This document shows positions 1-64,000 of a DNA stretch of 64,000 nt, one piece after another; the first letter of the stretch is position 1; the number at the start of each line of letters is the position of its first letter. The DNA is from Anthoceros angustus (taxonomy: Eukaryota; Plantae; Anthocerotophyta). The translations under genes and the position numbers were made by a program. The notes beneath the pieces were generated by a model. That model ran no database searches and had not been told where the DNA came from. It worked only from the letters and a program-made list of their open reading frames with translations. Location: the NCBI GenBank assembly GCA_010909165.1, contig MU008163.1, positions 1,364,001-1,428,000 of the forward strand, given 5' to 3'.

Positions 1-285
1 TACGCAACGAACTCAGACATTTAACCTATGGGCATTCGCCGTTATGCCCGTGGAGTTTGAGGTACCAACGCTCCGAGTCATGATGGAGGGACGCTTAATG
101 ATGAAGAAAGCCAACCGAGCGAGGGTTTGTCCAAGATACCTAAAGGCGGAGGAGGCGCAAAGACAATGCAATCGGTACAAAACCGGCGGAAGCTATGGCA
201 TCACCGCGACCCGCAAGGTGGAGTATGTGAAGGAGGGAGATCTAGCCCTTCTTTCTGACGATCGCCATATGCACTTCCCGGCAAG
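1..285 (+). repeat. Duplicate of the integrase C-terminal coding segment (copy of 1289-1574); tail of a ~1.29-kb tandem duplication
   Basis: Near-identical DNA and the shared peptide MPVEFEVPTLRVMMEGRLMMKKA in ORFs 44..904 and 867..1508; at ~285 the sequence jumps back to the pre-integrase linker. Confidence 0.9.
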
Positions 286-1692
286 GGAGGCAACACCAAA
301 ATCGACTATCCAGTTGAAGGCGGGCCGACCACTGGGATCGGAGGATGACTTTCCGGACGAGGAATTGGTGGCAGCAGTGGAGACACAGGAGGAGGAGCGC
401 AGTCTGAAGAACCCCAAACTTGTGGACAGCGCAACCGTAGCAGAAGCGGAGAAGGGGAGCGGACGTAGAGGACGGCCCACCTATGCGGAGCTGGAACGGT
501 ACCTGTGGGAGATGGAGATTCCAAAGGAGTTAAACCGTGCCCAACAACAGGCCTTCGTACATTACGCTCGGCCCTTCAGGATGTACAATGGATGTATCTT
601 TAAGGTGGGACCGGACGGTGTGGAGCGTAGGTACCTTCAACAGGCAGAAACAGAGATAGTCATAAAAGGGATGCACGAAGGCCTGGGCGGTGGTCATTAT
701 GTTGCACAGGTCACCACCAAGAAAATCTTGGAGGCCGGATACTGGTGGCCCACCATGTATGGCGAAACGCACCAGTTTGTAAAAAGATGTGATGCTTGTC
801 AGCGGATCGGGAAGCCGACCCCCACGATGCAATGGCCGCTGGTGCCCATACTCGCACTAGCACCGTTTGAGAAATGGGGAATCGACTTCGTCGGACCTAT
901 CTGACCTGACGACACACATAGAAGAGGTACATCCTGGTGGCAACGGACTAATGCGGTGGGTGGAGGCGGCGGCAACAAGGACGGACTCTGCAAGTACAGT
1001 GGCAAAGTTCCTCTATGAGAACATCATCACGCGGTATGGGTGCACGTTGCAGTTGGTAAGTGATAGGGGAACTCATTTCCTCAATGATGTGATAACTGCA
1101 ATGACGGACTATTTCGGTATAAACCATCGCAAGATGGCTCCATACAACCCGAAGGCCAATGGGTTAACGGAGAAGACTAACGGACTTATGTGTCGCATCC
1201 TGAATAAGCTCACGATTAACTATGCGCACGACTGGGATACTAAGCTACCATCCGCGCTATGGGCCTTCAGGACGGCGGAGAAGGTAACTACGCAACGAAC
1301 TTCGTATTACTTAACCTATGGACACTCGCCGGTTATGCCCGTGGAGTTTGAGGTACCAACGCTCCGAGTCATGATGGAGGGACGCTTAATGATGAAGAAA
1401 GCCAGCTGGGCGGCTAGGGTTTGTCCGGCCTCGAGGAGGAGGAGGCGCAGATGTAATGCAATCGGTACAAAACCAGCGGAAGCTATGGCACGACCGGCGA
1501 CTCCATAGCGGGAGTATGTGAAGGAGGGATCTAGCCCTTCTTTCTGACGATCGCCATATGCACTTCCGGGCAAGCTTCACTTACGATGGATGGGCCTTAC
1601 CGGTAGTGCGGTCTCGAATGGGTCCGTTCGACTCCGTGATTAGATGGTGAATCGCTGCCCACAAATGGGTGGTGAAGAAGTATCATGCTTAG
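286..1692 (+). pseudogene. pol: Ty3/Gypsy pol, integrase region (H2C2 zinc finger, rve core, GPY/F domain), frameshifted; no chromodomain
   Basis: HEGLGGGH...GYWWPTMY...CDACQR (H2C2); PFEKWGIDFVGPI, LVSDRGTHFLN, YNPKANGLTEKTNG (DDE core); KLHLRWMG(P)YR near 1572-1600; ends ...KKYHA-stop at ~1692. Confidence 0.95.
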
Positions 1693-1714
1693 TGTTGGCG
1701 AGACGCCAATGTAT

Positions 1715-1726
1715 GAGAAGGGAGTA
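1715..1726 (+). promoter_or_regulatory. Polypurine tract of Gypsy family A
   Basis: GAGAAGGGAGTA about 22 bp after the integrase stop and immediately before TGTGG at 1727. Confidence 0.85.
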
Positions 1727-2387
1727 TGTGGACAGCGGACTCCTTGGGGTTGGGAAATAAGCGGGGTTTGTTTTTTTCGTAGGTATGGAGTGTAAAATAA
1801 GGCGGAAAAGGAGGAATAAGCACGGACTCAGACTCGATGCTCGAGTACCGACTCCGGTAGGTAACGGACCCCGGTGCCACTCAAGGACCCCGAACACGCA
1901 ATGAGATCGGATAAGTCCGGACCCCACTCCGGGTCCGAATGGGATAAGTATGCCCAGTAAGGTAATTTAGAAGTTGGGGCGTGAGTTAGACAGAGCGGCG
2001 CCACGTGGACGGCCCTGAATGGAAGACGGGCATGCAGTAGGCCAGGACCATAGGGTTGCCAGTGGTCGTTATAGGTAGGTATTCACGCCTGCACGCTGGC
2101 GCGCACAAGGCCGAGTAGGCGGAAGCGCAGAGAGTAAGCCATGCAGCCTCGAGCCACGACAAATAAGAGCCACCTCCGCTACTTCCGACGGCGAGAGGCA
2201 AGGCGGAGGTCATTCTTCCAAGCAACTTCGCAGCGATCTTCGCATTCTCTCGCGCCGACACCCGCCTCCGGCGTTGTCTTTGATCGCCAGCACCTCGGCC
2301 GCCGACTTCGCGAGGGAAGCAACCGACGCCGCGCCAAGGAACGGACGATCATGGAGCCTCACACTCCAACAGCGGAGATGAGGGAAG

Positions 2388-5096
2388 ATGGGACCCAAGA
2401 AGGCGGCGGAGGTTTGGGAGCCATGGAGCTTGGTGGAGCGCAACATCGCCACCAAGCGCTACCCTACGTGGCTGGAGGAGGCGGGGATTGGTCAAGGAGT
2501 GGCACTGGACGCTTTCCTCGACACAAGCCGCCTAGTCCGGGAGTACGCCCGGAAGATGTTGGCAGCGGCCAACAAGGAGGTTCGCTCTAAGAGCCTTCGA
2601 GAGGACCCTAGGAGGTGGACCGTGGAGGTCCTGAGGGCGGTGTACAACCGGCCAGCGGAGGAAATTGGGGGCGTAGTCCCGGAACCTCTCAAGGCCAGGG
2701 GAAAGATAGAGGCGGCAAAGGCCGCCCTGCTGAAGCCAGGAACGCAACGAACAACCAACGGCCGGGTTGATGCCTGACTTGGCCGGACAGAGGGTGAGCA
2801 GGCCGTGATCATTGTCCATCGAACATGCTCACCAAGGTAGATCACCTTGGTGACACCGGTGTTCCCGCATGCGCCGCAGAGGAAGGAGGCGATCGGGAAG
2901 GATCATCTTCGCCAGATCAATCGTGAAGCTCAAGCCGAGGTGAGAAGCCTCCTCCGTCGGCGTTATCGCCGTTCTTAATTCATGTGGGCACGCGAACCTC
3001 CCAAGGAGGGAGAAGAGGAACGCAGAGGCGGGCCGCCACGGAGGCGTATGGAAGAGCGCGGAGGTGGAGGCCCGTCCGGCAAGCAAGAGGCGGAGGAAGA
3101 CGATCGAGGGAATCCTGACTCCATACGTCTGAGCGGACTCGCCACCGAGGGAAGTGTGGGAGGACATCCCCGCTTCCTCCTCCCGGTGCCCCCACCGAGC
3201 AAAGCAGGAGGTGGAGGAGGCGGGAGGCGTATGGAAGAGCGCGGAGGTGGAGGAAGCAAGCCATGCATCACCACCACCACGACGACGGCACGAGCCCCGA
3301 CGGACTGCCGGGACCAAGAGGCGGAAGGCGTGCCACCCGCCAACGCAAAGACCTGTGACGGCCTGCGTTGCCCCCGCCAACGAGTGGCAAGAAGTCGAGG
3401 AGGCGGAGGAGGCGGAAAGGGACGCCGCCCAAGGAGCGGAGGCCACAAGGAGGCGCATGGTGCCCCCACCGAGTCCTGTCTCCGACCGGGAGAGGCAAAA
3501 GGGTCAGCTCCCGAACCCCCTCACCCCCTCCGAGCCCCAGGAGAAAGAGGGCGGACAAGGAATTGGCGGCCAAGAGGGCCAAAGAAGGTGAGGCTCCGGA
3601 CCTCAGTACTCAGGACCTAAGGGTCCTGATTAGGTCCGGAGAGCCCAGTCCGGACTCACTCCGGGCTGCGGTATGGAGGTCCTTGGCGGACCGAGAGATG
3701 CCCGCCCCCACGACGGACTTCTTGGGGGCCTCACCGGTGGCAGCCGTGGAAGAGACACGGTCCTGCCACCCATGGACGGTATGCCTGGGACTCTACGGAC
3801 GGCCGAGAAGACCTGTGGAGGTGGAGGCCAAGGAGGCGATGGTGCTCCTCCGTGAGCATGGAGGCGCCCAGAGGCAAGGAAGAAGGCGGAAGTCCTCGGC
3901 CGCATCGAGGAAGGCGGAAGGCGGAGGCGGAGCGCGAGGTCCGAGCATTAGAAGACCGGACCAAGGTCCTCCACCGTGAGGAGGAGCGAGGGAGGAGGAG
4001 GCCCAAGCACGGGCCAAGCCTGCACAAGGAGGCGATGGTGCTCCTCCAGGAGCATGGAGGCGGCCCAGGAGGCAAGGAAGAAGGCGGAAGTCCTCGGCCG
4101 CATCGAGGAAGGGAAACGGCGGGAGGCGGAGCGCGAGGTCCGAGCGATTCAGGAAGACCGGACCAAGGTCCTCCAGCTGTGTGAGCAGCTGAGGCAGGCG
4201 CAGGAGGCCCAAGCACGGGCTGAAGATCTCTGCAGACGAAGGGGGGAGGCGCAGAAGGAGGCGGAGAGGGCTCGCGACCTGGCTGAGGCGGCCCGGCCGC
4301 CCAACATCGACCCGAGGCTCACCAAGGCCGAGGAGAAGCGGAAGCGGCGGTCGACCGGGATCACTATCGACGTGATCGAACCGTGGAGGGAGACGGGTCC
4401 GAACCTCTCAAGGCCGAACAAAGCAGAAGTGAGCAAGCATGCCGAGCCGTGAGGAGGAGCTGGAGGTCAAGACCGGAAATAGGGGACCTGTGGTGCACTG
4501 CAGGAGAAGGGGCGAGGGAGCCGGAGGATGAAGGATACCTTGAGCCGCAACTCCAAGACGACGGAAAGCAGGGGTTCTCAACGAGAGAATCCAAGACTTC
4601 GAGCGGAGATAGAGCGCCCAGCCGCTTGAAGACGGAGGAGAATAGGCGACCCAAGGAGTTCGACGCCGCGAGGCCGCAGCAGCAGAGGTGGAGGAAGCCG
4701 AGTCGACGGGGATACCGCCCGCCTGGAGAAGGAAGTGGCGACCGGAAAGGATAAACGGAGGGAAGAAAGCGCTGGAGGAGAACGCCGAGCACCTCTGGCG
4801 GAGGGTGAGCTCGGCTCCATGGCCAAAGAATCATGAGCCGGAACGACGGAGGAGGAGAACGCCGAAAGAAGGCCGCAGGAGGTGGAGGCCGCTTTGGTGG
4901 CATCGAGGAGTCCGCACTGCAGGAGGTGGAGGCCCAAGGAGGCGGCCAGGCCGGACAACATGCCCACCGCCGAGCACCTCGGAGGGAATACCGGTGCCCG
5001 GCCCATGTGGAGGAGGCCAACAAGTCGATTCCGACTTTGCCTACTACCACGCAGAGCTCCTCAAGGCTGGAGGTCTTGCGCCACCCAGGCAGGTGA
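2388..5096 (+). pseudogene. LTR-internal sense ORF of family A: conserved N-terminal domain, low-complexity linker, E/R/A-rich coiled-coil region; frameshifted, end approximate
   Basis: MGPKKAAEVWEPWSLVERNIATKRYP... (2388), ALSPFLIHV at ~2960-2986, coiled-coil-like EAAQEARKKAEVLGRIEEGKRREAEREVRAIQEDRTKVLQ (ORF 3976..4452). Matching peptides are present in the solo copy. Confidence 0.7.
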
Positions 5097-5369
5097 GCGG
5101 ACTTCCGTAAGGGCTCAAGGAGGAGCGAGGGAGGAAGGACCCGGGATGCAGCCCACGGGACCCTAGGAGCTACTGCTTGATGACACAGCAGCAGGGAGAG
5201 CAGGAGGAGCCGGACGGAAGAAGGGTCAGACCTGAGGTAAGCACTCTGCACCTCCGCACGGAAGGAAGGGAGGAGGGCCCTTGGGAGGCCGTGGAAGGGG
5301 CGCAACCGGGCACTCGGGAACCAAGGGAGGCTGGGATGAGCCGTGATCGCCCGTGAGGAGGCAAAACCA

Positions 5370-7345
5370 GAGCGGGTCCGGACTTTGTCCGGACTCGAGG
5401 AAGGTTGGGCCCAAGACCGGACCCCGAGGCAAGTCCGGCCCTCAAGGAAGTCCGACTTAGAGGTCCAGATTTAGTGACGAGACCGACCCCGAGGTCCTGA
5501 CCTGTGGAAGGGTTGGGCCCAGAAGACCGGACCCCAGAGGCAAGTCCGGACCCCGAGGTCCGAACTCCGTAAGGGCTCAAGGAGGAGGAGGCCGGACCCG
5601 GAGGAAGAAGGCCGGACCTAGAGGTCCGGACTCCGGAGTCGAGACGGGGTCCTGAGGTCCAGACTGGAGTGGGGAGAGCCACCATCACCCAGCAGATCCA
5701 TCTTGAGGCTGCAGGGCCCGCCAGAGATAAGAGAGGAGGGAGGAGGACTTAGTGGTGGCCGTTGTCGAGGCCGCAGCAGGAGGCGGAGCGAGGTCCGGAC
5801 CTGTGGTGCACTGCAGGAGAGGTAGGGGTCCCGCCTCGCGGATCATCCGATTGGGTGCGCCGCAGTCGTCAGGGCTCGGCTTTGGGCCGCCGGTGCCAAG
5901 ACGGAATCAGGGGCCATCCCAGCCCCACCACCGACGGCGGAGATAGGAGGAATAGGGAGAATAGTAGGCGGCCGATTAGGTCCGGACTCGAGGAAGGTTG
6001 GGCCCAGGCCGGACGGAGGAATAGAGGTGTAATAAAGGCGCCGACCTTCGGCGTAGTATAAGAGGGCTGAGGTTGCTCTGAGTAAAGCATCTTTCTCTTG
6101 GTGTTGATGCGTCTTCTGGCAAGCTCTTGGGTGCCTTCTTGTTAACGCGAGTCCCGAGTCATCGAAAGCAGCCGACCGAGAGACCGATTAAGGTCTTAGT
6201 GATGACCCTAACGTGTGGTGGTGTGTGCGGAAGCGGCGCTTAGGGACCCTTGCTCGTCAGGCGGTGGCGGCCGATTAGGTCCGGACCGAGTCGAGACGGG
6301 GTCCCGAGGTCCGGACTCGAGGAAGGCCGGACCTAGAGGTCCGGACTCGAGTCGAGACGGGGTCCCGAGGTCCGGACTCGAGGAAGGGAGGAGGAGAGCC
6401 ACCGATCACCCAGATCCATCTCTTGGAGGGCTGCTGCGAGGCCCGAGATAAGAGGAGGAGGAGGACTTAGTGGTGGCCGCCGTTGTCGAGGCCGCAGCAG
6501 GAGGCCGGACCCCGAGGAGAGGTAGGGGTCCCGCCTCGCGGATCATCCGATTGGGTGCGCATGATCGTCGAGCTCGGCTTTGGGCGCGGTGCCAAGGCAG
6601 ATCGGGGGCCATCCGGCCCATGTGGAGGAGGCAAAACCAGAGCGGAGATAGGAGGAATAGGGAGAATAGTAGGCGGCCGATTAGGTCCGGACCCCGGAGG
6701 AACTCGGGAGGCGGAGGAATAGAGGTGTAATAAAGGCGCCGACCTTGGTAGTATAAGAGGGCCGAGGTCGCCTCGAGTAAAGCATCTTTCTCTTGGTGTT
6801 GATGCGTCTTGGCGAGCTCTTGGGTGCCTTCTTGTTAGCAGTCTGAGTCAGCGGTGGCGGCCGGAGGCCGATTAAGGTCTTAGTGAGACCCTAACGTGTG
6901 GTGGTGTGTGCGGAAGCGGCGCTTAGGGACCCTTGCTCGTCAGGCGGTGGCCCAGCGTTGGGCGGGCCGGGCAGTGAGCGGAGGAACTCGGGAGGCGGAG
7001 CGAGGTCCGGACTTAGAGGCCCGGCAGAGCTACGAAGGAGGTCCGGACCGCATAGCCACCCGCGCTTTTCCCAAGGACGATGAGTGTAGTAAGTAGGGTG
7101 AGAGGAACGGACTAGATGGATGAGTGACGAACTTGAACGACGGAGGAGGCCGGACCACGAGGTCCGGACTTAGAGGTCCGGACTTAGAGGCCCAAGCACG
7201 GGCCCTGGTGAACGCTATGCGGGTAGTTAGGTGTGAAACGATAAATAGGCGTGTTGAGACTGAACGGACCCTAAGTAAGGTGAGGAACGATTGAAACGTG
7301 GCAAACGGAGCTACCATTCTCTTGGCGGACCTAGAGGTCCGGACT
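5370..7345 (+). repeat. Dense array of the palindromic motif (G)GTCCGGAC, often followed by CTCGAG or TAGAGG, in the distal family A LTR
   Basis: Many copies such as GAGGTCCGGACTCGAG and GAGGTCCGGACTTAGAGG; counterpart at ~20530-20760 includes tandem GTCCGGACTGTG units. Confidence 0.8.
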
Positions 7346-7499
7346 CACTACAACGACACGGATTGCTTGGCGGTGGCCATCGTGAAAGTCCCGCCACACA
7401 TAGCAACCACATCCTTGTGCTGCTCCGAAACTTAGCCAACTCCCGACCTACAACGACATGATACGTTCATAGGCCCTGCCCCTACGAAGGTAGGCCCAC

Positions 7500-9959
7500 T
7501 GTGGTGACCACATGGGTACTCAGACCCCCTCGAAAAGGAGTGTTTTTTTTGTTTTGTGTTTAAGTTGTGAGAATCGTGTGGAGTTGGAATGTGAAGTAGG
7601 TTAGGAAATAAGAAAAGTCTACTAGAGCCTAGTAGGAGGAAGAGAGTCTAGTCCTGATCCTGGACAGAACCTCGGAGGGTTGGCTGCTCGACCGGTTGCT
7701 AACGCGGTTGCTAGAGCCGTTGCTACAGGACTGCTGTTATGATGAACCGACTTTGGGGTCTGCGTGGTAGCAACCAAGTCGGAGTTATTTTCCGATAAAT
7801 TCGGAAAACCTATTTGGGCGAAATCACAGGGAAATACCCGAACGGGAAGTAACGGGGGGTCCTATTAGCAATTAAGCCCAGCGGCGGGAAGTGACGAGGA
7901 GTATCTTCATGAATCTAAGCGATGAAGATGGCGCCACCGAATCTGATCTGCGGGTCTGAGACGAGCGGACGCTGACGGGGCAGTGTCGCGCTGAGTCATG
8001 AAGGTACCGGTAGCGACAATCGCGCCAAGAACGGCCGAATTTGTTCTGAGTAGCATGCTCGGGAGGATGCGGCGGTGGCTGGAAGCCGGGCAGGGAGCCG
8101 TATGCTGAGCCGGCGGCAACACCCAAGTTACGGTCGGTGGAAGGAGCCAGAGGTGACGGAGCAAATTCCGGCATGAAGGTCCGTGGAGAACGCTCAAGAT
8201 GCAGGTGACCTTAACGAGTGAGCAGGCGCGGTGCAAGTTCTGCCCCAACAATGGTGGGAAGTAATCTGGCTGTGCAGCTCCTGGAGGAGGCTGGGCGGGC
8301 GGTTCAGGTGCTGCGACTGGTGCCGCAGGAAGCTGGGAAGAGCACGGTGAATTGGATAGGGCCAGGTGAAGTGGCTGTAGGAACTGTCCGCAAGATTGGT
8401 GAAAAAGTGGGGTGTGGTCGGGACAGGGCACGGACTGGTGGCACGCACCCTGGAGAAGCTTTCTGAGGAATGTCCTGGAAAACATAGTGATTCTTGTAAC
8501 TAGAGAAGCGGGGAACGTGGTCACAGCCATAAGGGGTCGCTGGGCATGCCGGGAGTAGCCGGGCTGGAACAGGAGTAACACGATGGGAGAGACAGGCCTG
8601 GAATAATCAACCGAAGTGACGCCAGAAGCTGCGGATAGAGGCTGAGACGAAGTGCACCAGGAGTCACTGTCTAACCGTGGTTGCAGGATACACCCTCCAG
8701 GCCTTACACAACTGAGGTGGGTTGGAAAGCAGCGGCTGGCCTGAGCCGAGGCAGGCGACATGTGGCAGTCAGAGGATAAGAACGGGATTTCTATTCCAGG
8801 ATGGTGCCCGGCGCGGAAGCCGAACAGAAACGAGTGGAGGTTATGGTGCGGGTTGAATGAATCTGTGGTCCGAGGGTGGTCTGTTGTGTTTTACAAGTTG
8901 TCCTAAGGACAGAGAGGTGCCAAGCCGAGGGGACAAGACCACGAGTTAACCTTGCTGTATGAGGGTAATTGCAAGATTCCAGTCGGAGTAAATTAAGTCG
9001 GCCCCGCATGTTGAGGTCCTGCACGGGAGCCGAGCGAATTATGCCATAGGGGGATCCTCCAGTCAAGCAGGGTACCAGGGCTAAGCGGAAAATCCGGCGA
9101 GGAAGCATGGCTCCTAAGAAGACCACTCCGGTGGCCATTGAGGCCAGTACCACTGTCCAGTGGCCCAACATGGGCCAAGCAGGAGGCACAAGCTGTCATT
9201 GCTCCCACATTGTCTAGGGTGGAGAATGGCTGGGTCACCAACAAGCTGGATCCCGAGCTGGCTGGATTAGCCAAGTGGATCCTGTGCTCTCAGCTCACTA
9301 AGAAGCTGGACCACATTGCTGACCATTTTCTTGTCTTTCTCTATGAGGTGGTAAGAGGGTCCAAGATAGATTGGGCCAGGATGTTCTATGACATAGCATG
9401 CAAGGAGAGGGACCACTTTACCCTACCATCACCCAGTCCCTCCGCTCTATCTCCCTCTTAATCCACGTCTTCGACCATGCCAAGTTGCTGGGGGGAATGG
9501 AGATGATCTCAACCTTTCACTCCTGGAAGCCTGTGTTTGAGAGGAGGAAGCCCAAAGAGGAGTCAGAGGACGAAGCCATCTCCAGTGGTACTGGGAGTGA
9601 AGATGAAAAGTCTGAAGTGTCCATGAAGAGGGATGTGGCTGTTGCTGAGGTAGCAGCCGCGGTTGCTAACAAAGCAACCGGGGTTGCTAAGACCCCAACA
9701 GGCACCAAGAGGGGTCGGACTGAGCAACAGGGGACTCCAACCACACCTAGAGCCACAAGAGCACGCACTGGGAGCTCACATGAACAAAAGCAGGACAAGG
9801 GAAAGGCCAGGGCAGCACCAGTTCCACTGGAGCCTGTGGCTGGGGAAGCCACAGGTCAACAGGAGGAATCAGCCCAACCCTTGGGCACAGTCGAGCTGAT
9901 CCGAGAAAGTGACTACCTGTTCAAGGAAGTGTCTTTCAAGTATACCCCGGAAGTTGTGG
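7500..9959 (+). mobile_element. Probable giant LTR of a second Gypsy family (B), truncated at 9959
   Basis: Begins TGTGG followed by a T-rich then purine-rich stretch like the family A LTR start, and contains a homologous ORF. No second terminus is present to confirm it. Confidence 0.5.
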
Positions 9960-9969
9960 TGCAACACTA
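9107..9969 (+). pseudogene. Family B ORF, homologous to the family A and C LTR ORFs; truncated by the 9960 junction
   Basis: MAPKK start at 9107; ENGWVT...FLVFLYEVVRGSKIDWARMFY...ALSP(L)LIHVF...LL...SWKP across ORFs 9138..9461 and 9398..10006. Confidence 0.75.
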
Positions 9970-11378
9970 TTCAAATTATTCCACTTGTCAACATGTGTTT
10001 GTGTGACTTGAGCTGCTCCAGAAGGTGATGAGGCTCCAGCAGCCGGTAGGACAGGTTGTGGAGATGTGCCATCAACCACTGCCCATACTCCTCTTGCGCG
10101 AAGGTTGGACATCATACATACACGCCATACTTCAAACCGAGTTCCATTAAACTGTCTCTTTCCTTCAATTCCTGTGAAGGTAGGAGCGGTTTGTGGAAGC
10201 CATTGTAATGTATTGATGGTTGTCTAGAAGGCGGATTTGTAGGAGGAGGTCTTGGAGGAGGTACGGTGGAGTTGGTGGAGGACCGGATGGTGGACTGGAG
10301 GGTGGTGTTCCTAATTCCCTTGCTTCCAAGTCTAACCTACGACGTAAGTGAGGGGAAAGAGGGAAGTTAAAGAGGTAATCCCTCGTTATCATAAAAAAAC
10401 AGTCCTCGGCCAACAGACAGGTAAGCAGTTAGGGTTTCGTGGATTTTCAGCAGGAAATAGAGAAAGAAAACTAACTTGCTGAATTATTTTCTAGGGCATT
10501 GGTGGGTTCAAAGGAACGGTTACCAACCGTCTGGCTGGCAGCCAAGCAAAAATGTGGGGTAGCAACAAAGATTCCAGCACTGTGAAAATCTAGAACCCGC
10601 ACCATGCCTAGAAGCTGGAAATAATAAGGTCACGAAGATCCTTATGAGAGGAACGAGAATCTCTTTAAAGATCCGGAGTTGTTGAGTCGACTTCTTAATT
10701 TCAGATGAGAATCTGATGGCAAACTTGTGAATTTTAAAATCTGTTGAATCCAATCGTTTGGAAAAAGATTCCTGTCACTGGACAGTAGAGTTCAATAATC
10801 CTTCCAAAATATCAATTGAATTTGAAAGTGCGCTCGTGCTCTTTGTGCAGGACTGAAATGCTGGAGAAGATTGCCTCACAGAGGATTGGTTAGGTCTGTA
10901 TAGGCACCCACAGTAATCACAAGGAATTAGAGCAGAGGTAGGAGATGCTGCAAAAACCTTGTTGCGATATCTGTAAAGCAGGTATTTTTCTGAGAACAAG
11001 TAATCTCGTTCAGCTTCAGATTCAGCACTAGTCCAGGGAATGCTCGAGCGAATAGGCGATCTGTAGATAGGTCTAGAAGAGGATTTCACAAAACCTCCTC
11101 TACCACCAGATCCGTAGTTAGACCTGTTCCTCGGCATCGTAGCTAGAGCATAGTCACCCGTATGGGCTCGATACCATAACAAAAATAGGAGACGCTGGAT
11201 TTATGTCAAGACAACTTGACATCATGTGTGAGCACAAAGGAGAGAACAACACGAGCCTAGAATGCTTGAGTGTTCATTAAGTGAATAATAATATAAAGAG
11301 TATTGAAAAGTATTTATATGTAAGTAACCCTAAGTTCGCTATGCGTCTAGGTTACAATAAACAAGGCATATTTTAACA
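9960..11378 (-). mobile_element. Copia-1 5' portion: 5' LTR 11177-11378, tRNA-Met PBS 11166-11176, leader, start of gag
   Basis: Minus strand reads TGTTAAAATATG...TTGTTA then TGGTATC(A)GAGC; collinear with 30110-31499; followed by TGTTT at 11379-11383. Confidence 0.9.
10775..11137 (-). CDS. 120-aa upstream ORF in the Copia-1 leader, unknown function, contains CDYCGC
   Basis: ATG at 11137, about 30 bp after the PBS: MPRNRSNYGSGGRGGFVKSS...LIPCDYCGCLY...; frameshifted copy at ~30910-31254. Confidence 0.4.
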   Translation of the reverse strand: MPRNRSNYGSGGRGGFVKSSSRPIYRSPIRSSIPWTSAESEAERDYLFSEKYLLYRYRNKVFAASPTSALIPCDYCGCLYRPNQSSVRQSSPAFQSCTKSTSALSNSIDILEGLLNSTVQ

Positions 11379-14300
11379 TGTTTCTTGCTACCGCCTATTC
11401 CAACTCAATGGGATCGTGGCTAGAGCCCCTTGTGTGCTCCTTTGTTGGCTGTTCATCCCCTGAGAATAGTCCCGGCCCTCTTGGCCACGAGGCATATCCT
11501 CTACACATGCCTCCCTTACCTGCGGGAGGAGGATTTCACCCTCTAGCCCCTTGATCTCCAACTTTGGGGCTGGACTCCCCCATACTCTACCAATCCGCCA
11601 TGGGCGCCATCCCCCATGGCTACATCTCCTCTAGGAGTAGAGGCGTCAGCCTCCCCAACTCCCGCAGCGCCTTCCACCACCTCCGTCGCAACTCTCCTTA
11701 CAGGAGTAGGGCTACTCCCTACGCCGGTAGGTACCCTACCTACATCGCCAGGTCCCTCACCTACCATCACTTCCGGGTGTCTTTCTCCGACAAGATCTTT
11801 GGGGCTGGGAGCACCACTTGGGGCTCCTTATCCTGTGCTTCCCTCATCATCAAAACCTCTTCCCACTCCGATTCCTCGAGTCATCTCCACTTCCCTCGTC
11901 CTCAAAGTCTAAGGCCCTTGGCTCCACTTTCATAAGCTCCCTCCTGTCATCATCGTGGGGTCCCAACAATCTTCTCTTAATGAGGCGTGCTACCTCATTC
12001 TTGGCCTTGACAACCTTATTATGAAGGGTTGCCCCAACCTCTTATATTGCATCTCTAGTTCATCCGACTCCTTAGGCCATTCCCTTCTTTGCACCTACCC
12101 TTGTAGGCATTCCGCTCCAACGTCGGCTCTCCCACACGGAGGTGTAGAGCTACGTTCTCCACCGTGGCACCGTGAAGCTGCTGTGCCATCTTCTTTTGTA
12201 GGGCATAGTCCGCCTCGAATCTCCTCTTCCAATGACTAGCATTTGGTGCACCATGCCCTCCGCTTTCCTCTTCTCTCCTTCAGCCTTCACCTGTGGTTTT
12301 CGGCCTCCCATGATTTCTGAGCTCGTTCTAATTCCCTTTCCTTCTTCCCCAAACTACGGCGAGTTTCCATAAATCATCTTGGACACACCTACCTCCCATC
12401 GTAGGGTGTCCCTTTCTCTCCAATTCACTCACCTTGAGAGCAAGTGCTTGCTCGCCGCCCTTTGCTCTTTGGCCTTGCTCTCACTCTCTTTGGTCAGTAA
12501 GAGCTATTTCTAGTCTCCACTTTTGTGGTAGCCTCTTTAAACTTCGCATCCATTCCTCTCTCGCATCAATAGTCTTGAATGTGGCACTCAATCTATCCAC
12601 TTGCTCCCTCGGTCCTCGACCTCTGTTTGGATCCGTCGGCCTCCCCAACTCCAGCGCCTTCCACCACCTCGTCGCAACTCTCCTTACGGAGTAGGGCTAC
12701 TCACGCCGTGGGTACCCTACCTACATCGCTGTGTCCCTCACCTACCATCACTTGTGTCTTTCTCCGACAAGATCTTTGTGGGAGCACCACTTGGGGCTCC
12801 CTTATCCTGTGCTTCCCTCATCATCAAAACCTCTTCCCACTCCGATTCCTCGGAGTCATCTCCACTTCCCTCTTCTTCAAAGTCTAAGGCCCTCGGCTCC
12901 ACTTTCATAAGCTCCTTCCTGTCATCATCATGGGGCCCTAGCAGCCTTCTCTTAATGAGGCGTGCTACCTCGTTCTTGGCCTTGATAACCTTATTATGAA
13001 GGCTGACCCCCAACCTCTGATATTGCATCTCCAGCTCGTCTAGCTCTTTAGGCCATTCCCCTTCTTTGCACCTACCCTTGTAGGCATTCCGCTCAACGTC
13101 GGCTCTCCCACACGGAGGTGTAGAGCTACGTTCTCCACTGGCACCGTGAAGTGCTGTGCCATCTTCTTTTGTAGGGCATAGTCCGCCTCGAATCTCCTCT
13201 TCGAATGACTAGCATTTGGTGCACCATGCCCTCCGCTTTCCTCTTCTCTCCTTCAGCCTTCACCCACATGGTTTTCGGCCTCCCATGATTTCTGAGCTCG
13301 TTCTAATTCCCTTTCCTTCTTCCCCAAACTACGGCGAGTTTCCATAAATCATCTTGGACACACCCTACCTCCCATCGTAGGGTGTCCCTTTCTCTCCAAT
13401 TCACTCACCTTGAGAGCAAGTGCTTGCTCTCACTCTCTTTGGCTGTAAGAGCTATTTCTAGTCTCCACTTTTGTGGTAGCCTCTTCGCTTGCATCCATTC
13501 CTCTCTCGCATCAATAGTCTTGACAATGTGGCACTCAATCTATCCACTTGCTCCCTCGGTCCTCGACCTCTGTTTGGATCCGTCGGCCTCCACATGCCCA
13601 AAGCCCTCATTCTTTCTTCCAACTCCAACAACTTTGCCTCGGCCCTTGCAACTTCTTTGCTCCTAGCCTCTCCTTCTCGTGTTGCCTCTCGGGCCTTACT
13701 TGCCCTCAACTCTTCACAGCTTTCCACCAAGATACCAGCCATCCTTGTGGCTTCCTTCACATCCACCTGCTCAAACGCCCACATAGCCGGACTAACTCCC
13801 CTAGCACTCCTAGTTCAGCCTCATGGCATGTGCTCCTATTATTCCATAACCCATGGAACCACATCCCCTACCATGGTTCCATCCGACTAGCCCCTCTAGG
13901 ATCCAGCCTCCTCCTAGGCACCGCCTTAGCATGTCCGCCCGTACTTGTCCCGGTGCCTCACCCACCGTGTAGGGACCTCTGTCGGCCTCCTTCTCTTGGT
14001 GCCCGTTTGCACCTATCTCCGTAGATCCCCGACTTACATCCGTAGGGATCTCCTAAGAACACCTTTCTCCTCTTCCATGTCGAGGTTTTGGCCCTCCTCC
14101 GGCATAGGGGCCTCTTCCTCCCTCACGGGATTTCTCCTTCTACCTTCATTCGCCTGCGACGATTCGGCTCCTCATCAAGGTTTATCTCCAACTCCTCTTC
14201 CTCTTCTTCATCATAGACTCGGACTTGGGTCCCTTTCCTAGCCTCTCCCAACTGCTCTATCGACCTAAAGGGCCTTCTCATGGCAAGAGGGGTGGGCACC

Positions 14301-15090
14301 TCCTCCGTAGGCACCAACTCTACCATATCAAAGGGCGCCCACGAGTCGGACAATTCCTCAACACTCAATAACCCCTCCACTCCCCACAACTGGACCAAGT
14401 AAGTGGACAAGTAGCATAGCCTGGGAGACTCCGCATCATGGCTGTTAGGCTTCAAAATCTTCTCCCTATGATAGACGTAAGCATTGTACATAATATTCCC
14501 CCAGTTCGGCTTCGCACCCTGTGACACTTTCCACACAAAAACCAGCAAGGCATCGCTAAAGTAGGTCTTCCGCTGATGATTAATAAGACCGATGACCACT
14601 TTGGCGAAGGTTCGCCACTTGAATTCCTTGATGGCCACTGTGGGCCAGCCATTCTTCGTTTTGCACTCTCCCCGTGTAACATGGTGGCCCTTCCTAAGTG
14701 AAATGGGAGCCATCTTCTTCCCATCCTTAGCCTTTTCGTTATCACAATCCCATCTCCCTCTTGGTAGGTCGCCCATAAACGCCTTATACTCGAACCGCCC
14801 AAAGACTGGGTCCGTTCTCGCGTTCCGCTCTGGAAGGGCTGCCAATTGCCTTGGAGTCCGGCAGAGGCTCACATAGCACTTCTCCACAAGCTTGAGATTG
14901 TCAGAGGCCCAATGGCGGCCATATGCCCACCGGAGTCAGATGTTCTCCTCGCCCATACCGAAAATCAACGGATCCTGTGAGCACACTTGGCCCACAAAAC
15001 ACTCAAACATAGGCATGTTGATTTGGCGGATCCTCGGCGTGGCCTCTCTTCTTCTTCTCTTCCCTTTGTTAGGGGTAGGTGTCTTCCCAT
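11379..15090 (-). pseudogene. Family C long ORF (conserved domain, coiled coil, acidic tracts), interrupted near its 3' end by Copia-1
   Basis: MGKTPTPNKGKRRRREAT start (clean in ORF 50348..50728); KNGWPT...LLVFVWKVSQGAKPNWGNIMY...YLSTYLVQLW..EGLL...SWAP (14123..14887); coiled coil EELRASKAREATREGEARSKEVARAEAKLLELEERMRAL (13458..13784). Confidence 0.75.
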
Positions 15091-15556
15091 GGCTCCTTCC
15101 AACTTGGTTGCACGAGAGGAGATGAGAGGTGTACTCCTTCTTCCTTTTCTCGGTCCTTAGCCCACCCACGCGTTTACCGGCAACCTATGACCGTAGGTTG
15201 CTCCTCTCAACACAATCTCTAAGGCCCTTTTGCTTCCTTCCCAAATTGCCACAGTTCTCACAATCTTGAGCTTATGATGGAGCTCCTCCTTCTAGTAGCT
15301 CGCAACCCTCTAGCTCACATGCACTTGTCACGGTGTAATCATTCGGCTACCTTGTCTTAAGTAGGGAACACAAGCTTGTTAAGGAAGGAGATGGAGGGTG
15401 GCTGCCAAGTTTGGGAAGGTATACTACTGCCACCACTGTTGATGTCTGCACGTGGCGCCATCTCCACCGCTAAACTTTTAAGTAACTTCCCCAAGTATAC
15501 CTAGGGCTCTTATTCTCGCTACTTAAACTAGGGGTTCAACATTAATTACTAATTCC

Positions 15557-15640
15557 ACATATGCACATATGGGTATATGCACATATGCACATTCCACATG
15601 CACATATGCATTCCATACATGGGTATATGCACATATATAG
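15557..15640. repeat. ATATGCAC/CACATATG short-motif array upstream of the family C ORF
   Basis: cacatatgcacatatgggtatatgcacatatgcacattccacatgcacatatgc...; also at ~35546-35630 and ~51178-51260. Confidence 0.8.
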
Positions 15641-18479
15641 CATAAAAGAATTCTACAAAATGGCTCCGCTCCATGTAAGGCATCCACCTACTTTGGTAGG
15701 TCCTCATACCTACGGTCACGGTCACGATTTACCCTACCGCTAAACTCTTGATTCTGCGAAACTCCCGAATTCCTTCTCTTGTTCCTAACTTCCCTAGATG
15801 GCTCAAAAGAAATACTCGTTACTCCTTGCTCTTCATTTTGAACCAAGATCGAACAAAATGATCCAAAGCGGATCAAAATGACAAAGGGCCCAAAGTTTTC
15901 CATTCCACGGTGAAGATAATCAACTGGCCACGATATCATGTTCGCATGTCCATGTTTGTCCCATGCAAGCATTTCTGTTAGAAAACGGATGCAATAAGAG
16001 GAATGGCAAATAAGTTTGCGCACCCAACGTGACAGTGTGCAAGTTTGTTTGTGCAAAATGAGCAAGAAGATCCACATGCACAAACATGTTTACGTACTCG
16101 GGGGCGAGAAGGCCCAGGAAATGCGCGCACATTGGGGCAAGGGGGCCATGGTGCGTGGACAAATGCATGCACCCGGGGGCAAGGAGGCCCTGATGCGAGC
16201 ACCTAGGGAGCAGGGGGCTTGGTACACGCACTTGTGCATGCACCTAGGGTCAAGAAGGCCCTAGGGACATGAACCCATATGGTTAATGCCTCTTGGTGCA
16301 TTCCCACATGGTTCATTTCCAAAAAAAATGAGTGAAAAATCTAAAATAATACGGAAAAAAAATCCAATTTTTTGAGGCAACTGCACACACTTGCTCTAAA
16401 AGTTTGGCATTTTTTGGTATTTTTTTCATGTTTTTGTAGGTTTTAGTGTTCCTTTTGGCATTTTCAACCCTTTTTTTGTACCTCCCTAATCTGAATATGT
16501 CCTCATCTTGATTTAGCTCTCATCTTTTTTCTAGTGATCAAAACTAGTGGTGAGAACTTTTTGCATATTTTCAATCTTGAGACGTTTGGTGTAGGCCCAG
16601 CTCCAAGTGCAAACCATACCAATCTCATTCTCGCACTATACACCGATTAAGAGCATCAAGTAAATGAAGATATTATCGCCCCAACGTCTGAAAAACAAAG
16701 TCCTGTAGAATTCCCAGAGCGAGAGTATAATCTTAGGGAGTCATGGTAATGAGTTTAAGGTATGACCTATAATAACAGTAAAAAGATTATGGAAAAACAC
16801 CAATTATAGTAACTCACAGATTTGAATAGATTTATTGAGGCGAAGAACTCACGTTCACCCACTAGCAAGAAGTAAAGCGACATTTGGCAAAGCAATTTGA
16901 GCAAATTGCGGAGGAGGGTATATTCCTTTCTCGATTTCCAACATACCCACATATTGGTCGGAAGAAACTTGAAATCTCCACTCTGCAACTCTTATGTTGG
17001 TTGCCAAATCCCAACCACATTAGGTGTCCTTCTTCCCTCACAATTTCCACACGCCCACCACGTCCTAACCCTCGCCTTTCTACCTCGGCTCTTGCACCCT
17101 TGCCTTCCTAGCGCAAATCTCCACTCCTGACTTGAAGGAGGATTTCTCCAAGAGCGTTCACGGGCTCTTACACCTCCCCAACAAATTGAGGGTCCTTTCT
17201 CCAATCCCTTCTCAATCGCCACGCCCACTCTTCCCAACACTCATCCAAGCTTGGGCAGCGTTGCTGCTTCGACAACCGGGCTCCTTCCTTTCTCTTTCTT
17301 CTTCCGCACCTTTACTTTGCCTCTTGCTTATTTCTCCTCTGTCTAGCTTGCACCCCTTCTCCGGCTCTTGCACCCTTGCCTTCCTAGCGCAAATCTCCAC
17401 TCACTGTGACTTGAAGGAGGATTTCTCCAAGAGCGTTCACGGGCTCTTACACCTCCCCAACAAATTGAGGGTCCTTTCTCCAATCCCTTCTCAATCCTGC
17501 CACGCCCACTCTTCCCAACACTCATCCAAGCTTGGGCGTTGCACCCCTTCGACAATGGGCTCCTTCCTTTCTCTTTCTTCTTCGGCACCTTTACTTTGCT
17601 TCTTGCTTATTTCTCCTCTGTGTCTAGCTTGCACCCCTTCTCGGCTGCAGTGCGTGCACGTAGCGATCTTTGTGTGGGATCTTCTACAGCTCTTGGCCCA
17701 AAATTGGCCTCTAATTGCACGATTTCTTATTTCGGCTTATTCACCTAATCCATTCAAAGAAACATATAGCTATCCTATTCGCCTTGACCTTGTACTTCCT
17801 ACCACGGTGAGTTATCACCTACGGTGGTCACTACGGTAGGTCTCTTGCCTACGGTGGTGGTGACTCGCCTACCACGGTGGGTATCTCACCACTTGCAGAG
17901 CCTTACCTACCGAGTAGGTGACCCCCTACCGCTCACATTTATCACCTACTCTCCTTACCACAAGGTTGTTTTGACCTGTTTCTTCTTCCTAAGTATCCTC
18001 CCTACCTTCCTTATAGTATCCTATAACTCCAACTTCAAAAGAACCAAAAAAGTTATAGTATGTTTCCTCCATACCATTTCTAACCAAAAGTAGTTGGACC
18101 TGTTCCAAAACAAACTCACTTGATCCAAGTTCAGAAAGTTAAAAGTAATTTCGTGTTTCCATGTCCGTGAAGTGACGCCTTCAAAAGTTTTAAATGAAGG
18201 AAGATTGAAAACCAAGGATCACTTATATGGAAATGATGATATTTTGTAGCAAAAGTTTTAAATTTTATAGTAGAGGGTCATATATAGTGTTAGTAAAGGG
18301 TAGAAGTTTCTTGAATGTTGATGAAAAGTGATCAATGTTATTGAGTTAAGGACCCCAGTATACGTTTTGTATAGTCATCACTTCTTTCATTATTTTGCCA
18401 TGTCTAATTTTGTATTACTTTATGTTGGGTTACTTGCTCCTCAACTAAGTTCTCTTTAAGTGGGAGCTTTTTAATGGTG

Positions 18480-18829
18480 ATTAATTACTTTAAGTGTTTT
18501 TTACTTAATGCTTTTAAGTAAATCTTAGTTAAGAGCTAGTTTTTGCTAGACTAGTTTTCTTGACCCTTTTGGTCGAAAATCACCCCTAGTTCATAGTGAG
18601 TGGGAGTGATAAAATAGCTTACTATTAAGGCACTCTTCACTAGGGCACCTAGGACTTAATAATTTATTTAGTCCTTAGAGCACTATGTAATTTCTTCTAG
18701 TAGTTATTTAATTAGTTAGTTGTTACAACCACTTGATAGTTACAACAACCTTGCCTACATAAAGGCATGTACTTCCTATGATGAATCAATGCAACACATA
18801 TTGCTTGAGCTAGTGTATGATTCTCATCA
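18480..18829 (+). mobile_element. Diverged LTR fragment related to the Copia-2 LTR (3' end, plus orientation)
   Basis: Ends GATTCTCATCA like the Copia-2 LTR and shares TTCATAGTGAGTGGGAGTGAT and TTAGTTGTTACAAC with its reverse complement; copy ends ~54128; 5' end not defined. Confidence 0.65.
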
Positions 18830-19581
18830 CTCCCCTCCATGACATCTCCAACATAGTGTTACCGGATTTCAATGTATTTTGTGCGGGCATGAGATTTGGG
18901 ATTTGCCTCAAGAGCTAGAGTGACATATTGTCAAAGGTAATTTAGGTGACTACTACTCCTGGTCAAGATCCTTGAGGAAGCTACGCTCCCACTCTGCCTT
19001 CTTTGAGGCGTCGCTCAGAGCTTTATACTTTGCCTATGTGGAGGAAAGAGCTATGGAGATTGCTTTTTAAATGACCAATTCACCATGGCTGAGGAAAGAA
19101 CAGCGTATGGGTAGAAATGGGTTTCTCCGACAAAAAGGGGTTATGGCTAAAATCCCGTCTTTTTTTGGGCGAAAACGCGTGTTTGCTTTTTCCTAGGCTT
19201 TTTTTGAGGGGTTTTGCTAATTTAAATGTGGTGTTCAAACCTATGGCATCACATCTTGCATGTTCATTTGGTCACAATGTGCCACATCCATGGTTGGGCA
19301 CCGCGATTTTGATGGGGTGATGTGGTGGGAGGAAGACCTCGGGCCCCCAAGACTACTCTCTAGTGGCCACATTTATCCCACTATCATTGAGCACAAAAGG
19401 CTTTGTCCCATGAGACTTACATTTAATAAGAAACCAGCTTCTAGGGCACGAGCACACTCCTTCTCACACACCCAAACCCCTCAAACAACTAGGGTCACCA
19501 CAACTCACTCTCAAGCAAGAGCCACGCCCCCTCGCACCTGGTCCGCCAACAGATAACGGCATACGCTACTACCATTGTAGG

Positions 19582-22500
19582 TGTGGCGCGACTTTCGATG
19601 GCCAGTAGGCGCCATCCGTGTCGTTGTAGGAAGAAGTCCGCTCCCAAGGGAATGATAGGCTCCGCTGCTGCTTCGTGATTCCTACCGCACTTAGCGCCTG
19701 CTCACCCCAACGCACACATACTCCTAACTACTCAACGCTCACCGTGACAGCCCGTGATGGCTAAACGCTTAGGGACCTGTCAAGGCCAGATCGCTCACAT
19801 TCACACACACATCCACCCTTCCTCTCTCCTCACGCTACACTCATCGCCTTAGAAAAGACGCTGGTTACACAACCCCGACCTCCTCCGCTCGCTGGCCTCT
19901 CCGTCCGGCTCAGACGCCTCCCGAGTTCCTCCGCCTCCTCACGCCACACCGTCGGCCGGGTCGCGGCTCCGGACGAGCACGGGTCACCACCCTTCCCCGC
20001 ACACACCACAACACGCTAGGTCCGCCACTGTGACCGATCAATCTCCCCGAGCCGCCGTGCTCGCTGACTCAGACTCACGTTAGCAAGAAGACACACAAAG
20101 GTCTCGCAAGAACGCGATCAACACCAAGAGAAAGATGATTTATTGAGCGGCCTTAGCCCTCTTATACTACGCCAAGGTCGCCTTTATTACACCTCTATTC
20201 GAGCCGAGGGCCACCTGGTGCCTAACCACCGCCTACTACCCCGCTTATTCCGCCTATCGCTTGGGGCCGGGATGGCCCTCATTCCTTCTTGGCACCGGCG
20301 GCCCAAAGCCGAGCTCGTCGCGCACCCAATCGGATGATCCGCGAGGCGGACCCTTCCTCTTCCCGAGGGTCTGCCAGCGCGCCACCGGCGGCCTCGACAA
20401 CGGCCACCACCAAGTCTTCCTCGCCTCCCTCTTCTCTCTCCGGCCTCGCGCAAGGGCCTCCAAGGGCCGGATCCGGGCTGGTGGACCGTGGCTCTCCCCA
20501 CTCCCGAGTTTGGACCTCGTGACTGCCTCGACCGAGTCCGGACCTCTAGGTCCGGCCTTCCTCCGGGTCCGGCCTCCGGCCCGGCCGAGTCCGGCCCCTG
20601 GGACCGGATTGCCTGGGTCCGGCCTCGACCCAACCCTTCCTCGGGTCCGGACTGTGGTCCGGACTGTGGTCCGGACTACCAGAGTCCTGGATCCCTAAGT
20701 CCGGACCTCGGGGTCGGACCTCGGGATCCGGCCTTTCCTCGAGTCGGGACAAAGTCCGACCTCGTGCCTCGGGCATGCCTCCTCACCGGCTGGTCACGGG
20801 TTCATCCACCGAGCCTCCTTGGTTCCCGAATGCCCGGTTGCACCCTTTCCTTCCTCTCCAAGATCCTCCCTCGTCCTTCCATGCGAGGGTGCCGAGGCTT
20901 ACCTCCTGTGGCGCCTTCCTCCTCCGCCTCCCCGCTTCCTCCTCGCCACTGCCACACAAACAGCCCTAGGACTCCTGCCAGGCTGCCCCGGTCCGCCCTC
21001 TCTCGCCCTTCCATCCTTCCGAAGTCCACCTCCGCCTAGGGTGGCGCAGACCTCCAGAGCCTTGAGGAGCTCTGGTAGGCGGTCGGAATCGACTTGTCAA
21101 TCGCCTCCTCCACATGAGCCCGAGCACCTGACTTCTCCTCCTCGGAGGTGCTCCAGAATCGAGCAGATCGCCCACCACCGCCTGCCTCGGGCTGCTTACC
21201 ATGAGGCGGGCGGACTTGAGGCCGCCAAGGCCGCCTCCTACTCTTGCAACCTTCGCCGCCGACGCTCTCCTCCTCCTCCGGTTCCTCCGCCCGCTTATGG
21301 GCCATGGAGCCGAGCTCCCTTCGCCTCGCAACCGGACGAGCAATCGACCTTCCTCCAAAGGCTTTCTTCCCCTCGTCTATTCTTTCCCGAGGTCCTCCAC
21401 TTCCTTCTCCAGGCGGGCGGTATCCCGTCAGGCTCACGGCTTCCGCCACATCCCGCCGCAACCTTGCGACGCCGAACTCCTTGCCGCCTATTCTCCTCCG
21501 TCTTCAAGCGGAGCTGGAGGCCCACCTCTCGCTCGAAGTCTTGGATTCTCTCTGAGAACCCCCGCCGCCTGATGCATCTTGGAGTTGCAACCCAAGGTGT
21601 CCTTGTCCTCCAGCCTCCGCCGCCTTCTTCTACCTCCCGCACTGCACTCGAGGTCCCCAATCTCCCGTGCTGGCCTCCGATGCCTCCTCACGGCTCGGCC
21701 GTGCTTGCTCCATGACCACTTGCTCGGCCTTCGATTGGCCGGCCTGCCGCCTCCACCGGCCCGATCACGGAGTGATCGCGATCGGCCGCCGTGGCCTCCG
21801 CCTCCTGGCCACCTTCACCGAGCCTCCTTGGCTCGTCCGCCTGGCCCAGATCCCGCCTGCCTCGCTTGCGCCCAAGGCCCTTCGCCTCGCCCGCCTCGCA
21901 GAGGTCCTCCGCCCGCTGGCCTCCTGGCCTCCGCCTCCTCCTCCACTGAAGGAATTTGGTCCGGTCCTTGCGGATGGACGGACCTCCCTCTCCGCCTCGG
22001 CGTTTTCCTTCCTCAATCCCGCCGAGAGCTTCCTTCCTTCTCGCCTCCTGGCTCCTCCAACCGCCTCCGGAGGAGTACCATGCGCCCGGTGGCTTCCACC
22101 TCCGGGCCTTCTCGCCATCCCGCAGATTCTGTGAGCATACCGGCCCATGACGGTAGCTGTGACCCTGTGTTTCCTCCACGGCCGCCGTGAGGCTCCCACA
22201 AAGTCCGTGGCGGGCGGCATCTCACAGTCCGTCAAGGACCTCCATACCGCAGCCGAGTAAGTCCGACTGGGTTCTCCGACCCAATCAGACCCTTAGGTCC
22301 CGAGGCCGAGCTGAGCTTCCTCCTTGGCCCTTTTGGCGCGAGCTCCTTCTCGCCCTTTTCCTCCACAGGGCTCGGCGGAGGTGATGGAGTCCGGAGCACG
22401 CCTTTGCCCCTTCACAGCCGGCGGGACCCGGCTCTGGATCGGTGCTGCCGGTGTCCTCCTGCTCACAGGCGTCCTTCGCCCCTCCTCTGCTTCCTCGCTT

Positions 22501-24590
22501 CTTGCCACTCGGCGGGGAAGATCTTGCTGGCCGGGGGTGCGTTGGTAGCCGTGGTCTTGCGCCTCCCTCGTCCGGCGGGCTCTCACCGAGTGATGGCCGT
22601 GGCGGGCCGCTGGGGTCGGGCCGCCGGATCGGCTGCCTGGTTGGGGCACCAAGGAGGAGGCGGAATTGCTTCCCATACTGGGTGGTGAGGGGTCCGCGTG
22701 CGATGGAGTCCGAATCCTCCCGCCTCCTCCCGAGTCCGCTTGGTTTTCACGACTGCCTCCTCCGGCCTTGCCCGCCTCCACTTCCGGAGGGCCTCCAGCC
22801 TTTTCCGAGCGCCGCCAAGCTCTCCTTCCCGAGGAGTTCAAATGCCCCCATACATGGATCGTATGGGGATGCCCCATGGAAGGCTTCGCCCCGAGCTATG
22901 AGCCTCGCTAAACCGGGCGAAGATAATCCTTCCTCCCGCCTCTTCCCCGGCTGCAGCAGAACACTAGATTATCACCAAGGTGATCCACCTTGGTGAGTAG
23001 GTTCCAGTGACAATGATCCGCCACCGCCTCGACTCGACCGTCCAATGTGCCTGACATCGCCCAACCACAGTGGTCCGCTGGCCCTGTGCCTTAGCATCGC
23101 CGTGGTCGGCCCTATCTTCCCTTCGCCTTGAGGGGCCCGCACCACTCCCTCTTCCTCCTTGGGCGGTAGGCCGCCTCAGACCTCCAAGGTCCATCGCCTT
23201 GGGTCCTCCGGAGGTTCTTGACCGCACCTCCTTATTGACCGCCAAGATCTTCCGCAAACTCCCGACCAGAGTGACATCAAATGTCCGCCATTTGGAACAC
23301 ATCCAAATGCCACTCCCGCACCACTCCGCCTCGGAGCGAGCCCAAAGTCCGGATAGCGCCGGTCACAATGTTGCGCCCACAAGGTTCCATGGCTCCCAAA
23401 CTTCCGCTGGCTTTTGGGTGCCATCGCCTTCTCCTCCTTGGTTGCGGTAGCCGCTTGTAGAGGCTGGCAGCGCGTTGCGCCTTCTTCCTCCGCTGCAAGG
23501 TGAACACATTAGATTATCACCAAGGTGATCCACCTTGGTGAGTAGGTTCCAGTGAATGATCCGCCACCGCCTCGACTCGACCGTCCAACAGTGCCTGGAT
23601 ATCGCCCAACCACAGGTCCGCTGCCCTGTGCCTTAGCATCGCCGTGGTCGGCCCTATCTTCCCTTCGAGGGGCCCGCACCACTCTTCCTCCTTGGGCGGT
23701 AGGCCGCCTCAGACCTCCAAGGTCCATCGCCTTGGTCCTTGAGGTTCTTGACCGCACCTCCTTGACCGCCAAGATCTTCCGCAAACTCCCGACCAGAGTG
23801 ACATCACAAATGTCCGCACCATTTGAACACATCCAAATGCCACTCCCGCACTAATTCTCCGCCTCGGAGCGAGCCCAAAGTCCGGATAGCGCCGGTCACA
23901 ATGTTGCGCCCACAAGGTTCCATGGCTCCCAAACTTCCGCTGGCTTTTGGGTGCCATCGCCTTCTCCTCCTTGGAGCCGCTTGTCTGAGACCGGGCACGT
24001 TGCGCCTTCGCCGCTGCTCACGCCCGACCAACGGTGAGCCGTGCAAGACGCCCGAGTGTCCCACGAGATACCGCCAGAGCCGGATCATGAGCGCAAGAGA
24101 TCGCGAGAATTGTCTCGAGGTCACAACAAATGACCTTCTTCCGCGACCACGCCGGAGTAACCGTGAGGGCGCCTCTTCCACATGCTGGCCGAGTGCATGG
24201 CTTACTCCCCACGCCACAGACTGGCCTTACCCCACTGCTGCCCTACGCCAGCGCGTGAATACCGCTATAACGGCCTCGCAAGGTTACGGCCCCGACTCAC
24301 GCATGCCCGCCCCTCCACTGTGGTCGCCCACGCCGCGCTTAGTCCGTCCTTACGCCCAACTTCTAAGTTACTTTCATGATTTATCCCGCCTCGGTCCCGG
24401 AGTGGGTCGGACTTACCCGTTACCTTGTCGCCGCCATCGAGGTCTAAGTACCTCACTCCGAGTCAGTATACTCCGAGTGCCCCGAGTGCTAACCGGCTTA
24501 TTTCCTCCTTTTCGCCTCATTTTATCCTTCGCTCCCACAAAAACAAAATCCTACCTAATTTCTAACCCCTGTGGAAGTCCGTAGTCCACG
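19582..24590 (-). mobile_element. Solo LTR of Gypsy family A (diverged subfamily), 5009 bp, with 5-bp TSD GTAGG
   Basis: GTAGG at 19577-19581 and 24591-24595; termini TGTGG.../...GTCCACG; the empty site ACCATTGTAGGTCTACA is seen at ~54845 and ~55967; no pol, PBS or PPT inside. Confidence 0.92.
21036..23957 (-). pseudogene. LTR-internal ORF in the family A solo LTR (frameshifted, N-terminal part duplicated)
   Basis: MAPK...EVWEPWNLVGRNIVT, RKILAVNKEVRSR, DPRRWTLEV, SPRWITLV, IHVWG, GIEEGKRR, HVEEAIDKSIPTAYQSSSRL all match peptides in 2388-5096. Confidence 0.7.
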
Positions 24591-26747
24591 GTAGGTCTAC
24601 ACCTACAAGGGTAGGTCGCCCAGTACACACACATGTAGGGACCCCTAATGTACAGCGTGACTTCCTTTACTCCATAATTTTGAGGACTTGGCCCAGCCTC
24701 CACCCCTCGGTTGATGCAGTTGGGACCCCTCCCTTAGGCTCGACTTGGGCCTTCTCCTAACTCCTAAACTCTACTCCTCCAACATTCAACCCCACACCAT
24801 CCAAAATCTCAACTTAACTCATCACCATCCTCAACATTCAACTCAATGCATCATATTTGACACTCGATGACTCAATACTTATTCTCCTAGTCTAACCTCA
24901 CTTCAAGCTCAGCTGACTTGCCTTTCTACTTCTAGCGCCTAGGGGTCGCCTACAAGCCAACAAGTTCTTCCTTGGGCAAGTTGCTATGAGTTTGCACCAG
25001 ACAGAGTATCTCTAGGAGTCTTTCCCCGCGCCCCTCAAGTCGAGGTTCTCAGGCACCACCACGCACCCAAAGCAAAGCAATTTTACAACAACCATTCACA
25101 AGAGGAGCAACTGCGGAGGCACTACTCGCGGAGCAAGCCCTCCGCCAAGCACTCCGACCATAGCCACTTTCCCCCTCTACGGACATTTTGTCACTGTACC
25201 GACAACGGCACCTCACATGAAGCAAGACACTCACCACGCAAGGGAAGCGCAATCACGGTGCTTTATTTCTCGAACTAGTCCTCTTATATAAGACATATAC
25301 ATATGGCCTCTCTTGGGCCGCGCCTCCCCCCTCCTTTACTGACTTCCGCTACACAATCTAATATCGCTTGACCTTTCCAAAAGTCTAATTAAGAGCCTCC
25401 TCGGGAACCACAATTGCTAGTGGTCTTTGAATAATCCTATAAACCTCACCCACTTGCAACCATCATGCCTTCCTCTTTAAGGCTCCCATCCTACAATAGT
25501 TCTAACCACAAAGCGGTTCCTAAGGCATCAATTACAATTCTTAGCGAGCTAGCCACTTTGGAGTTCTTCAAGACCCTAGGGGTCTTACCCATATCTCCCA
25601 CATGTTTTAACAAACATAGGCCATTTGATTTATGTCAAGACTTGACATCATGTGTGAGCACAAAGGAGAACAACACGAGAGCCTAGAATGCTTGAGTGTT
25701 CATTAAGTGAATAATAATATAAAGAGTATTGAAAATTATTTATATGTAAATAACCCTAAGTTACTATGTCTAGGTTACAATAAACAAGGCATATTTTAAT
25801 ACTCCCACATAACCTAGGCGATATCTGAATTGTGCCTAGCGTTAGGTAATTTGTCTCCCAGCGTAGAATCTCTTAAGTACGGCGCCATGTGTTGTTAGCA
25901 GTCGTAAACATAGCCTTTGCGATCATCCAACGAAAGAGTCCATGGCTACAAGGAGGCGGGCGCACTGTGAGGTGAGCAGGAAACACCGGTGCTCAAGAGA
26001 AAAGAAACGTGCCACAAGCCAACTGTAAATGCGGAGGAACATGGAGTGGAAAGCAGTTTAGTTTCCAACGGTGATGTCCGGTACGGATGGGAGATTGAGG
26101 GCCGGTCAGCGCCATAGTGAGAAACAAGTTCGAGGCGACTCAAGGCGGTGAAGAGGAGCCCATCGTAGAGCTATTGGAGAAAAGCTACTGGACCCTCTTA
26201 GAAGAATGAGGGTCCATTGGCTAAATCTTTGTGAACATGCATTTGCCGAGGCGAAGAGGAAGAGAAGGGAAGGAAGAGTATTTGCGAAAAGTCGTGAGCA
26301 AGGACTATGAAGAAGGAAGCTCCACAAAATGAAGGACGGAGAAAACCGCGACTAGGTAAGGCAAGACAAATTCATCCGTGCTTATACTTGGGCAGGCGGT
26401 GTGGGAGGACTGTAAACTGACCAACTGTGAACTTGTAGTGTGCCACATGGCACATCGATGGTCCAGTGGAAAGAAGGCGGCCTGTGATATGCAAACCTAA
26501 ATTAAGAGCAGCTTGAAGACCTGGGGACTTAGGTCCCTACCCCCCCCCCACACCCATCAGGTCAGACGATCACCTATCACCTACAATACCCTTAGGCGGA
26601 TATTTGAGCAGTCCCAAGGACTCCACATGCATAGTGTGTTTACGCTTGGGAAGCGCCCGTCAATACATCGCAATGTTTTCAGCGGTTGGGACATATTCAA
26701 CCTTGATTACTCCTCCGGATACGGTGTCTAGGATACGGTGGTGCTTA

Positions 26748-27670
26748 ATCTCGAAATGTTTGGTTCTTGCATAAGCAGCAAACCTAAATTGGTTACCAAA
26801 AGCTAAGTCAAACCTAAATCTCGAAATGTTTGGTTCTTGCATGAAAGCAGCAAACCTAAATTGGTTACCAAAGCTGAATCAAACCTAAATCTCGAAATGT
26901 GTGGTTCTTGCATGAAAGCGGCAAACCTATATCTTGGTAGAAAAGGCCAAAAGTCGAGGATCCTTTGAGGTAACGATAAATTCTTTTAACGACTGCCCGG
27001 TGCATTCGTCCGGCTTTTCTAAGAACTATGAGGCGACTGGCTGAAAAGTCTGTGGGCAAGGACTATGAAGAAGGGAAGCTCCCACAAAATGACGAAGGAT
27101 GTAGAAAACACGACTAGGTAAGGCAAAGACAAATTCATCCGTGCTTATACTTGGGCAAAGTGTGTGGGAGGATCAAACTCGACCAAGCTGTGAACTTGTA
27201 GGTGCATGGCACATCGATGGTCCAGTGGAAAAGGAAGCAAAGTATATGCAACCTAAATTAAGAGGCTTGAAGACACAGGGACTTAGGTCCCTACCCCCCC
27301 ACACCCATCAGTCGACGATCACCTATCACCTACAATACCCTTAGAGCGGATAGTCAAGTCCCCGAGTCCCAAGGACTTCGTGTATAGTGTGTTTCGCTAA
27401 GCGCCAAATACATCGCCAATGTTTTCAGTTGGGACATATTCAACCTTGATTACTCCTCCGGATACGGTGTCTAGGATACGGTGGTGCTTAATCTCGAAAT
27501 GTTTGGTTCTTGCATGAAAACCAAACCTAAATTGGTTACCAAAACTAAATCCAAACCTAAATCAAAATATTTGGTTCTTGCATGAAAACGGCAAACCTAA
27601 ATTGGTTACCAAAGCTGAATCCAAACCTAAATCTCGAAATGTGGTTCTTGCATGAAAGCGGCAAACCTAT
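26748..27670. repeat. ~72-bp tandem repeats in the Copia-1 RT/RNase H junction (two blocks, ~26748-26930 and ~27490-27670)
   Basis: Unit TCTCGAAATGTTTGGTTCTTGCATGAAAACAGCAAACCTAAATTGGTTACCAAA...CCAAACCTAAA, about 2.5 copies per block; also at ~58120-58300. Confidence 0.85.
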
Positions 27671-29281
27671 ATCTTGGTAGAAAAGGCCAAAAGTCGAGGA
27701 TCCTTTGAGGTAACGATAAATTCTTTTAACGACTGCCCGGCCGCATTTTCTATGAGATCGAAATGAGCTAGAAAAAGCGATGTCCGGCCTTGTCGATTGG
27801 ATATAAAATGAGGCGATAACGGCATGCCTTTAGGAACCTTCTCCATATCGGCAAGCTCTTCAATAGTGTTGGCACACCGGTCGTTAGTAAGTTTAACTCC
27901 CACGAGCTTGGAGTAGATCTTGGACATGCTTGATCAAGTTGGAAGCGGTTTGGGATCTCGATCGGATATTTCTTTTGATGGATAACAATCGGACCTTTGT
28001 CCTCACGAAGAATCGAACACCTAGGCAATTTTAGCTCTCCCACATCCTTCATCTCAAATTGAATTGCGACCTTTGTGGAGTTGACGAAGAATCCCATTGT
28101 CACGGAGAAAAGTGTCAAAGGTATGGTTGCAAAACTACCTCTCGTTGTCGGTCTTAAGCATTTGAGTTAGCGTGACCGCATGCCTTTGTGCCATAAGCAT
28201 CCGATCATTGAAAAAGGTGAAAGTTTCATTCTTTCACGAGACATAGTGTATGTCCGGTAAAGCATTGTAATCATCCGTGATTGTTAGATAATACCAAGCT
28301 CCTCCTAAAGATTGTGTTTCAGGTTTACGGATATATCAGCGTGAACAAGATCGAGAAGATTTGCTAGCCTATATCCATGGTGTGGAAAAGGCTTCTCATA
28401 TACCTTACGTAGAACAAGCTTCACAAATAGGTAAATCTCTAAAACAAGGAGGCGATGGTTCCACATAACAATCTTGTGTTGACATCTTGATTAGAGAATT
28501 TTTATTCACATGTCCAAGACGAGCATGCCATAATTTTGCTTGCTCAATCGGCGATAAGTGTGTTGGAGAGGTAGATGTAACAACAAGTCTTTGGGGGCTT
28601 CACAAGTAACATCCAACCGATACAACGGGACTCCTTGGCCAATGCATTGTGAGCTGAGATATATCGTGAACAAGATCGAGAAGATTTGCTAGCCTATATC
28701 CATGGTGTGGAAAAGGCTTCTCCTTCGCTTCGCGCCAAGAGACAAGCTTCACAAATAGGTAAATCTCTAAAACAAGGAGGCGATGGTTCCACATAACAAT
28801 CTTGTGTTGACATCTTGATTAGAGAATTTTTATTCACATGTCCAAGACGAGCATGCCATAATTTTGCTTGCTCAATCGCTGATAAGTGTGTTGGAGAGGT
28901 AGATGTAACAACAAGTGCTGCACTGGGGGCTTCACAAGTAACATCCAACCGATACAACGGGACTCCTTGGCCAATGCATTGTGAGCTGGAGATATGTCGA
29001 AAAACTTCACAAGTAGTTCCAAAGAAGCAAAATTCAAAGTTGTGGTGAATTGCTAGTAGCACGGCCAAGAGATTCTTAGCCATGCCGGTACATACAGAAC
29101 TCTGGGACATGCAATCTTGAGTTGTTAGTCATAAGGAAGCAACCAGTACCAATGCCTCTTATGGGTAAGCTGGTAGATCTCTGTTCATCCCCAAGTAGAG
29201 ACTGATTGGGGTCGAATAATCGTTTGTCCTTACGGATGTGTGTAGTAGCACTAGAATCGGTACCAATTTCCAGGATCACTC

Positions 29282-29371
29282 GAAGAAGAAGAAGAAGAAG
29301 AAGAAGAAGAAGAAGAAGAAGAAGAAGAAGAAGAAGAAGAAGAAGAAGAAGAAGAAGAAAAAGAAGAAGAA
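29282..29371. repeat. (GAA)n microsatellite, poly-Ser on the Copia-1 coding strand just before the protease motif
   Basis: 26 perfect GAA, one AAA, then 3 GAA. Confidence 0.97.
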
Positions 29372-31499
29372 AGACATATGGTAAGTATCTTAACCACAGC
29401 TTTACCACTTTCATTTGGAGATCTTTCCTTGGCAACTGTATTAACCTCAGGCTTGGAACGACGGGGCTCGCCAGCTTTCTTCTTGCGGCAGTCCCTCTTC
29501 CAATGTCCTAGCACGTTGCACCAGTTGCAGCTACTAGGTTTCTTCGTTGAAGATGAAACAGGAGTGGAGGTTTGTCGTCCCGAAGGAGATGGTCAACCTC
29601 CTCTGCCTCGCCCTCTCCCATAACCTCCACGGTGGCATGAGGTATAAAGGACTCTATCAGCACGAGGTTTGCCAGAACCGCTTGAATTATGTCGAAGTCG
29701 ACTCTGCTCCTCTTGGTAAAGTGCTGCTATGACTGCTTCAAGGGTAATTGTAGAAGGATTACCCGCTAATACATTCTGACCTGCTGAAGAGAGTGGTCCA
29801 TTCTAAAGTGAAACGAAAGTTTGATATGAGGCAGGAAGGTTGAGCAAGGCTAGCAGCGGCATCCTCTTCACTCATCTTGGAGCCCATCTGTAAGTCGTGA
29901 GCGGAGGTGGCGAAATTTACTAGTGTGGGCAGCCACACCGCTCACTCTCCGCATCCTCAAGGCATAGAACTCCTGTTTAAAAGCGCACAATGTCATCATT
30001 GTCTTCCTGCGTATGTGCCTTCTAGTTGATTCCAAATTTCATGAGCTTTTGTCAAATATTCCACATCAGGAATGAGGACGTCATCGAGTCCAGATATCAA
30101 GATTGCAACTGCAACACTATTCAAATTATTCCACTTGTCAACATGTGTTTGTGTGACTTGGTACACTCGGAAGGTGATGAGGCTCAGCCCGTGGGACAGT
30201 TGTGGAGATGTGCCATCAACCCCCATACTCCTCTTCTTGTGAAGGTTGGACATCATACATACCGCCATACTTCAAGCGAGTTCCATTAAACTGTCTCTTT
30301 CCTTCAATTCCGTGAAGGTAGGAGGCGGTCGGTTGTGGAAGCCATTGTGATTGAGGCTGGTTGTCTAGAAGGCGGTTGTAGGAGGAGTCTTGGAGGAGAA
30401 TGCAGGTGGAGTTGGTGGAGGCGGATGGTGGGTGGAGGTGGTGTTCCTAATTCCCTTGCTTCCAAGTCTAACCTCGGCGTAAGTGAGGGAAAGAGGAAGT
30501 TAAAGAGGTAATCCCTCGTTATCATAAAAAAAGCAGTCCTCGATGACGAGTAGCGATTAGGGTTTCGTGGATTTTCAGCGGAAATAGAGAAAACTAACTT
30601 GCTGAATTATTTTCTAGGGCATTGGTGGGTTCAAAGGAAGCGGTTACCAACCGTCTGTGTCTTTGGGCCGGTGAAGCAAAATGTGGGGTAGCAACAAAGA
30701 TTCCACTGTGAAAAATCTAGAACCTGCACCATGCCTAGAAGCTGGGAAATAATAAGGTCAGTCAGCAAGACGCTCCTTATGAGAGGAACGTAGAATCTCT
30801 TTAAAGATCTGAAGTTGTTGAGTCAGCTTCTTAATTTCAGATGAGAATCTGATGGCAAACTTGTGAATTTTAAAATCTGATGAATCCAATCGTTTGGAAA
30901 AAGATTCCTGTCATACGAGAGTTCAATAATCCTTCCAAAATATCAATTGAATTTGAAAAGTGCGCTCGTGCTCTTTGTGCGGGGCGAAATCTTTGGAGAA
31001 GATTGCCTCACGGAGGATTGGTTAGGTCATATAGGCACCCACGGTAATCACAAGGATTAGAGCGGTGGAGATGCTGCAAAAACCTTGTTGCGATATCTGT
31101 AAAGCGGTATTTTTACGAGAACAAGTAATCTCGTTCGACAGTTGACACTAGTCAGGGAATGCTCGAGAACAGGCGAGCGATCGTAGATAGGTCTAGAAGA
31201 GGATTTCACAAAACCTCCTCTACCACCGGATCCGTAGTTAGACTGTTCCGGCATCGTAGCTAAACATAGTCACCCGGTAGTATGGGCTCGATACCATAAC
31301 AAAAATAGGAGCCATTTGGATTTATGTCAAGACAACTTGACATCATGTGTGAGCACAAAGGAGAGAACAACACGAGCCTAGAATGCTTGAGTGTTCATTA
31401 AGTGAATAATAATATAAAGGTATTGAAAAGTATTTATATGTAAGTAACCCTAAGTTAAGCTGTCGTCTAAGGTTACAATAAACAAGGCATATTTTAACA

Positions 31500-34400
31500 T
31501 GTTTCTTGCTACCGCCTATTCCAACTCAATGGGATCGTGGCTAGAGCCCTTGTGTGCTCCTTTGTTGGTTGTTCATCCCCGGCGAATAGTCACGGCCCTC
31601 TTGGCCACGGGCATATCCTCTACACATGCCTCCCCCACCTGCGGAGGAGGATTTCACCCTCTAGCCCTTGATCTCCAACTTTGGGGCTGGACTCGCCCCA
31701 TACTCTACCAATCCGCCATGGGCGCCATCCCCATGGCTACATCTCCTCTAGGAGTAGGCGTCGACCTCCCCAACTCCTTGACCTTCCACCACCTCAAGTC
31801 GCAACTCTCCTTACGGGAGTAGGGCTACTCCCCCGGTGGGTACCCTACCTACATCGGGGTCCCTCACCTACCATCACTTGGGTGTCTTTCTCGACAAGAT
31901 CTTTGGTACATGGGAGCACCACTTGGGGCTCCCCTATCCTGTTGCTCTCCCTCATCATCGAAAACCTCTTCCCACTCCGATTCCTCGGAGTCATCTCCAC
32001 TTCCCTCTTCTTCAAAGTCTAAGGCCCTCGGCTCCACTTTCATAAGCTCCTTCCTGTCATCATCGTGGGGTCCCAACAATCTTCTCTTAATGAGGCGTGC
32101 TACCTCATTCTTGGCCTTGACAACCTTATTATGAAGGGTTGCCCCAACCTCTTATATTGCATCTCTAGTTCATCCGACTCCTTAGGCCATTCCCTTCTTT
32201 GCACCTACCCTTGTAGGCATTAGCTCAACGTCGGCTCTCCCTGCAGGTGTAGAGCTACGTTCTCCGCAAATAACTTGTGAAGGCTGGCTGTGCCATCTTC
32301 TTTTGTAGGGCATAGTCCATACGAATCTCCTCTTCCGAATGACTAGCATTTGGTGCACCATGCCCCCTCGCTTTCCTCTTCTCTCCTTCAGCCTTCACCT
32401 GTGGTTTTGGCCTCCCAGTTCTTGAGCTCGTTCTAATTCCCTTTCCTTCTTCCCCAAACTACGGCGAGTTTCCAAATCATCTTGGACACACCCTACCTCC
32501 CATCGTAGGGTGTCCCTTCCCTCTCCAATTCACTCACCTTGAGAGCAAGTGCTTGCTCCTGTCGCTCCCTTTGCTCTTTGGCCTTGCTCTCACTCTCTTT
32601 GGGCTGCTTTGTAAGAGCTATTTCTAGTCTCCCCACTTTTGTGGTAGCTCATTCTAACGCATCCATTCCTCTCTCGCATCAATAGTCTTGACAATGTGGC
32701 ACTCAATCTATCCACTTGCTCCTCACGGTCCTCGACCTCTGTTTGGATCCAGTCGGCCTCCACAAGCCCTCATTCTTTCTTCAACTCCAACAACTTTGCC
32801 TCGGCGGCCCTTGCAACTTCTTTGCTCCTAGCCTCTCCTTCTCGTCGGTGCCTCTCGGGCCTTACTTGCCCTCAACTCTTCACGGCTTTCCACCAAGATA
32901 CCAGCCATCCTTGTGGCTTCCTTCACATCCGGCTCAACGCCCACATTTGGACTAACTCCCCTAGCACTCCTAGTTCGGCCTCCACATTATTTCTTGAGCT
33001 CGTTCTAATTCCTTTCCTTCTTCCCCAAACTACGGCGAGTTTCCATAAATCATCTTGGACACACCTACCTCCCATCGTAGGGTGTCCCTTTCCTCAATTC
33101 ACTCACCTTGAGAGCAAGTGCTTGCTCCTGTCGCTCCCTTGCTCTTTGGCCTTGCTCTCACTCTCTTTGGCCTTTGTAAGAGCTATTTCTAGTCTCCCAC
33201 TTTTGTGGTAGCCTCTTCGCTTTGCATCCATTCCTCTCTCGCATCAATAGTCTTGACAATGTGGCACTCAATCTATCCACTTGCTCCCTCGGTCCTCGAC
33301 CTGCATTTGGATCCGGTCGGCCTCCACATTCAAAGCCCTCATTCTTTCTTCCAACTCCAACAACTTTGCCTCGGCGGCCCTTGCAACTTCTTTGCTCCTA
33401 GCCTCTCCTTCTCGTCGGTGCCTCTCGGGCCTTACTTGCCCTCAACTCTTCCAGCTTTCCACCAAGATACCAGCCATCCTTGTGGCTTCCTTCACATCCG
33501 GCTCAACGCCCACATTTGGACTAACTCCCCTAGCACTCCTAGTTCGGGCCTCATGGCATGTGCTCCTATTATTCCATAACCATGGAACCACATCCCCTAC
33601 CATGGTTCCATCACTAGCCCTCTAGGATCCAGCCTCCTCCTAGGCACCGCCTTAGCATGTCCACTTGCGTACTTGTCCCGGGTGCCTCACCTCGGTGTAG
33701 GGACCTCTGTCAGGGCCTCCTTCTCTTGGTGCCCGTTTGCGCACCTATCTCCGTAGATCACGACTTACATCCGTGAGATCTCCTAAGAACACCTTTCTCC
33801 TCTTCCATGTCGAGGTTTTGGCCCTCCTCTCGGCATAGGGGCCTCTTCCTCCCTCACGGGATTTCTCCTTCTACCTTCATTCGCCCGGTACGATTGCTCC
33901 TCATCAAGGTCTATCTCCAACTCCTCTTCCTCTTCTTCATCATAGACTCGGACTTGGGTCCCTTTCCTAGCCTCTCCCAGCCCTCTGTCGGCCTCCTTCT
34001 CTTGGTGCCCGTTTGCGCACCTATCTCCGTAGATCCACGACTTACATCCGTAGGGATCTCCCTAAGAACACCTTTCTCCTCTTCCATGTCGGGGTTTTGG
34101 CCCTCCTCGGCGCAGGGCCTCTTCCTCCCTCACGGGATTTCTCCTTCTACCTTCATTACGCCCATTGCGGCGATTCGGCTCCTCATCAAGGTCTATCTCC
34201 AACTCCTCTTCCTCTTCTTCATCATAGACTCGGACTTGGGTTCCTAGCCTCTCTCCCTGCTCTGCTCGACCCTAGAGGGCCTTCTCATGGCAAGAGGGTG
34301 GGCACCTCCTCCGTAGGCACCAACTCTATCATATCAAAGTACCAGGTGGACAATTCTCAAGACTCAATAACCCCTCCACTCCCACAAGTGGACCAAGTAA

Positions 34401-37400
34401 GTGGACAAGTAGCATAGCACAGGAGACTCGCATCATGGTTTGTTAGGCTTCAAAATCTTCTCCCTATGATGACGTAAGCATTGTACATAATATTCCCCGA
34501 TCAGGCATACGTGACACTCTCCACATAAAACCAGCAAGGCATCGTTAAAGTAGGTCTTCCTCGATAATTAATAAGTCCCATGACCACTTTAGCGAAGGTT
34601 CGCCACTTGAATTCCTTGATGGCCGATGTGGGCCAGCCATTCTTCGTTTTGCACTCTCTCCCGTGTAACATGGTTTGCCCCTTAGGAGTGAAATGGGAGC
34701 CATCTTCTTCCCATCCTTAGCCTTTTCGTTATCACAATCCCATCTCCTCTTAGTAGGTCGCCCATAAACACCTTATACTACGAACCGTCCGGCACCGGGT
34801 CCGTTCTCGCGTTCCGCTCTGGAAGGGCTGCCAATTGCCTTGGAGTGCGGGCTCACATAGCACTTCTCCACAAGCTTGAGATTGTCAGGCCCAATGGCGG
34901 CCATATGCCCACCGGGTATATGTTCTCCTCGCCCGCCCACGGCCGAAAAGCAATCAGATCCTGTGAGCACACCTGGCCCACAAAACACTCAAATATAGGC
35001 ATGTTAATTTGGCGGATCCTCACGTGGCCTCTCTTCTTCTTCTCTCCCCTTTCTTAGGGGTAGGTGTCTTCCCATGGCTCCTTCCAACTTGGTTGCACGA
35101 GAGGAGATGAGAGGTGTACTCCTTCTTCCTTTTCTCGGTCCTTAGCCCACCTCGCGGCTTACCGGCAACCTATGACCGTAGGTTGCTCCTCTCAACACAA
35201 TCTCTAAGGCCCTTTTGCTTCCTTCCCAAATTGCCACAGTTCTCACAATCTTGAGCTTATGATGGAGCTCCTCCTTCTAGTAGCTCGCAACCTCTAGCTC
35301 ACATGCACTTGTCACGGTGTAATCATTCGGCTACCTTGTCTTAAGTAGGGAACACAAGCTTGTTAAGGAAGGAGATGGAGGGTGGCTGCCAAGTTTGGGA
35401 AGGTATACTCAAGAATCGCCACCACGTTGATGTCCGCACGGCGCCATCTCCACCGCTAAACTTTTTAAGTAACTTCCCCGCCAAGTATACCTAGGGCTCT
35501 TATTCTCACTACTTAAACTAGGGGTTCAACATTAATTACTAATTCCACATATGCACATATGGGTATATGCACATATGCACATTCCACATGCACATATGCA
35601 CATTCCATACATGGGTATATGCACATATATAGCATAAAAGAATTCTACAAAATGGCTCCGCTCCATGTAAGGCATCCACCTACTTTGGTAGGTCCTCATA
35701 CCTACGGTCTACGGTCACGATTTACCCTACACCTAAACTCTTGATTCCTGCGAAACTCCCGATTCCTTCTCTTGTTCCTAACTTCCCTAGATGGCTCAAA
35801 AGAAATACTCGTTACTCCTTGCTCTTCATTTTGAACCAAGATCGAACAAAATGATCCAAAGCGGATCAAAATGACAAAGGGCCCAAAATTTTCCATTCCA
35901 CGGTGAAGATAATCGAGCAAATGGGTTACATTGTTTCCATGTCTTGTTTGTCCCATGCAAGCATTTACATTGAAAAGCGGATGCAATAAGAGGAATGGCA
36001 AATAAGTTTGCACAACGTGACGATGGCAAGCTTGTTTCAAAATGAGCAAGAAGATCCACATGCACAAACATGGTTACGCAAGGGCGAGAAGGCCGGAAAT
36101 GCTGCTTGGGGCAGGGGCCATGGTGCGTGGACAAATCGTGCACCCGGGGCAAGGGGCCACGATGCGAGCACCTAGGGAGGCAGGGGCTTGGTACACGCAC
36201 TTGTGCATGCACCTAGGGTCAAGAAGGCCCTAGGGACATGAACCCATATGGTTAATGCCTCTTGGTGCATTCCCACATGGTTCATTTCCAAAAATGAGTA
36301 AAAATCTAAAATAATCGGAAAAAATCCAATTTTTGAGGCAACTGCACACACTTGCTCTAAAAGTTTGGCATTTTTGGTATTTTTCATGTTTTGTAGGTTT
36401 TAAAGTGTTCCTTTTGGCATTTTCAACCCTTTTTTTGTACCTCCTAATCAATATGTCCTCATCTTGATTTAGCTCTCATCTTTTTCTAGTGATCAAAACT
36501 AGTGGTGAGAACTTTTGCATATTTTCAATCTTGAGGCGTTTGGCATAGGCCCACTCAAGTGCAAACCATACCAATCTCATTCTCGCACTATACACCGATT
36601 AAGAGCATCAAGTAAATGAAGATATTATCGCCCAATGTCCGATAGAAACAAAGTCTGTAGAATTCCCAGGCGAAAGTATAATCTTAGGGAGTCATGGTAA
36701 TGAGTTTAAGGTATGACCTATAATAACAATAAAAGATTATGGAAAAACACCAATTATAGTAACTCACATTTGAATAGATTTATTGAGGCGAAGAACTCAC
36801 GTTCACCCACTAGTCAAGAAGTAAAGCGACATTTGGCAAAAGCAATTTGAGCAAATTGCGAGAGGAGGGTATATTCCTTTCTATTTCCAACATACCCACA
36901 TATTGGTCGGAAGAAACTTGAAATCTCCACTCCTGCAACTCTTATGTTGGTTGCCAAATCCCAACCACATTAGGTGTCCTTCTTCCCTCACAATTTCCAC
37001 CGCCCACCACGTCCACAACCTCGCCTTTCTACCTCCGGCTCTTGCACCCTTGCCTTCCTAGCGCAAATCTCCACTCACGTGACTTGAAGGAGGATTTCTC
37101 AAGGCGTTCACGGGCTCTTACACCTCCCAACAAATTGAGGGTCCTTTCTCCGCAATCCCTTCTCAATCTGCCCACGCCCCTCTTCCCAACACTCATCCAA
37201 GCTTGGGGCAGCGTCGCACCTTCGACAATGGCTCCTTCCTTTCTCATTTCCAACATACCCACATATTGGTCGGAAGAAACTTGAAATCTCCACCTTAACT
37301 CTTATGTTGGTTGCCAAATCCCAACCACATTAGGTGTCCTTCTTCCTCACAATTTCCACCGCCCACTGCCCTAACCTCGCCTTTCTACCTGGCTCTTGCA

Positions 37401-38069
37401 CCCTTGCCTTCCTAGCGCAAATCTCCACTCACCGTGACTTGAAGGAGGATTTCTCCAAGAGCGCCACGGCTCTTACACCTCCCAACAAATTGAGGGTCCT
37501 TTCTCCGCAATCCCTTCTCAATCCCGCCACGCCCACTCTTCCCAACACTCATCCAAGCTTGGGGCAGCGTCGCCCGCTTCGACAATGGCTCCTTCCCTTT
37601 CTCTTTCTTCTTGGCACCTTTACTTTGCTTCTTGCTTATTTCTCCTCTGCTTGTCTGGCACCCCTTCTCGGCTGCGCAGTGCGTGCACGTGGCGATCTTG
37701 TGTGGGGATCTTCTACAGCTCTTGGCCCAAAATTGGCCTCTAATTGCACGATTTCTTATTTGACTTATTCACCTAATCCATTCAAAGAAACATATATAGC
37801 TATCCTATTACGCCTTGACCTTGTACTTCCTACCGGTGAGTTATCACCCTACGGTGGTCACTACGGTAGGTCTCTTGCCTACGGTGGTAGGTGACTCGCC
37901 TACCACGGTAGGTATCTCACTCTGGTGGTGAGCGGCTTACCTACGAGTAGGTGACCCCCTACACATTTATCACCTACTCTCCTTACCACAAGGTTGTTTT
38001 GACCTGTTTCTTCTTCCTAAGTATCCTCCCTACCTTCCTTATAGTATCCTATAACTCCAACTCCAACTT
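31500..38069 (-). mobile_element. Family C LTR-like sequence, ORF-bearing part (copy 2)
   Basis: Collinear with 11379-18035; 38576-39615 repeats its last ~1 kb. Confidence 0.85.
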
Positions 38070-38070
38070 C

Positions 38071-38575
38071 TCTGATACCATGATGAGAATCAATAGCTCT
38101 TAGATAGAAGAGAAACAATGGAATGAATTAATTAATGAGTAAAGTACAAGCCTTTAAATAGGCTGGGTGGTTGGGTGGTTACAACAATATGTTGTTGTAA
38201 CCATAAGTAGTTGCAACCATAAGTTGTTGCAACTATAAGTTGTTGTAACAACTAACTACCTAAAGCCCTAGCTCTAAATTAATGTTTAAGTAATGAGGCC
38301 CTAATGAATAGTGCCCTAAGCTAGACCTATTTCATCACTCCCACTCACTATGAATGTAGGGGTGAATTCTAGCTTCAAAATGAGGTCTAAATCATAGATA
38401 GACTCCACTTAATCAAAAGTTATAAGCCTAAGAAAAGCTAAACTTAAGCTTGATGAATAAGTAAGCCTGAAATAGAAAACTTAATATGTCCACCAAAATA
38501 TTCACCAGAATAAGGTTGACAAATAATAGCTCGAAATAGGCTTAAAAGAGAGGCCTAAAATAAATAAATAAATCA
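38071..38575 (-). repeat. PBS remnant plus partial Copia-2 LTR; part of the local duplication ~36667-38575 / 38576-40125
   Basis: TCTGATACCA then TGATGAGAATC...; jumps back to family C sequence at the shared CAGGCGAAA. Confidence 0.85.
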
Positions 38576-41393
38576 GGCGAAAGTATAATCTTAGGGAGTC
38601 ATGGTAATGAGTTTAAGGTATGACCTATAATAACAATAAAAGATTATGGAAAACACCAATTATAGTAACTCACAGTTTGAATAGATTTATTGAGGCGAAG
38701 AACTCACGTTCACCCACTAGAAGAAGTAAAGCGACATTTGGCAAAAGCAATTTGAGCAAATTGCGAGAGGAGGGTATATTCCTTTCGGATTTCCAACATA
38801 CCCACATATTGGTCGGAAGAAACTTGAAATCTCCACTCCTGCAACTCTTATGTTGGTTGCCAAATCCCAACCACATTAGGTGTCCTTCTTCCCTCACAAT
38901 TTCCACCACCACGTCCTAACCTCGCCCTTTCTACCTCTGGCTCTTGCACCCTTGCCTTCCTAGCGCAAATCTCCACTCACTTGTGACTTGAAGGAGGATT
39001 TCTCCAAGAGCGTTCACGGGCTCTTACACCTCCCAACAAATTGAGGGTCCTTTCTCCATAATCCCTTCTCAATCCCGCCACGCCCCTCTTTAACACTCAT
39101 CCAAGCTTGGGCAGCGTGCACCTTCGACAATGGGCTCCTTCCCTTTCTCTTTCTTCTTGGCACCTTTACTTTGCTTCTTGCTTATTTCTCCTCTGCTTGT
39201 CAGCACCCCTTCTCGGCTGCGCAGTGCGTGCGCGTGGCGATCTTGTGTGGGGATCTTCTACAGCTCTTGGCCCAAAATTGGCCTCTAATTGCACGATTTC
39301 TTATTTGACTTATTCACCTAATCCATTCAAAGAAACATATATAGCTATCCTATTACGCCTTGACCTTGTACTTCCTACCGGTGAGTTATCACCCTACGGT
39401 GGTCACTACGGTAGGTCTCTTGCCTGGTGGTAGGTGACTCGCCTACCACGGTAGGTATCTCTCACGGTGGTGAGCGGCTTACCTACAGTAGGTGACCCCC
39501 TACAGCTCACATTTATCACCTACTCTCCTTACCACAAGGTTGTTTTGACCTGTTTCTTCTTCCTAAGTATCCTCCCTACCTTCCTTATAGTATCCTATAA
39601 CTCCAACTCCAACTTCTCGATACCATGATGAGAATCAATAGCTCTTAGATAGAAGAGAAACAATGGAATGAATTGATTAATGAGTAAAGTACAAGCCTTT
39701 AAATAGGCTGGGTGGTTGGTGGTTACAACAATATGTTGTTGTAACCATAAGTAATTACAACCATAAGTTGTTGCAACTATAAGTTGTTGTAACAACTAAC
39801 TACCTAAAGCCCTAGCTCTAAATTAATGTTTAAGTAATGAGGCCCTAATGAATAGTGCCCTAAGCTAGACCTATTTCATCACTCCCACTCACTATGAATG
39901 TAGGGGTGAATTCTAGCTTCAAAATGAGGTCTAAATCATAGATAGACTCCACTTAATCAAAAGTTATAAGCCTAAGAAAAGCTAAACTTAAGCTTGATGA
40001 ATAAGTAAGCCTGAAATAGAAAACTTAATATGTCCACCAAAATATTCACCAGAATAAGGTTGACAAATAATAGCTCGAAATAGGCTTAAAAGAGAGGCCT
40101 AAAATAAATAAATAAATCAGGCGAAAATAAAAAGGCTTTAAATGGATAAGCCCGATGCTTATCCTAAATCACGCCCGCCACCGATTCGTGGCACGTGGTA
40201 TACGGTAAGGCCTTCCCCGCCGGCGCACACGAGGCGGTGTCGGAGGATAGCCGTCATTGTCGGCTCTCCTCCTCCCGCATCGCGCTCCGCGCCAGCTTCT
40301 CATCGCGCCCGCCGCGCTCCGCGCCCGCGCCCGCGCCCGCCGCGCTCGCCGCGCTCGCGCCCGCGCCCGCGCCCGCTCGTGGCGCAACTGTTGTGGTGAG
40401 GTGATTGGCGGCGCTCGCGGGGCGCTGGCTCTTGTGGTGCGCTCCCTCCGCATAAAAATGCGGATGGATTTCGCTCCATGATGAGAATCAATAGCTCTTA
40501 GATAGAAGAGAAACAATGGAATGAATTGATTAATGAGTAAAGTACAAGCCTTTAAATAGGTGGTTGGGTGGTTACAACAATATGTTGTTGTAACCATAAT
40601 TACAACCATAAGTTGTTGCAACTATAAGTTGTTGTAACAACTAACTACCTAAAGCCCTAGCTCTAAATTAATGTTTAAGTAATGAGGCCCTAATGAATAG
40701 TGCCCTAAGCTAGACCTATTTCATCACTCCCACTCACTATGAATGTAGGGGTGAATTCTAGCTTCAAAATGAGGTCTAAATCATAGATAGACTCCCACTT
40801 AATCAAAAGTTATAAGCCTAAGAAAAGTCTAACAACTTGCTTGATGAATAATAAGCCTGAAATAGAAAACTTAATATGTCCACCAAAATATTCACCAGAA
40901 TAAGGTTGACAAATAATAGCCGAAATAGGCTTAAAAGAGGCCTAAAATAAATAAATAAATCAGGCGCGGGCTTAAAAGGCTTTAAATGGATAAAATGGAT
41001 AAGCCCGATGGGCTTATCCTAAATCGCCGCCCCGGCCACGATGATGGGCACGGGCGGGGCTGCATAAGGCCGCACGGCGCGGCACACGGGGTGTCGGAGG
41101 ATAGCCGTCATTGTCGGCTCTCCCTCCCGCATCGCGCTCGCGCACATCGAGCTTCTGCTCGCCGCGCTCGCGCCAGCGCCCGCCGCGCTCCGCCAGCGCC
41201 CGCCGCCGCCGCTCCGCGCCCGCGCCGCTCCGCTACCGCAACTGTTGTGGGCGTAATTGGCCCCTGCCGGGACGCGTGGCTCTTGTGGTGCGCTCCTCCG
41301 CATAAAAATGCGGATGGTTGCGCTCCTTGATGTGCCGCGATGTTGCTCAGCCCTCCTGTATTAATGCATGATTATTCTTGTTGTGGGTGACTC

Positions 41394-42140
41394 GTGTCTA
41401 TTCTGTATAATATGGCCGCCTTGGTGAGATTCCATGTCCATTTGCCATTGCACATTTTCCTCATATTTTCCATTGTTCAATTGTGCATTTTCATATCTCT
41501 TGCATGTTTGAATACGACTAATATACCTAATGGTGGCGGGTCCTCGTCGTGCGGAGGAAGCCCGCCCCATGCTCCAAAAGACGAGGCCATAAAGAAAATG
41601 AAAAGAGCAAACCGAATAGCAAGAAGAAGAAGAAAACTTGCCGCGCGTGGAGAAAAGGAAAAATTAAGCCGGGAAGCCGCCCGTGGGCGCATCTTGTGTT
41701 ATAGAGAGGCACTTGCACGGGGTGAAGAGATCCCGATGTCGGGCCCCGGCCGTAACATAGGAAAGGACATGGAAGATCCTAATTTCTCTTATGAATTCCT
41801 GCAAGCATGTGCCGAGGTGGCGAAAACAGGTGGAGAAATGGCCGATGGAAGATGACGTCTTGGTGGTACAAGCACTGCGGGCCGATGTTGTCATCAAAGA
41901 AGTCGAGGGGCTGGTAAGCCAATAATGCAAAATAAATTGCAATAAATAATTTGATTGCATAAAAATACTAATGATTGTTGATGTAGATAATCCAACTCGA
42001 GGGCTCTGGTGTATCCTGAGTGTCACAGGTATGACTTCAACATAGAAGAAGAGTCGGAGGTCGGGGACTCCATAAACAGACGGAGGCCCCCAGGAGTATG
42101 TGAGGCAGCCCAAGCTGGAGAGCATATGCTAGCGCCAACA
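41394..42140 (+). CDS. Antisense ORF, possibly spliced, in the Copia-2 3' region
   Basis: ORF 41394..41855 with basic KKMKRANRIARRRRKL; an overlapping frame MEDDVLVVQALRADVVIKEVEGL ends at GTAAGC (~41914), then an AT-rich stretch; second GT..AG candidate at ~42171-42258. Confidence 0.4.
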
Positions 42141-42699
42141 TAGGAGAAGTAGGGGCTAGGGAAAAGAAAGGTGAGTAGGTGTAAAAGCCTATAGTTAGGG
42201 GCTAGTAACTAGGTGTAACCTATGCTAATGATAAACTTATCTACATCTATTTTGCAGATGTGGAGAAAGGGGTAGGCACAAGCCATGTGAGGTTTGCCCT
42301 ACCTCTACAACCTATAACAAAAGCTAAAAGGAAAATACCAAACTCCTATTTGCCACTGAAACCTATGCGAGCAACATACATGGTGCTTGGGAGGAAAGGA
42401 CGACCACGAAGTCCCCATGGAATATGTATGTGAGAAAAGGGGATAAAAATGATGTGGTTAGGTGCATATCCATGTGAAGAGTACGAAGGACACACCAAGC
42501 ACTTGTATAGTAAGTGACCTAACTTCGAATGACTAACTCAACACCATTTTTCTTCCTGTAACCCATGGAGTGTTTTGTAGGGTCCTTTTGGGCATTAGAG
42601 AGAGAAGAGAAGAATGTGATGATTACTTGGAAATAGAAGAGGAAATAAACATGCTAGATAAACTTTGTGGATTGTAAAATTGGAAAATACCCACTAGCT

Positions 42700-45600
42700 A
42701 GCGGCTTAACCTCTTGTACTCCTAACATTTTCATGTGTTTTAAATGCAAATCTCTTCCTAATGACTTGGTTAAAAGGTCAGCTGGTTGCTTTGAGTTGGT
42801 ATATAATTGATATCTATTGTTTTATTTTCTAACATTTCCCGTATGTAATGATACTCGACTGCTATATGTTTAGTTCTGGAGTGGAAAACAGGGTTCCTAG
42901 CTAAGGCAATAGCCCCCTGACTGTCACTGTAGAGAGGTGTAGGTCCATCTTGGGGATAATTCAACTCACTCAATGCTAACCTACTCCAGACTATATCCTT
43001 GGAGACGGAGGTGAGGACCCTATACTCTGACTCTGTACTGGACAAAGCAATGGTTGGTTGTTTCTTACTTGACCATGAAATGGGTGCACCTCCTAGCAGT
43101 AATGCATAGCCGGATACAGATTTGCGGCTATCAGGATCTCCAGCATAGTCGGCATCAGCATAAGCTGTTAATTGTAACTTAGATATGCCGGGAACATGTT
43201 TATACATCAATCATGTGCATAGTCCCTTTTAAATACCTGAATATTCTCTTGACACATTGCCAATGTTGTCGTCGGGATTCTCTAAAAATTGTGAGATCGC
43301 ACTAACTTCAAAAGATATATCGGGTCTTGTGAAGTTACTTAAATATATTAAGGTGCCAAGATATACATATTATGCTGACATTTTCACTTTCTGCATCTGT
43401 TTTAGGGCTCATATCTGCTGTAAGCCTTGTGCCACTTGGAAATGGTGTGGCTGGCTTAGCATCTTCTAGTCCAAACTTATTTAAGCTTTCTTTTATATAT
43501 TTTGTTTGAACCAAGGAAATGGATTTATTACCTCTATTTCTTATAATGTTAACGCCAAGGGCATAACTAAGGTCTCCTGTGTCCATCATTTCATAATGAC
43601 TTCTCAACCATGCTTTAATTTCAGCTAGATGGGAGAGTGAAGATGAAGCTAAAAATAAGTCATCCACATATAGTAAGAGGTAAATTGTGTCTTGTTTAGT
43701 CTTGGGGATATACATGCTAGCATCGCTTTGCTTTGAACAAAACCATATTTTGTAAGCTTGTCATGTATATCATTATTCCATTCCTTGCACGATTGCTTAA
43801 GGCCATAAATGCCTTTAATGAGCCTGCATACATGGTCTTCTTTACCTTTGACTTCATAGCCTTGAGTTGTCTCATGTATATTTCTTCTTGGATTCGGCCA
43901 TGCAGATAGGCGCTTTGACGTCCATCATGTGAAGATGTAAGTCATGTTGAGCGGACAAGGCTATTATAATTCGAGGAGGCAAACTTTGCTACGGTGCATA
44001 GGTAGCCAGGTATGTAATCTAAACCCGGTATCGGTAAACCCTCGCTACCTTGCCTTATATCGCTCAATAGAACCATCACCCTTACGTTTGATTTTAAAGA
44101 CCCATTTACTTCCCACTATTTTTCTCCCTTTGGGTGGTTTAACTAATTCCCATGTGGAGTTTTCTACTAAAGAGTTGTACTCAATCTACACTACCTTCCA
44201 TGTGTCTTTCTCGGGAGAGGAAAATGCTTGTTTCAAGGTTAGCGGTTCCTCTGGATCAACGTGGCTTTGTAAGCTTGATAATAAGGTGTGAGAGGAGAAA
44301 TGGGGTCATCGAGTGACAAGATATCCCAAAGGTGGTTCCTTCCATCCAGCAGTCCTGCAGCATGGTCTAGTCCTAAGATTGTACCTTGGTGCGGTTGTTG
44401 AATGTGTTCTTCAATGTCGACCACTTGTTGATGGTTCTGTCACGAGTAACGCAGCTCTTGTTCGCTCGTCGAATTCATCCACTTGCTCGGCGGGCTCATC
44501 CTCAAAGGAATACGATCCTCCTCACGAATTTCAACATCATAGTCGATTTCATCATCGCTAAATGTTGAGGTTCTTCTAAATCGGGATCCGGAGTAGTTGG
44601 TCGTCTTGGAATATATTCTAACTCCTCCTCCTCCTCCGCAATGAGGTTCATCCATAGGAGCTTCATGCGGAGGGAGTGAATGAATGATGACAAAATCATC
44701 GTCATCAAAGTGGAAGGCTCGGATCGCAGAGGAAGGAGCATCGGGAGTAATGGGAGCGGATGCCCCATAATAGGAGAAAGAATATGAGATTCATGAAAGG
44801 TCACGCTCCTAGCATAAATGAGCTTTCGGGTAGATGGGTCAAATAACTTGTAACCCTTAATGCCTTCGTAGCCAATAAAGGTATATTTGGCTGCCTTGGG
44901 ATCCAGCTTCTTGCGTTGTACTTTGGGGATGAACACATAAGCAGGGGATCCGAAGATTCGTAAATGATCAACAGAAGGTTTTCTCCCAGTAAAAGCTTCA
45001 TATGGAGTCATGCCTTGGACTGCGGAAGTCGGCAGTCTATTAAGGAGATATGTTGCTGTCAATATAGCTTCAGCCCAATAACTTTTAGATAATGTAGCTT
45101 GGGTGAGCAAACAGCCTGTGATCTCCTGGAGGCGTAAATTTTGTTTTCGCTCGCCATTTCTTTGAGGTGTGTGTACACACTAAGTTGTTGCGCTATACCT
45201 TCGCACAAAATTCAGCAAATTCATTGAAGTGAACTCTCCTCCATTATCGGAGCGAAGAGTTTTAAGCTTCTGTCGGTAGTCTCTCCCACATCATATATTC
45301 TTTGAAGAAAGAAAAGGCGACTCTTATGGCGGAGGATGTAGGTGAGGACGCAGGAATAATCATCGATGAAGGTTAAAAATATCTACAACCACTAAATGAA
45401 GGTGCGGATATCGGACCACAAATGTCTGTGAACCAACTCTAAGGGTGCCTTAGCCCTCCGAGGATGGATTGTGGAATGGAGCTTGATGACGTTTGGTTAT
45501 GACGCAAGCTTCACACGAGAGAGGTTCAAGTTTAGGAATACAGGAGTTCTATACAGTTTCCTTAGACATTTGGATAAGCTTTTGGCTATTCGGATGACCT

Positions 45601-48600
45601 AAGCAGCGATGCCAAAGCATGGTGCTTGAAGAGTGGGAATGGGAGGCTACATTGATGAGGTGTAACGGACCCACTTGGTGAGTTTATAGAGTCCATCTTC
45701 TAGTGTGCGGCAGATTGTGTATTAGTATGATAGTAAAGGAGACACAAATCGGCTTCAAGGATAATTTGCATGTTATGTTCTTGACATAAACTAGCGGTGA
45801 CACTAGATTCTTGCACATGGAGGGTACATAAAGGACATGGGAGAGAGTAAGAACTGCCGTGGAGCACTTTAATGCCACGGAACCTACACCAAATATGGTG
45901 AGGTTATGGTCGCCTAGAGCACTGTTTGTTGTCCTTTTGATGGCGAATCGACTCAAAAAGTTAAGATCGTGACATATATGAGATGTTGCACCTGTCTAAA
46001 TACCAATTTTGGTTTGATGGCTTGGAACTTGCCAAGCATAAGAGTGCTGATGGAGTTGCCGTGGAGGGCTTCTTCTTAACGGCAACATGTGCTCGTGGTG
46101 ACCTCCTTCTTTGGCTCACCATTTTTCTTCTTCCAACAATCCTTCTCCATATGGTTGGTCATCTTGCACCAATTCGGTAACTCCAGCCTTCTTCATGCCT
46201 TTGAAGGTTTAAATGAAGAAGTGGATGTTCCTTGAAAATTTTGAGTAGGAGTCGGTCTAGGGGAAGGACCCGGCCTCGGCCACGTCCTTCCTCTCTGCCC
46301 GTACATTACTTTGGCGGGCTGATCGGGATTTTCATTTCGGCTTGCGTCCTCCTCAATAAGTGCTCCAATTAATTCACTTACGCGATATCCGCGTTGGGGA
46401 ACATTAATTTCTTGTTTTGTGCACTCTAAGGACCGCATTTTGCGTTGTCACAAAGGGCCTATAGGAGGGCAAGTGGCGAGGAGAGCAATAAAAGTTTGTT
46501 TCTCTGTAAGTTTTCTTGAGGATGCATTGAAATTATTCTTTGTCACGGAAGTTGCTCAAGTGTTGTTGTAAGGAATCGCCTCCTTCATCCTTATAGTATA
46601 TAAGTGGCGTGTGGCGATCAATAAGCTCATTCCATCTTTGGAGGCATAAGTCGAGCTAACTTCTCCCACATCTCTGCGGTGTTTGCGTGCAACTTGGAGT
46701 ACCATCGCTTGTAAGTCCGTTCATTAAAACGCGTCTCGGGCTCTCCGATCTTTGGCTTCCCATTCATCTATAGCATCGAGTCCCAAGTGGAACATTCTTC
46801 CGCATCTTGACAATATTCCATAAGTCGCAGACACCTTAGGGCGGTGTTGCCATACATCGTACTTCGTTGAATCTATCTTTGTCTTTAAAGTTGTCACCTT
46901 GAATCACTTGAGGCTTGGATTCATTACGCTTTTAGCTTTCTCCTTTTCTTCCCTTTTAAATTGCTCCCATTCATCTCGCCATATAGATTGTTGTTCTTCA
47001 AGCCATTTGGTCTTTTGGCCAAAATTTTGCTCTGCTAGAAGTCATCAATATCCACGTCGAGATCGTCCGACCCCACCATTGCAAGTAATTTTAATGATGC
47101 GGGTTATGCCGTGGTTGACACGTCTTCTTGCATTGTTTTGCGGGAAAGAGGCGGTAGACATTTGGATAAGCTTTTGGCTGTTCGGATGACCTAAACGACA
47201 GTGCCAAAGCATGGTGCTTGAAGAGTGGAATGGGAGGCTACATTGATGAGGTGTAACGGACCCACTTGGACTGAGAGTTTATAGAGTCCATCTTCTAGTG
47301 TGCCAGAGCAGATTGTGTGATACTTATTAGTATGATAGTAAAGGAGACACAAATCGGCTTCAAGGATAATTTGCATGTTATGTTCTTGACATAAACTAGC
47401 GGCTGACACTAGATTCTTGCACATGGAGGGTACATAAAGGACATGGGAGAGAGTAAGAACGCCCGTGGAGCACTTTAATGCCACGGAACCTACACCAAAT
47501 ATGGTGAGGTTATGGTCGCCTAGGAGCACGCTTTGTTGTCCTTTTGATGGCGAATACGACTCAAAAGAGTTAAGTCGACATATATGAGATGTTGCACCGT
47601 CTAAATACCAATTTTGGTTTGATGGCTTGGAACTTGCCAAGGCATGAAGTGATGGAGTTGCCGTGGAGGGCTTCTTCTTAACGGCAACATGTGCTCGTGG
47701 TGACCTCCTTCTTTGGCTCACCATTTTTCTTCTTCCAACAATCCTTCTCCATATGGTTGGTCATCTTGCACCAATTGCGGTAACTCCAGCCTTCTTCATG
47801 CCTTTTGAAGGTTTAAATGAAGAAGTGGATGTCCTTGAAAATTTTGAGTAGGAGTCGGTCTAGGAGTGAAGTCGCCACGCCTCCCCTCTCGCCGCCCCGT
47901 ACATTACTGGCGGGCTGATCGGGATTTTCATTTCGACTTGCGTCCTCCTCAATAAGTGCTCCTATTAATTCACTTACCGATATCCGCGTTGTGGAGCCCG
48001 TTAATTTCTTGTTTTTGTGCTCTAAGGACCGCATTTTGCGTTGTCACAAAGGGCCTATAGGAGGAGGCAAGTGGCGAGAGAGCAATAAAAGTTTGTTTCT
48101 CCGTAAGTTTTCTTGAGGATGCATTGAAATTATTCTTGCACACGGAAGTTGCTCAAGTGTTGTTGTAAGGAATCGCCTCCTTCATCCTTATAGTATATAA
48201 GTGGACGTGTGGCGTCAATAAGCTCATTCCATCTTTGGAGCATAAAGCTAACTTCTCCCACATCTCGGCGGTGTTTGCGTCGCAACTTGGAGTACCATCG
48301 CTTGTAAGTCCGTTCATTAAAACGCGTCTGCCTCCGATCTTTGGCTTCCCATTCATCTATAGCGAGTCCCAAGTGGAACATTCTTCCGCATCTGACAATA
48401 TTCCATAAGTCGCGGGCGGACACCTTGGGCACGGTGTTGCCATACATCGCACCCGCTGAATCTATCTTTGTCTTTAAAGTTGTCACCTTGAATCACTTGA
48501 GGCTTGGATTCATTACGCTTTTAGCTTTCTCCTTTTCTTCCTTTTAAATTGCTCCCATTCATCTCGCCATATAGATTGTTGTTCTTCAAGCCATTTGGTC

Positions 48601-48735
48601 TTTTGGCCAAAATTTTGCTCTGCTACAAGTCATCAATATCCACGTCGAGATCGTCCGACCCCACCATTGCAAGTAATTTTAATGATGGGTTATGCCGTGG
48701 TTGACACGCCTTCTTGCATTGTTTTGCGGAAAGAG
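42700..48735 (-). pseudogene. gag-pol: Copia-2 gag-pol, frameshifted; gag/PR region duplicated (~45565-47155 / 47156-48735)
   Basis: RNase H ADADYAGD..SRKSVSGY...ALSSTESEY...HSRTKHI; RT LLLYVDDL; integrase YWAEAILTATYLLNRLPT...RKKLDPKA; protease NWYLDGATSHIC. Confidence 0.93.
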
Positions 48736-49610
48736 GCGGCAGCACAACATTCTTCAAATTATGAATTTCGCATCATAATCGAATCTGCAGACTTACAATC
48801 AAGTGAGAAGAGACCTTGTGAAAGGTCTCGGTCAACAATCTATCTGATAATATTGATTTGTTGTGTATTGTAAGTCAATTTCTCATTGATAGCGAGTGAT
48901 TTATTCTAAGTTCGCTCTAATGGAATCAAGAGATTGCTGCAGATGATCCGGATTAGGAGCGAAGATACTAGCCTTATTTTTATGTACTTAGAGATGGCGG
49001 ACTCTATGGCACTATATTGATAAAGGCTAAATGTAGAAAGGAGAGCTTCTGAGCATAAATGATATCTTGTACTCTATCTCCGACTTAGACAAAAGGGCTT
49101 CAATGAGACAACATACTTGTGCCTCTAAAACATCAATCGAGGAGAATTGAGGTCAAACTCCTCCGAATGTAAGAAGATTTGATTTGATGTTGTTTCTTCT
49201 TCTTTGAAGCCTTGATCTTCCTCCTAAATTCTTGTCTGCTGGATTAAAGGAATCCATGGAGGCGAAATTGATGCACAATGTGTGCATCATTGTGCTGGTC
49301 ACCGGATGATTCTTTGCTAAAGGCGAAATCTCCACGCATTATCTTCATTTGAAGTACTACAAACGCAAAAGCATTGGAGAGTAAATTGCCTAGAGCATAA
49401 GGAAGCGAGGTGCTCAAGCACAAAGAGCTATATGCTCGATACCATGATGAGAATCAATAGCTCTTAGATAGAAGAGAAACAATGGAATGAATTGATTAAT
49501 GAGTAAAGTACAAGCCTTTAAATAGGCTGGGTGGTTGGGTGGTTACAACAATATGTTGTTGTAACCATAAGTAGTTGCAACCATAAGTTGTTGCAACCAT
49601 AAGGAGGCCC

Positions 49611-52600
49611 GGACCTCTGTCCGGGCCTCCTTCTCTTGGTGCCCCGTTTGCGCACCTATCTCCGTAGATCCCTGACTTACATCCGTAGGGATCTCCCTAA
49701 GAACACCTTTCTCCTCTTCCATGTCGAGGTTTTGGCCCTCCTCAAGGCATAGGGGCCTCTTCCTCCCTCACGGGATTTCTCCTTCTACCTTCAGCGCCCC
49801 AACCCGGCTCGGCTCGCTCTCATCAAGGTCTATCTCCAACCTCTTCCTCTTCTTCATCATAGACTCGGACTTGGGTCCCTTTCTAGCCTCCCAACACTTC
49901 CATCGACCCTGAGGGCCTTCTCATGGCAAGAGGTGGGCACCTCCTCCGAGGCACCAACTCTACCATATCAAAGGGCGCCACAGTGGACAATTCCTCAACA
50001 CTCAATAACCCCTCCACTCCCCACTGGACCAAGTAAGTGGACAAGTAGCATAACTGGGAGACTCAGCATCATGGTTAGGCTTCAAAATCTTCTCCTATGA
50101 TAGACGTAAGCATTGTACATAATATTCGATCCCAATACAGCGACACTCTCCACATAAAACCAGCAAGGCATCGTTAAAGTAGGTCTTCCTCGATAATTAA
50201 TAAGTCCCATGACCACTTTAGCGAAGGTTCGCCACTTGAATTCCTTGATGGCGGTGTGGGCCAGCCATTCTTCGTTTTGCACTCTCTCCCCGTGTAACAT
50301 GGTGATGCCCCTTAGGAAGTGAAATGGGAGCCATCTTCTTCCCATCCTTAGCCTTTTTCGTTATCACAATCCCATCTCCTCTTGGTAGGTCGCCCATAAA
50401 CACCGCTGCAGGCGAAAGACCTCGGGTCCGTTCTCGCGTTCCGCTCTGGAAGGGCTGCCAATTGCCTTGGAGTCTGGCAAAGGCTCACATAGCACTTCTC
50501 CACAAGCTTGAGATTGCTGTAGGCCCAATGTCGGCCATATGCCCACTGGAGCTGTATGTTCTCCTCGCCCGCCCACGGCCAAAAATCAACCAGATCCTGT
50601 GAGCACACTTGGCCCACAAAACACTCAAACATAGGCATGTTGATTTCTGGCGGATCCTCCGACGTGGCCTCTCTTCTTCTTCTCTTCCCTTTGTTAGGGG
50701 TAGGTGTCTTCCCCATGGCTCCTTCCAACTTGGTTGCACGAGAGGAGATGAGAGGTGTACTCCCTTCTTCCTTTTCTCGGTCCTTAGCCCACCTACGCGT
50801 TTACCAACCTATGACCGTAGGTTGCTCCTCTCAACACAATCTCTAAGGCCCTTTTGCTTCCTTCCCAAATTGCCACAGTTCTCACAATCTTGAGCTTATG
50901 ATGGAGCTCCTCCTTCTAGTAGCTCGCAACCCTCTAGCTCACATGCACTTGTCACGGTGTAATCATTCGGCTACCTTGTCTTAAGTAGGGAACACAAGCT
51001 TGTTAAGGAAGGAGATGGAGGTGGGCCAAGTTTGGGAAGGTATACTCAAGCGCCACCACGTTGATGTCTGCGTGGCGCCATCTCCACCGCTAAACTTTTA
51101 AGTAACTTCCCGCCAAGTATACCTAGGGCTCTTATTCTCGCTACTTAAACTAGGGGTTCAACATTAATTACTAATTCCACATATGCACATATGGGTATAT
51201 GCACATATGCATTCCATGCACATATGCACATTCCATACATGGGTATATGCACATATATAACATAAAAGAATTCTACAAAATGGCTCTCCATGTAAGGCAT
51301 CCACCTACTTTGGTAGGTCCTCATACTCACGGTCTCACAGGTCACGTATTTACCCTACACCTAAACTCTTGATTCTGCGAAACTCCCGAATTCCTTCTCT
51401 TGTTCCTAACTTCCTAGATGGCTCAAAAGAAATACTCGTTACTCCTTGCTCTTCATTTTGAACCAAGATCGAACAAAAATGATCCAAAGCGGATCAAAAT
51501 GACAAAGGGCCCAAAATTTTCCATTCCACGGTGAAGATAATCGAACCGCTAAGCATTTACGCATGTGCTGTTTGTCCCATGCAAGCATTTACACGGATGC
51601 AATAAGAGGAATGGCAAATAAGTTTGCACACCCAACGTGACGATTAACAAGCTTTCTTGCAAAATGAGCAAGAAGATCCACATGCACAAACATGTTTACG
51701 TACTCGGGGGCGAGAAGGCCCAGGAAATGCGCGCACCTTGGGGCAGGGGCCATGGTGCGTGGACAAATGCGTGCACCCGGGGCAAGGGGCCCCGATCGAG
51801 CACCTAGGGAGGGGGCTTGGTACACGCACTTGTGCATGCACCTAGGGTCAAGAAGGCCCTAGGGACATGAACCCATATGGTTAATGCCTCTTGGTGCATT
51901 CCCATGGTTCATTCATTTCAAAAAATGAGTAAAAAATCTAAAATAATACGGAAAAAAAATCCAATTTTTGAGGCAACCGCACACTTGCTCTAAAAGTTTG
52001 GCATTTTTGGTATTTTTTCATGTTTTTGTAGGTTTTAAAGTGTTCCTTTTGGCATTTTCAACCCTTTTTTGTACCTCCCTAATCAATATGTCCTCATCTT
52101 GATTTAGCTCTCATCTTTTTCTAGTGATCAAAACTAGTGGTGAGAACTTTTGCATATTTTCAATCTTGAGACGTTTGGCATAGGCCCGACTCCAAGTGCA
52201 AACCATACCAATCTCATTCTACTATACATGCATTAAGAGCATCAAGTAAATGAAGATATTATCGCCCCAATGTCTGAGAAACAAAGTCCTGTAGAATTCC
52301 CAGAGCGAAAGTATAATCTTAGGGAGTCATGGTAATGAGTTTAAGGTATGACCTATAATACCAATAAAAAGATTATGGAAAAACACCAATTATAGTAACT
52401 CACAGATTTGAATAGATTTATTGAGGCGAAGAACTCACGTTCACCCACTAGCCGAAGAAGTAAAGCGACATTTGGCAAAAGCAATTTGAGCAAATTGCGA
52501 GGAGGGTATATTCCTTTCTCGATTTCAACATACCCACATATTGGTCGGAAGAAACTTGAAATCTCCACTCTGCAACTCTTATGTTGGTTGCCAAATCCCA

Positions 52601-55600
52601 ACCACATTAGGTGTCCTTCTTCCCTCACAATTTCCACGCCCACCACGTCCTAACCTCGCCTTTCTACCTCCGGCTCTTGCACCCTTGCCTTCCTAGCGCA
52701 AATCTCCACTCACTGTGACTTGAAGGAGGATTTCTCCAAGAGCGTTCACGGCTCTTACACCTCCCCAACAAATTGAGGGTCCTTTCTCCGCAATCCCTTC
52801 TCAATCTGCCACGCCCACTCTTCCCAACACTCATCCAAGCTTGGGGCAGCGTCGCCTCGACAACCGGCTCCTTCCTTTCTCTTTCTTCTTCCGCACCTTT
52901 ACTTTGCTTCTTGCTTATTTCTCCTCTGCTTGTCTAGCTTGCACCCCTTCTGCTCTGCAGTGCGTGCACGTGGCGATCGTGTGGGGATCTTCTACAGCTC
53001 TTGGCCCAAAATTGGCCTCTAATTGCACGATTTCTTATTTCGGCTTATTCACCTAATCCATTCAAAGAAACATATATAGCTATCCTATTCGCCTTGACCT
53101 TGTACTTCCTACCTGGTGAGTTATCACCTCACGGTGGTCACTCTGACGGTAGGTCTCTTGCCCTACGGTGGTGGTGACTCGCCTACCACGGTAGGTATCT
53201 CTGGTGGTAGACGACTTACCTGCAGTAGGTGACCCCTCGCTCACATTTATCACCTACTCTCCTTACCACAAGGTTGTTTTGACCTGTTTCTTCTTCCTAA
53301 GTATCCTCCCTACCTTCCTTATAGTATCCTATAACTCCAACTTCAAAACCAAAAAGTTATAGTATGTTTCCTCCATACCATTTCTAACCAAAAGTAGTTG
53401 GACTGTTCCAAAACAAACTCACTTGATCCAAGTTCAGAAAGTTAAAAGTAATTTCGTGTTTCCATATCCGTGAAGTGACGCCTTCAAAAGTTTTAAATGA
53501 AGGAAGATTGAAAACCAAGGATCACTTATATGGAAATGATGATATTTTGTAGCAAAAGTTTTAAATTTTTATAGTAGAGGGTCATATATAGTGTTAGTAA
53601 AGGGTAGAAGTTTCTTGAATGTTGATGAAAAGTGATCAATGTTATTGAGTTAAGGACCCCGATGCTTTGTATAGTCATCACTTCTTTCATTATTTTGCCA
53701 TGTCTAATTTTGTATTACTTTATGTTGGGTTACATGCTCCTCAACCAAGTTCTCTTTAAGTGGGAGCTTTTTAATGGTGATTAATTACTTTAAGTGTTTT
53801 TTTCTTAATGCTTTTAAGTAAATCTTAGTTAAGAGCTAGTTTTGCTAGACTAGTTTCTTGACCCTTTTTGGTCGAAAATCACCCCTAGTTCATAGTGAGT
53901 GGGAGTGATAAAATAGCTTACTATTAAGGCACTCTTCACTAGGGCACCTAGGACTTAATAATTTATTTAGTCCTTAGAGCACTATGTAATTTCTTCTAGT
54001 AGTTATTTAATTAGTTAGTTGTTACAACCACTTGACGGTTACAACAACCTTGCCTACATAAAGGCATGTACTTCCTATGATGAATCAATGCAACACATAT
54101 TGCTTGAGCTAGTGTATGATTCTCATCACTCCTCTCCATGACATCTCCAACATAGTGTTACCGATTTCAATGTATTTTGTGCGGGCATGAGATTTGGGAT
54201 TTGCCTCAAGAGCTAGGCGACATATTGTCACGCAGTCACGATTTAGGTGACTACTACTCCTGGTCAAGATCCTTGAGGAAGCTACGCTCCCACTCGCCTT
54301 CTTTGAGGCGTTTCGTAGCTTTATACTTTGCCTATGTGGAGGAAAGAGCTATGGAGGATTGCTTTTAAATGACCAATTCACCATGGCTGAGGAAAGAACA
54401 GTATGGGTAGAAACGGGTTTCTCCGACAAAAAGGGTTATGGCTAAAATCCGTCTTTTTTGGGCACGCGTGTTTTTTTTTCCTAGGCTTTTTTGAGGGGTT
54501 TTGCTAATTTAAATGTGGTGTTCAAACCTATGGCATCACATCTTGCATGTTCATTTGGTCACAATGTGCCACATCCATGGTTGGGCACGCGATTTTGATG
54601 GGGTGATGTGGTGGGAGGAAGACCTCGGGCCCCCAAGACTACTCTCTAGTGGCCACATTTATCCCACTATCATTGAGCACAAAAGGCTTTGTCCCATGAG
54701 ACTTCGCTTAATAAGAAACCAGCTTCTAGGGCACGAGCACACTCCTTCTCACACACCCAAACCCCTCAAACAACTAGGGTCACCACAACTCACTCTCAAG
54801 CAAGAGCCACGCCCCCTCGCTCACATTTATCACCTACTCTCCTACCATTGTAGGTCTACACCCTACAAGGGTAGGTCGCCCACACATGTAGGGACCCCCT
54901 CGCACGTGACTTCACCGCCTCCATAGTTTTGAGGACTTGGCCCACCTCCACCTCGGTTGATGCGGTTGGGACCCCCTCCCTTAGGCTCGACTTGGGCCTT
55001 CTCCTAACTCCTAAACTCTACTCCTCTCAACATTCAACCCCACACCATCCAAAATCTCAACTTAACTCATCACCATCCTCAACATTCAACTCAATGCATC
55101 ATATTTGACACTGACTCGACTCCTTATTCTCCTAGTCTAACCTCACTTCAAGCTCAACTGACTTGCCTTTCTAGCACAACCGCCTAGGGTCCGCCTACAA
55201 GCCAACAAGTTCTTCCTTGGGCAAGTTGCTGAGTTGCACGCCGGCGAGTATCTCTAGGAGTCTTTCCCTGCAACCGCCCCTCAAGTCGAGAGTTCCTCGG
55301 GCACCACCACGCACCCAAAGCAAAGCAATTTTACAACAACCATTCACAAGAGGAGCAACTGCGAGGCACTACTCCTGGTCAAGATCCTTGAGGAAGCTAC
55401 GCTCCCACTCGCCTTCTTTGAGGCGCGCCGAGCTTTATACTTTGCCTATGTGGAGGAAAGAGCTATGGAGGATTGCTTTTTAAATGACCAATTCACCATG
55501 GCTGAGGAAAGAACAGCGTATGGGTAGAAACGGGTTTCTCCGACAAAAAGGGGTTATGGCTAAAATCCCGTCTTTTTTTGGGCGAAAACGCGTGTTTGCT

Positions 55601-56967
55601 TTTTCCTAGGCTTTTTTTGAGGGGTTTTGCTAATTTAAATGTGGTGTTCAAACCTATGGCATCACATCTTGCATGTTCATTTGGTCACAATGTGCCACAT
55701 CCATGGTTGGGCACCGCGATTTTGATGGGGTGATGTGGTGGGAGGAAGACCTCAGCCCCCAAGACTACTCTAGTGGCCACATTTATCCCACTATCATTGA
55801 GCACAAAAGGCTTTGTCCCATGAGACTTGTTTAATAAGAAACCAGCTTCTAGGGCACGAGCACACTCCTTCTCACACACCCAAACCCCTCAAACAACTAG
55901 GGTCACCACAACTCACTCACAAGAGCCACGCCTCGTGACCGGTCCGCCGACACTATAACGATACCTACCATTGTAGGTCTACACCCTACAAGGGTAGGTC
56001 GCCCACACATGTAGGGACCCCCACGCAACGTGACTTCACCGCCTCCATAGTTTTGAGGACTTGGCCCACCTCCACCTCGGTTGATGCATTTGGGACCCTC
56101 CTTAGGCTCGACTTGGGCCTTCTCCTAACTCCTAAACTCTACTCCTCTACCCAACATTCAACCCCACACCATCCAAAATCTCAACTTAACTCATCACCAT
56201 CCTCAACATTCAACTCAATGCATCATATTTGACACTCGACTCGACTCATCCTTATTCTCCTAGTCTAACCTCACTTCAAGCTCACTGGCCCCTTGCCTTT
56301 CTAGCACAACCGCCTAGGGTCCTACAAGCCAACAAGTTCTTCCTTGGGCAAGTTGCTATGAGTTTGCACCAGACGAGTATCTCTAGGAGTCTTTCCTGCA
56401 ACCGCCCCTCAAGTCGAGAGTTCCTCGGGCACCACCACGCACCCAAAGCAAAGCAATTTTACAACAACCATTCACAAGAGGAGCAACCTGAGGCACTACT
56501 CGCGGGAGCAAGCCCTCCGCCAAGCACTCACCATAGCCACTTTCCCCTCTACGGACATTTTGTCACTGCATGAACAACGAAGCACCTCACATGAAGCAAG
56601 ACACTCACCACATGAGAAGCGCAATCACGGTACTTTATTTCTCGAGAACTAGTCCTCTTATATAAGACATATACATATGGCCTCTCTTAGGCCGCGCCTC
56701 CCTCCTTCTGACTTCCGGCTACACAATCTAATATCGCTTGACCTTTCCAAAAGTCTAATTAAGAGCCTCCTCGGGAACCCTTCCACACGTGTCTTTGAAT
56801 AATCCCTATAAACCTCACCCACTTGCAACCATCATGCCTTCCTCTTTAAGGCTCCATCCTACAATAGTTCTAACCACAAAGCAGCTTCCTAAGGCATCAA
56901 TTACAATTCTTAGCGAGCTAGTGTTCTTCAAGACCCTAGGGGTCTTACCCTTATCTCCCACATGTTT
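49611..56967 (-). mobile_element. Third partial copy of family C sequence plus spacer, lacking the family A solo LTR
   Basis: Collinear with ~13972-19581 + 24596-25607; local duplication ~54250-55365 / 55368-56500. Confidence 0.85.
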
Positions 56968-59955
56968 TAACAAACATAGGAGATATTTGGATTTATGTCA
57001 AGACAAATTGACATCATGTGAGCACAAAAGGAGAGAACAACACGAGAGCCTAGAATGCTTGAGTGTTCATTAAGTGAATAATAATATAAAGAGTATTGAA
57101 AATTATTTATATGTAAATAACCCTAAGTTCGCTATGCCTAGGTTACAATAAACAAGGCATATTTTAATACTCCCACATAACCTAGGCGTATCTGAATTGT
57201 GCCTAGCGTTAGGGTAATCACCCCTTAGCGTAGAATCTCTTGAAGTAGTGCGGCGCCATGTCTCGCTTGTCATGGTCAGAATAATCATACGTCACGCGCG
57301 ATCATCCGAAAAGAGTCCATGGCTACAAGGAGCGGAGCGCACTCACGGACGAGGTGAACCAGGAAACACCGTGCTCAAGAGAAAAGAACGACTGTGCCAC
57401 AAGCTAACCGTAAGCTGGAGGAACATGGAGTGGAAACCGTTTAGTTTCCAACGGTGATGTCCAGTGCGGATGGGAGATTGAGGACGGTCAGGCGTCATAG
57501 TGAGAAACAAGTTCGAGGCATCAGTGAAAGAGGAGCCCATCGTAGAGCTATTGGAGAATCAGGGACCTCTTAGAAGAATGAGGGTCCATTGGCTAAATGT
57601 CAGGAACATGCCGCGATGAGGAAGAGAAGGGAAGGAAGGCGCTGAAAAGTCTGTGGGCAAGGACTATGAAGAAGGGAAGCTCCCACAAAATGACGAAGGA
57701 CAGAGAAAACACGACTAGGTAAGGCAAAGACAAATTCATCCGTGCTTATACTTGGGCAAAGTGTGTAGGAGGATCAGAACCAATCTGTGGAACTTGTAGT
57801 GTGCCACATGGCACATCGATGGTCTGGTGGAAAGGGAAGCAGCGAAAGCGCTGTGATATGCAAACCTAAATTAAGAGCAGCTTGAAGACCTGGGGACTTA
57901 GGTCCCTACCCCCCCCCACACCCATCAGGTCAGACGATCACCTATCACCTACAATACCCTTAGAGCAGATAGCTGAAGTCCCTGAGTCCCAAGGACTCCT
58001 GCATAGTGTGTTTACGCTTGGGAAGCGCCTTCACAATACATCGCAATGTTTTCAGTAGCTTGGGACATATTCAACCTTGATTACTCCTCCGGATACGATG
58101 TCTAGGATACGGTGGTGCTCTCGAAATGTTTGGTTCTTGCATGAAAACAGCAAACCTAAATTGGTTACCAAAACTAAATCCAAACCTAAATCTGAAAATA
58201 TTTGGTTCTTGCATGAAAACAGCAAACCTAAATTGGTTACCAAAGCTGAATCCAAACCTAAATCTCAAATGTGTGGTTCTTGCATGAAAACGGCAAACCT
58301 ATATCTTGGTAGAAAAGGCCAAAAGTCGAGGATCCTTTGAGGTAACGATAAATTCTTTTAACTGCCCAGCATTCGTCCGGCTTTTCTAAGAACTATGAGG
58401 CGAAATGATCAAAAGCGATGTCCGCCTTGTCCGATTGGATATAAAATGAGGCGACCAACGGCATGCCTTTAGGGAACCTTCTCCATATCGGCAAGCTCTT
58501 CAATAGTGTTGGCACACCTGATCGTTGGTAAGTTTAACTCCCACAGAGCTTGGAGTAGAATCGGACATGCTTGATCAAGTTGGAAAGCGGTTTAGGATCT
58601 CGATCGATATTTCTTTTGATGGATAACAATCGGACCTTTGTCCCTCATTATTTAAGAATCAACACCTAGATGTAATTTTAGCTCTCCCACATCCTTCATC
58701 TCAAATTCAGAATTAACCACCGTGAGTTGACGAAGAATCCCATTGTCCCGGAGAAAAGTGTCAAAGGTATGGTTGCAAAACTCGTACCATTGTCGCGCAA
58801 GCATTTGAGTTGGCGCAGGCGCCTTTGTGCCATAAGCATCCAACATTGAAAAGGTGAAAGTTTCATTCTTTACGAGACATAGTGTATGTCCGTAAAACAA
58901 ATTGTAATCATCTGTGATTGTTAGATAATACCAAGCTCCTCCTAAAGATTGTGTTTGCGTTTACGGATATATCAGTGAACAAGATCGAGAAGATTTGCTA
59001 GCCTATATCCATGGTGTGGAAAAGGCTTCTCCTTCGCTTCGCCAAGAGACAAGCTTCACAAATAGGTAAATCTCTAAAACAAGGAGGCGATGGTTCCACA
59101 TAACAATCTTGTGTTGACATCTTGATTAGAGAATTTTTATTCACATGTCCAAGACGAGCATGCCATAATTTTGCTTGCTCAATCGATAAGTGTGTTGGAG
59201 AGGTAGATGTAACAACAAGTGCATCAGGGGCTTCATAAGTAACATCCAACCGATACAACGGGACTCCTGGCCAATGCATTGTGAGTCGGAGATATGTCGA
59301 AAAACTTCACAAGTAGTTCCAAAGAAGCAAAATTCAAAGTTGTGGTGAATTGCTAGTAGCCCCGACCGACAAGAGATTCTTCGCCATGCCGTACATACAA
59401 CTCGGGACATGCAATCGAGTTGTTAGTCATAAGGAAACGACAAGTACCAATGCCTCTTATGGGTAAGTGGTAGATCTCTGCTCATCCCCAAGTAGGACAC
59501 TGATTGGGGTCTCAATAATCGTTTGTCCTTACAGATGTGTGTAGTAGCACTAGAATCGAGGTACCAATTTCCAGGATCACTCGAAGAAGAAGAAGAAGAA
59601 TACATTCTGACCTGCTGAAGAGAGTGGTCCATTCTAAAGTGAAACGAAAGTTTGATATGAGGCAGGAAGGTTGAGCAAGAGCTGCGCAACGGCATCCTCT
59701 TCACTCATCTTGGAGCCCATATGTGTAAGTCGTGAACGGAGGTGACGAAATTTACTAGTGTGGGCAGCCACACTGTCACTCTCCCGCATCCTCAAGGCAT
59801 AGAACTCCTGTTTAAAAGCGCACAATGTCATCATTGTCTTCACTGCGTATGTGCCTTCTAGTTGATTCCAAATTTCATGAGCTTTTGTCAAATATTCCAC
59901 ATCAGGAATGAGGACGTCATCGAGTCCAGATATCTAGATTGCAACTGCAACACTA
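56968..59955 (-). mobile_element. Copia-1 3' portion (3' LTR 56968-57169 to mid-gag), with an extra ~0.47-kb deletion in gag
   Basis: TGTTT at 56963-56967, the same insertion site as 25603; collinear with 25608-30119; a short GAA tract joins directly to TACATTCTGA (29770 equivalent). Confidence 0.9.
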
Positions 59956-61075
59956 AACACGATAAAGTTGCAAGGGGTGAATATAAGGAAGCAGCAGTAC
60001 CAATGCCTCTTATGGGTAAGCTGGTAGATCTCTGTTCATCCCCAAGTAGGACCTGATTGGGGTCGAATAATCGTTTGTCCTTACAGATGTGTGTAGTAGC
60101 ACTAGAATCGAGGTACCAATTTCGGGATCACCAAGAAGAAGAAGAAGAATACATTGACTGCTTTGAAGAGAGTGGTCCATTCTAAAGTGAAACGAAAGTT
60201 TGATATGAGGCGGGAAGGTTGAGCAAGAGCTGCATAGCGGCATCCTCTTCACTCATCTTGGAGCCCATATGTGTAAGTCGTGAACGGAGGTGGCCGAAAT
60301 TTACTAGTGTGGGCGGCCCGCTGTCACTCTCCGCATCCTCAAGGCATAGAACTCCTGTTTAAAAGCGCACAATGTCATCATTGTCTTCACCGCGTATGTG
60401 CCTTCTAGTTGATTCCAAATTTCATGAGCTTTTGTCAAATATTCCACATCGGGAATGAGGGCGTCATCGAGTCCGGATATCTAGATTGCAACCGCAACAC
60501 TAAACACGATAAAGTTGCAAGGGGTGAATATAAGGAAGCAGCAGTACCAATGCCTCTTATGGGTAAGCTGGTAGATCTCTGTTCATCCCCAAGTAGGACC
60601 TGATTGGGGTCGAATAATCGTTTGTCCTTACAGATGTGTGTAGTAGCACTAGAATCGAGGTACCAATTTCGGGATCACCAAGAAGAAGAAGAAGAATACA
60701 TTGACTGCTTTGAAGAGAGTGGTCCATTCTAAAGTGAAACGAAAGTTTGATATGAGGCGGGAAGGTTGAGCAAGAGCTGCATAGCGGCATCCTCTTCACT
60801 CATCTTGGAGCCCATATGTGTAAGTCGTGAACGGAGGTGGCCGAAATTTACTAGTGTGGGCGGCCCGCTGTCACTCTCCGCATCCTCAAGGCATAGAACT
60901 CCTGTTTAAAAGCGCACAATGTCATCATTGTCTTCACCGCGTATGTGCCTTCTAGTTGATTCCAAATTTCATGAGCTTTTGTCAAATATTCCACATCGGG
61001 AATGAGGGCGTCATCGAGTCGGATATTCAGATTGCAAGCGCAACACTAAACACGATAAAGTTGCAAGGGGTGAAT
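59430..61075. repeat. Three tandem ~547-bp copies spanning the Copia-1 gag/flank junction
   Basis: Unit starts at ~59430, 59984 and 60531; ORFs 60010..60252 and 60557..60799 are identical. Confidence 0.92.
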
Positions 61076-61883
61076 ATCTGAGGAAGGGGTTTTCACAATA
61101 TACACCAAAGGGGTTTCAATGGGTTGGGGAATCGTGATCCACTAAATCGCAATTTCACACCGAAAGTAGGGTGTACACCGAGCCAAGCATCGGTTTCATG
61201 GACCCGCGGTGTGTGCATGGTATTAGGAAAGGCGAGACACTGGAAGTGTCGAAATAGAGCCCATTAACTTCCCCCCAGCCGGTCAATCGAACAAAGAGTT
61301 GGTCATTCTAGAATTTGACACCATGGTGGGCCTCAAACCCTATGCATCATGTCCCTACCGCACTCGTGAAACTTGAGAGGGTATGGAACCGACACGGAAA
61401 GGGTGGTAGAAATCATCCCTATATATGCAACTTTCACATTTTATGGGCGCTATTCATTGAGTAGGCGGCCAGCGCCACCGCCGGGCGCCACCCCGGCCGC
61501 CGGGCGCCACAGGAGGGAATTCCCCACGATCGTGTCCGCCTGAAGACATCGTCGCTGCCTCATCTTCATGGTGCAATGCTTCGCCTCATGATCTCCCGTC
61601 GCGAGGGAACAATCCTCGCCTTTAGGCTGCGATTGGGTTCCGCCATTTTGTCGGGTCCGCTACATGGTCGTTCCCCATATCTTCCACGGAAGGACTTCTC
61701 CTAATTGCCGCATAAGTTAAGGTTCCGTGGGGTCGGGTACGGCGGGATAGTTGGCGATACCACCGGCTTCAAAGTGGAATTCCACCTCCACTCCTTTTAC
61801 CTACATGCATGGTTCCCACCACGGTGATGAGAAAAGTTGGGGAAAAGCTATGCCAATGAAACCCAAACGCCTAACCTTACCTC

Positions 61884-63338
61884 CAAAGAAGCAAAATTCA
61901 AAGTTGTGGTGAATTGCTAGTAGCGGGAGATTCTTAGCCATGCCGTACATACAACTCACGGGACATGCACATCTTGAGTTGTTAGTCATAAGGAAGCAGT
62001 ACCATGTACCTCTTATGGGTAAGTGGTAGATCTCTGTTCATCCCCAAGTAGGACCTGATTGGGGTGGTCGAATAATCGTTTGTCCTTACAGATGTGTGTA
62101 GTAGCACTAGAATCGAGGTACCAATTTCGGGATCACCAAGAAGAAGAAGAAGAATACATTCTGCTTGAAGAGAGTGGTCCATTCTAAAGTGAAACGATAG
62201 ACGATATGAGGCGGGAAGGTTGAGCAAGAGCTGCAAGCGGCATCCTCTTCACTCATCTTGGAGCCCATATGTGTAAGTCGTGAACGGAGGTGGAAATTTA
62301 CTAGTGTGGGCGCCACACCACTCTCCGCATCCTCAAGGCATAGAACTCCCACTTAAAAGCGCACAATGTCATCATTGTCTTCACCGCGTATGTGCCTTCT
62401 AGTTGATTCCAAATTTCATGAGCTTTTGTCAAATATTCCACATCGGGGAATGAGGGCGTCGAGTCCGGATATCTAGATTGCAAGCGCAACACTAAACACG
62501 ATAAAGTTGCAAGGGGTGAATATACTGGGAAGGGGTTTTCATACAATATACACCAAAGGGGTTTCAATGGGTTGGGGAATCAGTGATCCACTGCATTTCG
62601 CACTTGAAAAGTAGGGTGTACACCGAGCGGCATCGGTTTCATGGACCCGCCGTGTGTGCATGGTATTAGGAAAGGCGAGACACTGTGGAAGTGTCGAAAT
62701 AGAGCCCATTAACTTCCCCAGTGCCGGTCAATCGAACAAAGAGTTGGTCATTCTAGAATTTGACACCATGGTGGGCCTCAAACCCTATGCATCATGTCCC
62801 TTGTGCCACCGAGAGGGTATGAAATGACAGGAAAGGGTGGTAGAAATCATCCCTATATATGCAACTTTCACATTTTATGGGCGTCATTCGAGTAGGCGGC
62901 CAGCGCCACCACACGGCAGCCTGGGGCGGCGCCTACACAGGAGGGAATTCCCCACGATCGTGTCCGCCCTGGAAGACATCGTCGCTGCCCTCATCTTCAT
63001 GGTGCAATGCTTCTGCCTCATGATCTCCCGTCGGCAGAGGGAACAATCCTCGTCTTAAGCTGCGATTGGGTTCCGCCATTTTGTCAGCGCGGGGTCTGCT
63101 ACATGGCTGTTCCCCATATCTTCCACGGGAAGGACTTCTCCTAATTGCCGCATATAAGTTAAGGTTCCGTGGGGTCGGTGGCACAGACGGCGGGATAGTT
63201 GGCGATACCACCGGCTTCAAAAGTGGAATTCCACCTCCACTCCTTTTACCTACATGCATGGTTCCCACCACACAGTGATGAGAAAAGTTGGGGAAAACAG
63301 CTATGCCAATGAAACCCAAACGTCTAACCTTACCTCCA
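61884..63338. repeat. Re-run of ~59320-59983 plus ~61075-61883 (direct duplication)
   Basis: At ...TTACCTCCA the sequence returns to AAGAAGCAAAATTCAAAG in Copia-1 (shared TCCA) and repeats through the right flank. Confidence 0.9.
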
Positions 63339-63840
63339 GCAGTGGGGCGGTGTGCGATTCCACCAACATTGCCGGGCCGCTGGATGGGTTGTCCGGATCG
63401 CTGCCCATATATGGAAGCCGTGCGCCTCGATTGTGGTGGGCACGCGCCATCTCGCTCTTCTCCGCCCAAACACCCAACCGTTAGCGTGTATGGATTGAAT
63501 GGCGTGCACATGTGCATTTCAATGACACGGTAGCCGCACCTCTTCGCCTTTCCGTGTGCGCCGCGTAACATCAAGGGCTACAACTCGGGGAATAGGCGCT
63601 ATGGAGAACGCTTGCAGACAATGGAACAATAGCGACCGCGTTGAAGAAAGCTACCGGAGGTCCCCAATGTCCGCCTTATAGAACAAAGATGTATGAGCAC
63701 ATAATCGGGATTGTGTGCGGCGCCGCAATGTCGAGCATTTCTTCGCCGGGCGGCGCCGCCACCTGACATCGGTGTTTAATATCGCACATGGCAAAGGGAA
63801 TCCAGATGTGGTTTACGATCCGATGCAAATACACGGATAT
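62933..63840 (-). other. Unidentified coding-like sequence, possibly a spliced gene fragment
   Basis: 213-aa open frame (62933..63574) containing a GTAAGG...CATGTAG intron candidate (~63333-63250); no recognised domain. Confidence 0.25.
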
Positions 63841-64000
63841 CAATCGTGACAAATATACCTATGCCTTATATCACATATATCACCCTTATGCCTATAAAAC
63901 CCGCAAGCCCTAATACGAAAAGAGAGCCAACTTAATCTCCGACGGCCCTTGAGTCGCAATTCTTTCCACTTGTTCACTCTGAAGTTGCGCCCGCCTCCGA

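Follow-up and report, generated by a model that had tools for sequence, protein, structure and literature searches.

Results and Discussion

The window, that is, the complete 64,000-nucleotide stretch of Anthoceros angustus DNA analysed here, opens inside the pol gene of a Ty3/Gypsy element outside the chromoviruses (Table 1). Pfam matches in the pol 3' end are Integrase_H2C2 and rve, the best protein matches come from the liverwort Riccia sorocarpa (51–56%), and tblastn with the pol of relatives showed collinearity with Riccia RT-RH-INT proteins. Integrase stands last in pol with a GPY/F-type end, its stop codon TAG (1690–1692) following right behind the C-terminal motif, and in the pol 3' end covered by the window there is no room after it for an additional RNase H (aRH). 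Tat lineages without aRH are described in PMC10508981.

Table 1. Features of the LTR unit, its gene and its insertion sites (positions in the window).
Feature	Position	Strand	Remarks
pol 3' end: RNase H–integrase linker and integrase	305–1692	+	frameshifted, without chromodomain
LTR-proximal module: TTGGCGAGACGC motif, polypurine tract, TA	1695–1726	+	
Copy A, 3' LTR	1727–7398	+	TGTGG...CCACA; no own TSD, no PBS after it
TATA-like TTATAG	2069–2074	+	about 340 nt into the LTR, both copies
N-terminal region, predicted globular	2388–3050	+	weak link to Athila ORF1/Transposase_32-like family of relatives
P/E/R-rich linker	3050–3545	+	pN/pS 1.33 on 51 codons, no sign of constraint
Second conserved region (AVWRSL)	3545–3830	+	strongest constraint, pN/pS 0.28 on 47 codons
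E/R/A/K-rich, likely coiled coil	3830–5100	+	pN/pS 0.56 on 178 codons; from composition and a rough heptad score
Non-coding stretch with repeated CCGGAC/TCCGGA motif	5360–6050	+	upstream of putative main promoter
Conserved TGTAATAAA, TATA-like GTATAAG (6057), CATCTTTCTCTT	6027–6090	+	near-invariant between A and B
Tandem duplicate of 5604–6268	6319–6951	+	probably assembly artefact
Left TSD of copy B, GTAGG	19577–19581	+	
Copy B, solo LTR	19582–24590	−	CGTGG...CCACA; homologous gene about 23425 to 21020
Right TSD of copy B, GTAGG	24591–24595	+	
Empty target site, single GTAGG	54850–54854	+	
Second empty target site, single GTAGG	55973–55977	+	within local duplicate

As a sequence-only reading of this locus had proposed, the integrase stop is followed by a polypurine tract (PPT), GAGAAGGGAG at 1715–1724, which lies 2 nt ahead of the TG of a unit beginning with TGTGG at 1727 and ending with CCACA at 7398. 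The context of this PPT matches the LTR-proximal PPT of the relative L003 (0/200 shuffles) and not its internal PPT (143/200 shuffles). The TTGGCGAGACGC motif recurs in the relatives L020, L025 and L029, and no second copy of the module was found inside copy A, inside copy B or downstream in L029. That reading had also taken the PPT right behind the integrase as an argument for an LTR; the PPT is present, but the argument is insufficient alone because L003 has such a PPT while its ORF lies outside a 1-kb LTR.

The match of the PPT context and the solo copy B with its TSD and empty sites nevertheless support the 5-kb unit as the LTR of the Gypsy element and not internal sequence. Copies A and B align as homologues over their whole length, and the first 300 nt and the last 300 nt of A each match B (0/100 shuffles). 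The perfect GTAGG duplication and the empty site reported for the solo copy were recovered; B is, however, not the same sequence as A, with an aligned identity of 69–85% per segment, sequencing error included. It also starts with CGTGG rather than TGTGG, so that the 5-bp inverted ends, TGTGG/CCACA in A, carry one mismatch in B. No terminal direct repeat exists within A or B (the best scores were reached by 22/100 and 4/100 shuffles), on which we reject short LTRs around a unique middle, and the missing TSD speaks against an independent insertion at A. From the solo LTR we infer that a full element would hold two copies of the gene described below. Local tandem duplicates in A (3829–4014/4025–4220 and 5604–6268/6319–6951) and B (22937–23484/23478–24009) are probably assembly artefacts; once they are removed, the LTR measures about 4.5–4.8 kb. 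Both insertions sit in homologous sequence, a hint of targeting.

The sense reading frame of 2.7 kb that had been read in the LTR does not exist in that form. Without a stop, the sense frame runs for at most 213 aa in copy A and 200 aa in copy B, and at least nine (A) and eight (B) frame switches are required across the gene. The integrase needs four switches in 1.2 kb, a rate equal to that of the LTR gene, so noise can explain the breaks, with decay as a further possible cause. Evidence for coding comes from triplet periodicity, which in the ORF reached z 6.6 for A and 3.3 for B and stayed between −1.3 and +1.3 in eight other LTR segments. When the reading frames were taken from a single copy, pN/pS between A and B was 0.57 on 368 codons (0/500 permutations); with the frames of the other copy it was 0.68 on 370 codons (9/500). 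Permutation nulls lay at 0.87–0.89, and a neutral simulation gave 0.94±0.08 with a minimum of 0.79 in 60 runs. These values support purifying selection on a sense gene in the LTR between the two subfamilies. The LTR likely carries a protein gene of about 800–840 codons without the duplicates, its 3' end being uncertain between 5100 and 5240.

Constraint is distributed unevenly along the predicted protein. The N-terminal region shows a pN/pS of 0.49. In the second conserved region mismatches by codon position amount to 0.19/0.06/0.32, and tblastn against copy B gave an E value of 4e-7. A 196-nt local duplicate lies within the putative coiled coil. The usual Kyte-Doolittle threshold for a membrane helix is about 1.6; the 19-residue mean peaks at 0.96 in A and 1.35 in B, a test weakened by the frameshifts, and at 0.84–1.30 in the ORFs of six relatives. 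With no transmembrane helix predicted at this threshold, we reject an env-like membrane protein.

Searches with the window protein gave weak negatives because the queries were partly out of frame. No match was found in Pfam, in a 5.8-billion set by word-index search (with a 131-aa piece among longer proteins and with a four-row alignment), or by phmmer on 1.84 billion representatives with a 223-aa read-through query; the best Atlas score, at low recognition, was 0.89. AlphaFold reached a pLDDT of 39 on a piece of the protein. Direct kinship with the two other extra ORFs of the window failed (814/1000 and 346/1000 shuffles). A profile of the ORFs of four relatives picked, among 858 tiles, only the N-terminal region of the LTR gene and one other extra ORF (E about 0.01 for the LTR gene, z 3.4, hhalign probability 16.6), and the distance of the matched region from the start codon agrees with that in the relatives.

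These relatives are informative for the layout. In the integrase tree L003, L020 and L029 fall into one 16-row clade with the window (100/93), some rows being unlabelled. L003 has the order pol–ORF–LTR, its ORF lying between the internal and the LTR-proximal PPT, and carries TGGCGCCGCTGCCGGGGA as PBS, which we take to be of the tRNA-Asp type. In L029 the same PPT module is followed by an intact ORF of 630 aa, homologous to the internal ORF of L003 (E 1e-29), and in L020 by a TATA box and the start of a homologous ORF. A single protein family occurs in this clade in two arrangements: between the two PPTs in L003 and, as we infer, inside the LTR in the window element, L020 and L029. Clusters of the ATHILA and Transposase_32 families resemble the L029 domain (Atlas score 0.92, 27/30 matches), and the L001 ORF resembles the same families at an E value of 2.5e-4, below the cut-off. 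For a model of the L029 domain the top fold match was VANC21, below the reliable range and the only match listed that spans the whole domain (191/228 residues). Foldseek found no match of the model in PDB or BFVD, on repeat either, and the domain had no sequence match in PDB. In viral_contigs there was no relative of the ORF or of the integrase.

Two promoter-like regions occur in the LTR. The TTATAG element is followed by a CT-rich leader and is the putative promoter of the LTR gene; L020 has GATATATAAG at equal distance before its homologous ORF. The block at 6027–6090 is the candidate main promoter and would thereby place the gene in U3. TGTAA upstream of a TATA box is a described LTR motif (PMC3601003), here overlapped by AATAAA at 6031, a candidate poly(A) signal of the gene. 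Between 5100 and 6050 CCGGAC occurs 19 times in A against 3.3 expected, and in B 14 times against 2.7, a 5–8-fold enrichment by the main promoter; TCCGGA is also enriched in the pol of relatives.

Taken as a whole, we regard the unit, with somewhat better than even confidence, as the LTR of a non-chromovirus Gypsy element with a likely accessory gene in U3, probably of the Athila ORF1/Transposase_32 type and maybe acting in trans on the chromatin of its own element. Improbable to our judgement is a decaying passenger, i.e. a 3' extra ORF swallowed when the PPT module moved, once selected and now dead, either in these two copies or throughout the family. No open frame over 213 aa, TAG facing TGG between the copies near 2838 and the weak constraint of a dN/dS of 0.5–0.6 would fit this. 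Yet the gene breaks no more often than the integrase of its element, the reduced pN/pS dates from the divergence of two subfamilies, each with the gene in its LTR, and in L029 the ORF that follows the same PPT module is intact.

There is also a small chance that the gene is real and lies in the LTR but is unrelated to Athila ORF1 and VANC, or serves particle assembly, RNA export or integration targeting. The failure to find homologues of the window protein in the four collections, the weak profile link and the shared sequence context of both insertions speak for it; the selectivity of the four-ORF profile among 858 tiles, the agreeing distance from the start codon and the same place behind the same PPT module speak against it. 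A start of the genomic RNA at the upstream promoter, at about 2100, is very unlikely; U3 would then be short, and the gene would belong to an extremely long R or U5 and be translated from the 5' end of this RNA, like Ogre ORF1. A, B and L020 do share a TATA-like element with a CT-rich leader some 340 nt from the LTR start, but the best-conserved promoter-like block is at 6027–6090, the minus-strand strong-stop DNA would have to exceed 4 kb, and L003 has the order pol–ORF–LTR. It is scarcely credible that the junction is an assembly chimera, or that the unit is a separate non-autonomous or DNA element that chanced to land behind the integrase: the window is noisy with many local duplicates and begins inside pol, with the 5' LTR and PBS outside, and B starts with CG, but A lacks a TSD, has the PPT 2 nt ahead and shows just 5-bp inverted ends without terminal direct repeats, and the PPT-TG module stands behind the integrase in three independent relatives.

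For the favoured reading, an LTR with an accessory gene in U3, we propose the following course. The LTR-proximal PPT module would have moved directly behind the integrase in this lineage, kin such as L003 keeping the internal layout, and plus-strand priming at this module would copy the gene into both LTRs. A separate promoter, some 340 nt inside the LTR, would drive the gene, while genomic RNA starting near 6085 would hold a single copy of it behind pol, in the manner of the usual 3' extra ORFs. Its product may be a soluble oligomer with a globular N-terminal domain, a linker, a second domain, a coiled coil and no membrane helix, which would most likely attach to the CCGGAC repeats near the main promoter and oppose silencing in the way that VANC acts for VANDAL. 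This protein step is possible and tentative. An anti-silencing gene of VANC/PMD-like kind, relocated to U3 in a bryophyte Gypsy clade so that one LTR would hold the gene, its own promoter and its binding sites, is in our judgement unlikely, if conceivable. The trans-acting regulator of the sequence-only reading is plausible on weak leads. Solo LTRs have no mobility of their own, which speaks against the idea, from the same reading, of solo LTRs as gene-delivery units.

Comparison with known systems

Athila-type 3' extra ORFs are likewise sense, follow pol on the genomic RNA and combine globular with disordered and coiled-coil parts; as described, those ORFs (PF03078, PF20167) are internal and upstream of the PPT, whereas the window gene lies downstream of it and is kept in the solo LTR (PMC6317226, PMC7264820, PMC11728184). 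The window protein itself has no Pfam match to ATHILA ORF1 (PF03078) or Transposase_32 (PF20167) and no membrane helix. In retroviruses, HIV nef and foamy bel2 overlap U3. MMTV sag, an ORF in the 3' LTR (PMC2119085), is likewise a whole protein gene inside an LTR and copied to both ends; it encodes a retroviral membrane superantigen, unlike the roughly 800 codons of this plant retrotransposon, and a sequence relation is not expected.

Ogre elements share long LTRs (1.9–6.5 kb) and extra ORFs, often with a plant mobile domain, but in the accounts given, which concern angiosperms, these ORFs are internal, the long LTRs are treated as non-coding and an added RNase H is present (PMC6431247, PMC6317226). 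Retand TRP28 ORFs and maize Grande gene23 are likewise 3' accessory genes with nearby tandem repeats and a proposed regulatory role, gene23 having its own promoter as suggested for the LTR gene; unlike the latter, they run antisense in the stretch that separates pol from the 3' LTR (PMC11963269, PMC7264820). VANC of VANDAL and the PMD of MAIN/MAIL1 combine, similarly, an accessory globular domain with a coiled coil (PMC5735166, PMC13547354, PMC5418596), and VANC is associated with short repeated motifs in the non-coding DNA of its element (PMC5735166, PMC13547354), which the CCGGAC repeats may parallel. VANC is similar to MAIN/PMD, and oligomerisation through coiled coils is predicted both for it and for Athila-domain proteins (PMC13547354). 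VANC, however, comes from eudicot DNA transposons (PMC5735166, PMC13547354), and the VANC21 fold lead belongs to the L029 model, not to the window protein. Membership in Phygy, described as a short element with NCGN target preference and without an extra ORF (PMC6317226), is ruled out by the GTAGG TSD and the 5-kb LTR with its gene.

Conclusion

Among the papers listed by our literature searches, none describes a gene inside a plant retrotransposon LTR. Since extra ORFs of plants have been surveyed between the LTRs and long LTRs taken as non-coding, LTR-borne genes would by design escape such surveys. What Athila-type accessory proteins do is a long-standing question; here, an accessory protein of a type normally encoded between the LTRs is probably encoded within them and may help the element resist silencing. 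The two layouts in one clade show a route to a retrovirus-like U3 gene, namely repositioning of the PPT module, and intact relatives together with a candidate target motif suit a direct test of retrotransposon anti-silencing. Recombination would not eliminate the gene if it is expressed from solo LTRs. Should the proposed anti-silencing role be true, every solo LTR left by recombination would be a self-contained source of the factor that keeps the family unsilenced, and the host's main route of retrotransposon deletion would not remove the counter-defence.

Results and Discussion

The 5-kb unit behind the Gypsy integrase of the window (copy A) is almost certainly an LTR, known from this copy and from the solo copy B. 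As the sequence-only reading had proposed, integrase stop, PPT and TGTGG follow one another at its start (see table), and GTAGG flanks copy B on either side, with the empty target site (GTAGG) found at 54850 and 55973 of the window. Copy A has no TSD, and no PBS occurs at its 7398 end. Since terminal direct repeats are absent from A as well as from B, a unique middle region framed by short LTRs was ruled out; together with the PPT and the TSD-flanked solo copy this upholds the assignment as LTR and not internal sequence. The idea of one sequence present twice stands for the collinearity of both copies from end to end, but not for their sameness: with 69–85% identity (8 segments) A and B are, by sequence, two subfamilies. 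Once local duplicates are removed, the LTR length amounts to ~4.5–4.8 kb, similar to other long plant LTRs, given the range of 1.9–6.5 kb for Ogre (PMC6431247).

Coordinates of the LTR copies and of the boundary upstream of copy A in the window
Feature	Position	Strand	Remark
Integrase stop	1690-1692	+	upstream of A
Purine tract	1715-1724	+	between integrase stop and A
LTR copy A	1727-7398	+	TGTGG start, CCACA end
LTR copy B	19582-24590	-	collinear with A end to end

No homologue of the window's LTR protein was obtained in any protein search made. For the integrase, the top five matches are all Riccia sorocarpa proteins (51–56%), and in the tree it groups with Riccia rows (8 rows, 100/99); taken by itself, this affinity would suggest a liverwort as the probable host. 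Relatives were collected by an integrase-based scan of metagenomes as the best 80 of 262 loci, and the end of the integrase was located in 60 of these 80. One locus, L003, assembled into a circle and represents a complete element, with the order integrase, PPT, 742-aa sense ORF, second PPT and 1-kb TG...CA LTR, and with a PBS-like site. A PPT behind the integrase alone therefore does not mark an LTR. The two PPTs of L003 differ in sequence context, and that of the window matches the LTR-proximal one (0/200 shuffles) and not the internal one (143/200); the same holds for the locus L029 (0/200 vs 41/200). A second copy of the context was found neither inside A or B nor downstream in L029. Four of the best 80 of 262 loci share a motif upstream of the PPT that was picked after inspection of these sequences: it stands before the LTR in L003 and directly behind the integrase in L020, L025 and L029. 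We infer the LTR layout of the latter three, because their contigs end short of the LTR ends.

In L029 the PPT module precedes an ORF of 630 aa that is intact and homologous to the ORF of L003 (E 1e-29); its product has a globular N domain, followed by an acidic linker and a coiled coil. In L020, a TATA box ~340 nt in and a CT-rich leader precede a homologous ORF start (E 1e-15), and TTATAG lies at the same distance in A and B. The tree, which comprises the window, 9 proteins and 73 loci out of the best 80 of 262 and omits short matches, unites the window and these four loci in one 16-row clade (100/93). It gives no direction of change between the layouts. On balance we lean towards Athila-type kinship of the LTR gene.

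Several further features of the relatives were observed. In L003 the extra ORF lies between the two PPTs (3757 and 6560), which have different upstream motifs; the internal-type motif also occurs in L002, L005 and L042. A short hairpin, by eye of the TGTGGA...TCCACA type, is located at the LTR starts of B (24590–24570, −), L029 (2525–2546) and L020 (~2626–2645). Family-specific short motifs (AGCGCT, AGCAAC, TCCGGA), partly within coding sequence, are over-represented in L003, L020, L029 and window 7399–9960.

The sense reading frame of roughly 2.7 kb claimed from sequence alone is not open: neither copy has a long open frame in the gene, and the longest stop-free sense stretches comprise 213 aa (A) and 200 aa (B). 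Reading through the gene takes at least 9 frame switches in the 2713 nt of A and at least 8 in the 2406 nt of B, and the integrase of the same element takes 4 in 1227 nt. With 8 and 7 switches the antisense requires equally few, so that the strand does not follow from this count. Within the LTR, only 2388–5100 shows triplet periodicity, with z of 6.6 for A and 3.3 for B; the 8 remaining LTR segments stay between −1.3 and 1.3. One stop in A is opposite TGG in both reads of B. The window is a nest of retroelements, noisy in indels: within five pairs of local tandem duplicates the two members show 2.3–7.1% mismatches and 2.2–5.1 gaps per 100 nt, as expected of unpolished long reads.

Three earlier selection tests between A and B were flat. 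Frames were then called in one copy with a codon model for which seven ORFs outside the LTR had served as training set, and the changes relative to the other copy were counted. The resulting pN/pS was 0.57 with the frames of A (368 codons, 0/500 permutations) and 0.68 with those of B (370 codons, 9/500), compared to 0.94±0.08 (minimum 0.79 in 60 runs) in a neutral simulation with the same pipeline. Four shifted ORF frames gave 0.77–0.98 and the antisense 0.80; 5 of 7 non-ORF controls reached 0.84–0.99, the other two 0.72 and 0.67 (43 and 12 of 500). Constraint is strongest at 3545–3830 (0.28), extends over the N-terminal (0.49) and the charged C-terminal part (0.56) and is absent from the linker (1.33). 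The lowered ratio and its regional pattern therefore point to likely purifying selection while the two subfamilies diverged, and the LTR very probably carries a once-selected gene. Directly past the gene, a splice-donor-like GGTAAG is conserved in A (5236) and B (20903); a further exon may follow.

Regarding the insertion sites, the right flank of A (7399–7510) is homologous to the target of B (55900–56020; score 42, 0/300 shuffles), a similarity spotted first and tested afterwards. Both insertions lie within ~65 nt of the same position in sequence resembling the 3' end of a related LTR, a hint of targeted insertion from two cases only. The target of B, the near-palindrome TGTAGGTCTAC (54849–54859), occurs twice more in the downstream repeats of L029 (5445 and 5695), so B probably went into an LTR belonging to its own clade.

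Two further elements of the window contain extra ORFs (9109–9960, +; ~11550–15050, −; copies near 34–35 kb and 50 kb), which are mutually related (E 5e-7; 0/1000 shuffles); the second matches the family of the relatives (hhalign probability 65, z 7.7). Two Copia elements (25608–31497, −, with LTRs of ~200 nt; 38068–49603, −) show DUF4219, gag_pre-integrs, RVT_2 and Pol_BBD. Local tandem duplicates of 0.2–1.6 kb (80–96% identity) are frequent throughout, and 9960–30110 recurs in 30110–63338. These repeats are probably read-stitching artefacts, making copy counts in the window unreliable.

Conclusion

In PMC7264820, PMC6317226, PMC11728184, PMC11963269 and PMC1142308, plant extra ORFs are placed in the internal region, and genes inside LTRs are described from MMTV (PMC2119085). 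In the freely available literature searched, no gene within a plant retrotransposon LTR was found.

The best-conserved non-coding block (6027–6090; TGTAATAAA...GTATAAG...CATCTTTCTCTT) agrees with core promoter features described in PMC3601003 and would fit an LTR core promoter. With the promoter placed there, ~4.3 kb of the LTR, including the gene, would belong to U3. An anti-silencing role of the putative protein appears possible, though less likely than not. The genomic RNA would contain the gene once, 3' of pol, like Athila, and priming at the PPT in front of it would copy it into both LTRs. After LTR–LTR recombination the gene would stay behind in the solo LTR, and with the putative upstream promoter it could be expressible from any LTR.

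Follow-up and report, generated by a model that had tools for sequence, protein, structure and literature searches.

A putative accessory protein domain shared by three repeat families of the hornwort Anthoceros angustus, encoded in one of them within a giant LTR

The window, i.e., the whole stretch of 64,000 nucleotides analysed here, begins with the 3' end of a Gypsy pol on the forward strand (1–1690), which forms part of the internal region of repeat family A and encodes an integrase zinc finger (Pfam Integrase_H2C2, E = 1.7e-10) and core (rve, E = 3.3e-5, below the cut-off). No reverse transcriptase or RNase H of family A was found within the 64 kb. The pol stops about 22 bp ahead of a polypurine tract, recognizable from its sequence (1711–1726, +), and leaves no room for a chromodomain. 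Directly behind the tract lies the 3' LTR A1 (1727–7398, +; 5672 bp, TGTGG...CCACA), which matches a second copy, A2, end to end with 63–70% identity. A2 is a solo LTR of 5009 bp (19582–24590, −) with a 5-bp target duplication, CCTAC, for which both filled and empty site are present. Without two local duplications A1 would measure about 4.8 kb, and the net length of the LTR in family A is about 4.5–4.8 kb. The preliminary description had spoken of three giant-LTR families; this was confirmed for A by the purine tract, the TG...CA ends and the second copy with its target duplication, whereas for family C no LTR start was found, and family B is represented by one truncated fragment.

A1 contains a frame-broken accessory open reading frame (ORF) at 2388–5350 (+; 3' end approximate), presumably within U3, which comprises in this order a basic start, an N-terminal half, the shared domain (2734–2989; its score was reached by 0/200 shuffles), a linker and a coiled coil at about 4030–4330. 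The ORF is situated after pol, unlike gag. It lies upstream of the TATA-like box of the LTR, which is followed by a poly(A)-like signal (6057–6086, +, repeated at 6752–6781; both of putative function). From its start, the LTR of family A shows 660 bp, then the ORF, the cluster of palindromes described below, the TATA-like and poly(A)-like boxes and its end. The solo LTR A2 still carries the ORF, with the domain at 23066–22828, and the N-terminal proteins of A1 and A2 match despite a DNA divergence of about 30%. In family A, a whole gene lies within a true LTR and has been kept in a solo LTR.

Around the presumed promoter of A1 the palindrome GTCCGGAC is clustered, with 16 copies between 5376 and 7344 (+). 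It occurs 18 times in A1, five times in A2 and not at all in the window outside the LTRs of family A (23 matches versus 0.67 expected); some copies stem from local duplication. A comparable cluster was not detected in B or C. Palindromic LTR repeats are also reported from other plant elements (PMC4728375). The observed/expected ratio of CpG is kept at 0.87–0.89 in the LTRs of family A and amounts to 0.54–0.73 in the regions of C and of a Copia element, termed D; the ORF of B is CpG-poor (0.22), and C is depleted in CHG (0.38–0.54). Since B has lost CpG and C has lost CHG, carriage of the domain does not go along with escape from methylation.

Family B consists of an ORF fragment at 9107–9959 (+) with a MAPKK start, the domain at 9216–9541 and an acidic/basic linker. 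It ends abruptly at 9960, where Copia D begins, lacks the N-terminal half seen in the ORFs of A and C, and has no second copy in the window. Short-read contigs from one run covered the B domain deeply and left 8000–8800 uncovered, missing cover being no evidence. Motifs upstream of B were not significant, and for a motif past the putative ends of the B and C LTRs, the 7 matches did not exceed chance (reached in 4/100 shuffles).

The accessory ORF region of C1 extends over 11388–15090 (−; 3' end approximate). It shows a basic start, the domain at 14665–14330, an acidic linker and coiled coils at 13814–13461 and 13208–12741; it contains a local duplication of about 1 kb and retains an open frame of 270 codons. 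Two further copies are present on the same strand: C2 (33976–37248, the 5' part of the ORF and the upstream region, 91.8% to C1) and C3 (49611–52951, 91.7% to C1). An LTR-like end of C was recognized at 19227–25602 (−), with TGTGG at 25602, CCACA at 19227 and a TATA/poly(A)-like box near 25290; A2 is inserted within it. No purine tract followed by TG was found upstream of the ORF. The parts of C are arranged in the same order as those of A. About 380 bp upstream of the C start, two short DNA motifs (15449–15488, −) represent a candidate internal promoter; they resemble motifs at equal distance in A1 and A2, for which unbiased tests were borderline (10/300 and 14/300 shuffles; 45/500 and 267/500). 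Similarity between A and C in the TATA region was not significant.

Nested Copia D is present as a full element of 5892 bp (25608–31499, −) with 200-bp LTRs and AAACA target duplication, and as a 5' part (9960–11378, −) with a 200-bp LTR, a tRNA-Met-type primer site and gag (DUF4219, E = 4.4e-5, below the cut-off). The gag-pol of D was considered as an internal region of C and rejected, since D possesses its own LTRs and target duplication. For another copy, contigs cover C and none lies on the D end; cover of the LTR-like end of C is not decisive.

The protein motifs claimed previously for A, B and C were all recovered in their respective regions. The B and C domains aligned by BLASTP with E = 3e-6 (24% identity over 67 aa); their frameshift-aware score was 76 (maximum among 60 shuffles, 50) and, in a second comparison, 86, which was reached by 0/200 shuffles. 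B against A1 gave scores of 49–54 and against A2 52–64, in both cases with 0/200 shuffles as high, and BLASTP of B with one open piece of A2 gave E = 2e-5 (35% over 52 aa). The middle block of A, LLTKVDHLGD..LVF, pairs with LTKKLDHIADHFLVF of B; the alignment of A to B is better than had been noticed before. As a control, B was compared with 254 tiles of the whole window, where C1 scored 95, A2 77 and A1 56. The background comprised 243 tiles, one being B's own tail; none of the remaining 242 reached the score of A2, and one reached that of A1. With C as query, A was retrieved neither in pairwise comparison nor in the tile scan, and homology between A and C was not significant without B as a bridge; their N-terminal match was borderline (2/200 shuffles for C1, 17/200 for C2, 3/200 for C3). 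The indel-rich copies C2 and C3 were not retrieved with B in the frameshift-aware comparison. The postulated homology at the protein level therefore holds by significant matches of B to C and of B to A, A being linked through B. Judging from these alignments, we consider the segments to be one protein domain with real homologues in the three repeat families. The view that the families have no obvious similarity in DNA agrees with an empty BLASTN result between A, B and C, although a faint but significant DNA alignment exists between the B and C domains (0/500 shuffles).

The M(G/A)PKK starts reported for A and B are present at 2388 and 9107; however, that of B is in a different frame from its domain and only about 33 codons ahead of it, whereas the starts of A and C lie about 120 codons ahead. 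Acidic or low-complexity linkers follow the domain in A, B and C, and heptad-like charged helices occur in A and C by a crude score, as had been described. Translations show basic N-termini. The accessory ORFs are full of indels. A transmembrane helix was not detected (best 19-residue hydropathy on the sense strand 0.93 in A, 1.19 in B and 1.59, off-frame, in C), although frame breaks could mask one. An AF2 model from a seven-row alignment suggests a hairpin and five helices (pLDDT 54.5); a single-sequence model (pLDDT 32) was set aside.

Searches of Pfam and NCBIfam gave no match for the pieces of A, B or C. This includes all families that had been proposed for comparison by Pfam: PMD (PF10536) and Transposase_28 (PF04195) did not match the ORF pieces, nor did Transposase_32 (PF20167) and ATHILA ORF-1 (PF03078) at E ≤ 1 or E ≤ 10, the queries being frame-broken fragments. 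Gag capsid and zinc knuckle had no Pfam match in the three ORF regions or the upstream DNA, and no gag or pol was found by Pfam in 72 further frames around the ORFs; together with the missing transmembrane helix, the empty Pfam results for the ORFs bear out the initial impression of no match to gag, pol or env. Word-indexed protein searches with C, B and an eight-piece alignment (the latter covering proteins of 231–2000 aa) were empty, and a B+C profile found no homologue among 1.84 billion representative proteins. The single profile match, a bacterial-type carbohydrate-binding repeat protein, was rejected as a repeat artefact. A metagenome scan yielded one locus from 35 pattern matches, rejected because it represents a shadow frame of a transporter gene from bacteria; among viral contigs, 0/124 matched. 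A winged helix of KIN17 (PDB sequence search, E = 0.003–0.05) was taken as chance or a faint lead. Fold searches with the low-confidence seven-row model (PDB, BFVD, VIA-wide) gave no match and are uninformative as to novelty of the fold; in a comparison with the DUF1985 fold, the best VIA Z value of this model was 5.1, to unrelated helical bundles.

The Atlas language-model search provided the sole leads, which are weak. For C, the first match was ATHILA (0.90, on 17% of 59 members), and a Transposase_32 cluster scored 0.89; for B, the first match was Transposase_32 (0.90, 100% of 50 members). Scores of 0.89–0.90 are also reached by 4–10 of 100 shuffled proteins, and the shared features numbered 135–152, fewer than the 170 that true members typically show. 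No lead to PMD or Transposase_28 emerged. The designation of the domain as uncharacterised is thus in keeping with Pfam and NCBIfam, but these leads point to Transposase_32/ATHILA.

Our main reading, with a probability of about one half, is that the domain is a remote Transposase_32/ATHILA-type accessory domain of plant Gypsy elements, with a likely nuclear and regulatory role, which in family A was captured into U3. With the ORF in U3, reverse transcription would copy the gene to both ends of the element, and each solo LTR formed by recombination would retain it. Transcription of the ORF could start at a promoter within the 660 bp that precede it in the LTR, or the ORF could be expressed via a subgenomic RNA; the transcript would end at the poly(A) signal of the LTR itself. 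The protein, with basic start, helical domain, disordered linker, coiled coil and no membrane helix, would form a nuclear oligomer, which may act on the DNA or chromatin of its own element, either by activating it or by countering its silencing; the GTCCGGAC cluster is a candidate target in A. Family C may have a similar U3 gene in an element without gag-pol, or an internal gene just ahead of a 1.4-kb LTR.

The domain could also belong to a separate, undescribed family, unrelated to Transposase_32, ATHILA or PMD and common to several families of Gypsy elements in a plant lineage from which few sequences are known. The lack of matches in Pfam, NCBIfam, word-indexed searches, the 1.84 billion representatives and fold searches would fit; however, queries that are short, shallow and error-prone cannot prove absence, and B and C both led to Transposase_32/ATHILA in Atlas, which makes this rather unlikely in our opinion. 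Somewhat less probable still is an Athila-type protein of the cytoplasm or virus-like particle, e.g., an RNA chaperone, a scaffold or a factor for nuclear import or integration targeting, with the palindromes binding host factors. For extra ORFs of plant elements, functions as chaperones or in import have been suggested (PMC7264820), and the methylation footprints of A, B and C are unlike each other; against this stand the basic N-termini, the lack of a membrane helix and the sunflower Athila 3' ORF, which contains Transposase_32, a relative of PF03078, and is predicted to localise to the nucleus (PMC11728184).

Finally, the ORFs might be decayed passengers, i.e., an old Athila-like gene retained by descent without selection, the U3 site in A having arisen by chance when the purine tract shifted. 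Many frame breaks in the ORFs, the truncation of B with loss of its N-terminal half and the domain's lack of a codon-periodic substitution signal (p = 0.83 for A1–A2; 0.26 and 0.45 for C) are in favour. Yet short-read contigs differ from the window mostly by small gaps (e.g., 380 bases with 2 substitutions and 8 gaps), so that many breaks may be assembly errors, and the long open frame in C1 and the N-terminal protein still matching between the diverged A1 and A2 also speak against decay, which we regard as improbable. Long-term selection on the domain, as proposed in the preliminary description, may reasonably be inferred because the protein is conserved across diverged DNA; this applies to the comparison between families, since no signal was seen within them. 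A bolder reading, in which the LTRs of Gypsy families in a plant lineage are self-contained gene cassettes with promoter, accessory gene of an undescribed family, own palindromic targets and poly(A) signal, solo LTRs keep making an activating or anti-silencing protein, and C-like elements without gag-pol keep only the gene, seems hardly likely.

Returning to the Transposase_32/ATHILA-type reading, these domains are known from an extra ORF at the 3' side of Athila elements, which belong to Gypsy (PMC11728184, PMC6317226, PMC13547354). Like that ORF, the ORF of A follows integrase in sense orientation, and its Gypsy element has no room for a chromodomain; coiled coil, missing membrane helix and a top or near-top Atlas cluster for B and C are further likenesses. 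Unlike Athila ORFs, which lie between pol and the 3' LTR, it is located within the LTR, past the purine tract, and a solo LTR still contains it; unlike Transposase_32/ATHILA members, it had no Pfam match at the thresholds tried. PMD/Transposase_28 ORFs of Ogre, Tat and Retand are likewise extra ORFs of Gypsy elements that combine a globular domain and a coiled coil, and a DNA-binding or regulatory role was proposed for them (PMC4408406, PMC11963269, PMC6317226); Retand ORFs are antisense and internal, whereas those described here are sense. The anti-silencing protein VANC, encoded by VANDAL DNA transposons, and PMD-C/MAIN (PMC13547354, PMC12844716, bioRxiv 10.1101/2024.09.27.615353) resemble our case in coiled coil and short non-coding repeats and serve as a working analogy only. 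Coiled coils are predicted to mediate oligomerisation of both VANC and the Athila domain (PMC13547354), and VANC binds repeats within its own element (PMC12844716). VANC differs in its class II host element and shows no sequence or fold match here (low-confidence model). Extra ORFs are common in plant LTR retrotransposons (PMC7264820, PMC6317226), and those described in the papers cited here are in the internal region. In a literature search that covered few subscription papers, we found no published case of an ORF inside a plant LTR, nor of such an ORF in elements of non-seed plants.

A U3 gene would be present in two copies per element and be retained after formation of solo LTRs, the usual host route for removing such elements; since the whole gene is inside the family A repeat, leftover single repeats keep a copy. 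Protein and candidate target motif occur in one 5-kb unit, and thus the idea of anti-silencing by extra ORFs of retrotransposons should be directly testable. The gene would escape annotation tools which assume that LTRs do not code for proteins.

Retroviruses also have genes in U3, as with sag of MMTV and the overlapping nef of HIV, which are duplicated by reverse transcription. The likeness to family A is the protein gene in U3; the proteins are unrelated, and retroviral LTRs are far shorter, whereas here a 3-kb ORF is contained in a plant-type Gypsy LTR.

On sequence evidence, the domain shared by the accessory open reading frames (ORFs) of the three repeat families A, B and C is real and is linked via B. 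The B ORF (9107–9959, plus strand; domain at 9216–9541) matched C in BLASTP with E = 3e-6 (24% over 67 aa). Frameshift-aware alignment of B with C scored 76, against a best of 50 among 60 shuffles, and 86 in the reverse direction, which none of 200 shuffles reached; it spans NGW, the blocks LVF..V..G.K..W and LS..L..(V/F), and SW.P. The same method gave 49–54 for B against A1 (domain at 2734–2989) and 52–64 against A2 (23066–22828), the two LTR copies of family A, with 0/200 shuffles each; one open piece of A2 matched B with E = 2e-5 (35% over 52 aa, BLASTP). When B was run over 254 window tiles, C1 (11388–15090, minus strand) scored 95, A2 77 and A1 56; none of 242 true background tiles attained the A2 score and one attained that of A1. 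The further C copies, C2 (33976–37248, minus) and C3 (49611–52951, minus), were not recovered with B in frameshift-aware alignment. The preliminary description, which proposed one domain in three families, is thus borne out for B–C and B–A, but a C query recovered A neither in the frameshift-aware comparison nor among the 254 tiles, and the N-terminal A–C match was borderline (2, 17 and 3 of 200 shuffles for C1, C2 and C3).

The same description saw no obvious DNA similarity between the families. BLASTN found none; however, the DNA of the B and C domains aligned above chance (0/500 shuffles), the other three pairs tested being at chance level (56, 85 and 170 of 500). Conservation of the protein across such diverged DNA suggests selection, but 3-periodic substitutions were absent from the domain (p = 0.83, 0.26, 0.45), so that the long-term selection proposed earlier is only what we infer from protein conservation. 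Among 18 regions, three showed 3-periodicity at p 0.011–0.019, one of them non-coding. The N-terminal protein match between A1 and A2 (score 199, 0/100 shuffles) is in part expected from DNA identity. The C1 domain region (14330–14700) differed from C2 and C3 by 5–8% substitutions, against ~2% in upstream non-coding DNA, and frame breaks were far rarer there despite the higher substitution; a different subfamily or uneven polishing is perhaps responsible.

The window consists of stacked LTR retrotransposons, with Copia and Gypsy domains detected by Pfam and many local duplications of 85–96% identity. Contigs from X1, a short-read run, differed from it mostly by small gaps (2 substitutions and 8 gaps in one 380-base piece), so that errors of assembly may account for many of the frame breaks, and this restricts all protein-level tests on the three ORFs. 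Local duplications, such as the partly doubled end of the A integrase (1–285 and 1289–1574, 86% identity), may be artefacts as well, but some may be real, since one X1 contig has a joint stepping back 949 bases within C. A second Copia (42770–48742, minus; Pol_BBD, SH3_retrovirus and RVT_2 by Pfam) contains a 1.6-kb local duplication. A repeat of 16-bp units containing GTTGCAACC (38074–38249, 39616–39793, 40476–40638, 49435–49603) sits at both break-off points of C copies, and possibly represents the ends of another element.

Of the three giant-LTR families described, A stands firm as one with the domain gene inside its LTR. The A integrase (Pfam) stops shortly before a purine tract; the A1 LTR (1727–7398, plus) has TGTGG...CCACA ends, and A2 (24590–19582, minus) is a solo LTR matching it end to end at 63–70%, with a CCTAC duplication and an empty site in another C copy. 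The ORF begins 660 bp inside the LTR and is followed by boxes resembling TATA and poly(A) signals (6057, duplicated at 6752, in A1; 20166 in A2), from which we infer that it lies within U3. A palindrome occurs in 23 copies, all within A LTRs (0.67 expected), and CpG is kept there. Between A1 and the B ORF, the DNA at 7399–9100 is GC-rich and CpG-rich, with CCACA at 7512, a 327-codon minus-strand frame (7907–8890) and no Pfam match.

For B, a single 850-bp ORF fragment cut at 9960 by the Copia element D, no LTR was evident; it is without the N-terminal half present in A and C. CpG is scarce within it (0.22) and abundant in the adjoining upstream DNA. The gag-pol adjoining C was rejected as C's own, as it belongs to D (25608–31499, minus; 5892 bp, 200-bp LTRs, Met-type primer site, AAACA duplication). 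With D and A2 taken out, C reads ORF, ~310 bp, TATA-like box, CCACA and ~4 kb, in the order of the A parts; a scan of 72 frames in the three families, these ~4 kb included, revealed no gag or pol. By arithmetic from coordinates, a C LTR with its start ~600 bp ahead of the start codon comes to ~4.7 kb net, resembling that of A. The search for a purine tract with TG ahead of the ORF was negative, however, and a TGTGG immediately past the point where D is inserted agrees with an LTR of 1.4 kb that has the ORF immediately beyond it. Short motifs ~400 bp before the start codon are common to A1, A2 and C1–C3; these patterns were picked post hoc, and unbiased tests were borderline (10, 14, 28 and 38 of 300; 45 and 267 of 500). 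D, whose LTRs end in TA instead of CA, has identical flanks at every copy seen (25608–31499, 9960–11378, 56968–59955), which indicates tandem duplication of the C+D unit or its redundant assembly; A2 is inserted in only one copy. Two stretches within C (18577–18830, 53876–54145) with very deep contig cover and inverted matches at 38274–38368, 39818–39912 and 40663–40757 are likely a small high-copy element.

The proteins have a basic start, the domain and, as described earlier, an acidic or low-complexity linker in all three families; the coiled coil noted in A and C is seen as charged heptad helices. No membrane helix was predicted in any of the ORFs, in keeping with the reported lack of env-like motifs. 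The domain, called uncharacterised, found no homologue in Pfam, NCBIfam or three word-indexed protein searches, a single representatives match being an artefact, and its predicted structure (hairpin plus five helices; pLDDT 54.5, 7-row alignment) found none in three fold searches. Against this, Atlas, a language-model protein cluster search, placed C nearest a cluster containing ATHILA (0.90; 17% of 59 members), with Transposase_32 fifth (0.89), and B nearest Transposase_32 (0.90); part of the clusters matched carry a Streptophyta label, which together with the Copia and Gypsy domains points to a plant host. By the Atlas calibration these are leads. The layout of the helical motifs may be similar to that of Transposase_32 and of unnamed bryophyte repeat proteins.

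We give about even odds to the whole reading, including a nuclear, oligomeric protein regulating its own element. Reverse transcription would place a U3 gene at both element ends, and it persists in solo LTRs, as seen in A2; its expression would require a subgenomic RNA or a promoter of its own, and the transcript could end at the LTR poly(A) signal. The regulator reading draws on the protein architecture, the palindromes confined to A, CpG retention in A and published parallels: an Athila 3' ORF of sunflower that has Transposase_32 and is predicted to be nuclear (PMC11728184), predicted coiled-coil oligomers of the Athila domain and VANC (PMC13547354), binding of VANC to repeats within its own element (PMC12844716) and structural similarity of PMD to VANC (bioRxiv 10.1101/2024.09.27.615353). 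Against it, methylation-type depletion is seen in B and C although both have the domain, and neither has such a palindrome cluster; palindromic LTR repeats are also known in other elements (PMC4728375).

The accessible text of PMC10508981 holds nothing on extra ORFs, and no case of an ORF within a plant LTR was found in a literature search whose scope left out most subscription papers. Plant Gypsy elements often carry extra ORFs, mainly with PMD, Transposase_28 or Athila ORF-1 domains, and LTRs of non-chromoviruses reach about 5 kb (PMC6317226, PMC7264820, PMC4408406, PMC11963269); sharing of extra ORFs by distant retroelements has a precedent (PMC5408684). Compared with these, A differs in having the gene placed inside the LTR, and the shared domain in matching no Pfam or NCBIfam entry; it is a real domain on a known kind of extra ORF, with the LTR placement firm for A alone.
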